Assembly (NCBI GenBank): GCA_015680685.1 | Contig: MNCI01002555.1 | Coordinates: 691,419-755,418, forward strand | From: Gnetum montanum | Lineage: Eukaryota; Plantae; Gnetophyta | Length of the DNA stretch: 64,000 nt | Reading direction: 5' to 3' | Shown: positions 1-64,000 of the stretch, one piece after another | Position numbering within the stretch: position 1 is the first letter of the stretch | Layout of the letters: each line of letters opens with the position of its first letter | Notes under the pieces: model-generated | What the model saw: only the letters and a program-made list of their open reading frames with translations | Database searches by the model: none | What the model was told of the DNA's origin: nothing | Program-made: the position numbers and the translations under genes

Positions 1-1028
1 AAGGCGGACGAAAAGCCTCGGCGTATATAGGGATGACTCTAGTTCGCAGGGCAGGCGGAGCGTAGAGAGTATCTGTAGCATACAAGGCTTCCAGCGTAAA
101 AGGGTTTCAGCTCTGGTGCGCAGCGTAAATGTTCTCTGGTATGCTCCGGAATTTTTCCAACCATCCCTGTGGAAGTGGAAAAATCAGGATTTTATACCAG
201 TTTAGGGTGACACGTGACACATTGACCAGGTGCGAAAGCGTAAAATTTACAAGTGTACAACATGTTACATCTGCCAACGTATATGCTGAACGTATATGCT
301 GTTTACGCTAGGGTGTATATGCTAGACGTATATGCTGTGAATGCTGAACGTACACTGTATACGCTGGGGCGTATACGCTGTGAATGCTGAATGTACACTG
401 CATACGGTGGGGCGTATACGTTGTATACGCTGGGCGTAGAGGAATGAAAAGACCATCATTTGGAGCCAAAAATTTGATTTTTGAGTGCCTGAGACCTGCT
501 GGGGACCTTGGGGAAGGTTCTGGGGGGTCTGGACGCTCGATTTTGGCACGTTTGACTCATTTCTAGGGCCCAAAAGTCTGTCTACGCTGGCTGCACCCTG
601 GCGTATACGTTGGGCGTACAGGAATGGAAGACCATCATTTGGAGCCCAAAATTTGATTTTCAAGTGCGTGAGACCTACTGGGAACCTTGGGGAAGGTTCT
701 GGAGGGTCTAGACGCTGCACTTTAGCATGTTTTGATGAGTTTTTGAGCCCTGAAAGTTGCTGTACGCTGGGTCTTACGCTGGGCATGTGTAGGCCAGCGT
801 ACAGGATGCATACTTAGTGAAAACCAAGTATTTTGAGCTCAAGATTTGCCAAGTTTGATGCCGGATGTCATCATAGTCTTCTGTGGATCCCAGGGAACTT
901 TTACTTGCGTTCTTTGACTTCGTTTGATGCTATTTTTGAGGCTTTCAAGCTTGGTCACATTGAGGACCAACATGACTTAGCTTAATTTTTGTCTAGAAGT
1001 GTTAGCCAAAATTTTTTGTGGTGTTTCA
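1..1028 (-). mobile_element. Partial LTR (element H, related to the LTR of element C) inserted into the RNase H region of element C
   Basis: Minus strand starts TGAAACACCACAAAAAATTTTGG, similar to the LTR start at 29560. It abuts RH coding sequence (IPIYYLSHALVAY) with no PPT. Internal ~179-bp subrepeats. Confidence 0.75.
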
Positions 1029-2441
1029 ATAGGCTACTAATGCATGGCTCAAGTAGTAAATAGGGATTTTAGTTCCATCATCATGTTTCTGACAAAGCAT
1101 AGATGCGATAGATGATTCGAATGTTGCAAGGTATATGTAAAATGGTTTATTGTTCTATGGTGGATGAACTGTCAGTAGTTGAGCTAGTGTTGTTTTGATG
1201 TTCTTAAAGGCTTCTTAGCACTGTGGAGTCCATTAAAATTGGACATTCTTGCACAATAAGTGCTGCATAGGCGTCAACTTGTCCATAAGCTTTTCAATGA
1301 AACGTCTGATAAACTGTAATCTACCTTGTAGACGACGAAGTTCAGTAAGGTTGCTAGATGGTTTCATATTTGTTATTACCTTAACCTTATCGGGATCTAC
1401 TCATATCCCTATCTCAGATATGAAGAATCCAAGAATTTTACCTATTTTCAACCCAAGGACACATTTCTTCGGGTTGAGTCTAAGCTCATATTTTAGACAA
1501 CATTTCAGTACCAAGTCTAGATCTTGTACATGTTGCTCAGTTGTTTTTGATTTGACCGCAATGTCATCTACATAGTCATTGAGCGAGTTGAACATGTAAT
1601 CACTAAAGATGAATGTCATCGCTTGTTGATATGTAGCCCCGACGTTCTTGAGACCGAATGGCATCATCGTATAACAAAACCCCATGGCGTCATAAAGGTT
1701 GTCCTGAGTTGATGTTCAGGGTTGATCCTAATTTGGTTGTATCCTGAAAAGTCATCCATAAAGGATAACAATGCATGCCTAGTATTTGAATCGACAAGTT
1801 GATCGATGCTAGGTAGTGGGAAGTCATCTTTTATGGTTGCAATGTTGAGGTCATGGAAGTCAGTACATAGACGAATGCTTCCATTCTTCTTTGGGACTAT
1901 AACCATGTTGGATACCCAATCAGCGTAGTCCACAGCTCGAATGAAGCTAGATTGATAAAGCTTCATGATCTCATTGCTAACTGCCAATGCTACTTCAAGC
2001 TTGACCTTGCGTGCTTTTTGTTTCACTGGTCTTAGTTTTAGATCAAGTATAATGTTATGCTAGACTATTTGAGGGTTGAGCCTAGGCATGTCAGTGTAAG
2101 ACAAAGAGAATGCTTTCATGTTGTCTTTTAGCACTCGATTTATGTCACTGGCAAGTTGTGGACTTAACAGAGTACTTAGTTTTAAAATTTTAACCTTGCC
2201 ATCTGACGTAGTTATTGGGACTTCTACTAGGGGATCTTCTGTGATGTTATCAGCTTCTAGGTCCAGAGATTTTGTCATTCCTTTAAAGCAATCTAGTGTT
2301 TCTTGGGTTGATGCCACTATATTATCGTATGTTGGGGAGTCAAAATCAATGGACTCTAGATTGATTTCTCATTTAATTGCTCCATGTGGTCCATTGATAT
2401 ACAACGGTATGAAGAGTTGCTTGCTATCCATGTATTTGCTC
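1029..2441 (-). pseudogene. pol: pol fragment (reverse transcriptase and start of RNase H) of element C
   Basis: ORFs 1401-2317 contain IRLCTDFHDLN, DDFPLPSIDQLVD, FMDDFSGYNQI, MPFGLKN and YVDD; frameshifted. Confidence 0.9.
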
Positions 2442-2569
2442 CTGCTAATGAAATAGGGAGCTATGTCAGCAAGGGTGAGTTTTCTTCTTCTTCTTCTTTT
2501 TAAGGAATTGATTTTACATTTAAATGTAACCAATGGTACACCAAGGGTAGTTTACCATCATGCCTGGAT

Positions 2570-2660
2570 GTATGGCAGTTTAAGGCTGTACCGGGCTGGG
2601 GTGGCAGTTTAAGGCCATACCGGGCCATGAGTGGTAGTTTAAGGCCATGTTGGGCCATGC
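2570..2660. repeat. ~29-bp degenerate tandem repeat (GGCAGTTTAAGGCCAT core) at the RT-proximal end of the intron of C
   Basis: Three units visible. Confidence 0.7.
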
Positions 2661-3689
2661 GTGTGTACAAGAATTTGAAATTTTTTTTATTTTATATTTT
2701 TTTTTATTTTTAAGGTTTGGGCATTGATAAAAGAAAAAGGGGTCAATGTAACTAAAAGTAAATATGTTATTTTATTTTGTAATTTTTATATTATTTTATT
2801 TTTTATTTTAAAATTTTTACTTTTAAGGTGTGAGCATTTTACCTAGGAGGTTAGCGTCAAAACAACATGGTAAAGGCAATAAAAGTAATGCTTTAAATAT
2901 AATAAAATAAAGGGAGAGAATTAAAAAGGTTTGACCAGTAAAAGTAAAAGTCATTTCATCATTTTATAGTGTGAGTATTGGAAACCAGGCAACAGTGGCA
3001 GCATAAGCAAGGTGGGTAGTGTACAGCTGGCATTAGAGGTAGAATCAAAGTGTCTGCAGTAGTGTAGAGTGTCCCGGAGGGGACCGTGCCTAAGTACAAC
3101 ACCAAAATCTATAGCATTCGGAGCTAGATTTGTAGCTACAACGTCCAGATCTACAATGTACAGGGCAAAATGGGTAGAGGCAAACAAGATGAGGGTAAGG
3201 AAAAGAAGGAGGTGATGCTATCATTTTTGGAGGAAAGCGAGGAGATGCTTCAACACCTTCCTCAGCCCAGGATCCCTTCATGGATAGAGTCTGTGTGCAA
3301 GTACGCTCCTATTTCATATTTTATTCGTCTTTTCCTTGTTGTTTTCTGTTGCTATTTCCCTTTGTACAGCATAAACATCCCTGTACCCTGGGCGTTTACA
3401 GCATGTGTAAGAAACAGCCTATTTTGGGATGAATGTTTTCATGTGAATGGTGTCTTCTACGTGATTTAATTTCCTTAACACGAGTAGTTAATTTCTGAAC
3501 TACGTTTTTTAGGTGTATTTTATTTTTGTAGTTTTAGGGAGGGCTATGGTTTCTACTATTTTCTTTTGTTTACCCTGCCATGAATTGCAGGGTTTGCATT
3601 CCTAGTTTCAGTTGCAATTCCACTGCTTATACATGAGGGTTTTGAATGTCTATTTTTGAGATCGTGGAAGAAATAGAATAGCGTGAATA

Positions 3690-5020
3690 CCTATCCTTGG
3701 TTGTCTAGTGTGCATGTATGGCCCATAAATCATAGGTATTTCTTGGCTTAATTAGCGTGAGTTCATAGGCAGAATTATCATTGTTGTGCGTACAGGACCT
3801 CATGGCTCAAAGATCAACGTGAATGCGGTGGAAAGATTAACATTAGCATGAGTACAGGACTGAGCATTAGGGTGAGTGCATGTCCCAACATCAGCGTGAG
3901 TTCATAGAGTCAAAATCTGCATTAATAAGGGGCCAGAATTAGTGTGAGGGTAAGTACAAAACCATGGCAGCATGAGTTTATGACGAGTGAGTGAATATTC
4001 TAGCGTGAGTGTAAAATTATTGTTAGCATGAATATAGGCCTCATTCAGTATTAGCGTGAGTATGTGGGTTTTCACAAACCAGTGTGAATAGTTTGGCTTT
4101 GTTTCAATACTCAGCGTAAATTTTGGCTTTGTTTGCATACGTCATGTACGCCACGGTATGGCCAATGCACGGACTTGAACTGGGATGTATGCAAACACAT
4201 GGCCCTGCATAGAAATGAATTGAGATGTGCATACGGTACGGCCAATGTGCATAACTAAAATGGCTAGGAAACTTTAAGTTATGCAGTTTAGTTGTAATGA
4301 CCAAGTCCGCTAGCGTCCACCTTGATGCTCTTGCCAACCTAGGCCTCCTGCAATCTCATACGCATAATTGAACTAGGATGTATCCATGCACGAATACAAT
4401 TCTTGGTACTTAGGTCTCCTACCACCTAGAGGCCTTCTATTTTAGGGCTTTCATTTCATTGCGCATTATGATGACGGACTTGAAAAACATGTGGTTTTTT
4501 CCTAGCCTGACGTAAAGTATGATTAGTTTGGCTTTATTTGCATATGCCACGTGAGTGAATCGGGCTTCCTTAATAGCATGAGTGTGCTTTGGCCTTCCAC
4601 AATAGCATGAGTTTGCCCTGGCCCAACAGCTTGAGTGAAATATTCTGGCCTTATCGTGCCTAATTTCAGTATGCAACGTGAGCATGAGTTGTTGCCCTCG
4701 TTTCTATTGTAGTGTGAGTTGTTGCCTTCGTTTCTATTGCAACGTGAGTTGTTTCCCTCTTTTCTATTACAGCGTGAGTAGCCATCTTTATGGCCATGGG
4801 TATTGATAGCATGAGCTATTGTAGAACTCTATCAACGTGAGTTAGGCCTCAACTTGGCAGCATGGGCTATTGAACCAAAATCAGCATGACTTAGGCCTCT
4901 AATTTGGGTAGTGTGAGTGGTGGTATTGTTGTTGATACCCAGTGTGAGTATTTTTCTTCATACTCAGCGTGAGTTTCTGTACCCTTAGCATGAGTAGAGC
5001 CTTTTATTTTCAGTGTGAGT
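3690..5020. repeat. Dispersed array of (C)AGCGTGAGT motifs and their deaminated variants
   Basis: Dozens of AGCGTGAG/AGCATGAG/AGTGTGAG copies, spaced about 25-45 bp apart. Confidence 0.75.
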
Positions 5021-5345
5021 TTTGGTTTATTTTATCGCTACTCACTACCACTCTATGCGCCAAAGATTCACGATTCCGAAAAACTTTTCATGAACTGTTC
5101 GGGTCGGATTCAGGAGCATGGACAGAAGCGCAGTAAATTCGCAATGGGTACATATTTCATAATTTCCAATGAAATTTTGTCTATATTTGTACTTATACAT
5201 TGAAATGGTCACCTTGCATTAAAATCTTACATATCTTCTCCTATTCTGAATCATACCAAAAATTTCATTTCATTGTTAAGTGGCAAGCAAGCAATCAAGA
5301 TTCGTGGCATCAGCATGAGATAGATCATAGAAAACAAGGGATTAC

Positions 5346-6748
5346 TAAAACACCATAAAATTTTTGAGGCCTCGATGGTTCGGTGAAATCTAGCGACTCA
5401 GGTGAGGAGTCGCGACAAGGCACGACAAATGAACTTCAAGAGATAGAACAAAATGATGGGTGCATGGTGGTAAGCCTTCCACTTTGCGAGTTTTCTATGT
5501 CTCAAAATCTCAACATTCAACATATTACACTACATTACGCAACATAGCATAATGCTGCGTTATGCAGCATAATATCAAAGACAGTCAACCACGGCATCAA
5601 AGATGGCAAACATTCAAGACTCCAACAACCCAGCTCAAGGCTTAAGCAATGATCTGTAGCATGCTGCACATTTCAACAGGTTTTCTTTCCTATTTAAGGG
5701 GCCCATTATGCTGTGTTACACAGTGCGGCATAATAAAACCCTGAAAGGGATTGATCAGAAACAGAGGAAGCGCAGCGTCAATACTTCAATTTTTTGTGGT
5801 TTCGTTATTTTACGCTGAATCACGCTATGATGCGTAATGTAGTGTAACGCAGCGTAATACAAGTAATGACAGCATAATTTAGCCATCATTTAATTCATAC
5901 ACCACAATATGCTCTCTAGTGTATTGTGGTGTAATCAAAAGATAGTTTGTTGCCAGAGTCTAAACAATAGTGGTTCGCGACGCACTACACAGCATGGCAT
6001 CACAAGCTTAAGCGACAACACGTCAAGTCAACGACATCTTATAAGTTCAGGACACGCATCATCTAAACTGCATTTTTCTCTTGACCTTAACCTTATAAAT
6101 GCCCCAGTTGACAAAGATCAAAGGGTTGGCAAAAATTTCTCTTTCAAGGTTGGCAAGAGAGCAAAAAAGAGGACCAACGATCATGAGAACATCGGAGGCA
6201 ATTGGCAAGAACTCTTGATTAGAAACAATCGGCTACTAGATATTCTTCCTCGGGTCTCACTACCTTGCGCCCAGATTGGCTAGAACAAGGTAGATTGACC
6301 CTCGCTTGTTTCATCTTTAGATAACTTTCTTGCTATTGACATGTGCTTTGTCCAAATCGAAGCCCGCTTATAATCATTATATCCAACATGTTGTATTCAT
6401 AAATTAAATCCCAGATCTTGTGGTTGCACTCTCGCACTCTCTATAAATCTGATTCCTTGTGTCCTATTTATACAGATTTGGCAATTGCATCTGAATTATT
6501 TACATCATTTTCAATTTTTTTCGGGATTAACAATATTGCATCTCCTCTTAAAGACTTATCATTTTGCCATTAAACTATTGCAAAAAATTTTATTGATTAA
6601 CTAAGTCCCTATTTGATTGACAAGACCGTTCAGGGCACCTTGGATTAATTTCTTTCTCTAGCACTGCCCTCACATAGATCTGAGGTTAGAACTGTGTACA
6701 TGGACCTTCATTCGGTATTTCCAGTGACCGACGTTTTCTGTCATCATA
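5346..6748 (+). repeat. 5' LTR of element A
   Basis: Aligns end to end with 20297-21700. Termini are mutated (TG to TA, CA to TA). Confidence 0.92.
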
Positions 6749-6754
6749 GTTTTT

Positions 6755-6771
6755 TGGCACTAGAAGGAGGG
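6755..6771 (+). promoter_or_regulatory. Primer binding site, tRNA-Asn type (TGGCACTAGAAGGAGGG)
   Basis: Lies just downstream of the LTR. Complementary to the 3' end of plant tRNA-Asn(GUU), ...CCCTCCTTCTAGCGCCA, with one mismatch. Confidence 0.85.
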
Positions 6772-7007
6772 CTTTCATAGCTGATCTGCATTTTATGGGT
6801 AGTCTTGTAAGCTGTCTATACCACCCATTGTCAATCAACGTAAACGTAATACTTCCAAGGCTGTTTACGAAATTGTGTGGTGCAGATCAGTCGCATCGAT
6901 GATTCCTTTGGAATCCTACAAGATAGAAAGCCCCGATTATTATCTTAGGTTGCCTTTGTCCTTCCCATCTTTACCTTTATCATCATTATTTCTGAATCAT
7001 GTAGAAA

Positions 7008-10000
7008 ATGGTTACATCAACCACATCCAACCTAGAAAATCCCTAGACCATGCAAGTTACACTTCCGGTGGTCGAGCTTCCAACTAGTCCAACATGACAA
7101 TGTCGCTTCCTCAGGATCCAAAACAAAGAGCTTGAGGAACACGCTCAGAGAAAAGAACACTACAATTTCCTCTGTGCTAAGCTGGTGGCAAACCTACCCA
7201 TTTATCCATAAGAACTCGAGGAAAAATGAGAGTACAAGTTCATGTACTGCAACAGGAAGGAATTTATTCCTTCACCTAACACCAATGTGCCCTTGACAGA
7301 TCAACAAAAGTGGATCCTAGATCAAATGTTGATGGCAAAAACATTGCTAGGATAACTAGAGGTCTTGTTCCATGATGAAATGCTTCACGACGGGCAAGAT
7401 GATCTAGAATCTCACTCTGAAGGAGGTAGTCATGCTGATTTCACCATGGCTCCTCCCTCCACAATGTCCGGCATAAATCCGCTATTCATGGTTACCATGC
7501 CCCTAACACTATCCAATACCAATCAGCTCCTGCATTTGCCGTGCTTATACTTTCTTTCTTCAACTATCTTCCTGGGAGACGGTCCTTCACAGATCATTCC
7601 CCAGCAGGTACAATTACCTAATCCAACTCATCATACGCCTGCGCCTGTATCACCACATGTGCACACGATACCTACATCGCAACTACCTACAACACCAACC
7701 TTGCACCCAACCCACATGATGGAGCCTACCACCACAACATGATGGGCTCCCAACATGTCTCTTTTTGCCCATCCTGCATAAATGCATCATCATCCCCATC
7801 ATCAAAGTCAAGTCCCACAAGCGCTAAACCCAGCTACAGGATCACTGTGCATGCCCCCAATTACACAAACAACATACCCAATGGCACAACCGACGGTGGT
7901 TGCTCCATCAACACTAAGCACTGGATGGTGGATTCCACAAGCAACACTGCCTACAGGGACTATCCCGATGGCACTGACCATCGGCCAAGCTGCTGCCTCA
8001 ATTTTTCCACCCAATGTGGCTCCTCCCGCCGTTCCACAAATGACCTCATCATATACAGGTCTAGATCAAGCCTTCCAGCTCATTCAGACTCTTACAGGGG
8101 AGGTCAAGCATCTCAAGGCTGCTGGTTCTGATGCGGTATAAGTCATGGACTTCTACCATGACGATCCTATTAGTCCAGCAGTTTCAATGTTGTTGTTGCC
8201 ACCTGGGATGCCCCTTCCTCATTTCACAAAATACAATGGGGAAGGTGATCCCAACATCCACCTCATCACTTTTAGGTCAAATTCCTTATTGTTGCAACAA
8301 TGGCCACATACTATAATCCATGTCTTTGCTATGTCCTTAATGGGTAATGCTTTGGATTGGTATCGAGCACTTCCACGTGCCTCCATTTCAACTTTGGAAG
8401 AGCTGCTAACCCAGTTTGTGACTTGTTTCAAATACAACTTGAAGCCAGAAGTCACACTGGACTAGCTCATGGGAGTCAAACAAGACCTGCTCGAGTCGGT
8501 CCAAAAGTTCATACAGCGTTGGAGCCACCTTGAATGAGATCTGTGAACCCATCACAAAGGCCCATCTACTGGAAATCTTCAAGGAAGCAGTCAACGACTT
8601 TATCAAGTCTAAGCTATATTACCTCACTCCTCATTCCCTCAGCCAAGCCTTTGCTTAGACTAAGAGCATCCAAGATGTGGTGGAGGCTAGTAAAGATCTA
8701 GTGTATGTGGTCTACAAGAATGCCCATGGCAAGGGTAAGGACAAAGGAAAAGCTACTACAACGATAGTAGTGGCGGTTACTGAAGGGGCCAAGAAGAAAA
8801 ACAACAACAACAAGAAAACAACTGTAGAGCCAGTCGAGCTAACAACTAGCTCTGATGGTACCAATCAAGAAGCTCCTTCAACCCCCGGAGCACCTCCACA
8901 ACCAAGGCCAAAATTTGAGTGTAAAGACCACTCAAATTATGCATCTTTACCTATGAAGCCTTCAGAACTTCTGAAGCAATTACTGGGAACTGGTCACATC
9001 TGACACAAGGCTATGTTCAAGGAGGCTCTAAAACATCACAGGCGCCATTGTGAGTTACTCAAGAACCCCTCCTTGGCCCAAACTAATGAACTACCCATTC
9101 CCAAGAATTTTAAGCTAGACTGATTCTGCGACTACCATCAACTATGTGGTCATGACACGGATTACTGTTGGGCATTGAAAGATGAAATTCAACGTATGAT
9201 TGATCAAGGTGACCTGATCTTAGACAATAGTAGTCTAGCTCACCCAGAAAACCAAGCCATGCATGTGTACCAAGACTCATTAAATGTGAACAACGCAGGG
9301 TACACAATTAACGCAATAGGAGCAAAGGGTGATGATCAGGCGTAGCTGAAATAGCCTTTCATGTTGCGAACATATCCTCGCTCTCCCCAAATAATGGATC
9401 CATCAGCATCGGTGAGCAGTGCTCCAAGGAAACCTTTTATCCTTAGAGGCCTCTCCTAGAAAACTTCTAGACAGCCCCCTATCGGTAAAGCCGTGGCCCA
9501 GCCCGTGCCTACCCCTAAGGCTCCTTTTGTCATCAGGGTGTCAAAACCATTAACTTTCCCTCCTATTCAAGGGCACACCTCCAAGCCAATCTCCCGATCT
9601 CAACTTAACGAAAAAGGAGAAGAAAGGATGACAACTGGTACGGCCAAGGACTGTCTTATGCTGGGGTTTCCCAAGCCTAAACCCCTTCCTTCTATACCCT
9701 TGGCCCGATCTTCTAAAAATGGAAAAATTACATGAACGCAACCATCTCCTCCTAGCCAAAAGAAACATAGCCCTCGACTGAATGTCACTCCNNNNNNNNN
9801 NNNNNNNNNNNNNNNNNNNNNNNNNNNNNNNNNNAACCAAGGCCAAAATTTGAGTGTAAAGACCACTCAAATTATGCATCTTTACCTATGAAGCCTTCAG
9901 AACTTCTGAAGCAATTACTGGGAACTGGTCACATCTGACACAAGGCTATGTTCAAGGAGGCTCTAAAACATCACAGGCGCCATTGTGAGTTACTCAAGAA

Positions 10001-11693
10001 CCCCTCCTTGGCCCAAACTAATGAACTACCCATTCCCAAGAATTTTAAGCTAGACTGATTCTGCGACTACCATCAACTATGTGGTCATGACACGGATTAC
10101 TGTTGGGCATTGAAAGATGAAATTCAACGTATGATTGATCAAGGTGACCTGATCTTAGACAATAGTAGTCTAGCTCACCCAGAAAACCAAGCCATGCATG
10201 TGTACCAAGACTCATTAAATGTGAACAACGCAGGGTACACAATTAACGCAATAGGAGCAAAGGGTGATGATCAGGCGTAGCTGAAATAGCCTTTCATGTT
10301 GCGAACATATCCTCGCTCTCCCCAAATAATGGATCCATCAGCATCGGTGAGCAGTGCTCCAAGGAAACCTTTTATCCTTAGAGGCCTCTCCTAGAAAACT
10401 TCTAGACAGCCCCCTATCGGTAAAGCCGTGGCCCAGCCCGTGCCTACCCCTAAGGCTCCTTTTGTCATCAGGGTGTCAAAACCATTAACTTTCCCTCCTA
10501 TTCAAGGGCACACCTCCAAGCCAATCTCCCGATCTCAACTTAACGAAAAAGGAGAAGAAAGGATGACAACTGGTACGGCCAAGGACTGTCTTATGCTGGG
10601 GTTTCCCAAGCCTAAACCCCTTCCTTCTATACCCTTGGCCCGATCTTCTAAAAATGGAAAAATTACATGAACGCAACCATCTCCTCCTAGCCAAAAGAAA
10701 CATAGCCCTCGACTGAATGTCACTCCTCCCCAAGAAATTCGTGTCCTAGAACGAATGGAAGAGGAAAAGGGCGATAAGCAGCCAGATCATGGGCGGGATC
10801 TCTTCGACGCCTTTACACAAGTCAAACAGGCTCTAAAATAGAAAAATACAACATTGAGCCTTTATGACTTACTCATGACATCACAGAAACATCGTGAGGC
10901 TACAGTTCGCATGCTAACGTCCATACCCATGGATGAAAGCCTACTGGTGGATGAAGAAGCGATTCATTCCATTATGCTTCCTCTCGCAGCTGAGAAACCT
11001 AGGCCTTCCTTATTGATCTTCCACAATGAATCCATTAAGGATGACCCGAAAAAGGGTCAGGTGACAATGGCGTCCATGTTCATCACCATCTGGGTTGGCC
11101 AATACCGAATTCAGAGGGTGCATGTGGATGATGGGGAAACCACTAATGTCATCCCATATCCCATAGTGGATAAGCTAGGCCTAATCGATCAGATCATTCC
11201 TACCACGATGTCATGTTTAAAGTCATTCAACGGGGCACAAGTGCAAGTTAAAGGCACATTGCACATCAACTTTGTGGTAGGGGAACAGTTCCCCACAGAC
11301 GCGATGTTTATTGTCATCGAAGAGATTCCTGGTTTCAACTTGATCCTGGGGAGGTCTTAGCTGGCTCAACTAAGGGCAGTTTCATCACCTATCCATCGAG
11401 AAATCCATCTTCCCTACATAGGAAGAGAAGTGATCATCCACGGTGATGAAATAACCGCTCAGGCTGTTAACAACATAGAAACAGAACAGGGGTCAGAAAT
11501 TGAAATGTTTGAAGATCAGTCCCTTATCTGAATACTTGAACAAGCCAAAACAGTGGCTAATGATAGCCTAACTTGGGTTGAACTACCATTCCCAGAGGAA
11601 GAATGTGATGTGGAAAAAAAGGATCGTAAATCCCCTCGTCTTTATGCATCACTAAAAATAAAAGAGATCAAGAAGCAATTATAGGGCTAGCCA
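7008..11693 (+). pseudogene. gag: gag-protease of element A
   Basis: Capsid motif FTKYNGEGDPNIHL...ALDWYRALP; knuckle FCDYHQLCGHDTDYC; protease RVHVDDG...FNLILGR; many stops. Confidence 0.88.
8900..10726. other. Exact ~890-bp duplication flanking a 43-N gap (probable assembly overlap artefact)
   Basis: 8900-9791 is identical to 9835-10726 (offset 935), with Ns at 9792-9834. Confidence 0.85.
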
Positions 11694-11919
11694 GTAAGCT
11701 TGGTCATCTAACTGTCGTCCAGTTTACGTGTATTTTCTTTCATCATGTTATCACATCTTTGCTTTACAAACACTCATCTTATTTTTATGCTTACTCTTAT
11801 TCCTTGTGCTTCCACCAGCTGTTCTCATTTATGCTTATGTTTTTTACATTCCCACTAGTTATCTTGGTTATTCTTAACTTTATCTAAAAATTAATCATGT
11901 ATGCTTTGCACCTGAGTCC

Positions 11920-12380
11920 TCCATGGCCCGCAATGACCTTAAACTATTCAGGGCCCGAAACAGCCTTAAACTACCCATGGCCCGCAATGGCATTAAACTA
12001 TTCAGGGCTCGAAACGTCCTTAAACTACCCATGGCCCACAATGGCCTTAAACTATTCAGTGCCCGAAATGGCCTAAAACTAATCATAGCCTGCCATGGCT
12101 TAAAAATGGCTATTTAATGTTATTTATCCTTTCACACACCACATATGTCCAAAGCCCAAAATGACCTAAAACTATACATGGCCCAAAATGGCCTAAAACT
12201 ATCTATTTAAATCATAGTTTACGCCTGAACTAATCAAAGGCCTGAAACAGCCTAAAACTAGTTACCGTATTTATGCTTTACACCTAAATTATCTATTAGG
12301 TCGCAATGACTTTAAACTAGTAATTTCATTTACGCTACATGCTTAAAACTATCTGTCATTCCTTATAGCATCAAAACCTA
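11920..12380. repeat. 27-bp tandem repeat (AATGGCCTTAAACTATTCAGGGCCCGA) with alternating 54-bp higher-order unit, degenerating downstream
   Basis: Directly visible. Reverse-complement homolog at 50065-50620. Confidence 0.85.
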
Positions 12381-12509
12381 ATTATTTATGCTTTACATAA
12401 AATGAAAACAACAAAAGAACATTAACTTAGACCAAATTTGCATTAAAGTGTCAAAGAAAAATATTGTCTTTCCCATCATAAAAAATGAATTGTGGCTAGT
12501 ATCGCCACA

Positions 12510-15500
12510 CTAGCCATCTCCTTTGTCCCCACTATCACCTGTATCCCTAAGCTCAATCTCCACTCCGAGTAAATTGTCCTCATAGGGGCCACCTTTTTTA
12601 GGTGTCATTTCTTTGTGAAAATGTCCCTCACTACTAGGCTCTTCTATATGAGGTTGTTTTCCATGGTGTTTATTATCATCATTACACTCCATCCCCTGCA
12701 AACCCTCCTCATGAGGACCACCATCCACGTTGGGTTCATCTCACTGAGGAACCTCCTCAGGTCGTTCCTGCAATTAGACATAATACGCATATTGATATCG
12801 CGATCAAAACTAGGTATGATAAAAGGCATAATAAAACAAATTAGCTATGATGGTCCTACATCGGTAGCAAATGGGATTTGTTCTAAGCCAATCCACAGAC
12901 GTTGCATAATTTCATCCTCGGTAAGCTCAGACCAAACCCTGTCTCCTAGATTAGCTCCAGCCTTGACTTTTCCTTTCTCCACAAGAGTCCATCAGGGTGG
13001 TTCGGGGAAGAAGGAAGGGATGGTTGTCTCCCCTCCAAGAAGATCTATTTCTCATTCCAGAGAGGCACTCACCATCACTTGCTCCTGGAACTTTTCAAAT
13101 GCACTGGAAGCACCAATAACGTTGAAGAATAGTTAAAGAGACTAAGCCTCGATGGTAGAGTCCCTGTACTATTAACGATAGGCAGCGCATTCCTGCTTGT
13201 AGACATATTTATGGTCTTTCTACGTCTACCCCCATTCTTGCACACTTGCGCAAAAGTCCTTCCAATCTTGATTTTTTTGAGCCAGGAGATCCATTTGCAT
13301 CCGCTACTCAACTAGTTCACGGCTGGTTTGGATACTATTTTAGATGACCATCCAATAACGGGTGTAATCCATAACAGTTGTCTGCCAATCCTCGTTGCCT
13401 GTCCCCTGAGCTTGCAGGAATTCATTCCGCAACCTCAAATCCCCCACTTCATCTCCTAGAGCCGTCCTCTCTTTCTCCAACCTTTACAATCTCTTCCAAA
13501 GATTTTCATTTACACTTTGACATTCCCACAAGGAGCGGGTCGAGTGTACCATACATTTACACATGTCTTCGTAAATGCTGCACGGCACGACGGATGCTTC
13601 CTATGAGGGTTCATCGGTGTCTAAATCAATAGGCTCTGATAGATCCCATATGAGTCGAGCTCCTAATAACATAAGATAGTGGTTAGGTGTAATTAGGTAC
13701 CATAGTATCACGATGGAGTAACTTTTGCATAATGATCATGGTGTACCCACTTCAGGATCGATTTGCTCCATGCAACTGATCATATCTTGGACGACCCCCT
13801 CCATAAATGTGAATTTATCAGGAAATTCACCCCAAGACTGAGTCGTCATTGTTGACAAGTGTACGTCCTGGTCACCTATTATGCAAAACAAGCTCCGTAT
13901 GAGAACATAATTGAAACATTACAATGACCAATATAACCTTTAGAAGCAATTTCCTAGAGTCGAATATGTCATAAAAGTTAGCCTTACAGAGTCACCAATT
14001 ATTTACCTCCTCTTGTCTGGGCCGAAAGGACATCAGCATCTTCCACTGCTGCTCCCTTCTCATGCATGAGAACCTGTGCACTGCTTGTCATGTTGACCAC
14101 AGCCTCTTCTTCCAAGGCCAAGGCCTCTTCCTCACACCGCAAAACCATAGCCCCTGTTTCAGGGATTAACCTTTCCATAACCTTCTCCTTCGCTATCACA
14201 TAATGTTCTCAGTTAATACAGAATTTTGGCTCTAGTTTAGTACATTACGACATAAGATTGTCTATACCCAGCATAACTGTAATCATTATCACATTCTTTT
14301 TCTTAACTGCTGGAGGATTAGTGCTCCGAAACTTGACTTGCATCCTCTGCCTCGCACCACTTGCTGGCTCGCCAGACTCCTCGGTCAAACAAGGCTTCAT
14401 CCGGGGCACCGACAAGTCCACTATCTCATTTGCCAAGTGCTTCTCCCTTGACACATCACTAGTATAGGAATGGAGCACCCCACCCACATTGTCTTGACCC
14501 TGCGTTTGAGGTGCTACCATGTTTTTAGTCATTACTGACAATGACTCCCCGATTCCTTCAGGAGGGTCCTGCGACCAGACAGTGTCAAAGATATGGGAAA
14601 TCCATGGTTTAGAAATCTAGTTGTGGTCCTGCTGCACCCAGACTCCATTCCTTTGGACCACCAGAAACTTGGCAAAGCACTGGAAGCAAGCTATGAAAAA
14701 AGGAAAAATGCATGTTGAAACAGGACTCAAGCTTCTTGCAAAGCTTGACCATTTCAATGCGCAGGCCTTTGGCAAAATAGTTGGCCCAATTGAATTACGT
14801 CCCCTCCTCCATGACCTCTCACATAATGCGAGCTTGCTCTATGGTGAGGAATCTCCCTTGGGAGAGTGTCTTGGGGAAGGCCCGGGCTCAAAAAAGAGGG
14901 TAAATAGTGTTGGCCACGTCCAACTCAATCCCTTTGGCAGGAATTCCTTTGGATTTCTTCCGAGCCCCTAGCCACTCCTCTATCTCTTCCTGGTACTTGG
15001 AGCTCCTCTTTGACTTTTCCTCTATAGGAAAGCCATCAGAGGGGACCTTGAAGATATCGGCAAACAGCTGAGCGTCGATGTCAAAATTTACACGTATGTT
15101 ACGCACACATATGTAGAGACGCTCAGCTTCTTTGTTAAAGGAGTTGAATAAGGTCAACATCTCACCCACAGTAGCATTAGAGGTTATGGCCAAGAATAGG
15201 TCCATTAGTCCAACCTCTCAAAGGTTATTGGTCAAAACAACTGGGGGGCTCTATGGCCGAGCCAACGTTGTGCCTCCTTTATGTCACTGTAGCAGAAAAA
15301 GATATTGCTTGCATCACGATCGGAAGCCATGATCGTAATTTTCCATGATTCCTTGATTGCACACATAAAACAATAGCTAAGACAAGATAGAAAAAAATAA
15401 AATAAGACAACTTCACACATCATCACTAGCTAATAACATTGACACCATTCATCATCACAACGAAGTTTACCAGGTTCGAATGGCAAAGGAAATGAAGGGA

Positions 15501-16935
15501 TTTTCCTTTGCATGTTGATGACAGTGAGGGGAGGATCCAAGGTCCATTCTTTATCCAACCATCTGATATTTTTACATCTAGCAAAGAAGTCAGCATAGTG
15601 GGTTGGGTATTCTGGAATTTCAAATGCTAGTTGTTCCATGATAGCGGCCCGCACGTTGCTAATAGCAGTAAACTCGCCTAACGCCCTTTTAGTCAATGAC
15701 AAGGTATCATTATCGTCCAAGAGACCGTTGTCATTGATGAAGAATCTACATTATAGAAAATGGGCAAATTCTTTACGCTCAACATAAATTTAAACAATAG
15801 TTAGCGCATTGACATACATCAAAACGATAAAAACTTAGATTCTTACCCGCCAACGTAATACACGGTACCAGGTGGGTTCTAGAAATAGGTTGTGAGGTAA
15901 CAAGCCACAAACAGAGTATTGTAGGAATGATAGCAATTGAATCTAGGAACCTCCCAGATCCAACTCAAATACCTCAAACCTTTGGCGCTTTGTTCACGGT
16001 CTTGCACCCGCGTAGTCTCAATCTTGTCGTCCATTAAAAACCCCAAGACGCCCTGTGTTGAACCAGCCAGTAGCATCTCCAAGATAGCCGCAGCTACATC
16101 ACCTGGTAGATGCAACTAGATGATTATGCTGTAGTTACAAAGCAGAAACTGCAAGAACCCTCATGTGCCCCTTCGGAACCACACCGCCTCCCCCTTTATA
16201 CGAGCATGAGGAGGAGGAACATTGGCTATGGGGACATGCATGCAGCAGAGAACCCCCATGATGTCCAAAATGATTAGGATGGGCTTTAACATAATACTAT
16301 ACAGCAAAAAAAAAATTACAATTAGGTAGAACATTTAGACATGAACCAGAACATTTATACATGCTAAATTAAGGTTTTCCTGATTCCCCGAAAACTATAG
16401 GTTCCACCAAAAACGCATAGCCAGAATTGCCCAAACCCTTGCAACAGCTCAAGGTTTGTCTTTGACAATGGCGATGAAAGCGAAACTGTGTATTTTTCCA
16501 ACATAACATGTAACCGTTATGGGAATAAAGGAAAAGAAAACAAAACCATGATTATACTATCCACCAGCTATAATACCTAGTCTCTTCAATTATACACGAC
16601 ATTCGCTCAGTCTTACTCAAGGTTACCTAAATCCTCATAACGATATGAGGTTCATCTCCAATAGTGAAGATGGAGGTAATATCGCAAATCACAACAACTC
16701 AACCCGTGTAAACAAACATCTACGATCAACGCAACATACACATTCATGGAAATAACACACAACCATGACACCAAAACAAATATAACAATAGTGTGAAAGG
16801 CTAGACGATGACTTATCGGTTCAGCAAAGTGACTTCTCGAGCCTCGACTCTTGCCTGTGAAGCCTGCTGCAATCTCTCTTGCACTTCATTGATCCTTGCC
16901 AGTTTAGCATTCTTCCCCTTGATCTTTGGTGTCAT
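12510..16935 (-). pseudogene. Antisense 8-exon gene of element A (FCP1/NIF-like, PMD/Transposase_32-like, coiled coil, acidic tail)
   Basis: Exons ~16817-16935, 15847-16296, ~15430-15745, ~14306-15357, ~14005-14193, ~13750-13875, ~12846-13663, 12510-12767. Homologous exon by exon to 45604-49936. Confidence 0.75.
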
Positions 16936-17513
16936 AGTTGCAATCGAATGAGTTTTCACAAAACCCTCTATTTATGCCTTGCTTCTGCTCCTGTTCTGCT
17001 ATAGCCAAAATCAAAATTTGTGATATCTGTAACCCATTTCAAGTATGAACCATTGGTTTATAAAAAAAATTCTTGAAACTGATTTCTCTTTCTGCCCAAT
17101 CGATGTGGAACTTTCCTGAAACGCCGGTGTTAGTATGACATGAAACGCGAAGATCAAGGCATTAATTTCGTAGATATCGTGTAGATTGTGGTCCAAAATG
17201 ATCCTAAACTAATACATTTATCATCTTGTAATCCGGCCTCATTAACTACAGTTTGTATAGAAATTCAAATTTCATGACACGCTAGACATGCCACGTTTCA
17301 CTTTTCATCTTATTTCATATGCCAGCATCTAGGAAGTCGAACTCGTTATTGTTTTATGAACCAAGCATATTTGTAACGGTACACTAAGATCTTAAACTAG
17401 AAGCCTCTTTAATATATAACCCTGATGCAACAAAAATAGAAACAAACTCTTGTCGTTTACAGATTGGCAGAAAAACAATGTAACAACCTCCTTTTTTATT
17501 GGCATTTTTGCAG

Positions 17514-18678
17514 GATGATTCACAAAAGGATGCAGCGCGCAAGCGTGCCAAGCAATACATCATCATTGGAGACAGTACTCTCTGTAGATGCTCCTTTGAT
17601 GGGGTATTTCTCACCTGCATCAATAATGACCAAGCATGATGGATAGTTAGCAAGGTCCACGAGGGGCTGTGTGGGGGACACGTGGCCCCATGAGCCATGG
17701 CCGCTAAAATCAGACACCTAGGGTACTATTGGTCGTACATGGAAAGAGATTGCCTTATCAAGGTTAAGACATGTGATATGTGTCAACGTTACGTAAACCT
17801 AATACACGTGTTACCAACTGAGTTACACATTACTCATATTACTTGGCCATTCCAACGATGGGGACTGGATATCATAGGTCTCATCACACCTAAATCTTCC
17901 GTAGGACATAGCTTCATTATCACCGCCACCGAGTATTTTACAAAGTGGGTTGAAGCTATCCCCCTATGAAAGATTACATCTCAGTAGGTTTGCCATTTCA
18001 TCCTAGACAATATTGTAACCAAATTTGGGCTCCCTATGACTATTGTGACTGACAACAGGCCATAATTTAGTAGCACAGAAACCAAATCTTTTTGCGATAA
18101 CCTTGGTATCAAGCAATATTTTTCTTCACCTTATTACCCGCAAGCAAATAGTCAAGAAGAAGAAAAAAACAAGGTAATTATCAATCTACTTAAGAAGATG
18201 GCATGAAAAAATCCTCTACGTGCTATGGGCGTATCGTACAATGTGCAGAACAGCCACAGACAAGATGCCCTACAACCTAGTCTACAGATCTGAAGTAGTG
18301 TTGCCCTTGGAATTATAGGTTCCCTCATTACGGATGGTCCTATCTATGATTATAAATGAGACTCAACACAATGAGTCTAAAATCATGGATTTAGACTCAG
18401 TGGAGGAGAAACACATCCAGACGCTCGACATCATTGAAAGATATCAAGATAAATAGAGACAGAAGCATCAGCACAACCTGCATCAATGACCAATCAAGAA
18501 AGGAGATTTAGTTCTCAAGGCCGTTCGTGAACCAGTAGGCAAGTTCTCTGCAAACTAGCAAGGCCTTTTCCTAGTCATCAACATATATGGCAACAGAGCA
18601 TTCAAGTTAGTGGATATCGATGACAACAAGTTATCAAATCCAGTAAATCATCTGTATTTGAAGTAGTACTACATCTAA
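17514..18678 (+). pseudogene. Integrase of element A, directly after the pol splice acceptor
   Basis: HHCC region (VHEGLCGGH...CDMCQ), WPFQRWGLDIIG, TEYFTKWVEAIP, IVTDN, and C-terminal GPF motif. Confidence 0.9.
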
Positions 18679-18707
18679 AGATCAACTTGGTTCAAACGCA
18701 AGGTAAC

Positions 18708-19105
18708 AAACGTCCACTACGACGTAATACTGGCAAAGTTGTAAACGTCCGCTATGACGTAAAACTGGCAAAGTTGTACACGTCCGCTATGACGTAAAAC
18801 TAGCACTTCTTGCACACATCAGCCAAGACGCTAAACTGGCAAAGTTTTCGATTGTCCGCCATGATGTGAAATTGGCAAGGTAAGCATACATCTACTGAGA
18901 TGCTAAACTAGCATAGACTTGTCCCTGGGTCACGACATAAAACTAACACCCACAGCACGGTCTGCTGGGACCATAAACCAGCTCTTCGATCATCCGTGAC
19001 GACGTAAAACTAGTAGGTTCCTATTTGCCCAGATGTTAAACTAGGACCATGGCCTGCTAAGGCTTAAAACCAGCAACAACAGTCAACTAGGACTCAAAAC
19101 TGGAA
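18708..19105. repeat. 3'-UTR ~35-bp degenerate tandem repeats (GACGTAAAACTGGC core)
   Basis: About 12 units. Homologs at 41130-41490 (B) and 34110-34490 (D). Confidence 0.8.
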
Positions 19106-19109
19106 TCCA

Positions 19110-19790
19110 TCGAGCATTCCATGAAGCAAGCGAGCATGATCATTCTTGCACAGCATCCCTACCAGATGGAACGGGTAAGGCTTTGGAATAGACGCAATAC
19201 CGTTACCCCACCGGCATCCTGCTAATTCCTCGGACATGCCGAAAGGCATACTACTTACTCCTCGGAGATGTTGCTACGACGATCGCTCTATAGGTGCACC
19301 TCCTGGGACTAACTTCACTACTTGGGGCCCCAAAGAAACTATGGTCATCCATAGTCTCAGTGGCCTCCATCCATCATCTTCACCAAACTCGGGCTTAGCA
19401 GATTCATCTGACTTGTTCTTTGCCCAATCATTTGAACAACATGAATCTGGATATCAACAGCGGTTGCACAAATCACGACACCAACATTGGGATCCTTGCT
19501 CCCTATTATGGTCCCTGTTTCATGGCTTGTGCTCTCTTTTTCGCTTTGGATAGCGCTTGATTCAATAGCCTCCCTCAGCGATTAGGACGACTGCTTCTAC
19601 GCTCTGCTCTCTGTTATGTTTTGCAGGTTACTTGCTACGACAGCGTTGATTGAAAATGCATTCATTAGAAGGTGAGGTGTCACGGCATCTTGAAGTGGTT
19701 ACTCAGACTAGCCTGGCCACTTAGGAGTGAAAATCCTACCTATCCCCTTATCAGACACATTACTTCGCTTTCTCTTCCCTTTGTCCTCAT
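19110..19790 (+). pseudogene. Extra sense-strand ORF downstream of pol (env-like position), unknown function
   Basis: MPKGILLTP...; homologous to the 163-aa ORF at 40510-41001 and to 33329-33920. Confidence 0.45.
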
Positions 19791-20283
19791 GACCGCCTTT
19801 ACCCCCTACTTTGCTTGTACAGAGCGTGAACATTCAAACAAACTCTTTTGCATTTTTGTATCCATGAACTAGCGTAACGCAACTTGCCTAGTGGAATGTA
19901 GTTTCAAAAAAAAGGGGGGGGCAAAGTTTGGAAAAATAGATGTAAAACAACTCATCCAGGCCATGCGGACATAACACAACTCGTCCACGGAATCCCTCTA
20001 TATATAGTATGACGACGTAACCTCTCATAAATACATTCACGGAAGAACACTATGACTTGTTTGAAAAAGTCTCATGTTCATGTTCTTGAGTCTTCCTCAA
20101 ACTTTTCTTCCCTCACGTCTGTAAAATCCCCCCTATACTTTCCTCCCCACATTACCTTTGCACTTCTAGGTTTTGACAGAGCGACATTTGAGCAATCTCC
20201 AATGGACGCCGTTGGTGCCTTTACCTCTCTAGTGTTTCGTATTCTTTGTCAATATATTTTAGACACACCCTCTAAACATCAAC

Positions 20284-20296
20284 AAAGAGGGGCCAT
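20284..20296 (+). promoter_or_regulatory. Polypurine tract of A (AAAGAGGGGCCAT)
   Basis: Immediately 5' of the TG of the 3' LTR. Confidence 0.8.
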
Positions 20297-21700
20297 TGAA
20301 ACACCATAAAAATTTTCGAGGCCTCAATGGTTCGGTGAAATCTAGCAACTCAAGCGAGGAGTCGCGACAAGGCGCAACAAATGAACTTCAGGAGACAGAA
20401 CAAAATGATGGGTGCACGGCGGCAAGCCTTCCACTTTGCGAGTTTTTTATGTCTCAAAATCTCAACATTTAGCATATTACGCTGCATTACACAACATAGC
20501 GCAACACTGCGTTATGTAGCGTAATATCAAAGATAGTCAACCACGGCATCAAAGATGGCAAACATTCAAGACTCCAACAACCTAGCTCAAGGCTTAAGCA
20601 ACGATCTGCAGCATGCTGCACATTTTAGTGGGTTTTCTTTCCTATTTAAGGGGCCCATTATGCTGTGTTACACAGTGTAGTGTAATAAAACCCCAAAAGG
20701 GATTGATTAGAAATAGAGGAAGTGCAGCAAAAATATTTCAATTTTTTGCAGTTTCGTTATTTTACGCTGAATCACGCTATGATGCATAATGTAGTGTAAT
20801 GCAATGTAATACAAGTAACGGTAGCACAATTCAGCCATCAGTAATTCATACGCCACAATACGCTCTCTAGCGTATTGCAGCGTAATCAAAAGATAGTTTG
20901 TTGCCAGAGTCCAAACAATAGTGGTTCGCGACGCACTACACAGCATGGTGCCGTAAGCTTAAACGACAACACGTCAAGTCAATGGAATCTTATAAGTTTA
21001 GGACACGCATCATCTAAACTGCATTTTTCTACTAACGCTAACCTTATAAATGCCCTAGTTGATGAAGATCAAAGGGTTGGCAAAAATTTCTCTTTCAAGG
21101 TTGGCAAGAGAGCAAAAAAGAGGACCAACGATCATGAGAACATCGGAGGCGATTGGCAAGAACTCTTGATCAGAAACAATCGGCTACCAGATATTCTTCC
21201 CTCAAGTCTGACCGTCTTGCACCCAGATTGGCTAGAACAAGGTAGATTGACCCTCACTTGTTTCGTCTTTAGATAACTTTCTTGCTGTTGACATGTGCTT
21301 CATCCAAACTGAAGCCTGCTTATAATCATTGTATCCAAGATGTTGTATTCATAAATTAAATCCCAAATCTTGTGGTCGCACTCTCGCACTCTCTATAAAT
21401 CTGATTCCTTGTGTCCTATTTATATAGATTTGGCAATTGCATCTGAATTGTTTACATCATTTTCAATTGTTTTCGGGATTAACAATATTGCATCTCCTCT
21501 TAAAGACTTATCATTTTTCCATTAAAATATTGCAAAAAATTTTACTAATTAAGTAAGTCCTTGTCTGATTGACAAGACCGTTCAGGGCACCTTGGATTCA
21601 TTTCTTTCTCCATCACCACCCTCGCACAGATCTGGGGTTAGAACTGTGTACATGGACCTTCGTTTGGTATTTCCAGCAACCAATGTTTTCCGTCGTCACA
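20297..21700 (+). repeat. 3' LTR of element A
   Basis: TG...CA termini; matches 5346-6748. Confidence 0.92.
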
Positions 21701-23249
21701 AGTACAAATAAATAAACAAACATTTTGGTAACCGAAGGCCGAGGGGGCAAGTATGGATCATACGAAAATCAAGTTTTGGATGGGGCGTGTGAGGAAAACA
21801 TTTCATTTTCATGGATTCGTCTACCTTTGGAAGCATCAAAGGTTCTGCCACAACTCGCACATTCACGCGTGTTTATTGTTCATTGCTAGTTTTTGCTCTT
21901 TTTCTCATATCTCTACTGAAAAAAGAAAAAACAATACAGGGTCATTATCATGGGTTATGAGTCATGAACATGATGATGGATGGATGCTTGTTCAACTATT
22001 TTAAAATTTGTTTGCTTATAAAGCAACGAATCCCACTAGCACATGGCCAATGGCCATATGCAAGCTCATGATGCTCCGTTTTTACTTTCCCCTTCATCAT
22101 GACTAGTGCCGATTTTTCAGCATCTGAAAAGTTTTCGATCATTGTAGGTGAGGTGAGTTTGGGGACCAAGCCCCTCCCCAACGCATTTTGTAAAATATTT
22201 GTAGGTGCTCCTAGTATTAATTTTTTTAGATACGAATGGTAAACTAGCTATTACAGAGGACCTGGTAAATTTAGGAGCCTAATGTCTTTGGTTAATCAAA
22301 TTAATATAGACCTTCGCTAACCAGGTCTCCAGTGCTTACGAGGGTGTGTGAAAGCTAAGTATAAATTTCTTCTAAGTGTCCAACATGTCAAGTTGGCAAC
22401 GTATGAATACTGAAAATTTGTCTAAGTGTCCAGCGTGTTAAGTATGCACTTAAGTGTTAGTGTAAACTGTTATCTATGAATAATTTACATGTTTATATGC
22501 ATTCAAGTATATCTCATCCACTGGGGAATTATTTTGTGTTTGAAATATGGGTTGGTATCAGTTTTAAGTCATAATTCCAGGACTAAGTGTGGTGTCAGTT
22601 TACCGTCATGACGCCAGGACATAAGTGTTATTTATGTTTTAAGTGGTGGGTTGGGTATGATGTCAGTTTATCATCTTAACTCCAAGACGTCTCCTTCATC
22701 TATAAGTATTTTGGTCTTGTAACTCTATGAATGTTTTTGTCGTTTTCCATTTAATTCTTTTATTGTTTTCCATTTAATTCTTTTTTATATATTTGCTAAT
22801 TAGTTGTTTTCTATTTTGTGCTTTCTATTTTTTGAAGGGACATGATGATGATGATGGTGGCCCCAGTGGAACAGGACTTGATGATGTGGATGAGTTTGGG
22901 GATCAAGACCCTCTTAGTTATGTTTTTTTTTTTTGTGTTGAAATTTTGTGGATTGTATGAAAGAAAATGTATGATGTTAACATTTGATATTATCCATTAA
23001 TACATTTATGCATTTTTTTTTATGTTATTCAAGTTTTTTTTTCTTTTAAGATTTTTCCAAACTTTTGATAAACACAAGTGTAAACACAAAAGATTTATTT
23101 TTCGTTTTGTTGTTTTAATGGTTTGTAAATGTGAAAGTAACTGAAATGATAATAGTGTAGAAGAAATGTAAGTGGAATAGTAATTTGTAAAGCAAGGATG
23201 CAACTATGCATGCAGACAAAGAATGTAATTTTAAAGAAATAGAAGTCTA

Positions 23250-23470
23250 ACTTGTTCTAGTTTAAGGCCATTTCGGGCCATGCATATCAATTTAAAGTCA
23301 TGAAGGGATTTAGCAATGACGTTCTAGTTTAGGGCCATTTTGGGCTACAAGAAAAAAAGAGGGATTTAAACTATTTCAATGGGTTTTAAAATGAACCGGC
23401 CATTCCTGGCTATGGCTAGTTTTATGTCATTGTGGACGTGTAGTAGTTTAATGTCATTTTGGATGTGTAG
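23250..23470. repeat. Degenerate GTTTAAGGCCATT-type repeats at the PR-proximal end of the intron of C
   Basis: Same core as the repeats at 11920-12380 and 50065-50620. Confidence 0.6.
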
Positions 23471-23475
23471 TAATT

Positions 23476-26400
23476 TTAACAGTTGAGTAGCTTCTTTAAT
23501 TTTTGAAGATTGACATGGTATGTCAGGCATGTCGATGTAATCGTATATTCTATGTCTCCTTTCCTAATTATGTTAAATGATAATTCTGACTGTGAGACGT
23601 CTAGGGGAATGACCCCTATGTCAGCATGCTCTGAAGTTTCTACATTTTGTAATGTTTCTATATATTCTAGGGGATCACAGTTTGGAGATTGATTATCATT
23701 TTGTTTGTCAATGGGTATGGCATCCTGTTTAAGCTCGAGAGTAGTGTCACGATGTTTAGGCTTATCGAATTTGACCTCTAAGCCTTGGTTTGTGTCTATG
23801 TGCGATGGAATGTTAGATGTAACCACGTCACCATGTATAATTATTTCACCGCCCTCGTAGGGTAGGTGAATCTCTTGGTGGATGGGTGAGGATACCGTCT
23901 TTAATTGGGCTAACTATGATCATCCCAATATCAAGTTAAATCCAGGCATCTCATCTACGACTACAAATTCAGCTGACGTGGGGAATCGGTCCCCTGCTAT
24001 GAAATCCAAAGTTAGTGTTCCTTTGACAACTACGTGTGATCCACTGAACGATTTCAAGAATGTCGTGGAAGTTGGTTTGATTTGTTCAGTTAGCCCTAAC
24101 TGTTCGATGATGAGGTATGGTACTATGTTCGTGGCTACTCCGTCATCTACATGCACCCTATGTATTTCAAATTTATTTACTTGTATAGTTATGAACATGC
24201 GTGCAGTGGTGACTCCTATTTTTTCATCTACTTTTATATTATCCGCGTTGAAGCCTAGTGATGTAGCTCTTGATCCTTGATATGGAGACATTACTGCATG
24301 AATGGAAGGTTCATTTGTAGACAAGTCTTCGCTGACTAGGATTGATGTTAATGTGCATACTAAGGCTTCATGATGAACTTGAGAAGTCATCATTAGGTCA
24401 TACAAGCTTAAAGATGCGTTTTTTTGTTTAAGCACCTTTGTGACCTGGGCTAGGACATTGGCCAAGTCTTTACTATTTGGTATTCTATTGTTGGTTGAGA
24501 CTTGGTCCATTAGACCCAACAGTTGTATCTCTTGTGGAATGGTTTTCATGTGGTCTAATGTGACGGTTGGGTGTGATGTATCTGGCATTCCTGATTTTTT
24601 ATTTTTGTGGCTCGTGCTTGGCTTGTCAGTTGTTGGAGCTATAGGTACAACATTTAAGGGAGTGGGTTTCGATGGCCCCAATTCAAGACTTTAACATTCT
24701 CTTTCCAACCATTCCCTAGTAAGTCTATCGGCAAGGCATTCTTGCGAAGGTTGTGGGGGAACCATTGGAGCTTGAACAACAGGTTGTTTTGGGACCTGGA
24801 TTATGAATGGAGTGGGTTAGGGTTGTGGTTGAACAGTTGGAGGAGGTTGTGTGTCAGGATGTTTAGGCACCCTAATGATGAATGGGGTCAGTTTGGTTTG
24901 AGGTTGAGGAGTAGGAGGTTGAAGATTAGGGTGTTTGGGTATTCTGATTACGAAGGGAGTTGGTCGGTTTTGTGGTTGTACCTCCGTGGTCGCAACCGCG
25001 GGTGGCACCCGGACCAAAAAGGGAGTGGGCCAGGTAGGCGATTGCACATTTGCGGTTCCATTGGTAGGGGGTACATGAATGAAAAATGGTTTTTGAGGTG
25101 TAGGCAGATTGTATGTGGGATACAAAAGATTGTGGGGATGATGTTGATGTTGTAGGAGGAACATGAATCACGAAAGGTTTTTTGGGCATTCATTGCTCAT
25201 TTTTTATATGGATCGTGTTAATAACGTAAGGAGCTTCCTTAGTATTAAGGGGATCTTTGTACACACCCATAGATTGATTCTGCATTTTAACAGGGTTGGC
25301 ATCGTCAAATCTTATTTCACCCCTATCAATCATACGTTGTATGTCTTGTTTGAGGGTGAAACAATAATCAGTACCATGCCCATTTTGTTGATGGTTCTCG
25401 CAAAATCAATCTAGTCTAAAGCCTCTTAGAATAGAAGCCTCATTTGGAGTTTCCAAGCTTGGGTTTTTGACCAATTCACAGAATCGGTCATGCCTCTGGG
25501 CTTCCGCTGGAGACAACTACTTATGATTAATGGCCCCAGCCTTCAAAAGTTGATCTAACAACTAGGAAGGCTTAATGGGGAGCGGTGTGTATTGAGTGGG
25601 GTCTTTCCTCTCAAATGTATGTGCATGACTCATGTTAGTAGCTTGCGTGGTAGATGGTTCAGGTGTGTGTGAAGGAGCGGTTCTCTCATAGTTAACGAGG
25701 GCAGTAGGTGGTCTGCCTTGCTGTCCCATGTTGGTAGGTTGAGTCTTTGCTACTGCTGCTACTATTGCTTTAGCCTTTTTTTTATCTTTTTTAATGTGTT
25801 GATTTTTGAAGGCTAAGTAAGTAGGGTCATGGCTATTTTGGGCTACCTCTTCTATGGTTTTAATCTATACAAAATCTTGGCTTAGAGTGCGCACATTTAG
25901 ATAGTACAGTTTTGATTTGAAAAAATCATTCATGGCTCCCTTAAGAATCGTAAGAAGGTATGTTTCTGGGATTGGCTCATGAAGTTCCTTGAGCATGGCA
26001 CTCCATCTTTGGATAAAGTTTTGTATAGGTTCAAGTGGTGCTTGTTTTACCTGTATCAAACTATCCAAGGTTGCTTCAAGTTTTAAGTTGTATTTAAACC
26101 TAGTAACAAACTGGTGTAAGAGATCCTCTAAAGAGAATATGGAGTTACGAGGCAAGGCTCGATACCAGTCTAATGCTCTACCAGTGAGGGACATGGCAAA
26201 CACATGCAAGATTGCATGGGGCCAAGCCTGAAGCAATAGGCATTCTAGTCTAAATGTGACTAGATGGGCATTGGGGTCTCCTTCCCCATTGTATTTGGTT
26301 AGTTGAGGCAAAGAAACTCCTTTGGGCAAGGTTAATGGTGGTACCAAAGAGCTAATATGATCATCTTGGTAAAATTATAATACTTTAAGCTCTTCATTGT

Positions 26401-27130
26401 TAGTGGTTTTGAGGCGTTTTACCTCATCAGTGAGCTCTTGCATCATCTTTTTTGCTTTAGTCCATTCTTGGGCACTTGGTGGAGTAGTAGGTTGGCTAGT
26501 TTGAGTGCCATACAAATTAGACTGCTATGCAGTGGGTGGGAAAGAAGAAAGTTGAGTGGTCAGAGGTTGCACTTGTGGAATATTTATAGTGGACGCAACT
26601 AAGGACAGCATACCGTAAGGTGTAGGTTGTTGTTGAGCGACAGGGGCGGGCCATCGGCCAATTATGGGTTGTGAAACAGATTTTTGTGACTGGATAACTG
26701 GGATGGTCCATTGCCCAACTATGGGTTGTGAAGGGAAACTTTGTACCTGGTGTTGTACTGGAGGAGCCAAGGGTGTGCTATGAACCTACACTCGTGGGAT
26801 GAAGTGTGTAGATGTGGAAGCGGGTATCACAGATGGCATCCCAATTACTTGGGATGGGAAAGTCACTCCTACATTAGTTTGAGAGGGGGGTTGTTGGGGT
26901 TGTACATGTAGGAGAGTGGATAATGTGGTGACTAGAGGAATAGTGGGGATGGATACATTAAATTGAGTATCAGTCATAGGGAGAGTGGGAATAAGAGTGG
27001 ACGCTTCCTATTGGGGCACATGTGCTTGAGTGGTTTTAACTACATGAAGAGACATGGTCTCTCCTATGAATGGATGAAATAACAGGTTCGTGTAAGTATG
27101 CGAACTGAGAGTATGATATGAATCCCCATG
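23476..27130 (-). pseudogene. gag: gag-protease of element C
   Basis: LTKYNGEGDPNAHL...ALDWYRALP (25865-26347); protease RVHVDDG...FNLILG (23920-24681); Pro-rich PFVIR repeats. Confidence 0.88.
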
Positions 27131-27150
27131 TTCAGATTGAGTGGTGTCAT

Positions 27151-27236
27151 ACAGCATGAGAAACTGCAGCGTGAGCAACTGTAGCATGAGCAACTACGGC
27201 ATGAGCAACTGCAGCATGACCAACTGCAGCGTGTGG
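27151..27236. repeat. 15-bp tandem repeat (GCAGCATGAGCAACT, about 5.5 units) in the 5' region of C
   Basis: Directly visible. Confidence 0.85.
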
Positions 27237-27657
27237 AAACCAGGTACAGTGTCTGAAGCTAAGGCACAATGTCTAGATGCTGGATGGGATGCCTGGGTGA
27301 GAAAGCTAAGTGCTGGACGTAGCATCTGAGAAGAAAACTTAGATTTAGACACTGTGAATAGCATCAGAAAAGAGAGATAAGGATGAGGGATGCTATAAAC
27401 AATGTCTGAAACTAGCAGAGAGTGCAAGATGTTGAGGGCAGTGTTTGGATATGTGAGGGAAAGGTGTAGGATGCTGTGATTCAAGCAGGAACATTCCTAG
27501 AAAACTCTAAAATAGTGTTTGGATTGGAAAACAGGACTTATCAGTAGGAAATAGTGCCTGAACGCTAGGAAGAAGGTAGAATATGAACGCTGGCACTGAC
27601 AACAATGTGTGAACGCTAGATCTGGGATGCTAAGAGGTGGATCTAATAGAGAAAGGG

Positions 27658-27674
27658 CCCTCCTTCTAGTGCCA
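27658..27674 (-). promoter_or_regulatory. tRNA-Asn PBS of C
   Basis: Reverse complement is TGGCACTAGAAGGAGGG, next to the LTR end at 27681. Confidence 0.85.
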
Positions 27675-27680
27675 TTTTAC

Positions 27681-29560
27681 TGTACCGTCCAAAATTATCA
27701 GTGAGAGGCTGGAATGAATAGACACCGAGAGATCTACGGATGAAATAGTAAGACCCTGCCTTTGCCTAAGGGCAAGCTAGAAATCAATGGAGGCAGAGTG
27801 CCTTGAATGGTCCCCACATAGATCAAACGAGGACTTCCCTGAACATACGCAATTGCGATGCATTGGGTTATATGTAAACAAATGAAAAACTGAACATAAA
27901 CAAATGAAAATGAATGTAAACTATTTAAATGATAAATAATGAAAATAGCAAGAATGTGAACAAGAACAATAATGTAAACTATAAGAATCTATCCAATAAT
28001 GCAAACTATTTGTATTGATAAACAACTAGAATATGCACTAGTCAGAATGCAGTTGTGGAGTGGTTGCAAGGTGGATGTTTAGCTCCAATGGATGAGATCA
28101 AATGCTAGGAAGATGCAGGTTTTTGGATTGCAGGTGTAGAGCATCCAAGTCTGTATGAAGCCTAGCATATGAGATTGATGCTTAGATCTCCTAAGTGTGT
28201 AAGATTCAAATTTTGCGAACCTTGATCTAGTGGAAAAATAGGACATTTATAGGGTTTTTTATGTAAGATTCAGATCTGGGAGAAGATCAATGGTTGCAGG
28301 GTGAGAAAAATTCGGATTAGATGACAGGTGTGTGCATTGACTGGATGCACGAAATGTTACAATGTACAGCATCTAGCATGACTAAATCTTACGCTGGCAT
28401 GTGCAATCCACAGCGTAAGAGCTTGGCATGCTCAAAGAATAACAAAATAAAATTTACAAAATAATGCTTTTTACAACAAATAATTTTGTCTCTGGCCTTC
28501 TGAAACTATGGTTTGGCATGTCCTAGCATCTTGGTGTCAACGTCCAACATCCGGTGTGTGATCATCCAGCATATGAAATAAAAATGATGAATTTGGAGCC
28601 CATTTTCAATCTTTGAAGCCTATTCCAAGAGTGGATCTGGATGCCTGATGTCCAGAGGGTGCTGCTTGTCAAATCTGAGCTTGTTCAGAGGCTATTTTGG
28701 CTTTGTTTTGGTTGGTCATGCTGTGCAGCATTACCAAAGTGTGGCCCCAATGTCACCAAGCTTAAATGGCATATTTGAAGCCCAAATCGTAAATTTTTGA
28801 AGCTTGCGAACATGTATGAGTGCTGTTAGTCCTTGGGGGTTGCCTGAATATTGAAGATTCTTCCTAAAACTTCTTGTTTTTCCCTATTTTTGTTTGGTCA
28901 CACTGTGGTCACGTTGTACAGCGTGACCCAAAGGTGACCCCAGCGTGAGCAACTCAAAGTGTCATATTTGAGGCCTAAATTTTGATCTTTTGGAGCTTCT
29001 AATCATACACAATTGTTGCCTAGTCCCTAGGAGTTGAATCTATGTCAAAATATTTCTTTGAGATGCCTGAATTAGGCTGTTTCAGCTTGGTCACGTTGTT
29101 CATGTGCTGTGCAGCGTATCAAAATGTAGCTCCAGCGTAAGTAATTGAAAATACCTCATTTAAGGCCCAAGTTTTTATTTTTTGGAGGCTAGGAGTTGCT
29201 AGGGGCCTTGGTGAAGGTCATTCAGGGTCCTTGTGCTTGAATTTGGCCAGTTTGAACTTAGTTTTAGGGCTCCAAAAGTTGGTCACGTTGATCCTTACGT
29301 TGTGTAGTGTAAGCCAATGTGACCAAAGTGTACTTAGCCCAAACTAGGAATCTTGAGCCTGGAACTTTTGATTCTGGATGTCGAAAGTTGGTGAAGTCGC
29401 CTGTGGGCCTCGGGGGAACCTTGTCTATTGAATCGTGAACCATCAAGGGTTGTTTCAGAGGCCTCCAAGTTTGGTCATGTTGTGTTCATGCTTGGGTAGC
29501 TGCATGACTTAGCTTGAATCTTGTCTAAAAGTGCTAGACCAAAATTTTGTGGTGTTTTCA
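27681..29560 (-). repeat. 5' LTR of element C
   Basis: Minus strand TGAAAACACC...GTACA; TATAAAT near 28250; internal subrepeats; adjacent PBS. Confidence 0.8.
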
Positions 29561-30748
29561 GAATATTCATCAAATATCCATAGCAAAAATAGGCTAGTTA
29601 GGGCAAGATTAGGTGCCAAGACCTAAGACAAATCTGGAGGTCACATTAACTAAGGTCTACCTTGAATGAATCCATTCTAAGAAAGTCCAAAGTTCTATTC
29701 TTCATAAACTTAAATGTGGTACCTTCTTGGAATTGGAACCAAAAGAGGTCAAGACTCAACTACAAAGGTCTCCCATGTGGTCCATCCTCACTTCCAATAA
29801 GAAGCAGTACATGGGAGAAACCTGTCTATTTTGGAACAACTAACAAGTAAACACCACTGTCAAGATCAAGAACATTAGCATGTCCTATTTGGTTGAGGCC
29901 ATTGCAGAGGCCCTCAAACTACCTAACACTAACATAACATTGGTAGATATCCCCATGCAAGCAGATCTAGAAGCAAGAAAGAAGTGGATCAAACAATGCT
30001 ATGGGGTAAGTTGTAAGGAGTATGATGTACTAACCAAGGTAGATAGATTTTATTTCAAGATTGTAGCTTGCCACCTAAACCTAATGGTGAGGTCTAGCAA
30101 AGGCATTACCTTCTTCACTCATGTGTTCATTTCTCTAAGTAGCAAGTTTCCCATCAACCTCCCTCATCTCATCTTCTTGGATATTGAAAAGTGTTTCATA
30201 GAAAATGAGTGAGGGAGGAAGACACTCCCTTTTCTATGCCTGATAAGAAAACTTTGTAGAAGGGAAGAGATAGCTGGTTATGCCAATGATATCATCCATC
30301 ATGTTCCTACAACCTCTTGGAAGGATGATGAAGGATAAAGCACTAGCAAAGTTGCTTGAGAAGGAGTAGCCACCACCACCACCCACCAAAGAGACAACAT
30401 CGAAGGCTCATGCAAACATAGAATGCATAAGGAAACTCCATGAAAAATTCTTGCAATAGCAACAAGGAGAGCCAAGTGGTGGTGAACCATTAGTCTACTA
30501 GCCAATGTTAAGTCATCTCAACAAAGTCATGAAAATATTAAGTTGGTTGGAAAAGACTGCACAGTTGTTTTTCACCCAATGAATGCATTGGCCCATGAGA
30601 TCAAATCCAAGTGCCTAAGAGGTTATGGTGTCCATCTCTAGATAATAGGAATTCCTTGAAATTTTTGGAAATGCTGCAACCTTCTTAGTATGCCTAGAGA
30701 AGGGTGAGGGGGCTATTGTCTTGGTGATGTAGCATCAGGAATAGGAAA
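29561..30748 (+). pseudogene. Remnant of an older retroelement accessory ORF (Transposase_32/Athila env-like type)
   Basis: EAIAEALKLP...FPINLPHLIF...LPFLCLIRKLC resembles the IN.g.IIF...LPFPxLITxL signature. Truncated on both sides by LTRs. Confidence 0.5.
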
Positions 30749-32439
30749 TGTAGCGACCAAAAACATCAGCAACTAGAATAGTGATGCTGAGGGATTCATG
30801 ACCATGGTATAGCCCTAACCCCACCCCCATCTAAAGGGTTGTCATTAGAGGGAAAAAATGGAGGTGGAGCACTTAGAACAGTCATGTTAATCGAACTAAG
30901 ACTTACAGATTATTTTGATGAATGGGTGCTAGGGGTTTGCATGGTGTTTTCGGTGGTACTAGGACTAACAAAGCCCAAGTGTAGTAGGGTTTTGTAGTGT
31001 GAAAACTATAGTGAAAACATGCAAATGCATGCATAGTAGCAAAAAAAATGCAAGTCTGATGTTAAATGCCAAAGAAAATGTTTGGAAAATGTAAAGGAGT
31101 TTGAGAGAGGAAGAATGGCACCACCCCAAATAGGGGAGCATAACAATTGCAAAAGAGAGGCGAGGAGGTATGTGGTGTACATATGGGCATAGTAGGTAGC
31201 ATAGTCATAGTCTCTAGGATGTCCAAGCTATGAAACTGATGTTAATCATGAAGTCTAAGCTTGTTGGGTTGGCTACTACAGTGTCTAGTGGGCTGCAGTA
31301 TGTTATGGTATGCAAAGGTAGTGTCCCAAAGTTTTTCCAAGGTGTTAAGGGCATTTAGGTGTAAGGGTGCTAGTGCCAAAGTGCCAATCACTAAAATGAA
31401 ATTACAAACCAACTGTTTTAAAATTCCAACCCTCAAAAATGCCAACCACTAAAATGTGAAATGTAGGGGTATTTATAGGGTTAGGGTTAATGTGAAGTGC
31501 AGATTGGGCACCATGTGGCAAAGGGGGTAGTTGAGGCTATGCTAACCATAGCTACGCTTCCACTGGACCAATTGGTGCTATGCTCTAGTGTGCTTCAATG
31601 GACCCCAAGAAACTACTAAACTATGACTATGCTATCAAGACTGAATGTGCCAAAGCTGAAAGAGACCACAATGTACCTGCAAATAGTACAAAATAGTGCA
31701 ATTTGGAGGCTACGCTCTAGGACTATGCTCTCCCCTCTCTTGAGTGGGATCAAGGGTAGGTACAATTTTGGGACATAGGGGGTGCAAAAGAGATGCAAAT
31801 TGCTGATCTTACTTGCTAGAGAGGTGTTGGAGTTGAGATGGAGGCCAATGCTAAGCTCTAGAGGCTTTTGGAGGCTGCCCTACATTGCTATGCCAACTAC
31901 ACTCTAGAGCATAATCCAATAGTTAGGTAAATTCTACAAAAATTAAAGTCTAGTGTTAGCTACACTCTAGAGCATAGTAGGAAGAGTGAGAGTGTAGCAC
32001 TAACACTTAGAAAAAATTGGCAGAACTTGCAATCTCAATCTAGGCTACACTAGCTACACTCTAGAGAATAGTAGGAAGGCTAGCTTCAAGAGTTAGAAAA
32101 TCTACCAACTGCCTCTTCCATGCTAAGCCAACCTGATAAATTTTGTCTTGACACTTAGGCAAAACTAGCCACTGAAGTGCATGCTATGCTAGCTACACTC
32201 TAGAGCATAGCAGGGAGAATGTAAGCATAGCACAACACTTAGAAAATTTTTTGCAACTATTATTAACATATAGAAAATTTTGCAAATCTAGTTCTATGTT
32301 GCATGCTATACTAACTACACTTTGGGACGTAGTCTCAGTAGTGGAAGCATGGGCCAAGCACTTTGAAAAATTTTCCTTATGTTGACACTTATAAAAATTT
32401 TCTATTTAGGTTTTGTTGCTCGAATTTGGTGGTGTTTCA
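30749..32439 (-). repeat. 3' LTR of element D
   Basis: Minus-strand start TGAAACACC follows the PPT. End TGTAGCGACC... is homologous to the B LTR end. TATAAAT near 31475; internal GCTACACTCTAGAGCATAG repeats. Confidence 0.7.
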
Positions 32440-34109
32440 TTGGATCCTCTTTGTTGACGTTTGGAGGAGTGGCCCAAGAGACATCAACAAAGAACTTGAA
32501 ACACCACAGTAGGCATGACATCAACATCACTCATTAGTACCCAATTAGAAGATGCTTCACTAGGCCTAAGACTACTAAAAGTAATGGTATGCTAAAGGTA
32601 ATGGATGTAGGGAATTGGCTGGGGATAGCAAGGGTGGAATGAGATGCAAATGGTGTATCATGTTGCAAGACATGGGATTAACACAGTTGACCATAATCAT
32701 GGTACTATGGTGGCTTGTGGCCAAAATGATGGCCTCTCATCGAAATGCTTGTGAGAGAGCCATCTCCTATAGCACTAAAATGGCTTACCCCTGAAATGTT
32801 GGCTCTCATTGAAGTGCTTATGAGAAGGCCAATGCAAATTCAAGGTTGGACCAATTGTCAAAGTGCAGCTTTGTTAGATTTTGGTCAGGGGCATGTTTTA
32901 CCCCCTTTCATATTTTTTTTAAATTTTTATGCTTTTTTCTTTTACTTTTTTAATTTTTCACTTACGAAATGCTAGTTGTAAGTTGCTTATTATTGAGTGG
33001 ACTACATGCCACTTCTTTGCTTAGAGGTAATTGCATCATGTTTGTAGGATAAGTGTTTCCTCCCTAGGATGAGTTTCATTACATTCACTTGGGCTTTGAC
33101 TAGTCGATAGAGGCTTTCCATGGGACAAGTTGCATTACATTTATCATGGGTTCTATAGTTGACTGAAAGAAGGGTGTCATGTGCATTGGAAAATCTTGTA
33201 GGGAACGCTAGGAAATGTAAGGTAAAGGGGTAAATGTAAGCAGGTTATGGTAGGGTAATAGGGATGTGCACTCTTGAGTGGCTTGGCTAGCCTAACTAGG
33301 TACATCAAAGCAATATGATGACTTGCCACTATGATGAAATGTGTCTTTGAATGACCACCTTCAAGACTTCATCCTGCAAACACAACATAGAAAAGATAAG
33401 AAAACACTCACACAACATGTGAGATAAGAGCAAATTGCTAGTTACAAGGGTGCTGCAAGTGCCACGAGTGCTAGACCAGTTGTAAGAGCTTGCAGTACCA
33501 AAGAAGGAATGCCAGTGTAGGTGCCAAGGCCAGAAGGTTACAAAATCTCTAGCAATCACACCAGAAGCAAGCACCCAAGGGAGGTTGGCAAAGAAATCGA
33601 GGGTGATGGTGATGCAGGTGCTCAAGACTCCACACCAAGGATAGGAGCTTGGAAATCCAACAAAACAATAGGGAGTCATGCTGCTAAATGCACTTCCAAT
33701 CCCAAGCAATGGTGATGGCTAAAGAATGGCAGTACAGTGGCTAGGCAGTAGTACTGTTGGGACTCTAGCGAGTGGTGCTGACAGTGAGAGCTCCAGCCAA
33801 TAATGAAATACCCAAGGTCAAAAATGCTATTGGCATGACCTAGGGGTGGTATTATTGGTGATGGTGGCAGTAGCTCCAAAAGGTTAGCAAAATTCCCAAG
33901 GGCGTCTTCGAAGGATCAAAAAATGCCAAGGGTAGTAATGTTGCAAATGTTCCAGAGGCTTTTTCTTGATGATGTGAACTCTATTCTAGAACTACAATGC
34001 CCTACCCCACCCTACTTGTGAGGTGTGAGAAAATGATGAAGGATTAGAAATATTTACACTAAATTATCCATAGAACTATGCATGTTGAACTATGTGTGCT
34101 AAACTATGA

Positions 34110-34490
34110 ACCCAGTTTAAGGTCCTAGTAGACCACATGCTGTACTATTTTAAGGTCCTAGCAGACCGCAAACCTAGTTTAAGATCTTGGCATACTATGA
34201 TGTGCTAGTTTATAGTCCTAGCAAACTATCGTGTGCTAATGTAATGTCAAAGTGGATGGTGGATATTGTGCCAATTTAATGTCATGATGCAAGGATGTGG
34301 TGTGCCAATTTATAGTCATAGTGAACTATGCTATGGATGCCAATTTTAGTGTCATGGCCCAAAAACTTCTTGTGTCAGTTTATAGTCATAGTAGACTATC
34401 TATGTCAATTTAATATCATAATGGATGCTATGTGTCAATTTAACATTGTAGCAAATGCTATGTGCCAATTTAACATTGTAGTATATGCTT
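34110..34490. repeat. 3'-UTR tandem repeats of D (~30 bp, CCAATTTAA/AGTTTA core)
   Basis: Directly visible immediately downstream of the integrase stop. Confidence 0.75.
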
Positions 34491-34526
34491 TTTTACCTTG
34501 CTTCATCATTAATGTGGTGCTACGCA

Positions 34527-37500
34527 CTAGGCGTAGTATAGCTTCAGGTATGAATGGTTGATCGAATTGGCAAACTCATTGCCATCTAGATTAGCAAGCT
34601 TGAATGCTCCATCGTCATAGGCCTTAGTGACCAAGAAAGGTCCTTCCCAGTTGCCTAAGAATTTTTATATGGGTTCACAAACAACCTTGAGGATTAAGTT
34701 CCCTTTCTTGATTGGGCATTGATGTTGATTATGATGGTGCTTCTACCATTGCTTTTCTTGATACCATTTAATGCAATCAAGCATTTGCACATGCTCCTCC
34801 TCTATAGAGTTAAGATTAATGATTCTCAACTTATTATTCTGGGCCTCATTAATGAAGCTTGAGAGGATCACGCAAAGTGATGGAACCTACAATTTTAAAG
34901 GAAAATTTCTTCAAACCCATACACAAGGCTATATGACATCTTGGTTGTTGCTATTCTACATGTTGTGTGGTAGATCCATAGTGCATAAACTAGCTACTCA
35001 TGCCATCACTATTTGTTGCTACTGAGCATCTTGTTTAGAAGGTTGACAATGACTTTATTTGTAGCCTTTACTTGGCCATTCACTTGCAGGTAGTATGATG
35101 ATGAAAAAAAATGCTTAATGCCAAGGTGTTTGCAAAAGGGTTTGGTTTCTACATTGCTAAACTATGGCCTATTATCTATGACTAAAGTCATCGGTAAACT
35201 AAATCGGATCACTATGTTGCTAAGGATGAACTTGCAAACCTATTGCAATGTTTTCTTCCTAAGGGGAATAGATTTGACCCACTTGGTAAAATATTCAATT
35301 ACAATTATGATGAAGCTATGTCCTATGAAAGACTTAGGCATGATGGGTCATATGATATCCAATCCCCAATGCTGAAATGCCCATGTGATCTACATGGTAT
35401 GTAGTTCAGTGGGTGGCACATGCATTAAATTATCATGCCATTGACACATGTCACACATCTTAACCTTAGAAATGCAATCGCACTCCATATAAGACCAATA
35501 GTAGCCTAAGCATTTGATCTTCAATGCCATTACCCTAGGTGCTATGTGACCTTTGCACAGTCCCTTATGAACTTGATCAACAATCGTTTGTGCTTCACTA
35601 TCTCTAACATAGGTTAGTAGTATGCCATCATAGGATCTGTTACATAGTGTATTATCACCTACAAGGATGTACTGTTGTGACCATTCTCACACTGCATCCT
35701 TTTGGGTAGTGGTTAGATGTTGCGGAGGCTCACCCCATTGAAGATATGACTTAATGTTATCATACCACTCTACTATGTGGGTCATGCTTGTTGTGGCTAT
35801 GGATGAAATGTTAGTTCTTTGTGTGATAGGCTCAATGTAATCTATTACTGAGGTAGGAAAGGCATGAAACATGTTAGGTATGATGCTTAAGGCTAATGTA
35901 GCTAGTGCGTTGGCAATAGAATTTTCATTGCGGAGAATCTTTTGGATATCTGCAGTTGCAAATCATTTGAGCAAGTGCTTTACCAAGTCATAGTAAGGTT
36001 GTAATTATTATGCTTTGCAAGCATAAACCTCTATGACTTGATTAATGACTAACTGTGAATTGCCTCAAATCACTAGGTTTTGAATTCCTAGGTCATGGGC
36101 TGCTAAGATGCCTCTAAGGAGACCTTCATACTCCACTACATTATTAGTACAAGGAAATGAAAAGTGGTAAGTGAAGGGTTAGACCTCCCTAGAGGAAAAT
36201 GTAATTATGGCAGTAGCACTACCCCATTGAGAGGTTGAAGCACCATCAAAGTGTAAAATTACCTCAAAGTTAGTAGGCACTTGGCTTATGCTGCTAACAT
36301 GCTCATCCGGAAATTTTGGATCTATCATTGCTTGATTATTTATTGGTGAAGCCATAAGTTATGTGGCTATTGCTTGACCTTTGGTTAATTCTTGCACTAT
36401 GTATTACACATAAAACTCTATGATTATTGATTTCCACCATGCAATTCAACTACTTTCATAAATATTTGTAGTGATTTCCCAGAGTACATTGCTTTTGCAA
36501 ATGATGTCTACCTAGCTATAGAAAAGATAGTGCCTTCACTTTTTGAGTGCAAAGACTAAGGCAAGGTAGTTCTTCTTCACATAATTGTATTTTGCTTCAT
36601 GGGCTACTAACACATGGCTTAGGTAGTATACAGGTACCTCTAAGCCATCATCTTGCTTTTGACAAAGTAGAGAGATGATGGACATGTCGAAGGTTGCAAG
36701 GTAGATGTAAAATGGTTTATCTCCTTGTGGAGGGTAGACTGTTGGAAGTTGAGCCAACTCCCATTTAAGGTTGTCAAATGCCTCTTGGCATTGAGACATC
36801 CCCTAAAAGTGGACTCACTTTTTGAGCATATGTTGCATGGGCTGTAACTCGTTAGTCAACCATGTGATAAACCTATGAATGAATTGCAGTTTTCCTTGTA
36901 AACCATGTAGCTCCTTAAGATTATCCGATGGTGCTAAGTTAATAAAAACCTTAACCTTATTGGGTTCTATGTGTATTCCTACTTCTAATACTACAAAACC
37001 TAGCATACAACTTGTTTTAACATCGAAGACACACTTCCTAGGATTCAACCTAAGGTCATGTCTACAGCAGCATTTGAGTATGCAATCTAAGTCATTTACA
37101 TGGTTTTGTGCCATTTTGTACTTAACTACTATGTCATCAATGTAGTCATTAAGAAAATCTAGCAAATAATTGCTAAATATGTACATCATAGCACATTCAT
37201 TTAGTCCGAAAGACATCATTCTATAACAAAACATACCTGAAGAGGTCATGAAGGTAGTACTAAGCTAATGCTCTAGGTGAATCTGAATTTGGTTGTAACC
37301 AAAGAACTTGTCCATGAAGAAAAACAAGGCATGGCCAGCCATAGTATCAACTATTTAATCAATACTAGGCAATGGGAAGTCTTCTTTAATGGTTACCTTA
37401 TTCAAGTTCCAAAAGTCTATGCAAATGCATATGCTTCAGTTTTTTCTGGGCACAACCATGATGTTGGAGGCCTAGTCTATGTAGTTAATGATCCAGATGA

Positions 37501-38011
37501 AACAAACTTTGTAAATCTTGGTGATTTCATCGCTAACTACTAATGCCACCTTAGGTCTAAACTTGTAGGCTTTCTACTTAACAAGTTTTATGCAAGGATC
37601 AAAGATTATATTGTGTTACACTATGTGAGGATCTAGGCCTACCATGTCTTTGTAGGACCATGAAAATGCCTTGATATTATCATTGAGGACTTTAGCAATG
37701 CTTTGGGTGTGTTGAGGCTCTAACAAGAAACTAAGTTTCAATGTTTTTGCCTCGTCACTAAGTGTCATTATAGGGACTTCAATAAGGGGATCCTCAATGA
37801 TGTTGCCTACCTCTAGATCTAGAGCTTTGACTAGATGGTCTAGCCAATCTAGTGGTGCCTCTACAGATGTTATATGTTTATCATAGGCTCTAGGCTCAAG
37901 ATCTAGGTATTTAGTATCGATGTATCGCATGAGGTCACCATGAGGCTCAGTGAGAACCAGAGGTGAAGGAAGATGCCTACACATGCTCATGTTGTAATCT
38001 TGCCCAGTATC
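34527..38011 (-). pseudogene. pol: pol (RT-RH-aRH-INT) of element D
   Basis: YIDD; PVYYLSHVL; LHFDGAS...TNNVVEYEGL; WAFQHWGLDIICP; many stops. Confidence 0.9.
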
Positions 38012-38159
38012 CTACAAAACAACTAGAAAAATACCAAGCCACACTTGTCTTAGATGAAGTCAAAGTGCATAAATTAAGAAAAGCAATGCAATGAAAATTC
38101 ACCTAAGTATGCAAATGTGGGGCTATAGAAGCAAGCATGCGAGCCAATTTTGAGCCTCA

Positions 38160-38300
38160 ACAGGCCATGGGTGCCAGTTTAAGGTCATAGCAAACAATGG
38201 TTTGTCAGTTTAAGGTCATAGAGAACCATGGTTTGCCAATTTAAGGTCATAGTGGACCATGGTTTTCTAGTTTAAGGTCATAGGAGACCATGGTTTATGA
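38160..38300. repeat. 29-bp tandem repeat (CCATGGTTTGCCAGTTTAAGGTCATAG core) upstream of the pol acceptor of D
   Basis: 4-5 units visible. Confidence 0.8.
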
Positions 38301-38547
38301 AAACTGTGTAGGTTTAGGCAAGGCCAAGAGTGCTTGGAACATGTAGTTAAGCTAGGTGTTTGCTAGGAAATCAGAAAAATTTAGAAAGTTTGCCAAGTCT
38401 AGGGACTGCTAGAAATTTTCTAACTCTAGCTGCTACGCTCACCCCTCACTATGCTTGGTCCCTTGCTATGTTCAAAAAAAAACTTGGAAAATTTTCCTAA
38501 GTATGGGATGTTGTCTTGGTAGGTAGCATATTCAATTACCTCAGGAG

Positions 38548-39915
38548 TGTAACGACAGAAAGCATCGATCACTGGAAATACTAAACGAAAGTCCGCGTAC
38601 ACAGTTTTAACCCTGGATCCGTGCGAGGACCGTGCTGGAGAGAAAATGAATCTAAGGTGCCCTGAACGGTCTTGTCGATTAGATAGGGACTTACTTGATC
38701 AATAAAAAATTTTGTGATATTTGGGTAATAAAATGATGGATCTTTACGGGAAAATATGATATCGTTAACTTAGCGAGCAATCAAAAATGACGAAGTAGAT
38801 TTACAACGATTTGCAAGGTTCATATAGGTGAGACTCAAAAGATCGGATTTAGAATGCGAGCAACCCTGAGATCTGGGATTCACCTCATGAAACAAAGTAT
38901 ATTGAATATAACTATTACAAGCAGACTTCAATCTAGACGAAGCATGTGCCAATAACAAGAAACTGTTCAAAGATGAAGCAAGCAAAGGTCGATCTACCTC
39001 GTTCTAGTGGTGTACAAAGGAGCCGGTCTAAAGTAGAATGTCTATCAACCTGCTATTCCTGACTGGAGATTCTTGCCAATTGCCTTCGATATTCTTATGA
39101 TTACTGATTCTCTTTGTTCTCTTGTCAAAATCTATCAACGATTATCAACGGAAGGGAAAAATCGCTCATAGAGAAAATTCATTCAATCTTAGGAGAAATT
39201 TTTTGCCTCTCGGTGGTCTTTGTCAACCGAAGCATTTATAAGGTTAGGGTCAAGCGAAATACGTGGTTTAGATGATGTGTGTCTTGAATTTGCAAAGTGT
39301 CATTGACTTGAAGTGGTGGTTGTTGAAGCTTGTGGCACTACACCACCTTACACTCTAAAGCGTAACGCTACGTAAACTGCTCTTGTTGGAGCTTTGTTGA
39401 CAGGCAATTTCTTGATTATGCTACAATACGCTGGAGAGTGTATTGCTCCACATGGACTACTGATGCTTCACTATGTCTATATTATGCTGCACCATACTAG
39501 ATTACGCTGCACCACGCTAGATTACACTTCATAGCGTAACTCAGCGTAAAATAGCACACTTGCAAAAAATCGAAGCGTTGCTGAAGTTTTTGGGCATTTG
39601 TCATCCTTGATGTTGTGGAGAATTGCTTTCTAACATTACGCTGTGTTACGCCATGTTGCGTAATGTAGCGTAATATGCCAAAAAAATCTAACGTTCTCAA
39701 AACAAAAATAATTTGCAAAGTCGAAAGCTTGCCGCTGTGCACCCATCGTTTTGCTCTGTCTTCTGGAATTCATTTGTACAGTGCCGCGTAGCATGGCAGA
39801 ACAGGCCTTTAATTTGAAAAGGAACTTGTTGTGCCATGCCTTATTGTGACTCCTTTGCCTGAGTCACCAGCTTTTTGCTGAACCGCCAATGCCTCAAAAT
39901 TTTCACGGTGTTTCA
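38548..39915 (-). repeat. 3' LTR of element B
   Basis: Minus strand TGAAACACC...GTTACA; homologous to the A LTRs; PPT AAAAAAGAGGGGCCAT at 39916-39931. Confidence 0.85.
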
Positions 39916-40509
39916 ATGGCCCCTCTTTTTTGACGTTTAGAGGGCTTGCCTGAAAGATGTCAACAAAGACTACGAAACACCAAAAAGGTAAAGGCATCAA
40001 TAGCATCTGTCTAAGACTACTCAAATGTTGTTCTGTCAAACTTAGAAGTGCAAGGATAGAGGGTCGTAGGGCATAGGAGGGATCTTACAGGAGTTAGAGA
40101 TAGTAGGTTCGGGGAAGACTCAAATTCATGAACATGAAGCTTTTCTGAACAACTAATTACGTCCTTTCGCTAATGTGTTTGTGAAAGGTTACGTCGGCAT
40201 ACTGCATATGGGGGGGCCTTGCAAGGATGAGTTGTGTTACGCCCACATGGCCTGGATGAGTTGTTTTACATCCATTTTGCCAAGTGTTACCCCCTGTGTG
40301 CTTTTTTTTTTTGAGAAAGTGCAGATTACATCCCACAAGGTGAGTTGCATTATGCCTGTTCGTGGACATGATGATTCAAAAGGATTGACTTAATGCTTAC
40401 GTTCTGTACAAGCAAAGACAAAGGTAAGGGTGATTGTAAGGATAAGGAAAGAGGAAAATAAACTAAAGCATATGATGGAGGGAGAGGTAGGGTTTGCACT
40501 TCTAAGTAG

Positions 40510-41001
40510 CTAGACTAGTCTAAGCGGCCACCTCAGAATGCCATAACACCTCACCTTCCAATGAAAGTGTTCTCGATCAATGCTATCATAACAAGTAACC
40601 TGCCAAACATAACAAAGAATAGAGAGTAAGAAACAAACATCCTGATGGCTAAGGAGGGAGGCTGTTGAAACAAGTGTCATCCAAAGCAACAAGGAGAATG
40701 TAGACTGTTGAAACAGGGACCGTAGCAAGGAGCAAGGGTACCAATGGTGATGCCACGGTTCATAAAGTTGTCGTCGATAGCCAAATTCATCTTGTTCAAA
40801 GGAATGTGGAAAGAACATGTCAGATGAATCTGCTAAGCCAGAATCTGGTGATAGCGATGGATGGAGGCTACTGAGACTATGGATGACCACATTTTCTCCA
40901 AGGACCCAAGTGGCGAAGTTGATCCCAGGAGCTGCAACTACGAAGTGGCTATCATAGTAACATCTCCAAGGGGTCAGTAGTATGCCTTTCGGCATGTCCA
41001 A
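40510..41001 (-). CDS. Extra 3' ORF of B (163 aa open), hydrophobic C-terminal half
   Basis: Frame conserved with the A and D copies (P[K/L]GILLT, PWHxHW, CFLx motifs). Confidence 0.4.
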   Translation of the reverse strand: MDMPKGILLTPWRCYYDSHFVVAAPGINFATWVLGENVVIHSLSSLHPSLSPDSGLADSSDMFFPHSFEQDEFGYRRQLYEPWHHHWYPCSLLRSLFQQSTFSLLLWMTLVSTASLLSHQDVCFLLSILCYVWQVTCYDSIDREHFHWKVRCYGILRWPLRLV

Positions 41002-41129
41002 GGAATCAGTAGGATGCCGATGGGGTAATGATGTTGCATCGGTTCTAACACCTTACTTGCTCCATTTGGTAGGGATGCAATGCAAAAGTGATCACGTTTG
41101 CTTGCTTCATGGGTTGCCTAGTGATAGAT

Positions 41130-41490
41130 TCTAGTTTTGGGTCCTTGTTGATCATTGTTGCTAGTTTTAAGTCTCAGCAGACTGTGGTCCCGGTTTAATT
41201 TCTGGGTATACTGACATCTGCAAGTTTTACGTCGTAGCGGATGGTGGAAGGGCTAGTTTATGATCTTAGAAAACCATGCTGTGGGTGTCAGTTTTATGTC
41301 ATGACTGAGGGACAAGTCTGTGCTAGTTTAACATCTTAGCAAATGTGTGCTTACCTTGCCAGTTTCACATCATGAAGGATGGTCAGAGACTTTGCCAGTT
41401 TAGCGTCTTGGCGGACGCATGCAAGAACTACCAGTTTTACATCATAGCGGACGTGTACAACTTTGCTAGTTTTACGTCGTAGTGGACGTT
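41130..41490. repeat. 3'-UTR tandem repeats of B
   Basis: Reverse-complement homolog of 18708-19105. Confidence 0.8.
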
Positions 41491-41519
41491 TCTTACTTGA
41501 GTTTGAGCCTAGTCGATGC

Positions 41520-44500
41520 TTAGATGTGGTACCACTTTAGATACAGATGATTCACTGGATTTGGTAGTTCGTTGCCATCGATATCTGCTAACTTGAATGC
41601 TCCGTTACCGTATATGCCAATGACCAAAAAAGGACCTTCCCAGTTTGTAGAGAACTTACCTACTAGTTCAAAAATAGCCTTAAGAACTAAGTCTCCCTTC
41701 TTGATCGGTCACTGGTGTGGATTGTGCCAGTGCTTCTATCTTTGCTTATCTTGATATCTTTCAATGGTGTCAAGCATTTGGATGCGCTTCTCCTCTACTA
41801 AGTCTAAATTCACGATCCTACACTTGTTGTGCTGAGTCTCATTTATAACCATGGAGAGGACCATCTGCAATGAGGGAACCTATAATTCCAAGGGCAACAC
41901 TGCTTCAGATCCATAGACTAGGCTATAGGGCATCCTGTCTGTACCTGTTCTGTAGGTCGTACAATATGTCCATAGCACATAGAGGATTTTTTCATGCCAC
42001 CATTTTTTATTGTTGCTGAGCATCTTCTTAAGCAGATTGATGATTACCTTGTTTGTTGCTTTTGCTTGACCATTTTCTTACGGGTAATAGGATGAAGAAA
42101 AAGACTACTTGATACCAAGATTATCGCAAAAAGATTTGGTTTTGGTACTACTAAATTGTGGCCCATTGTCAGTCACAATAGTCATAGGGAGCCCAAATCT
42201 GGTTACAATATTGTCTAAGATGAAATGGCAAACCTGTTGAGATGTAATTTTCTATAGGGGAATGGCCTCAACCCACTTTGTGAAATACTCAGTGGCGATG
42301 ATAATGAAGCTATGTCTTGCGAAAGATTTGGGTGTGATGGGACCTATGATATCTAGTCCCCATCATTGGAATGGCCAAGTGATCTATGTAGTGTGCAACT
42401 TAGTTGGTGACACGTGTATTAGATTTGTGTAACGTTGGCATGTGTCACACATCTTAACCTTAACAAGGTAGTCTTTTTCCATGTACGGCCAATAATACCC
42501 TAGGTGTCTGATTTTAGCAGCCATTGCTCGCGGGGCTACGTGTCCTCCACATAGCCCCTCGTGGACTTTGTTAACTATTCACTGTGCTTGTTCACTATTA
42601 ACGTAGGTAAGAAATACCCCATCGAAAGAGTGTCTACAAAGGGTACTATCTCCAAGGATGACATATTTCCTAGCATGCTTGCGCACTGCATCTTTTTGTG
42701 CATGTGTTAGCTCGTGTGGTGGTTCGCCATGCAGAAGATAAGTTTTAATGTCATTGTATCATTCTAGCGTTCCTCCCACGTTTAATGAAGAAATCTGCGT
42801 CACTTGAATGATAGGCTCTGTACATTCTATCATTAAAGCAAACCAAGTGGCAAACAAGTGTGGTGGCACGTTTAATGCCAGTTTTGCCAGTGCATCAGCA
42901 ATAGCATTTTCGTTACACGGCACGTGTTGGACATCGATTGTGTCATGAATTGTTTCCGGAGATCTTTAGCCATATCACAGTAGGGCTATAGGTGCACAAC
43001 CTTGCAAGTGTAGACTCCTGTGATTTGATTAATGAAGAGCATCGAATTGCCTTGGATTACTAGGTGTTGAATGTTGAGTTCCTTGGTTGTCAACAATCCT
43101 TTGAGGAGCCCCTCATACTCTACCATGTTGTTCATATAAGGGAAGGTCAAGTGGTAAGCCGATGGATGCACATCCTTAGGAGAAAGCGTAATAACAGTGG
43201 CAGCATTGCTGCCTCTAGTGGTTGAAGCTCCATCAAAGTATAATGTCGCTTCAAGGCCTATTGATATAGTGCTTAAACTGTGTACATGTTCATCCAGGAA
43301 TTCTAGCTCTATTGTAGCTTGATTGTTAATCGGTGATGTTGCTAATTGGTTAGCTATGGCCTGATCTTTGGTGGACGACTAGCCAACATAATGTAAATTG
43401 AATTCTTCTGTGATAGCCTTCCAACGAGCTATTCTACTACTCTCATATAGGTTGTTCGAGATAGCTCGTAGCACATTATTTCCTCAAATGATATTGACCT
43501 GACTGCGAAAGAGATAATGCCTACATTTTTTCAGTGCAAAAACCAATGCCAAACAATTATGCTCCACTTCATTGTACCTTGTCTCGTACACAAATAGAGC
43601 ATGACTAACGTAATAGATAGGGGCTTCTGACCCATCGTTCCTTTTCTAGCAAAGTAATGCAACTATAGACACATCTGAGTTAGCTAGATAAATGTAGAAA
43701 GGTTGATTCCTTTGTGGTGGAAAAACCGTTGGTAAATGTTGCAACTCTTCTTTTAAATTGTCAAATGCACACTAGCAGTCATCAGTCCATTCAAAATTAA
43801 CACCCTTTTTTAGAAGATGTTGCATAGGGTGTAATTTATCTGTTAACCTTGAAATGAACTACCTGATGAATTGAAGCCTGCCCTATAACCCACGTAGTTC
43901 CTTGAGGTTTGTTCGTGGCATTAAATCAATGATGGCCTTAACCTTGTCAAGGTTGACTCAAATGCCAGTCTATGATACCACAAACCCCAACATGCATCCA
44001 GTTTTGACCCCGAATACGCATTTCTTTAGGTTAAGCCGTAAGTCATGTTTGAAACATTGTTTAAGGACTAACTCTAGGTTTTTTGAATGATCTTCTGACT
44101 TTATAGATTTGACAGCTATGTCATCTACATAGTCGTTCAATCTCCCTAAGAGATAATTGCTAAAGATGTATGTCATGGCTTGTTGGTACGTTGCTCCAGC
44201 ATTTTTTAACCCGAAGGGCATCATGGTGTAACAGAAGGTTCCCCAAGGTGTCATGAATGTTGTGGTCAATTGGTGCTTTGGGTTAATACAAATTTGATTA
44301 TAGCCTGAAAAATCATCCATAAAGGACAGGAGCACGTGACCAGCTGTTGTGTCAATCAATTGGTCGATACTCGGTAGCGGGAAATTATCCTTAATCATAG
44401 CTTTGTTCAGATCCCAGAAGTCTATGCAGATGCGTATACCTCCCATTTTCTTAGAGACAACTACGATGTTGGACACCCAGTCTAAGTAATCGACCGCATA

Positions 44501-45018
44501 AATGAAACTAGCCTAATACAACTTAGTGATTTCATTATGCACTACTAGCGCAATTTCCAGCTTAATTTTTCATGCCTTCTGTCTAATTGGTTTGATGTGT
44601 GGGTCTAAGATTATGTTGTGCTGTATTAATCTTGGGTTTAAGCCTAGCATGTCTTCATATGTCCACGCAAATACAGCAACATTGTTTTGGAGAACTAGTG
44701 TTATGTCACTTTGCATCTATTGGTCTAGGAGAGAACTAACCCTAAGAGTTTTATTTTCACCCTTGTGCGTAACCACAGGGACCTCGCTAAGGGGATCCTC
44801 AGTTACATCACCAACCTCCAGGTCAAGTGTTCGAGCCAGATGTTCTGGCCAGTCTAGAGATGTTTCTAATGTTGCTATGGTTACATCATAGAGGGAAAGG
44901 TTTGTTCCTACTAGCGTGTGATTGAACTATCAAGACTAAGGGTGTGGATAAAGCACCTCCCATGTGGCCCTGTCAAGACTAAGGGTGTGGATAAAGCTAC
45001 ATCCATTTGCGACTGGCC
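41520..45018 (-). pseudogene. pol: pol (RT-RH-aRH-INT) of element B
   Basis: RT FMDDFSGYNQI/YVDD (43970-44476); RH PIYYVSHAL; aRH LYFDGAS...NNMVEYEGL...NAIADALA; INT 41520-42700. Confidence 0.92.
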
Positions 45019-45603
45019 CTGCAAAAATTGCCAAAAATGGAAGTTGTTACATTGTCTTTCTACCAATATGTTGAATGATAAATGTTTGTTTTATTTTTGC
45101 ATCAGAATCGCGTGTCAGAGAAGTTTCCAATTTAAGGTCTTAGTGGATGGTTACAAATACGCATAGTTAGTAAAAAGAAATTACTAGCTAGGCTTCCTAG
45201 ATGCTAGCGTATGAAATAGGATGAAGGGTGTAACGTGGCATGCCTAGTGTGTCGAAATAATTGGATTTGAAATTTTGTATAGACTTAAGTTAATGTGACC
45301 AGATTATGAGGTGATAAGCTATGTATTAGTTTAAGGTCATTTCGGACTGTAACTCACGCGATATCTACGAAATTAATGCCCTAATCTTCACGTTCCATGT
45401 CATACTGACACCATCATTTTGGGAAAGTTCTGTGTCGATTGAGCAGAAAGAATCAGTTAGTTTCAAGCATTTTGTTTATAAACCAGTGGTTCATACTCTA
45501 AACATGTTACCGATATCACGAATTTGGATCCAGCTATAGCAAGAAGGAAGCGTAAGCAAGGTGTGAGCGGACGACTTTACGAAGATTTTGTTCGATTGCA
45601 GCC

Positions 45604-48600
45604 ATGGCACCAAAGGTTAAAGGAAAGAACGCCAAGTTGGCCAAGATCAACGAAGTGCAAGAGAGTCTACAGCGGGCTTCACAGGCCAGAGTAAAGGCTC
45701 GGGAAGTTACTCCGCTTAACTGGTAAGTCACCGTCTACTCCTTTGCACTATTGTCACATTTGTTACAGCATCATAGTTGTTTTTATTTTGAATACGCATG
45801 TTACACTAGGCGTTAATGTTTTTTTACGTGAGCTAGGCTATTGTGGTTTGACAAAATTTGTATTGTTACGAAAGTTTAGGGAGTATGGAGTAATGTTGTG
45901 TAGATGTCATGTATAGCTGGAAAAAATCTAAGTACTGTATCCATGCATGGCGTAATCGGAGTCCTGTTTTCTATTCTTTTTTTCATCATTTGTAATAGTT
46001 ATCTAATATGCTGGGGTAATACGCAATGTTGGTTTCATCGCCGTTTTCAAAGATAGCCCTTGAGCTGTTGTAAGGATTTGGACAATTTTGGTCATGCGTC
46101 TCCAGTGTACTCTGTAATTTTCTGAGAATTAGGCGAACCCTAGTGTAGCATGATGAATTTTTCTATCTAAATAGTTTGCCTGACAGTAATACATTTTTTA
46201 TCATACAATATTATGCTAAAGCCCATCCTAATCGTTTTGAACATCATGGGCGTTCTATGCTGCATTCATGTCCCCGTGGACAATGTCCCTCCTCCTCATG
46301 CTTGTCTAAAGGAGGAGGCGGTATGGTTCTGAAGGGGTGCGTGGGATTTTTTGCAATTTTTGCTTCGTAATTACAATGTAATCGTCTGGTTGCATCTACT
46401 AGGTGATGAAGCTACTTCCATTTTAAAGATGCTATTGGTTGGCTCGACACAGAGCATCTTGGCATTTCTGTCAGACGGTGTGATCAAAACTGTGAAGGTG
46501 CAAGACCATGAACAGAGCGCTAGGGGTTTAAGGCATTTATACTAGATCTGGGAGATGCCCAGGTTTAATTGTTATCATGCCTATAACACTTTGTTCATGG
46601 ATCATCATCTCACAACCTACTTCCAGAACCCCCCTAGTACTGTGCATTACAAAGGTAGGTAAGTTTCGTTTCGCTTCGCAGTATTGTAATGTGCTAACTA
46701 CTGTTTAGATGTGTACTGAGCGTAAAGGGATTGTCTATGGTGTAGGTTTTTCATCAATGAAAGCAGCCTTCTAGGCAATAATGACACATTGTCGTTGGCC
46801 GAAAGGGCTATAGGGGAGTTTACTTCTATCAGCAACGTGTGGGCTACCATCATGGAATAACTAGCGTTTGAGATCCTAGAATACCCTACCCATTATGCCG
46901 ACTTCTTTTCTAGATGTAAGAAACTCAGATGTCTGGATAGGGAGTGGACTTTGGACCCTCCCCTTACCATTGCAGATGTGTGAAGGAAAATTACTCCATT
47001 TCCTTTACCTTTTAGGCCTGGTATGCTTTATCATGATGATGAATTGCGTCAATGTTATCAGTTCATGTCAACTTACCTATTGTTTTGTGTTAGCAGTTAG
47101 GAAATCACAGGAGATTACGATCATGGCCTCCGATTGTGAGGCCAATAATCTCCTCTTCCATTATGATGATATAAAGGAGGCCCAACATTGGCTCGGCCAT
47201 AGAGCAGCCTGAATTGTAGTAACCAATAATATTCAGGAGGTTGGACTGATGGACCTTTTCTTGGCCATAACCCCTGATGCTACTGCAGGTGAAATGTTAA
47301 CCCTAGTCAACTCCTTCAATGAAGAAGCTGAGTGTCTCTACATACGCATGAGTAATGTGCACGTAAATTTTGACATTGATGCTCAACTATTTTCTTATCT
47401 CTTCGGCATTCCCTCTGACGGTTTTCCTATAGATGAAAAATCGAAGAGGAGTGCCAAGTACCAGCAAGAGATAGAGGAGTGGCTAGGGGTTAAGAAGGAA
47501 GTCAAGGGAATCCCTGCTGAAAGGATCGAGTTGGTGGTAGCCCATACTATTTACCCCATTTTTTGGGCCTGGGCCTTCCCCAAGACACTCTTGAAAGGGA
47601 GATTCCTCACCATCGAGCAGGCCTAAATTATGCGAGAGGTCTTAAAGAAGGGGACACAATTCAATTGGGCGAGCTATTTTGCCAAAGGCTTGTGCGTTGA
47701 GATGGTTAGGCTTCGCAAGAAGCTTGAGTCCCATTTCAACATGCATTTCTCCTTCTTCATAGCTTGGTTTTGGCATTTTTCCGAATTTCTAGTAGTCTAG
47801 AGGAATGGGGTCTGGGTGCAACAAGATCGTAGTCAGATTTCCAAACCATGGATCTCCCATATCTTTAGCACTATCCGGTCGCAAGACCCTCTTGAAGGGA
47901 TCGGGGAGTCATTGTCGGTAACAACTAGGAGTATGATGGCACCTCGAATGTGGGGCCAAGATAGGATGGGTGGGGCACCCCCCTCTTACACTGGCGATGT
48001 ATCGAGGGGGGAAGCATCTTGCTGCCGAGATAGTGGATTTATCAGTGCCACGGAAAAAGCCTCGCTTGACTGAGGAATCTGCCAAGCTAGCGGGTGCCGT
48101 GGTGAAGAAAATGCAAATCAGGTTTAAGAGGAGTAATTCTCCAGGTGGTAAGTGGTGAAATGTACCAATGGTCATGATCTATGTAGAGACACCGTTGCAT
48201 AGCATAATATTCGTTGATCAAAAGTAAAATCTTATGTTAACTAGCTATATTGGATGATAGCGAAGGAAAGGGTTGTGGAATGGTTGACCCCTGGAACAGG
48301 GGCTATAGTCTTACAGTGTAGGGAAGGGGCCTCAGTTTCAAAAGAGGAGGTCCCAGTCAATAAGGTGAGGAGTGAATAAGCTCCTACGTGGGAAGAGAAA
48401 GTAGCGGTCGAGGATGCCAAAGTTCTTTCGGTTGGGACTAAACAAGGCAAGTGGTTTGTTACTTGATAAAATTAATTCTTATAGTATAGTAGACTTTAGA
48501 AAAATTCTAAAGGTTGTGTTGGTCATCGTAATGTCTCAGTCATGTCCTTATATGGAATGTATTCTATGTAACAGGTGACCAGAGTGTACACTTGGAAACA

Positions 48601-49936
48601 GTGGCAACTCGATCCTGGGATGAATTTCCTGATAAATTCACCTTCATGAAAGGCATCGTCCAAGACATGATCAGTTGCTTAGAGTGAATTGATCCTGAAG
48701 CTAGTACGTTATGGTCATTATGCAGAAATTATTTTACTATGGCATTATGCTACCAAATCATGTCAAACTGTCATTTTATGCTATTAGGAGCTCACCTCAG
48801 ATGGGATCCATAAGAGCTTATCAATTTAGACGCCACCGAACCCCCATTAGAAGTGACCGTCGTGCCACACAAGATTTACGATGAGATGCATAAATGTGTT
48901 GTACACTCAACTCGCTCCTTATGGGAATGTCAAAGCGTAAACGAGGACCTTTGGAAGAGGTTGCAAAGGTCAAAGAAGGAGAGGGTGGCTCTATGTGATG
49001 AAGTTGGGGATTTAAGATAATGGAATGAATTCCTGCAACCCCAGGGAATAGGAAGCGAGGACTGGAGGACAGTTATTATTGATTACGCTCGTTATTGGAT
49101 TGTTTTCAGGAACAATCTCTAAACTAGTCGCGAACTGGTCGAGCAGCATATGCAAATGGACCTCCTGGCTCAGAAGAACTATGACTGGAAGGACTTTAGC
49201 ACGAGTATCCAAGAGTGGGGGCATATGCAAAAATATCATAAATAGGTCTACAAACAAGAAAGTGTTGTCTATCATCAACATTATAGGGACTCTGCCGTTG
49301 AGGATTAGTCCCTTTGGCTATTCCTCGACGTTATTGGTGCTTCCAAAGCATTTGAGAAGTTCCAGGAATAGGTGACGGTGAGTGCCTCTCCAAAAATGGA
49401 AGTGACTCTTCCCGAAGGTGAGACTACCATCCCTTCTTTCTTCCTTGAACCACCTTGATGGACTCCCATCGAAAAGAAGAAGGTGAAGAATGGAACTAAT
49501 CTAGGGGATGGAGTTTGGTCTGAGCTCACTGAGGATGAAATCATGCAACGTCTGTGGATTGGCTTAGAACAAGCCTCCTTTACTGCTGATGTCAAACCAT
49601 CATAGGTTAGTTGCAATATTATTGCATTTTTGTTATACCTAGTTTTGACAATGATGTTAATATATGTATGATGTCTGATCGCAGGAGCGACTGGAGGAGA
49701 ATCCTCAGCAAGGTGAAGCTAATGAGGATCCTCATGAAGAGGGTTTACAGGAAATAGAGCATAATGAAGCTAGTCGATGCCATGGTGAACAACCCCCCAC
49801 TAAAGAGCCTGACGAAGAGGGTTGCCCTCACGAAGGGGTTCCTCATGCAAAGGGTGGCCCCTATGAGGATGACCTCCTTGAAGTAGAAGTTGAATTGGTG
49901 GATACAAGAGATAGTGGTAACAAGGAAGACGCGTAG
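45604..49936 (+). pseudogene. Antisense 8-exon gene of element B (FCP1/NIF-like, PMD/Transposase_32-like, coiled coil, acidic tail; ~1100 aa)
   Basis: Exons 45604-45722, 46209-46658, 46746-~47060, ~47095-48147, 48261-48446, 48575-48703, 48788-49605, 49685-49936. Splice phases are consistent at all junctions except the ambiguous 3/4 junction. Confidence 0.78.
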
Positions 49937-50064
49937 CATGGCTGAATTAGCCTTGGGTTTTATTGTGGTGTAATGAAACAAGAGACAATATTTTTCTTTT
50001 AACGTATTTGATATAGATTTTGGTGTTAATTTTGATTGGCTTCTTTGTTGTTAATTTCGGGTCT

Positions 50065-50620
50065 TGAATAGTTTAAGGCCATTTTGGGCCCTTGCTATAT
50101 GAGTGAGTGAAGGAATCAAATAAACATTAATTCACCAATTTTAAGCTATGGTAGGTTGTGATTAGTTTTAGGCCATTTCGGGCCATGGATAGTTTAAGGC
50201 CATTTTGGGCCCTGGATAGTTTAAGGCCATTTCAGGCCTTGAATAGTTTAAGGCCATTTCGGGCCCTTGCTATATGAGTGAAGGAATTAAATAAACATTA
50301 AGTCATTGATTTTAAGCTATGGCAGGTTGTGATTAGTTTTAGGCCATTTCAGGCCATGGATAGTTTAAGGCCATTTCGGGCCCTAGATAGTTTAAAGCCA
50401 TTTCGGGCCCTGAATAGTTTAAGGCCATTTCGCACCCTGAATAGTTTAAGGTCATTTTAGGTCCTGAATTTAGGTACAAAGCACAGACAAAATTTAGATA
50501 TAAGGTGTAAACTAGATTCAGGTATATAGCATAAATGAATTTTGGGTTGTAAGCATCAACAAAATTCAGATACAAAGCGTAAGTGAAATTGCTAGTTTAA
50601 GGCCATTTCGGGCCTTTTGA
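50065..50620. repeat. 27-bp tandem repeat (GTTTAAGGCCATTTCGGGCCCTGAATA) plus a ~180-bp local duplication
   Basis: Directly visible; homolog of 11920-12380. Confidence 0.85.
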
Positions 50621-50830
50621 GTAATAGGAGTAAGGAAGACAACTGGTGGAAACGTAAACATAAGCATGAAGCATGAAGATAAACATAAGCATAATGAGAC
50701 TAGCTAGTGGAAAGCGTAAATACATGTGTAAATTATGACTAGTAAACATGAATAGAATAGATGATGGAACTGTAATAGTCAGACAGCATCGTTAACCAGC
50801 TAACTTTGCAGCCATTTCTTAATTGCTTTG

Positions 50831-53158
50831 TGTTGGCACATTTTTACCATTTCATAGAACAGGTGGACTTATTTGCAAATGGTGAGGTACAGAATCCTAA
50901 TGAACTGAAATTTTTCAAGGAGGATTATGTTCTTTCTTGTAAAGAATTCTGCAACAGTTAATTAACCATGAAGTTGGAATAGAAATGAAAATGTTGCTGA
51001 ATTGAATGTTTTGAAAATCAAGGGATAATGACATTGAAATTGGGAATGTTGGCATAAGGGTTTATCTAGAGTCAAAAGAAAATGGTGTATCAATTGTAGA
51101 TATCTCTCTAGCTAGAGTAGCTCTAGTTACTTTTTCTGTAATAAAGTGCAGAGAAGATGAATATGGGATCGGCCTTGATATAATTGGGATTACATTCAAG
51201 GTACCACAAATTAAAATGTGAGAGTACAACTCCACTTATGCATTCGGTTGTATACGCATACATATATTTATATATCAACCCATGCATCAAATCCATGGTT
51301 ATTATCTTTACTACTATGATATAAATAACAATAAAATATAATATTGATTTAAAAAGGGAATTTATGCAACAATTGTTCAAAGTCCTATGAGAATTGAACA
51401 CTTGTCAATTGAAATGGTGGTTATAACCACCACAAAGGCCACTTGTCAACTACAACCTCTTTATCTCCACAATGGCCACTTGTCAACTAAATGGGACACG
51501 TGTCAACTGCAACTTGTTTCTCTCCATGGTGAACACTTGGCAACTAAATGAAGACACTTGGCAACTGAATGAAGACACTTGGCAACTGCATGAAGACACT
51601 TGGCAACTGCATGAAGACACTTGGCAACTGCATGAAGACACTTGGCAACTGCATGAAGACACTTGGCAACTGCATGAAGACACTTGGCAACTGCATGAAG
51701 ACACTTGGCAACTGCATGAAGACACTTGGCAACTACATGGGACACGTGTCAGATGCAGCATTTTTATCTCTTTTGTGGTTGAAACAACCCAAAATTGTTG
51801 TAACTTACCTAACTTGTTGGGCAAGTAACCTCCTAACTTGTTGGCCAAGTAATCTCCTAATTGGTTGGCCAAGTTACTTGGGAGAGAAGTTAGGTGAGAT
51901 ATTTTTAAGATATTTTTGAAAATGTAACTTCCCTACCTACCTTGGAATCCTATAAATAGGCTTCAAGGGTCAAGGAGGAAAGATCATCACACATCAAGAA
52001 GGAGCATCATCATCACACTTGGAAGATTTGTAAAGAAGATTGTTTGCAAGATGGCTTGCTAGAATAAAGATTTCAGCCTCTTTGTCATGGTCCTGTGAGT
52101 TATGCATTTCATTTTTTTTTTTTTTTAATTGCTTAGCTAGTGGTTTAGGTAGTATCATTCTTGGCAAGTAATTTTGGGATTTTTAGATTGCTCTTATTGT
52201 TCTTGTTGCCCAATAGGAATTTCTGTTAAAATTTTGCCATAGAAGCGCTTGTGTTCAAAAAGCCTTGAGAGCATTTTAGTAGTAAATTTCGTTATTGTGC
52301 AACGTTTGGGAACTGCTATTGGATTGTTGGAAGAGAGCCTCTGTTTGTAGTCACGCCGTGGAACAATTTGGTAGTCGAGAGGGTTCAGAAAATCTTTGGT
52401 ATTTTGATGGGACCAGAATAGCTTCTTTTTATCTTTAGAGTGATTTTCCGTGTTATTTCAATCAGAAATTGTCAAGTCTTTTAAAGGTTCTGTTTAAATG
52501 CAATCGTTGACATCTACTGTCTAGCCAAAATGGAGTCTCGTACATGGTAGTTTACGCAGCAATTTTTGGTAGTACAGTAGGATTGTCTTGAAGATATTGC
52601 TTGTTTGAGTCTTGGAAGTTTGAACAATTCATAGATATTGAATTTGGAATAGCTTTATTGCGAAGTGTTTACTCGTGTCATTTTACCTTGTTTAAATATT
52701 TGAGGTCCACACAAATCTGCTTTCTTTTCTTTCTGTCTATTTCCTTTGAATCTTGCTCTATTTCTAGTTTTCTTGTGGAACTATATATCTCTCTCTGGGG
52801 AAAATTAGGAGTAGATTTGCGGAGTTGTGCTCAAATGTTTATGCAAAATTTTACTTGTTACAAGCAGGTATTATAGGGACCGCATAGACTAGGTAGTTTG
52901 AACAAAATAGGAAACTCTCAATAACTCACAGTACTTGATAAAGTTGGCTGAATCTCTTAAAGTAAGTCATTTGTATTTCACACACACGCAATCGTTACAT
53001 TGCACACAACCGCACGCCGCAACAGCACACACACATACTCACATTAACTACTGAGTTATTTGGAGGTATCTGGGCCTTGGTGTTGCCAGAGACCAGCAGG
53101 CACCTAAATCCTGTTCGAGGACACTCGTTGGCGGTCGCGTCCCAAACGGTCGCCAACA
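50831..53158 (+). repeat. 5' LTR of element E
   Basis: Terminal inverted repeats TGTTGGC...GCCAACA; TATAAAT at 51951; followed by PBS and gag. Confidence 0.85.
51533..51750. repeat. 21-bp tandem repeat x10 (GACACTTGGCAACTGCATGAA) in the U3 of E
   Basis: Directly visible; flanked by GACACGTGTC palindromes at 51495 and 51741. Confidence 0.95.
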
Positions 53159-53165
53159 GTTCTTT

Positions 53166-53182
53166 TGGCGCTAGAAGGAGGG
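53166..53182 (+). promoter_or_regulatory. tRNA-Asn PBS of E (TGGCGCTAGAAGGAGGG)
   Basis: Perfect 17-nt complement to the plant tRNA-Asn 3' end, 7 nt after the LTR. Confidence 0.9.
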
Positions 53183-53275
53183 CTGAAAATTAAGCCTCTA
53201 GGTTCATAAGCCTTATACTTTTAGTACATCAACAATTATTTGTAAGGCTTAAGAATTAGATACTATTTTCAGTTC

Positions 53276-53840
53276 ATGACCAAGAAATTTGATAGTTTGG
53301 AAAGTTTCAAAGTTTCAAAAGATATTCTAGATTCTAAGACTGATTCTTCATCAGAAGAAGAACAAAAGAAAGTTTTTGAATTGGGAACAAGTAGTGGAGT
53401 GAAAACTAGAAGATCAAGAAGATCACCCATTATATCTAGTTTATCAATTCGTAAGAGAAGATCTAGAAAGTCTAAGAGTTCAACATTTCAAAGGAATAGG
53501 ATGGAAAATCCTTGGCAAAGAGTTACACCTCTAGGATTTCAAAATTACAATGATATTCCTAAGGTAGTTTACAAATATTTGCCTAAGCCTTTTATTCCTG
53601 GAAAAGCTTATTTAGCTGAAGAATATATTCATATGTTTGAGTTAGCTTTAGCTCATGCAAATATTCAACATGAAGATCAAGCTTGTAGGTTGTTTGTATC
53701 AAATCTAAAGGATATGGCTCAGATTTGGTATTCAAACTTAGCAAGTAATAGTATTACAAGTTGGGATGACATGAAGAATATTTTCTTAGCCTAGTTTGGT
53801 AATCAATTAGATTAACAATTAATTACCCTTAAATATTTCC
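53276..53840 (+). pseudogene. gag: N-terminal part of gag of element E
   Basis: EDQACRLFVSNLKDMAQIWYSNLASNSITSWDDMKNIFL is a Retrotrans_gag motif; truncated. Confidence 0.8.
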
Positions 53841-55559
53841 TTTGGATGATGATGAATTTCAAAAAATTTATGTGCTATTCGATGTGTGTCCCTCCCCCAT
53901 GACTAAGTTGAACACTCTGGGTTCAAGTAGGTTTAGATGGAATTCAAATCGGAGTACCAGTTAGCAAGATATAGGTAGAAAAGAAAGGGTCTCACAATTT
54001 CAAGTTATAGAAAGAAAATTGAAAAACTCCCCTGCATGAATGGTTAAAAATGATGCTAAGTGTTATGGGGGGNNNNNNNNNNNGGGGGGGGTCATGTATA
54101 TATAGTTTGTAGGGACGCGATATTGCATACGATACATCATGTACGCGATATCGCGTATACAATATCTTGGCTTATCAATATTTGGACACAATGAAAGGTA
54201 CCAAATTTTTCAATATTTTCTTGAAATTGACATTATAAACTTAGGACATTGGGCTATTGTTGAGGGGTTCTAGGGTAATTCAGTTAGTTTTGAAGGCACA
54301 AATAATGATATGTGGTGGTAAGGAAGAGAAAAAGGGCATGTGATGGTTCATAGGAACGTTGGAATTCAAAGGGATAGTAATAAGGGAAAGAACATTGTTG
54401 AAAATATGCCAACGGTAATAAATGGTGTGTGAAAGATGGATTATGAGTGCAAATTATAGAATTACGCAAGTCTGTCCTCCCCAAAGCAGGTTCCAACCTA
54501 TAATGCCCTCGCGTAACCACATTTAAAAGCATCTATGGGCACTCAAAGGGTTAAATGTAATCCACACTAGTTCCACAAAACACACACATGTAAGTATCAC
54601 CAGAATGAGGTAAGAATTCTACGCTACACAAGACACGAGCTACAATTATGTGAACAGCGAGATGAGACAGAATATAGAAGGGATTGTAGAGATTGGGACA
54701 TGAGGTAACTAACCTAGGGTACAATGAATCCTTCATGTAAATCATGATTAATGTGTCATTAACCATCGTTCCAAGATCAGGACCAAGTCCATTCCTCTCA
54801 TCAGTGACACCACATTGTTTCATCCCATGATGAGTGACTATGAGAGTACCATAACAACAAGGCATACGATCACTTGGCATTTTATTCAAGGGAGGAGTGA
54901 TTTTTTGTGTGGTACTTTTTCTTTTCATTTTCATTTTCTTTTTTTCTTCTTTCCCCCTTCTTTTTCGATTGCTAAATCTAGAGAAGTTGCCAACCTTTAG
55001 GCATGAGTGCATGTATTTCCAATGGGACCCCCTAGAACAACATTGGATTTTGAGTGCCTTTTGATTACTCTTACTCCCATTTTTCATTAGATCTACAAGG
55101 ATCTTAGTACAACCACGTTGCATGATAACTCTCACAGATGTTACCAAAGAGAATCATCAAGTCTCCTTGATGTCACACCCTAATCATTCACTCTTGGTCC
55201 ATCCTTCTTCATTCTAGGTACAATGAACACGAAATTAATTTTGAGTTTTAAGAATGTCAAGAATATCACTGCACCCTCGAATAGAACCTCTTATTTGTAG
55301 AATGGATGGGTGGGTGTAATGGGCTCACTATCCAAATAATTGATTGTTCAAGACTTGATAACATAGAACACACCTCAACCCATGAGACACATGAGTGTCT
55401 TATTCATAGATGAGATTAATTATAAAAAGATAAAAAGACCAAAGAGACAAAAAGACAAAAAGATAAAACAAGAAATTAAAAGATGAAAAACTGGAAAACA
55501 AAAATTGTAAAATTAAAGAAAATGAAAAATATTTATTAATCCTGCTTGTTATTAAAATG

Positions 55560-57400
55560 GGGGATATCCCCCATAACTAAATGGTTGAGTATGGCGAGGA
55601 TTAATAAATGAAAGGTGAGGATCCTTGCATGTTGGAAATATTGGGACTCGATCATACTTACCCCATTGGGATCCACATACTTGGTTATAGTAAGCATAGT
55701 GGGAAAATTTATAAGATGTGGTTCCTAGATAACGAGTTGGCCCACTATGATATTGAGACCATAAGATGGTATGCAAGGATCAGGACATCGCTCTCCATGG
55801 TTGTGTTCATTGGGCCATATGGTTGTTGGAGTGTTACTTGGTGGCCTTGATGAGTTGACATGAGGCGTTGGATTAGAAGGGAAGGATGCACCACAGTGTT
55901 GGGCTTATGCTGAGTTGGAGAGTGTAGTGGCCTTGGAATTGTGTTGTCCCTTCTTACGGTCATGTTTAAAGAAGGGACACTTTTGATGTTGAGGAGGCCT
56001 CTCACTAGTGTTGGCAATAGTAGCACAAGTAACGTTCATAGGTTGTTGCTGTGGTGCAGACACTTTAGGAATAGTTGGTGGCAATGTAGAAGGAGGGAAA
56101 GGATGAGAATGTTAAAATTAAGTAGAAGTGTAGGATACACAAGGCAGTGGTTGTGTTGAAGGTATGGGCTAATAGTATTGAGGAGAATGATAATGTGACG
56201 AGATAGAGTATGTTGGCCTAGTTGGGGAAACAAGATGTTGAACTAGATAAGCATTTAGATTCGAATGATACGAAGGGTGTTTCTAGTTTGGGGTTGGATT
56301 CCCCCATGACTGGGATTTTTGCCACTGTGATCAAACATAGTATCTCTATACAACCTCTGGGTGTAATGTGTTTCCCCAATGCTCATATAAATGTAACAAA
56401 TTGGGCATTGGCCCTTGGGGTGATCGTACAGGTAGATGTTGCATTCATATGTATGATCGGTAGTTGAGATCTTATTTTCTTCATTCCTCCTTTCCAAATG
56501 TCTAATGTATTTCATCCTGCTTCTCAGGTTATCAAAACTTTATCTCCAATAATATCAATAAATTCTCCACACTTTCTATGTGTCCATTCCAACATCTTAT
56601 TGATATTTTCCTGACTTCTTCTAATGATTTTTGTGTTGGCAAAGATGGATTTTCCTCCTTGAGATTGGTTGATTTCTCCTTTTTGTGATTATGAACCTTT
56701 GTTAAGTTGAGATTCTGGTCCTGTTGATGTTTTTCAACACTCTCCCATCTAGCCATTTCTCCTTCTTAATTTGCTACTCACTTAATAAGCTCTTGGAATT
56801 GATGGATTTGTAGTTTGTATAGTTGACCTTGGGCATACATCCCTAGGGTTTCTCTTGTTGCATCACAAAGCCCATCAATGATATGGTACATTAGCCTTTC
56901 CTCGGAGAACTCATGGCCTGGACAGTTGTTTAATAGTGCATAATATCTTTCTAAGGCCATGTCCAAGGATTCATGTTGCGCTTGTTTCCACTCTTGGATT
57001 TGTTTCCTCAAGGCTGACACTCTTGCATAGGTTTGATATCTTTCGTTAAAGAGTTCTACCATTGTTGGCCAACATCATATTGAATTTGGTTTTAATGATC
57101 TATACCATACTTTTGCTTGGCCAACGAGTGTCATAGGGAAGAGCTTGAGTTTTTTCCACCCATTATCAATGTTGTTCCATGCCCAGGGATCGTAGAAGGC
57201 TTGTAAATGTTGATGTGGATCTAAGTCATAGCCTCCTAAGAAATTAGGGAAGTTGTTTAAATCGAGCCTGGGTAGATGCCTCTCTTTACAATGCCTACGA
57301 GAGATTAAAATAGCCTCTTGTATTTGCATTAAGCTTGTAGTGGCCAGTATGGGTTCATCGTCATCAGGTAAGTTATTCTTTCATGCGTTGGGATGATGTT
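55560..57400 (-). pseudogene. gag: gag of Athila-like element F
   Basis: FPNFLGGYDLDPHQHL...KLKLFPMTLVGQAKVWYRSL...QAQHESL...ERYYALLNNCPGHEF. Confidence 0.8.
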
Positions 57401-57655
57401 TCTTTCATTTATCTTTATAAGAAATCCCCACCTCGAGTTGCGTACTCCAATCTTCATTGTCATATAGTTCGTTGGTTCTTCAATGAACTTCCTCACTAGA
57501 TGTGGCATTATTATAGTCTTGTACGAGAGGCATGGTTGTTCAATTGTGTGTGAATTTATATGTGAATTTTTATAATTATTTCTTCCTAAAATATATATTG
57601 TTAATTCCTGTACAGCGACCTTGTATGATATAACTAATCTAGATAACTAGCACCA

Positions 57656-57673
57656 TCCTCGGCAATGGCACCA
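57656..57673 (-). promoter_or_regulatory. tRNA-Asp-type PBS of F (TGGTGCCATTGCCGAGGA)
   Basis: Deaminated version of the Athila PBS TGGCGCCGTTGCCGGGGA, adjacent to the LTR. Confidence 0.75.
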
Positions 57674-57674
57674 A

Positions 57675-58478
57675 TGATGAGTGGCGAGGTACCCCTACAC
57701 TCAACCATACAAATACGAGTGTTTCACGCATGATGCAGTTGAACTCCAGAGACAAGCTAGTTGTGGTATCTAGATAATTACTCGTAGGTCACAGTTCACT
57801 ATCTTCCCACCTGGACTAGTATTAGCTTTGTCATGTATGGTTTAGTCTAGAGTGAGGTGTATGATGTGTTTCTACACTAGTACTGCTCCTGAGTATGATG
57901 GAAAATAATATTAACTAAGCTAAGAAAGAGAGGGTGAGAGAGAATCTAAGCTAGCCTAAGTGCGATGAGCATCCGTTCCTCAATCATTCGTACACATCTT
58001 GGACCTCATGCATGACTACCACTGGGATTACCAAGCGTAGATCCTAGGTACGCTACTGGGTTGCCAAGTAGTCACACTTAAATGCTCGTGATCAAGTTGT
58101 ACTCATTCCTCATTTAATAGGAGTTTAGGGTAAAGATATGTTAACTACAAAAGCAATAAATAATAATAAAAATTAAATAATTAAACTAAGTGAATGTTGC
58201 AATGATGAAGTAATCTCGATCTTTATTTCTGATCATGTGCATGTCCAACTATGTCACACTCGAATAAGGATGTCGTACAATTACAATCACCACACTATGG
58301 GCATGCACTAAGAAATAAGGATTAAGAGAAGAACTACTTAAAACTAAACACTTAAAGCTAAGAATTGAAAAAATCAGAACTAACTCTTCAGATCTGTCTA
58401 CCTCTTATTTATAGATGAGGAGATAGGTTGTGATATTAGGTACATGATATCGTGATTAACTAAAATGGTGACTCATCA
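57675..58478 (-). repeat. 5' LTR of F
   Basis: TGATGAGT...ACTCATCA; inserted right after the FTLILERPWL motif of the G protease. Confidence 0.8.
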
Positions 58479-61279
58479 CCAACCAAGGTCTTTCCAAGAT
58501 CAAGGTGAATTCTGGTATCTCTTCCACCACCAAGAAGTTTGTGGTTGTAGGAAATTATTCTTCAACTACAAACTCTAAGGAGATAGACCCCTTGATAGAA
58601 ACTCTTAATCCATTTAAGGACTTAAGAGCTACAATAGTCGTAGGTTGTACTTGCTTAGTTAAACCCAAGCGTTCAACAATAGTACATGGGATGACTTTGG
58701 TTGCTACTCCATCATCAACATGCATCCAATGTATTTTAAATTTTCTGATGCATATGGTTATGAATAGAGGGGTTGTAGTCACCTCACCATTTTTGGGATT
58801 AACCTTAATTTTGCTACTGCAAAATGTTAAGGGTGTTGATTTGTCCTACTTTGGTGAGGGAGGAATCATCACTACATGAATGGCTTCCTCATTAGTAGGA
58901 ATATCCTCACTAACAGGTATGGAGATCAACATTTTGACTAGCATTTGATGATGTATGGAAAAATTCATAATCAGGTCATATAATCTTAATGTGATATTTT
59001 TCTACTTTAGGGATTGCTTAGCTTGATCCATTACACTGAGGAATTTTTTGTCATTAGCCATGGGCTTGTTACATCAGTTGTGCTTTACTTCCTCCATTCA
59101 TCCCAAAAGGTGGACTTCAATTTTAGGCTATGGATACTATGGCCCTTCTTTGTTATTTTTAGTTGTGGGCTTTAGAATACTCTTGTGGCTTGTTGGTTGA
59201 AGGGGACATGGCAGAGGAGGTCATAGGTATAGCCAAAATGGGAGTGGGATTCGATGGGCTCACTTCATTTTGTGCATCTATTTGCTTGCCTCCCTTGTGA
59301 TGAAGCTTTTGCCTATACTTCCTCCTTTGGTTGGTTGAAATCTTTTGGTTGTTAGCCATTGGTTGTAAGGAAGAGGTAGTGGCATTACCTATCACAAGGG
59401 GTCATGAAGTTGGTTGGGCTATAGTTTTTTGGGTTGTATTGGGTTGGGAGACCTTGATGACAAAAGGTTCTCTTGGAGGCATTCATGATGGTACCCTCAT
59501 AATGAAAGGAGGTCTTGAGTTATGGGAAGCTAAAGAAGATCTCTCATTGTAAAGGGGAACTTGGTCATAAATGATTCTCTTGTAGGTCTCTAATTATCAT
59601 CAATGTTAAATTCTAAAATAATTTAAGGGATATCATTAGCATTCAATGGGTCTTTATAGACCTACATTGACTAGTTTTGTGGTTGAACTAGATTAGAAGC
59701 ATCTATGACTAGTTCCCACTATCTATCATCCTTTGTAGGTCATCCTTTAGTGCAAAGTAGAATTTTGTATCATGATTGATTAGTTGATCATAATGGTAGA
59801 AGAATTCTAGCTTGAAGTATCTAGGAGATGGGGGATCATCTTTCATTGCCTGAGAGGGATCTTTGGCTATTTCACATAGTCACTCATGTTTCTTTTGAGT
59901 GACTTTAGTCATTTGTTTATGTTGCATGTGCCCACTTCTTAATAGTTGATCAAGAAAATCAGATGGTTTTAGTGGCAACTCAATGTACATATAATTATCC
60001 TTCCTTTTAAAGTTAGGTTTATTTGTTGTTGATGTATTGGTCCTAGAAGTTGATGGTTGGTTACTACGGTCATTGGTGAGGACCTTGGGTGGGTTGACCT
60101 TCAGGCCTTGGTTCATGGTCTTGTTTTCCTTGGTCATAGTTGATATGGTAGTGTTGCTCTATTTGCTCTTTTCTTTGTCTATTCGAGTGTGTTGGTTTTT
60201 ACATGATATATAGGTCAGATCATGGCTAGCCTCTATAGCATCCTCTATGTTTTTAGTTTGTGAGAACACTTAGCTAAGAGACTGTGGATCAAGGTAGTAA
60301 AGTTTTGACTTGATGAAGTCATTAACTACTCCCTTGAATATGGCTTACAAGTGGGCTTTATCTATGGGCTCTATTATTTCATTCACAATCCATTCCATTG
60401 CTGAATGAATTTTTGTATAGGTTCTAAGGGCCCTTGCTTGACCTTCATGAGTTAGTGAAGCATTGTGTTAGGCTTCAAGTTATACTTGAAGCAATTTACA
60501 AACTAAGCTACTAAGTCTTCCAGAGAGGATATACATCCTTTGGGTAATGCATGATACCAATCAAGTGCTTTCCTAGTCAAAGACGTAGGGGAAATCCTCA
60601 TGATGATATGAGGCCATGGCTACAAGAGAAAACATTTAGATCGAAAGGTGATAAGGTGAGCATTATGATCACCTTCTCTATTATATTTGCTAAATTATGG
60701 AATGGGGACATTAGAAGAAAGTGTCAAGGGTGGAACTATAGGACTTATGCGATCATCTTCGTAGAAGTCCATAATCTTGACAATTTGTGTGATAGAGGCT
60801 TTACACCTCTTCAATTCCTCTATTAGGTCTTGGATCATTTGGAAAGCTTGATCCAAGCCTTGTTGTGGCCCATAGTTTATGAGGTTTGTACATAAGATAA
60901 TGGTATCTATTTTGAGGCTTTTGGCCTTGATATGAGTTGCATGACAAAAGGAAAACATTGTGCTATGGTTGTGTCTTGTGGACCAAACAAAGAAAAAAAT
61001 GTTTGTCTCAGTACTTGAGGCACAAACAGAACAAATGTAGTGTGTGACCATTATGTTGTGGGGGGGTCTCATGGTGGATCGCATGTGAGTAGTTATCGAA
61101 TTTGCAGTGGTAAAACCAACCATTGATGATTTTTTATTTCGTGGATATGTTGCAAATGTCATTGGTATGTTATAATTTGTTGTTTGTGGCATTGATTGAG
61201 TGTGATGTGTTGCTAGAACTTGCATGGGGTCTACTATAGTAGGACATGGAGTAGTGGTAGATGATGGCTCCATGTCCAT
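58479..61279 (-). pseudogene. gag: gag-protease of Tat-clade element G
   Basis: IMDFYEDDRISPIVPPL (homologous to A and C); protease WMHVDDG; heavily decayed. Confidence 0.85.
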
Positions 61280-61479
61280 GAAGAAAACAAAGGCATTAGG
61301 AGAAGGTTCTATGAAAAACCAAAGCCCAACTACCTATAACTTCCACACTATAGTTTTGGTCACAAGGAGGGGGAAAGACAAACATTAATTTTTTCAAAGG
61401 TTTTGGTTGTAAAAAATGAAGGCAAAGCTTGCAAATGATAATAAAAATAATAGATCTGGCTATAGAATTTAGGTGAAGG

Positions 61480-61496
61480 CCCTTCTTTTAGCACCA
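61480..61496 (-). promoter_or_regulatory. Degenerate tRNA-Asn PBS of G (TGGTGCTAAAAGAAGGG)
   Basis: Sits between gag and LTR; three transitions away from the consensus. Confidence 0.7.
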
Positions 61497-61504
61497 AAGA
61501 AAAC

Positions 61505-63406
61505 TATTGCAACTGAAGACCTAAATTGCTAAAATGATAAGGAAACCAAGGATCCCTGGTGCAAGTAGTTCCTTAACATCAAATCCCTAGGGCCTTCATG
61601 ATGAAAATGGGATTCAAGGTGCCTTGGCCAATCTAGTAGATCAACTAGAGACTTAGGATATGTAAAACATAGAAATATGAATGGATATGATCAATGGATA
61701 AATAAATAAAAAATTTAACTTTATTGAACAAAAAACTCAAAACTTAAAACTTTATTGAGAAAAGAATAAAGAATAATTTACAGAAATGTGTACAAACAAT
61801 GATGCTTCGATAAGGAAAAAAGGGGGTTCACTTATGCAAGAGTTTAAAGCCCATTGAAGTTGGTGTGATGAGCTCCATGATCTAGATGCTAAACCACTCT
61901 TGATGTTATGAAGCCTTCCTTTGCTATTGTAACCTTGGATCCAATCTCAAGGTCTCAATGCTTACATGTTGGGGTTCAAGAGAATGAAAGTATGGGAACT
62001 TGAAACAACTTTTGAATGCTTGAAAATGCCCCAACTATGGAATTGTGAAAAATGGCTAAACGTTTGTGAGAGTTTTCTTGTCAAAATACACGCCACTTTG
62101 TCAAAAATGTTAAACATTTTCAAAAAATCTAGAACTTGTAAATGATGTTGGAGTTTGTCTTTAATAGGATCTTTGGGCCATGAATGGGGCTACAAATTGG
62201 CTATAAAATGGCTACAAATATAATGTGATTTTGCTACAAATTGGCTACCAAATTCAAGTGAAATGGATGCCCAAATTTGAGGGGTTACTAAAAATAGTAA
62301 GTGCTTCCCCCCATGTTCATACCATTTACTAAAAATAGTAACCAATGCACCCCTTCCATGATAGAGATGAATCTTCCCCATTAAGATCTCCACCATGCTT
62401 GTTGAAATGTCTAGTCAACACTGAAGTGAATAACTTGATGAATTTTTCTTTTTGTGGCTTCCATGTTGGGGGAAGAGTTTCTAGGCTGGGGGGAAAGGTT
62501 CTAGGTTATGAAGAAAGTTTCTAAGTTGGGGGAAAAGATTTTAAGCTTTAGGAAAACTTTCTAGTTTGAGGGAAAAATATCCAAAATGTGCCTTTAGTCT
62601 CCATGTTGAAGGGAGAAGGGGAAAGTTTTCAAACCCTTCATCCTTCCACATTAGGGTTAGGTGAGATCTACCTCCCTACACATGTTATTATCATATAATA
62701 ATGTCTACCCATCATAAAACCTATCAAATTATCTTTTTTATCATTCAAAAAGGCATTTTGAACGCCCNNNNNNNNNNNNNNNNNNNNNNNNNNNNNNNNN
62801 NNNNNNNNNNNNNNNNNNNNNNNNNNNNNNNNNNNNNNNNNNNNNNNNNNNNNNNNNNNNNNNNNNNNNNNNNNNNNNNNNNNNNNNNNNNNNNNNNNNN
62901 NNNNNNNNNNNNNNNNNNNNNNNNNNNNNNNNNNNNNNNNNNNNNNNNNNNNNNNNNNNNNNNNNNNNNNNNNNNNNNNNNNNNNNNNNNNNNNNNNNNN
63001 NNNNNNNNNNNNNNNNNNNNNNNNNNNNNNNNNNNNNNNNNNNNNNNNNNNNNNNNNNNNNNNNNNNNNNNNNNNNNNNNNNNNNNNNNNNNNNNNNNNN
63101 NNNNNNNNNNNNNNNNNNNNNNNNNNNNNNNNNNNNNNNNNNNNNNNNNNNNNNNNNNNNNNNNNNNNNNNNNNNNNNNNNNNNNNNNNNNNNNNNNNNN
63201 NNNNNNNNNNNNNNNNNNNNNNNNNNNNNNNNNNNNNNNNNNNNNNNNNNNNNNNNNNNNNNNNNNNNNNNNNNNNNNNNNNNNNNNNNNNNNNNNNNNN
63301 NNNGGTTACAATTTTCACATTTACAATGAAGTTTTACCTTAGGTTCCATGGGCTGAAACCTACATGACGAAGATTAGTTATAACAGTAAAATTTTATGGT
63401 GTTTCA
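61505..63406 (-). repeat. 5' LTR of G (contains N gap 62768-63303)
   Basis: U5 motif AAGGTGCC near 61617; family-type LTR start TGAAACACC on the minus strand at 63406. Continuity across the gap is unproven. Confidence 0.55.
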
Positions 63407-63479
63407 CTACTAGAATGTAGAGGATCATCTAGAAGGTTGAAGATCATCAGGAAGGCTTTTAGAAATTCTAGAAGAGAAT

Positions 63480-64000
63480 AATTAGTTAGAGTTTATGGCT
63501 TCCAAAAAGTAGAGGGTCATCCAATAGCAAGTACTATGTAAACTACAAGGTAGTGCAACTAGCACCCTTCCACAGTCCTAATCGGAAGGCATTCATACCT
63601 TTTGGAAAAAAATATTTTCTTAGAGTTTTAGGCTACCAAAAGGCAAAGGATCATTTAGAAGGAAAAAGATCAATTAGAAAGCATCTAGGCCTTATAATAG
63701 GGAATAAATAGTTAGAGTTTGTAGCTTCCAGAAGGCAAAGGATCATCTAGTAGTAAGTACTACATAAATTACGAGGCAATATGACTAGCACCAGCCCATA
63801 GTCCCAAATGGAAGGCATTTAACCCTTCTAAAAGGGAACAATTTCTTGAAGTTTGAGGCTAATAGAAGGCTAAAGATCATCCAAAAGGAATTCATACCTT
63901 CTGAAAGGGAATAATTGGTTGGAGTTTATGGCTTCTAGAAGGTAAAGGATTATCTGATAGCAAGTCCTATGTAAACTGCAAGGCAATGTAACTAGAAACC
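63480..64000. repeat. ~210-225-bp degenerate tandem repeat
   Basis: GAGTTT(A/G)TGGCTTC...AAGTACTA...CAAGG units start at about 63490, 63715 and 63922. Confidence 0.65.

Follow-up and report, generated by a model that had tools for sequence, protein, structure and literature searches.

Evidence for an eight-exon antisense gene, probably nested in a sense-strand intron, in a Tat/Ogre-type Ty3/gypsy retrotransposon family of Gnetum montanum

Decayed Ty3/gypsy elements in the window

The window (the whole stretch of 64,000 nucleotides that was analysed) contains decayed Ty3/gypsy elements nested in one another and is depleted in CG, with an observed/expected ratio of 0.43. Pfam matches to gag, RT (RVT_1), RNase H (RT_RNaseH) and integrase (rve, Integrase_H2C2) were obtained, and both LTRs and the order RT-RH-INT are present. 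Four related elements (A to D) were compared, distant pairs of which are 62–66% identical in pol. Two of them, A and B, contain the antisense gene described here.

Element B, on the plus strand, displays the order LTR, PBS-like motif, gag, protease-like region, antisense gene, integrase, LTR. Its 5′ LTR (5348–6747, plus strand) and its 3′ LTR (20299–21699, plus strand), delimited by comparison of the LTR pair, are identical at 1267 of 1398 positions. The primer-binding-site-like motif at 6755 is common to three elements; in Ogre, the PBS is complementary to tRNA-Arg and target duplications measure 5 bp, and no target duplication was seen at element B. The gag-protease region follows at 8061–11693 (plus strand), where gag is recognized by Pfam (PF03732, E = 5.6e-5) and the protease by motif only, with no Pfam match. 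A tandem array of 27-nt units (11921–12105, no strand assigned) occupies the 5′ part of the intron predicted below, and the same array is found in element A at 50054–50469. Integrase (17514–18680, plus strand) begins directly after the predicted sense acceptor.

Element A lies on the opposite strand and is interrupted in its 5′ part by another element. What remains reads antisense gene, RT, RH, aRH, integrase, LTR, with pol at 41500–45018 (minus strand) starting from a sense acceptor at 45018. Its aRH, situated between RH and INT after the RT_RNaseH match, is recognized by RVT_3 (E = 1.3e-4) and by archaeal RNase HI models (E = 1.8e-8); in element B it is deleted. A spacer separates gag-protease from pol in B, A and D, the protease again being called by motif only. 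Within the Tat clade, the Ogre/Retand part is marked by an aRH between RH and INT and by a protease attached to gag (PMC6317226, PMC4408406). Because both marks occur here, the elements are assigned to this part of the clade, a classification from sequence that also takes in LTRs and domain order.

Besides aRH, element B is devoid of RT and RH: its sense acceptor is joined to integrase in frame, within about 25 nt and at a microhomology. The initial annotation had stated that the antisense gene was kept in an element that lost RT. This is accurate as a description of the joint in B, but it does not extend to selection after the loss, which is not inferable because the deletion may be private to B or may have occurred during or after the last retrotransposition, and because only two sequences are compared.

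Judging from reads and contigs, the gene belongs to a multi-copy family. In one DNA sequencing run, each of four listed sites of the gene shows a different letter in 83–97 contigs. Part of the gene also occurs in runs from three studies under four organism labels (in two of the eight entries as small shares), and none of the entries listed is an RNA run. The LTRs of element B differ by a K2P distance of 0.10, far below the synonymous distance between A and B, which argues that B retrotransposed long after the split of A and B and carried the gene along.

Structure of the antisense gene

Self-comparison of the window aligns 12504–17536 in reverse with 44996–49942 at 73% identity. Within this alignment, copy B (16935–12510, minus strand) and copy A (45604–49936, plus strand) fit a common model of eight exons and about 1,094 codons. 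The coding model of copy B comprises 3,285 nt from an ATG at 16935 to a stop codon ending at 12510, both as given in the initial annotation, and the intron phases keep one reading frame throughout.

All exons of copy B lie on the minus strand and all exons of copy A on the plus strand, the latter placed by global alignment with B. Exon 1 (B 16817–16935, A 45604–45722; 119 nt in both) starts with the ATG and encodes a basic peptide. Exon 2 (B 15847–16296, A 46209–46658) measures 450 nt in both copies, and these two lengths, too, agree with the earlier description. Exon 3 (B 15471–15745, A 46746–47020) has 275 nt in both. Exon 4 (B 14307–15356, A 47097–48147) has 1050 nt in B and 1051 nt in A; in B it contains two single-base frameshifts, and its acceptor and donor are broken. 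Exon 5 (B 14007–14192, A 48261–48446) and exon 6 (B 13747–13875, A 48575–48703) have 186 nt and 129 nt, respectively, in both copies. Exon 7 (B 12845–13662, A 48788–49605; 818 nt in both) displays in B leucines at seven-residue spacing near its start, a heptad repeat recognized by eye, and its donor is broken in B. Exon 8 (B 12510–12767, 258 nt; A 49685–49936, 252 nt) encodes an acidic tail and ends with a stop codon common to A and B. Five of the eight exons are free of insertions and deletions between the copies.

Canonical splice sites are found at 10 of 14 positions in B and at 12 of 14 in A, which has one GC donor in addition, and none of the 14 is broken in both copies. Breaks are complementary as had been claimed: the donor of exon 1 reads AT in B and GT in A, and the acceptor of exon 2 reads AG in B and AA in A. 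The second copy hence confirms the eight-exon layout, with the reservation that this count is not independent, since sites and exon borders were picked partly by their intactness in either copy and by keeping of the frame. The independent evidence is therefore base composition (introns of 76–520 nt with 60–71% A+T, exons with 53–54% A+T) and the contrast in insertions and deletions. Gap events number 6 in exons (1.8 per kb) versus 21 in introns (20 per kb), an 11-fold difference (p = 7e-9). The identity of A and B is 76.3% in exons (2500/3276) versus 69.5% in introns (723/1040; Fisher p = 1.7e-5). This comparison had been proposed together with the initial annotation, and equal divergence of exons and introns was not seen. 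The accompanying statement that exons are conserved while introns diverge holds strongly for insertions and deletions, but only modestly for identity (76% vs 70%): introns 2 and 3 (76%) are as alike as exons, as are the 565 non-coding nt that precede the ATG (77%), and exons 5 and 8 (69% and 68%) are only as alike as introns.

Selection on the coding sequence

Alignment of the two copies by codon (NG86) yields dN 0.176, dS 0.769 and dN/dS 0.229 (bootstrap range 0.19–0.28). Since transition bias lowers the neutral expectation, a null was measured by shuffling exon columns, which gave 0.50–0.79 in all 30 shuffles; intron pseudo-codons gave 0.59–0.91. The counts exclude codons with stops or gaps as well as a segment of 31 bases in exon 5 that contains a compensated gap, and all estimates rest on two aligned copies. 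After exclusion of CG and CHG sites, 118 of 1147 0-fold sites differ versus 41 of 146 4-fold sites (p = 3e-8), a divergence ratio of 0.29. The effect is present in each of the eight exons (p < 0.03).

In principle, mutation bias driven by methylation might produce such a signal, as might a constraint that acts on the sense RNA and not on an antisense protein. Transitions do dominate, the sense-strand mirror frame is low as well (0.31), and transversions alone, counted without CG and CHG sites, yield no signal of selection (35 of 1147 versus 6 of 146, p = 0.45). Against this stand the persistence of the 0-fold/4-fold contrast without CG and CHG sites, the 30 shared stops of the mirror frame, the five indel-free exons and the 3′ non-coding region, which shows no codon periodicity in the same test. 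We regard an origin of the signal in mutation bias or sense-RNA constraint as largely refuted already and highly improbable.

Stops shared by A and B number 17–49 in the other five frames and 4 in the frame of the gene, the terminal stop included. Copy B has 22 internal stops and copy A 16–17, of which 3 are shared; one of them ends exon 7 in both copies, and the total matches chance (2.5 expected). The parts after the first shared internal stop still display dN/dS values of 0.26 and 0.23. Integrase compared between A and B gives 0.227 (0.17–0.34), equal to the value of the gene. At codons prone to C-to-T change, stops occupy 17 and 12 of 82 sites in the two copies of the gene and 7 and 7 of 28 in integrase (p = 0.61 and 0.25). 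Since stops are as dense in the gene as in integrase, the gene probably decayed no earlier than the copy that carried it, and gene and integrase seem to have decayed jointly after insertion.

Purifying selection on the gene while the family replicated is supported by these data. The earlier proposal that selection acted before each copy died is borne out by dN/dS (0.23, hence not near 1), by the ratio of 0.29 in the proposed codon alignment without CG and CHG sites, by the agreement of all eight exons, and by the integrase-like density of stops.

A different reading accepts this selection and places it before capture or at the source. On this view, the gene would be a nested DNA transposon (of MULE, CACTA or Helitron type), or else a host gene picked up by the element, which inserted into the spacer a single time and was from then on carried along passively. 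Genes of DNA transposons and of hosts typically consist of several exons. The dS of the gene (0.77) exceeds that of integrase (0.46), a gap that two separate captures or an exchange of cassettes could produce. Elements C and D possess the sense acceptor with no detectable copy of the gene; the spacer of C is interrupted, so only D is informative. Furthermore, the PMD eORFs found in Tat elements are akin to the PMDs of MULEs (PMC4408406). However, selection was measured between A and B, in which the gene occupies one and the same site, with flanks that can be aligned through the tandem array and the acceptor, which argues for selection inside the element. Pfam searches detected no transposase domain in the gene, and no long terminal inverted repeat flanks it. 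We consider a passively carried passenger quite unlikely. An origin from a transposon or host gene is compatible with a selected gene of the element; passive carriage alone is contradicted.

A predicted sense-strand intron

In element B, the protease frame runs up to a donor-like site at 11693 (phase 0), and the predicted sense-strand intron extends over 11694–17513 (plus strand; 5,820 nt, GTAAGC ... TTTTTGCAG, phase 0 at both ends), enclosing the antisense gene. The donor reads GTAAGC in B and, by alignment, GTTAGC in A, in either case as a motif call only. Just before pol, all four related elements have an acceptor-like site of the form YAG|G, which falls in phase 0 in every one but D. Splice-site motifs and phases fit an intron in elements B, A and C; in D the phases of donor and acceptor disagree. 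These features suggest that the gene likely sits inside the element's own intron between protease and RT. The initial annotation omits this unusual position.

RNA reads were considered in this context. Alignment of four RNA runs to the gene (551 reads, 485 of them less than 90% alike; mean depth mostly below 10) gave no splice joints, and no joint across the spacer between protease and pol was present in the RNA reads examined, which bear the same species label and are of low depth. Another read comparison gave 15 joints among 291, all of them due to DNA contigs. Reads of the gene, gag and integrase run in the same orientation in one RNA run, in which read strand is uncalibrated.

The gene could also be real and selected within a 5.8-kb spacer that is not a spliced intron, with pol expressed from its own promoter or from an acceptor-only subgenomic RNA. 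The lack of an RNA joint across the spacer in the reads examined fits such a situation, as does a donor that is less well supported than the acceptor and does not fit in element D. In addition, the spacer is about 20 times the Ogre mean of 274 bp given in the material used from PMC6317226. On the other side, the donor at the end of the protease and the acceptor before pol are both in phase 0 in B, and the acceptor is kept in all four elements in spite of the distance of some pairs in pol. An unspliced spacer thus appears rather improbable to us, and we retain the predicted intron as the preferred reading.

The predicted protein

Neither Pfam, searched with six-frame and exon translations, nor NCBIfam yielded a family above the cut-off. 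Searches of a protein database with exon 4 (902 longer and 564 near-length candidates) and exon 2 (390 longer candidates) returned nothing significant, which provides a weak indication that homologues are absent. Exon 4 may resemble PMD-type motifs; PF10536 (PMD) and PF04195 (TRP28) gave no match at E values up to 1–5 on the decayed single exons.

For exon 2, we presumed a likeness to the HAD phosphatases of FCP/SCP (NIF) type before searching. The only match of copy A exon 2 in PDB at E ≤ 10 is UBLCP1 (E = 1, residues 46–144), which we take to be a member of the FCP/SCP group, and this match is lost when intron 2 and exon 3 are added to the query. The catalytic motif of FCP/SCP phosphatases is DxD(x)T. 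At the place matching DxD, copy B has DIM and copy A has NIM; the second aspartate is absent in both. Exon 2 has about an even chance of encoding an FCP/SCP-like HAD domain, which, if real, would probably be inactive.

Two single-sequence AlphaFold models reached pLDDT values of 37.5 and 43.8, and three fold searches gave no fold match (best Z 3.9). Matches in PDB for exons 2+3, 4 and 7 (E 0.1–1) are mutually unrelated and were dismissed as chance. A metagenome scan produced two loci from 95 pattern matches, both of which proved to be the reverse strand of a bacterial methyltransferase-like gene.

Relation to known elements

In Ogre elements, GAG-PROT and RT are separated by an intron with a mean length of 274 bp, which is removed by splicing from a subset of transcripts; in the part of the survey used, eORFs are listed solely upstream of gag or downstream of pol (21% 5′F, 6% 3′F, 60% 3′R; PMC6317226). 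The elements in the window resemble Ogre, as portrayed there, in the gag-linked protease, the spacer before RT, the aRH between RH and INT, the large size and the non-coding tandem repeats. In contrast to Ogre, their spacer measures 5.8 kb and holds an eight-exon antisense gene, and no coding signal (eORF or codon periodicity) was found in their 3′ non-coding region.

Antisense additional ORFs located between pol and the 3′ LTR comprise Grande gene23, RIRE2, Retand TRP28 and the PMD-coiled-coil eORFs (PMC7264820, PMC11963269). For Grande gene23, an antisense promoter of its own has been shown and the product is nuclear (PMC7264820). These papers describe ORFs and urge that spliced antisense transcripts be looked for (PMC7264820, PMC11963269). 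The gene described here shares with these ORFs, to the extent that they are characterized there, the antisense orientation, family-wide occurrence, conservation like that of the element's genes (dN/dS 0.229 vs 0.227 for integrase, as expected of the aORF-3R class) and an orphan protein with a likely coiled coil. It differs from them in its location upstream of RT and INT and not between pol and the 3′ LTR, in its seven predicted introns and in giving, with its decayed single exons, no match to PF10536 or PF04195.

The brtn gene of Boty elements in Botrytis (PMC8365987, used in part) provides another parallel. Boty and the present family have in common an intron-containing antisense gene in an LTR retrotransposon, if brtn is spliced, as we assume it to be; Boty, however, is fungal, and brtn is not nested in a sense intron. 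Ogre-related elements of orchids carry an ORF for an ALKBH-like RNA demethylase with its catalytic residues kept and have gag-pol as one ORF, according to the sections drawn on (PMC9289625). There, too, an Ogre-related family keeps an additional enzyme-derived domain through rounds of replication, whereas the enzyme-like domain of the present gene is a weak lead that lacks the second aspartate of DxD.

Antisense accessory ORFs 3′ of pol are well known. With respect to the source portions used, the present gene differs in standing between protease and RT, in being likely nested within a sense intron and in having eight exons. In the literature surveyed, no antisense gene of several exons is reported from the region that separates protease from RT, although an earlier description may exist, and the parts of the surveys of additional genes that were used list none for the protease-RT spacer.

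A possible mechanism

Based on this dataset, we think it probable that a Tat/Ogre family of Ty3/gypsy elements carries a selected antisense gene of eight exons, likely within an intron between protease and RT, which likely encodes an accessory protein that aids multiplication. Sense RNA driven by the LTR would have two fates, as in Ogre. Spliced sense RNA would lose the 5.8-kb intron together with the whole gene, so that gag-protease would be joined in frame to pol. Unspliced sense RNA would be packaged and reverse transcribed, passing the seven small introns to new copies; these introns would survive reverse transcription because their splice sites lie on the strand opposite to the genome RNA and escape the spliceosome, a consequence of the way in which LTR elements replicate. 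A separate antisense transcript would probably start in the conserved stretch of about 570 nt that separates the ATG from the sense acceptor. Its spliced product of about 1,094 amino acids would have a basic N-terminus, then an FCP/SCP-like HAD domain (a weak lead) and a globular domain, followed by a leucine heptad and an acidic tail. Since this 4.4-kb gene would lie within a sense intron, it would not interrupt gag-pol.

By analogy with Grande gene23 (PMC7264820), the protein may act as a nuclear accessory regulator that favours unspliced genomic RNA or counters silencing by the host, a guess that we put forward tentatively. A recognizable domain of host origin would open the function of antisense accessory genes to testing. 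Provided that the spacer is a true intron, splicing would strip the complement of the antisense mRNA from the pol message and leave it in the genome RNA, which would constitute a testable switch between translation and packaging. More specifically, and in our view unlikely in this combined form, the gene in the intron might encode a domesticated pseudo-phosphatase with the fold of Pol II CTD phosphatases that influences transcription or splicing in the host and so spares unspliced genome RNA, and elements of the RT-less B type might form a non-autonomous subfamily that keeps the gene and an in-frame spliced gag-protease-integrase.

Divergence of the antisense gene and its surroundings

Between element B, a Tat/Ogre-type Ty3/gypsy element, and the related element A, the synonymous distance is larger for the 8-exon antisense gene (0.77; 12510–16935 in B) than for the integrase (0.46; 17546–18680 in B). 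The higher value for the gene could result from recombination between subfamilies, or the integrase RNA could be the more constrained of the two. The non-coding stretch between the ATG of the gene and the sense acceptor, the predicted 3′ end of the protease-RT intron of the element (16936–17513), displays 77% identity between A and B, on a level with the exons, and is a candidate for an antisense promoter together with a branch region.

Structure of the host elements

Immediately 3′ of the sense acceptor (17514–17545), a short microhomology marks the end of the RT-RH-aRH deletion in element B, and the integrase is still in frame with this acceptor, as would be expected of a template switch during reverse transcription. 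No target-site duplication was seen around the LTRs of B (5346, 21699); B may have arisen by recombination, or rearrangement may have altered its flanks. In the gag of B, a 43-N gap is flanked by an identical (100%) repeat of 892 nt (8900–9791 and 9835–10726), which is almost surely an assembly overlap rather than a genuine duplication.

In the region 50832–54073, a further, plus-strand LTR element with a near-identical PBS motif (53166) interrupts element A close to the end of the A protease; gag and 5′ LTR of A were not found within the window.

Protease-RT spacers

In the related element D (2442–5345 and 21700–23480), the spacer between protease and RT measures about 4.7 kb and lacks the 8-exon antisense gene. 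This spacer holds a short antisense ORF (3128–3469) and, near 3298, a possible donor, and a different small spliced gene may be present there. Four elements carry related tandem arrays of 27–31 nt with the core AGTTTAAGG in their protease-RT spacers (2573–2663, 11921–12105, 38165–38296 and 50054–50469), and similar arrays follow an integrase at 34174–34489; such arrays possibly represent a conserved cis signal.

Follow-up and report, generated by a model that had tools for sequence, protein, structure and literature searches.

A likely pseudophosphatase domain of the NIF/FCP1 type in a predicted antisense gene of a Tat/Ogre-like retrotransposon of Gnetum montanum

Why does a plant LTR retrotransposon carry, on the strand opposite to its own genes, a sequence that resembles a phosphatase domain, and has this domain been kept as an enzyme, as a binding module or as mere cargo? 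This question is raised by a locus of Gnetum montanum that we analysed within a window of 64,000 nucleotides (assembly GCA_015680685.1, contig MNCI01002555.1, positions 691,419 to 755,418 of the forward strand; all coordinates below are those of the window). The original prediction had assigned 46209..46860 to a NIF/FCP1 domain of the HAD class that was captured by a retrotransposon and probably became a pseudophosphatase. The window holds two copies of the sequence, copy A and copy B, which together with read and contig tallies constitute the material analysed here.

The carrier element

Copies A and B share 73% identity over 5 kb, rising to 77% over the part from integrase to LTR. Their landmarks are:

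38548..39915, minus strand: 3′ LTR of copy A, with the PPT immediately upstream
42081..44920, minus strand: pol of copy A, with RT (PF00078), RNase H (PF17919), a second RNase H (PF13456) in the Tat aRH position and integrase (PF17921 and PF00665), by Pfam
45019..45027, minus strand: TTTTTGCAG, acceptor-like site before pol in copy A; the same at 17505-17513 in copy B
50054..50469, no strand: 27-nt tandem-repeat array of copy A, between the end of gag-PR and the antisense gene
5346..21700, plus strand: copy B, an element with both LTRs (5346-6748 and 20297-21700)
11921-12225: 27-nt tandem-repeat array of copy B, the same as that of copy A

The aRH of copy A scores 24.8 bits against PF13456 (cut-off 21.6) and lies between PF17919 and PF17921/PF00665. 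The order RT-RH-aRH-INT is that of Ogre and Retand, and the aRH marks the Tat lineage (PMC6317226; this and the other papers are cited for their accessible parts). Copy A lacks its 5′ part beyond ~50870. The LTRs of copy B are 1.4 kb long and 90% alike (K2P 0.10), and the element is flanked by a 5-bp TSD (ATTAC/AGTAC, 4/5 matching); the PBS at 6755 is one that we take to be of the tRNA-Arg type. Between the LTRs lie gag (PF03732), a protease-like region, the 27-nt array, the antisense cassette and integrase, with RT-RH-aRH deleted. Judged by aRH, LTRs, PBS, PPT and TSD, the carrier is a Tat/Ogre-like Ty3/gypsy LTR element. The antisense cassette occupies the same place in both copies, between protease and RT, and in copy B it is enclosed by LTRs, PBS and TSD.

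In Ogre, a spliced intron parts gag-PR from pol (PMC4408406). Copy B has a GTAAG donor after the PR frame, and 4/4 related elements inspected have an AG acceptor-like site before pol, with no RNA joint found between the two; from its position, the TTTTTGCAG site would be the 3′ end of an Ogre-type PR-RT intron.

The 2.3-kb RT-RH-aRH deletion of copy B begins at 17514-17518, a few bases past the pol acceptor-like site, and may be either private or the mark of a non-autonomous subfamily. An exact duplication of 892 nt at 8900-10726, flanking an N gap (9792-9834), most probably arose during assembly. Copy A loses its 5′ half to an oppositely oriented element (~51000-53800, plus strand), which has 21-nt and 24-nt tandem arrays, a PBS at 53166 and a gag-like ORF at 53246.

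The predicted antisense gene

Comparison of copy A with copy B predicts an antisense gene of seven exons that together comprise 3,368 nt or ~1,100 codons:

45477..45482, plus strand: TATA-like TATAAA, ~120 nt upstream of the ATG and conserved in both copies; putative promoter
45604..45722, plus strand: predicted exon 1, with ATG, basic N-terminus (23% K/R) and GT donor at 45723; dN/dS 0.07
46209..46658, plus strand: predicted exon 2 of copy A, putative NIF/FCP1-like (D-x-N-G subfamily) pseudophosphatase core; 0 indels versus copy B
15847..16296, minus strand: predicted exon 2 of copy B, NIF-like, with the motif I Asp kept
46659..46745, plus strand: predicted intron 2, GT..AG in both copies; 87 nt in A, 101 nt in B
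46746..47020, plus strand: predicted exon 3; dN/dS 0.11
47097..48147, plus strand: predicted exon 4, without Pfam match, basic NLS-like stretch at its end, 3′ border uncertain; dN/dS 0.24
48259..48446, plus strand: predicted exon 5, with the least certain borders
48575..49605, plus strand: predicted exon 6, without Pfam match, coiled-coil-like stretch (by eye); dN/dS 0.25
49685..49938, plus strand: predicted exon 7, acidic tail (32% D/E), then stop

A GT donor is found in at least one copy for 6/6 introns and an AG acceptor for 5/6, the borders of exon 5 being uncertain. Intron 2 differs in length between the copies, yet the reading frames on either side of it are conserved. The stretch originally proposed as one domain therefore consists of exon 2 and part of exon 3, but also includes the 87-nt GT-AG intron. 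Its quoted motifs are real: KPILIVLNIMGVL, WDFLQFLLRNYNVIVW, LRHLY-stop-IWE, YHAYNTLFMD and FQNPPSTV lie in one plus-strand frame (46201-46656), and DTL follows in the next exon (46747 onward). The motif VWFRRG is present too, though interrupted by a stop in copy A, and ILIILDIMGVL, which had been labelled as the 'A' sequence, exists but belongs to the second copy (15847-16296, minus strand). With 15 and 22 stops within 1,004 codons, both window copies are dead.

Beyond exon 2, little in the product is recognisable by Pfam: exons 4 and 6 gave no meaningful match in either copy, and neither PF10536 (Plant Mobile Domain, PMD) nor TRP28 was found. Exon 4 resembled PMD/Transposase_32 by eye, but comparison with a neighbouring PF20167-like ORF put the probability at 0.3%. 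No transmembrane helix was detected in the product outside the first NIF strand, a query of the protein Atlas with the gene gave no result and a bacterial promoter scan of the locus returned nothing informative. As a separate observation, the ORF at 29844-30212 (plus strand), with a weak match to PF20167 Transposase_32 (E 9e-7, below cut-off), probably represents the 3′ antisense extra ORF of a different element, whose pol lies at 37886-34576.

Homology of exon 2 to NIF proteins

The HMMER check against PF03031 that the original prediction had proposed came back negative: a direct Pfam search gave 0 families for copy A and detected no NIF domain in copy B or in the read-through of exons 2 and 3 (gathering cut-off 21.8 bits). 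Word-indexed protein searches returned 21 and 163 candidates, none at E<=0.01, and metagenome scans yielded 119 stretches for exon 2 and 162 for exon 3, with 0 confirmed. Among PDB sequences, exon 2 alone matched UBLCP1 no better than an unrelated chain (E 1.1 for both), and the two-copy profile found nothing useful.

Profile searches gave a consistent answer. When both copies were combined in a profile of three rows and run against 1,835,955,588 proteins, 5 matches came out at E<=0.001 (range 1.2e-4 to 5.8e-4). All five fall on exon 2 and are PF03031 proteins with a D-x-N-G motif I, namely Helianthus, Bidens, Ambrosia and Sphagnum-cluster proteins plus one unnamed Logan protein. In the opposite direction, a metagenome profile made of 17 proteins that were found via the Logan match, and hence stand one step removed from the query, matched 2/324 six-frame chunks of the window, which are the two copies (E 9.5e-9 and 9.7e-7); a plant profile likewise matched these two out of 324. 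Profiles of the D-x-N-G subfamily reach 23-40 bits on exon 2, and all profile searches taken together span 23-52 bits, compared with at most 4.0 bits in controls consisting of 1,000 shuffles and 2 reversals. The alignment of exon 2 with NIF profiles is colinear over ~140 residues, at 16-24% identity to D-x-N-G homologues.

The resemblance could in principle be a product of chance, as the missing Pfam match, the best whole-library E of 1.2e-4 and the failure of ab initio modelling might suggest. This explanation is close to refuted by the convergence of 5/5 matches on a single family, by the gap between true scores and those of all 1,002 controls and by the colinearity. In line with the plant/fungal-type NIF homology that had been claimed, exon 2 is best classified, from these alignments, as a homologue of the D-x-N-G NIF subfamily, i.e. 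a derived relative and atypical member. The beginning of exon 3 may contribute the C-terminal helix of the domain, a weak signal of at most +3 bits.

A structure model derived from a NIF alignment of 22 rows (pLDDT 74) displays a Rossmannoid core of the HAD type, in which a beta-hairpin follows motif I. Its match to Scp1 (Foldseek E 2e-5; VIA Z 12.9, rmsd 2.7, 129 aligned) is partly circular because the model was built on NIF sequences, and it also resembles CTDNEP1, UBLCP1 and Tim50 (Z 10-11; for Tim50, 4qqf, Z 10.0). Structure prediction, another check proposed at the outset, gives this fold under NIF guidance; a model made without NIF homologues (pLDDT 33) is unusable. By sequence, the solved structure closest to the D-x-N-G subfamily is UBLCP1 (E 2e-10), far ahead of Scp1 (E 4e-4).

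A tree of 28 rows, made without 4 near-duplicate rows from metagenomes or clusters and without most duplicates from Sphagnum, did not place the donor of the NIF domain; the element branch in it measures 3.5-4 substitutions per site. Carriage of the domain by a retrotransposon is directly visible in copy B, whereas its capture is something we infer because the donor was not placed. In addition, proteins P0034-P0048 from short metagenome contigs are D-x-N-G NIF proteins that form a supported clade apart from the plant ones, with S/T, K and DD invariant; these residues suggest that the D-x-N-G subfamily still binds metal or phosphate despite its pseudophosphatase class.

Active-site residues

Active FCP/SCP phosphatases have a Ser/Thr in motif II and a Lys in motif III. 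In 20 homologues, D14, S/T64, S65, K111, D134, D135 and K139 are each found in 20/20, and position 16 is Asn in 19/20. For the element family itself, residues were tallied per site by contig depth in DNA runs X1 and X6, with 40 of 43 rows listed.

In motif I, G17 is kept, but the pattern DxDx(T/V) is absent and position +4 is not T. This absence, correctly noted in the original prediction, is largely inherited because the closest subfamily already has D-x-N (19/20 homologues); D-x-N proteins of fungi are candidate pseudophosphatases (PMC13216928). The loss does not extend to the nucleophile: Asp at position 14 is kept in 95% (X1) and 99% (X6) of depth, the Asn of copy A being private. Position 16 is Val or Met in the element family (Val in 77% and 71% of depth in X1 and X6, respectively). 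In motif II, position 64 is Ser in 60%/53% of depth (X1/X6) and Leu in both window copies, and position 65 is His in place of the Ser of homologues. Motif III has Arg at position 111 in copies A and B, and the rows listed include no majority change there.

The two Asp of motif IV required a correction. The second had rightly been considered lost, with position 135 being Arg in 48%/53% of depth and His and Cys in copies A and B, as CpG decay predicts. The first had been taken as retained, but position 134 is Ala in 99%/98% of depth (X1/X6), and the Asp of copy A is a private change that mimics the NIF family motif. Taken together, 5/7 subfamily-invariant positions are altered (65, 111, 134, 135 and 139), including both Mg ligands, and the +2 Asn is altered as well; L10, D14, G17, the W-S motif II region, N129 and N143 are kept. 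In HAD chemistry, a domain deprived of its two Mg ligands and its +2 acid-base residue should have no phosphatase activity. Going by these residues, the exon 2 domain is likely a pseudophosphatase, and the case for loss of catalysis is stronger than originally claimed.

Could the domain instead have become an unusual enzyme, with metal-independent chemistry like that of HAD dehalogenases that use an Asp nucleophile and Arg/His? The near-universal nucleophile, a motif II Ser in over half of the depth, the conservative Arg in motif III and the strong selection described below would suit such a function. We nevertheless regard it as very improbable, given the 5/7 altered invariant positions with both Mg ligands among them, the altered +2 Asn and the fact that a buried Asp can be retained for structure alone.

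Abundance and RNA

The element family is abundant and present in high copy. In DNA run X1, 23,502 contigs fall on the cassette, and exon 2 is covered by 3,342 and 3,231 contigs in runs X1 and X6, which stem from two different organisms and in which depth does not equal copy number. RNA reads are few: 186, 87 and 27 per run of ~12.6-12.9 million on the cassette, and 24 and 9 on exon 2, in both cases mostly <90% alike. None of these RNA reads contains a splice joint of the antisense gene, and some have intron-like flanks. Run X11 favours the plus strand over 45622-49646 (summed bin depth ~47 versus 8.5), but this stems from 186 divergent reads of a library whose strandedness is not given, and run X14 is without such a bias; the X11 bias is therefore not counted as evidence.

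Several X1 contigs join 45343 to ~50068 and bypass the whole cassette, with the same short repeat motif at both ends. These joints may represent either cassette-less elements or repeat artefacts.

Selection on the cassette

Between copies A and B, dN/dS of exon 2 is 0.24 (95% bootstrap 0.14-0.36, 144 codons) and that of six exons together 0.22 (0.18-0.27, 968 codons); the pooled value omits exon 5 and the last part of exon 4. Among the controls, shifted frames gave 0.58-2.87, intron 1 treated as coding 0.61-0.72 and the upstream region 0.44-0.71; four in-frame windows of the integrase gave 0.14-0.42, to which exon 2 is similar. Indels number 6 in 3,368 exon nt versus 21 in 967 intron nt, and none of the stops in exon 2 (2 in copy A, 3 in copy B) is common to both. 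As judged from dN/dS of this single pair of copies, the NIF-like domain has evolved under purifying selection.

An alternative is that the gene is passive cargo: either a separate mobile gene, derived from a virus or a DNA transposon, or a gene of the host, which entered the spacer on a single occasion and was then multiplied passively; selection on it would predate the element. The cassette-skipping joints are in its favour, as are a related element of the window whose different spacer has no detectable homology and the occurrence of D-x-N-G proteins on short metagenome contigs. However, dN/dS was taken between element copies that are 73-77% identical throughout, so that selection would have acted while the gene resided in the element. 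Moreover, the skipping joints have sides of only 20-25 nt within repeats, and neither terminal repeats nor a transposase match (Pfam) was found in the cassette. We therefore consider passive cargo very unlikely.

Proposed function

The reading we prefer, to which we assign a probability of roughly two in three, is that the NIF domain, dead but selected, is used for binding by a regulatory protein which the element encodes and which is probably nuclear. The gene would have its own TATA-like promoter at 45477, be transcribed antisense to the genomic RNA and be spliced; because of this orientation, its introns would survive reverse transcription and thus outlast retrotransposition. It would be housed in the Ogre-type intron that separates gag-PR from pol. 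The putative product of ~1,100 aa would consist of a basic N-terminus, the dead HAD domain, a middle part, a coiled-coil-like part and an acidic tail, and would aid the element in trans; its basic N-terminus, NLS-like stretch and acidic tail give it a nuclear look. As the most likely route, the old active-site cleft, with Arg in place of a metal ligand, would dock on a host protein or phosphopeptide. Docking through an inactive NIF fold would resemble fungal Tim50, in which motif and activity are absent and which yet serves as a receptor (PMC8346121, PMC13216928).

One candidate partner is the phosphorylated Pol II CTD, which the dead domain would bind specifically, as a decoy or shield against host CTD phosphatases. 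The guided model is indeed closest to Scp1, the basic N-terminus and NLS-like stretch would fit a nuclear role and plant CPL phosphatases turn up in silencing screens (PMC8774115). On the other hand, the nearest subfamily is D-x-N-G rather than SCP/CPL, with UBLCP1 as the best solved relative by sequence; the fold matches to CTDNEP1, UBLCP1 and Tim50, none of which is a CTD decoy, are almost equal; the accessible literature credits only SSP4, SSP4B and SSP5, among 16 Arabidopsis SSPs, with CTD activity; and the element branch is very long (3.5-4 substitutions per site). A CTD decoy is thus distinctly unlikely. A broader scenario, which we hold to be unlikely as well, is that of a Tat lineage with a spliced antisense gene inside the PR-RT intron, in which a captured phosphatase would have come to read phosphopeptides without metal, its Asp retained and Arg occupying the metal site. 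As an anti-silencing protein, it would engage transcription or silencing machinery of the host that is under phospho-regulation; the Pol II CTD may be among its targets.

Relation to known systems

The element domain shares a colinear core with the D-x-N-G NIF proteins of Helianthus, Bidens, Ambrosia, Sphagnum and metagenomes and the fungal DXNXT proteins (PMC13216928). Compared to these, it lacks N16, S65, K111 (replaced by Arg), the motif IV Asp pair and K139, has a very long branch and forms the N-terminal part of an unrelated retrotransposon protein of ~1,100 aa. With the active DxDxT/V enzymes Scp1/CTDSP1, Fcp1, CTDNEP1 and UBLCP1, it would have in common the HAD Rossmannoid core and hairpin of the alignment-guided model, but it is without DxDxT/V or the motif IV DD and is only 12-19% identical. 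Fungal Tim50 has a NIF fold without catalysis (PMC8346121), as proposed for the element domain; the latter differs in belonging to another subfamily and in being element-encoded, with no evident mitochondrial targeting or transmembrane anchor.

Tat elements with antisense extra ORFs are already known (PMC7264820, PMC11963269), and so is a captured enzyme domain in Gypsy (PMC9289625). With the extra ORFs of Tat (Ogre 3′R PMD ORFs, Retand TRP28 antisense ORFs; PMC6317226, PMC11963269, PMC4408406, PMC7264820), the cassette shares a selected antisense extra gene, a tandem array, the order RT-RH-aRH-INT and the separation of gag-PR from pol. Unlike these, it lies between PR and RT rather than 5′ or 3′ of the polyprotein and has about six predicted introns; a NIF-like domain is not among the 12 CDD domains listed for Tat eORFs in the accessible text, and no PMD/TRP28 match was obtained. 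The orchid Gypsy AlkB/2-ODD ORF (PMC9289625) and the Athila LOG/YgdH ORF are, like the present case, host-type enzyme domains fixed in a Gypsy family, but AlkB is an active enzyme near host proteins, whereas the NIF domain of the element is highly diverged and likely dead. We found no report of a NIF/FCP1 (PF03031) domain or pseudophosphatase in an LTR element, nor of an extra gene between PR and RT, in a literature search that covered subscription journals thinly. An antisense gene with predicted introns and a NIF domain, lying between PR and RT, would accordingly be a variant of the Tat antisense extra-ORF genes in an unreported position.

Tat antisense extra ORFs have so far resisted functional assignment (PMC7264820, PMC11963269), chiefly because their proteins look like nothing described before. 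The antisense gene described here has a recognisable domain and a readable history, from a host-type enzyme via loss of the metal site to purifying selection in a family with thousands of contigs, which makes its function directly testable. Screens for eORFs considered single ORFs with a 250-codon cut-off and 5′ or 3′ classes only (PMC6317226); a gene with predicted introns between PR and RT would be missed by them, meaning that such genes may be commoner than catalogued.

Finally, copy B inserted into a related Tat-like element (2300-5345 and 21706-23767) whose PR-RT spacer measures ~5 kb and whose PBS (27674), gag-PR (26491-23767) and RT (from ~2272) all lie on the minus strand. This spacer holds an apparent, different antisense multi-exon gene, with a basic first exon near +3170 and an acidic last exon near +22840, that has neither a Pfam match nor homology to the gene of copies A and B. 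Antisense genes between PR and RT may hence be a trait of the lineage.
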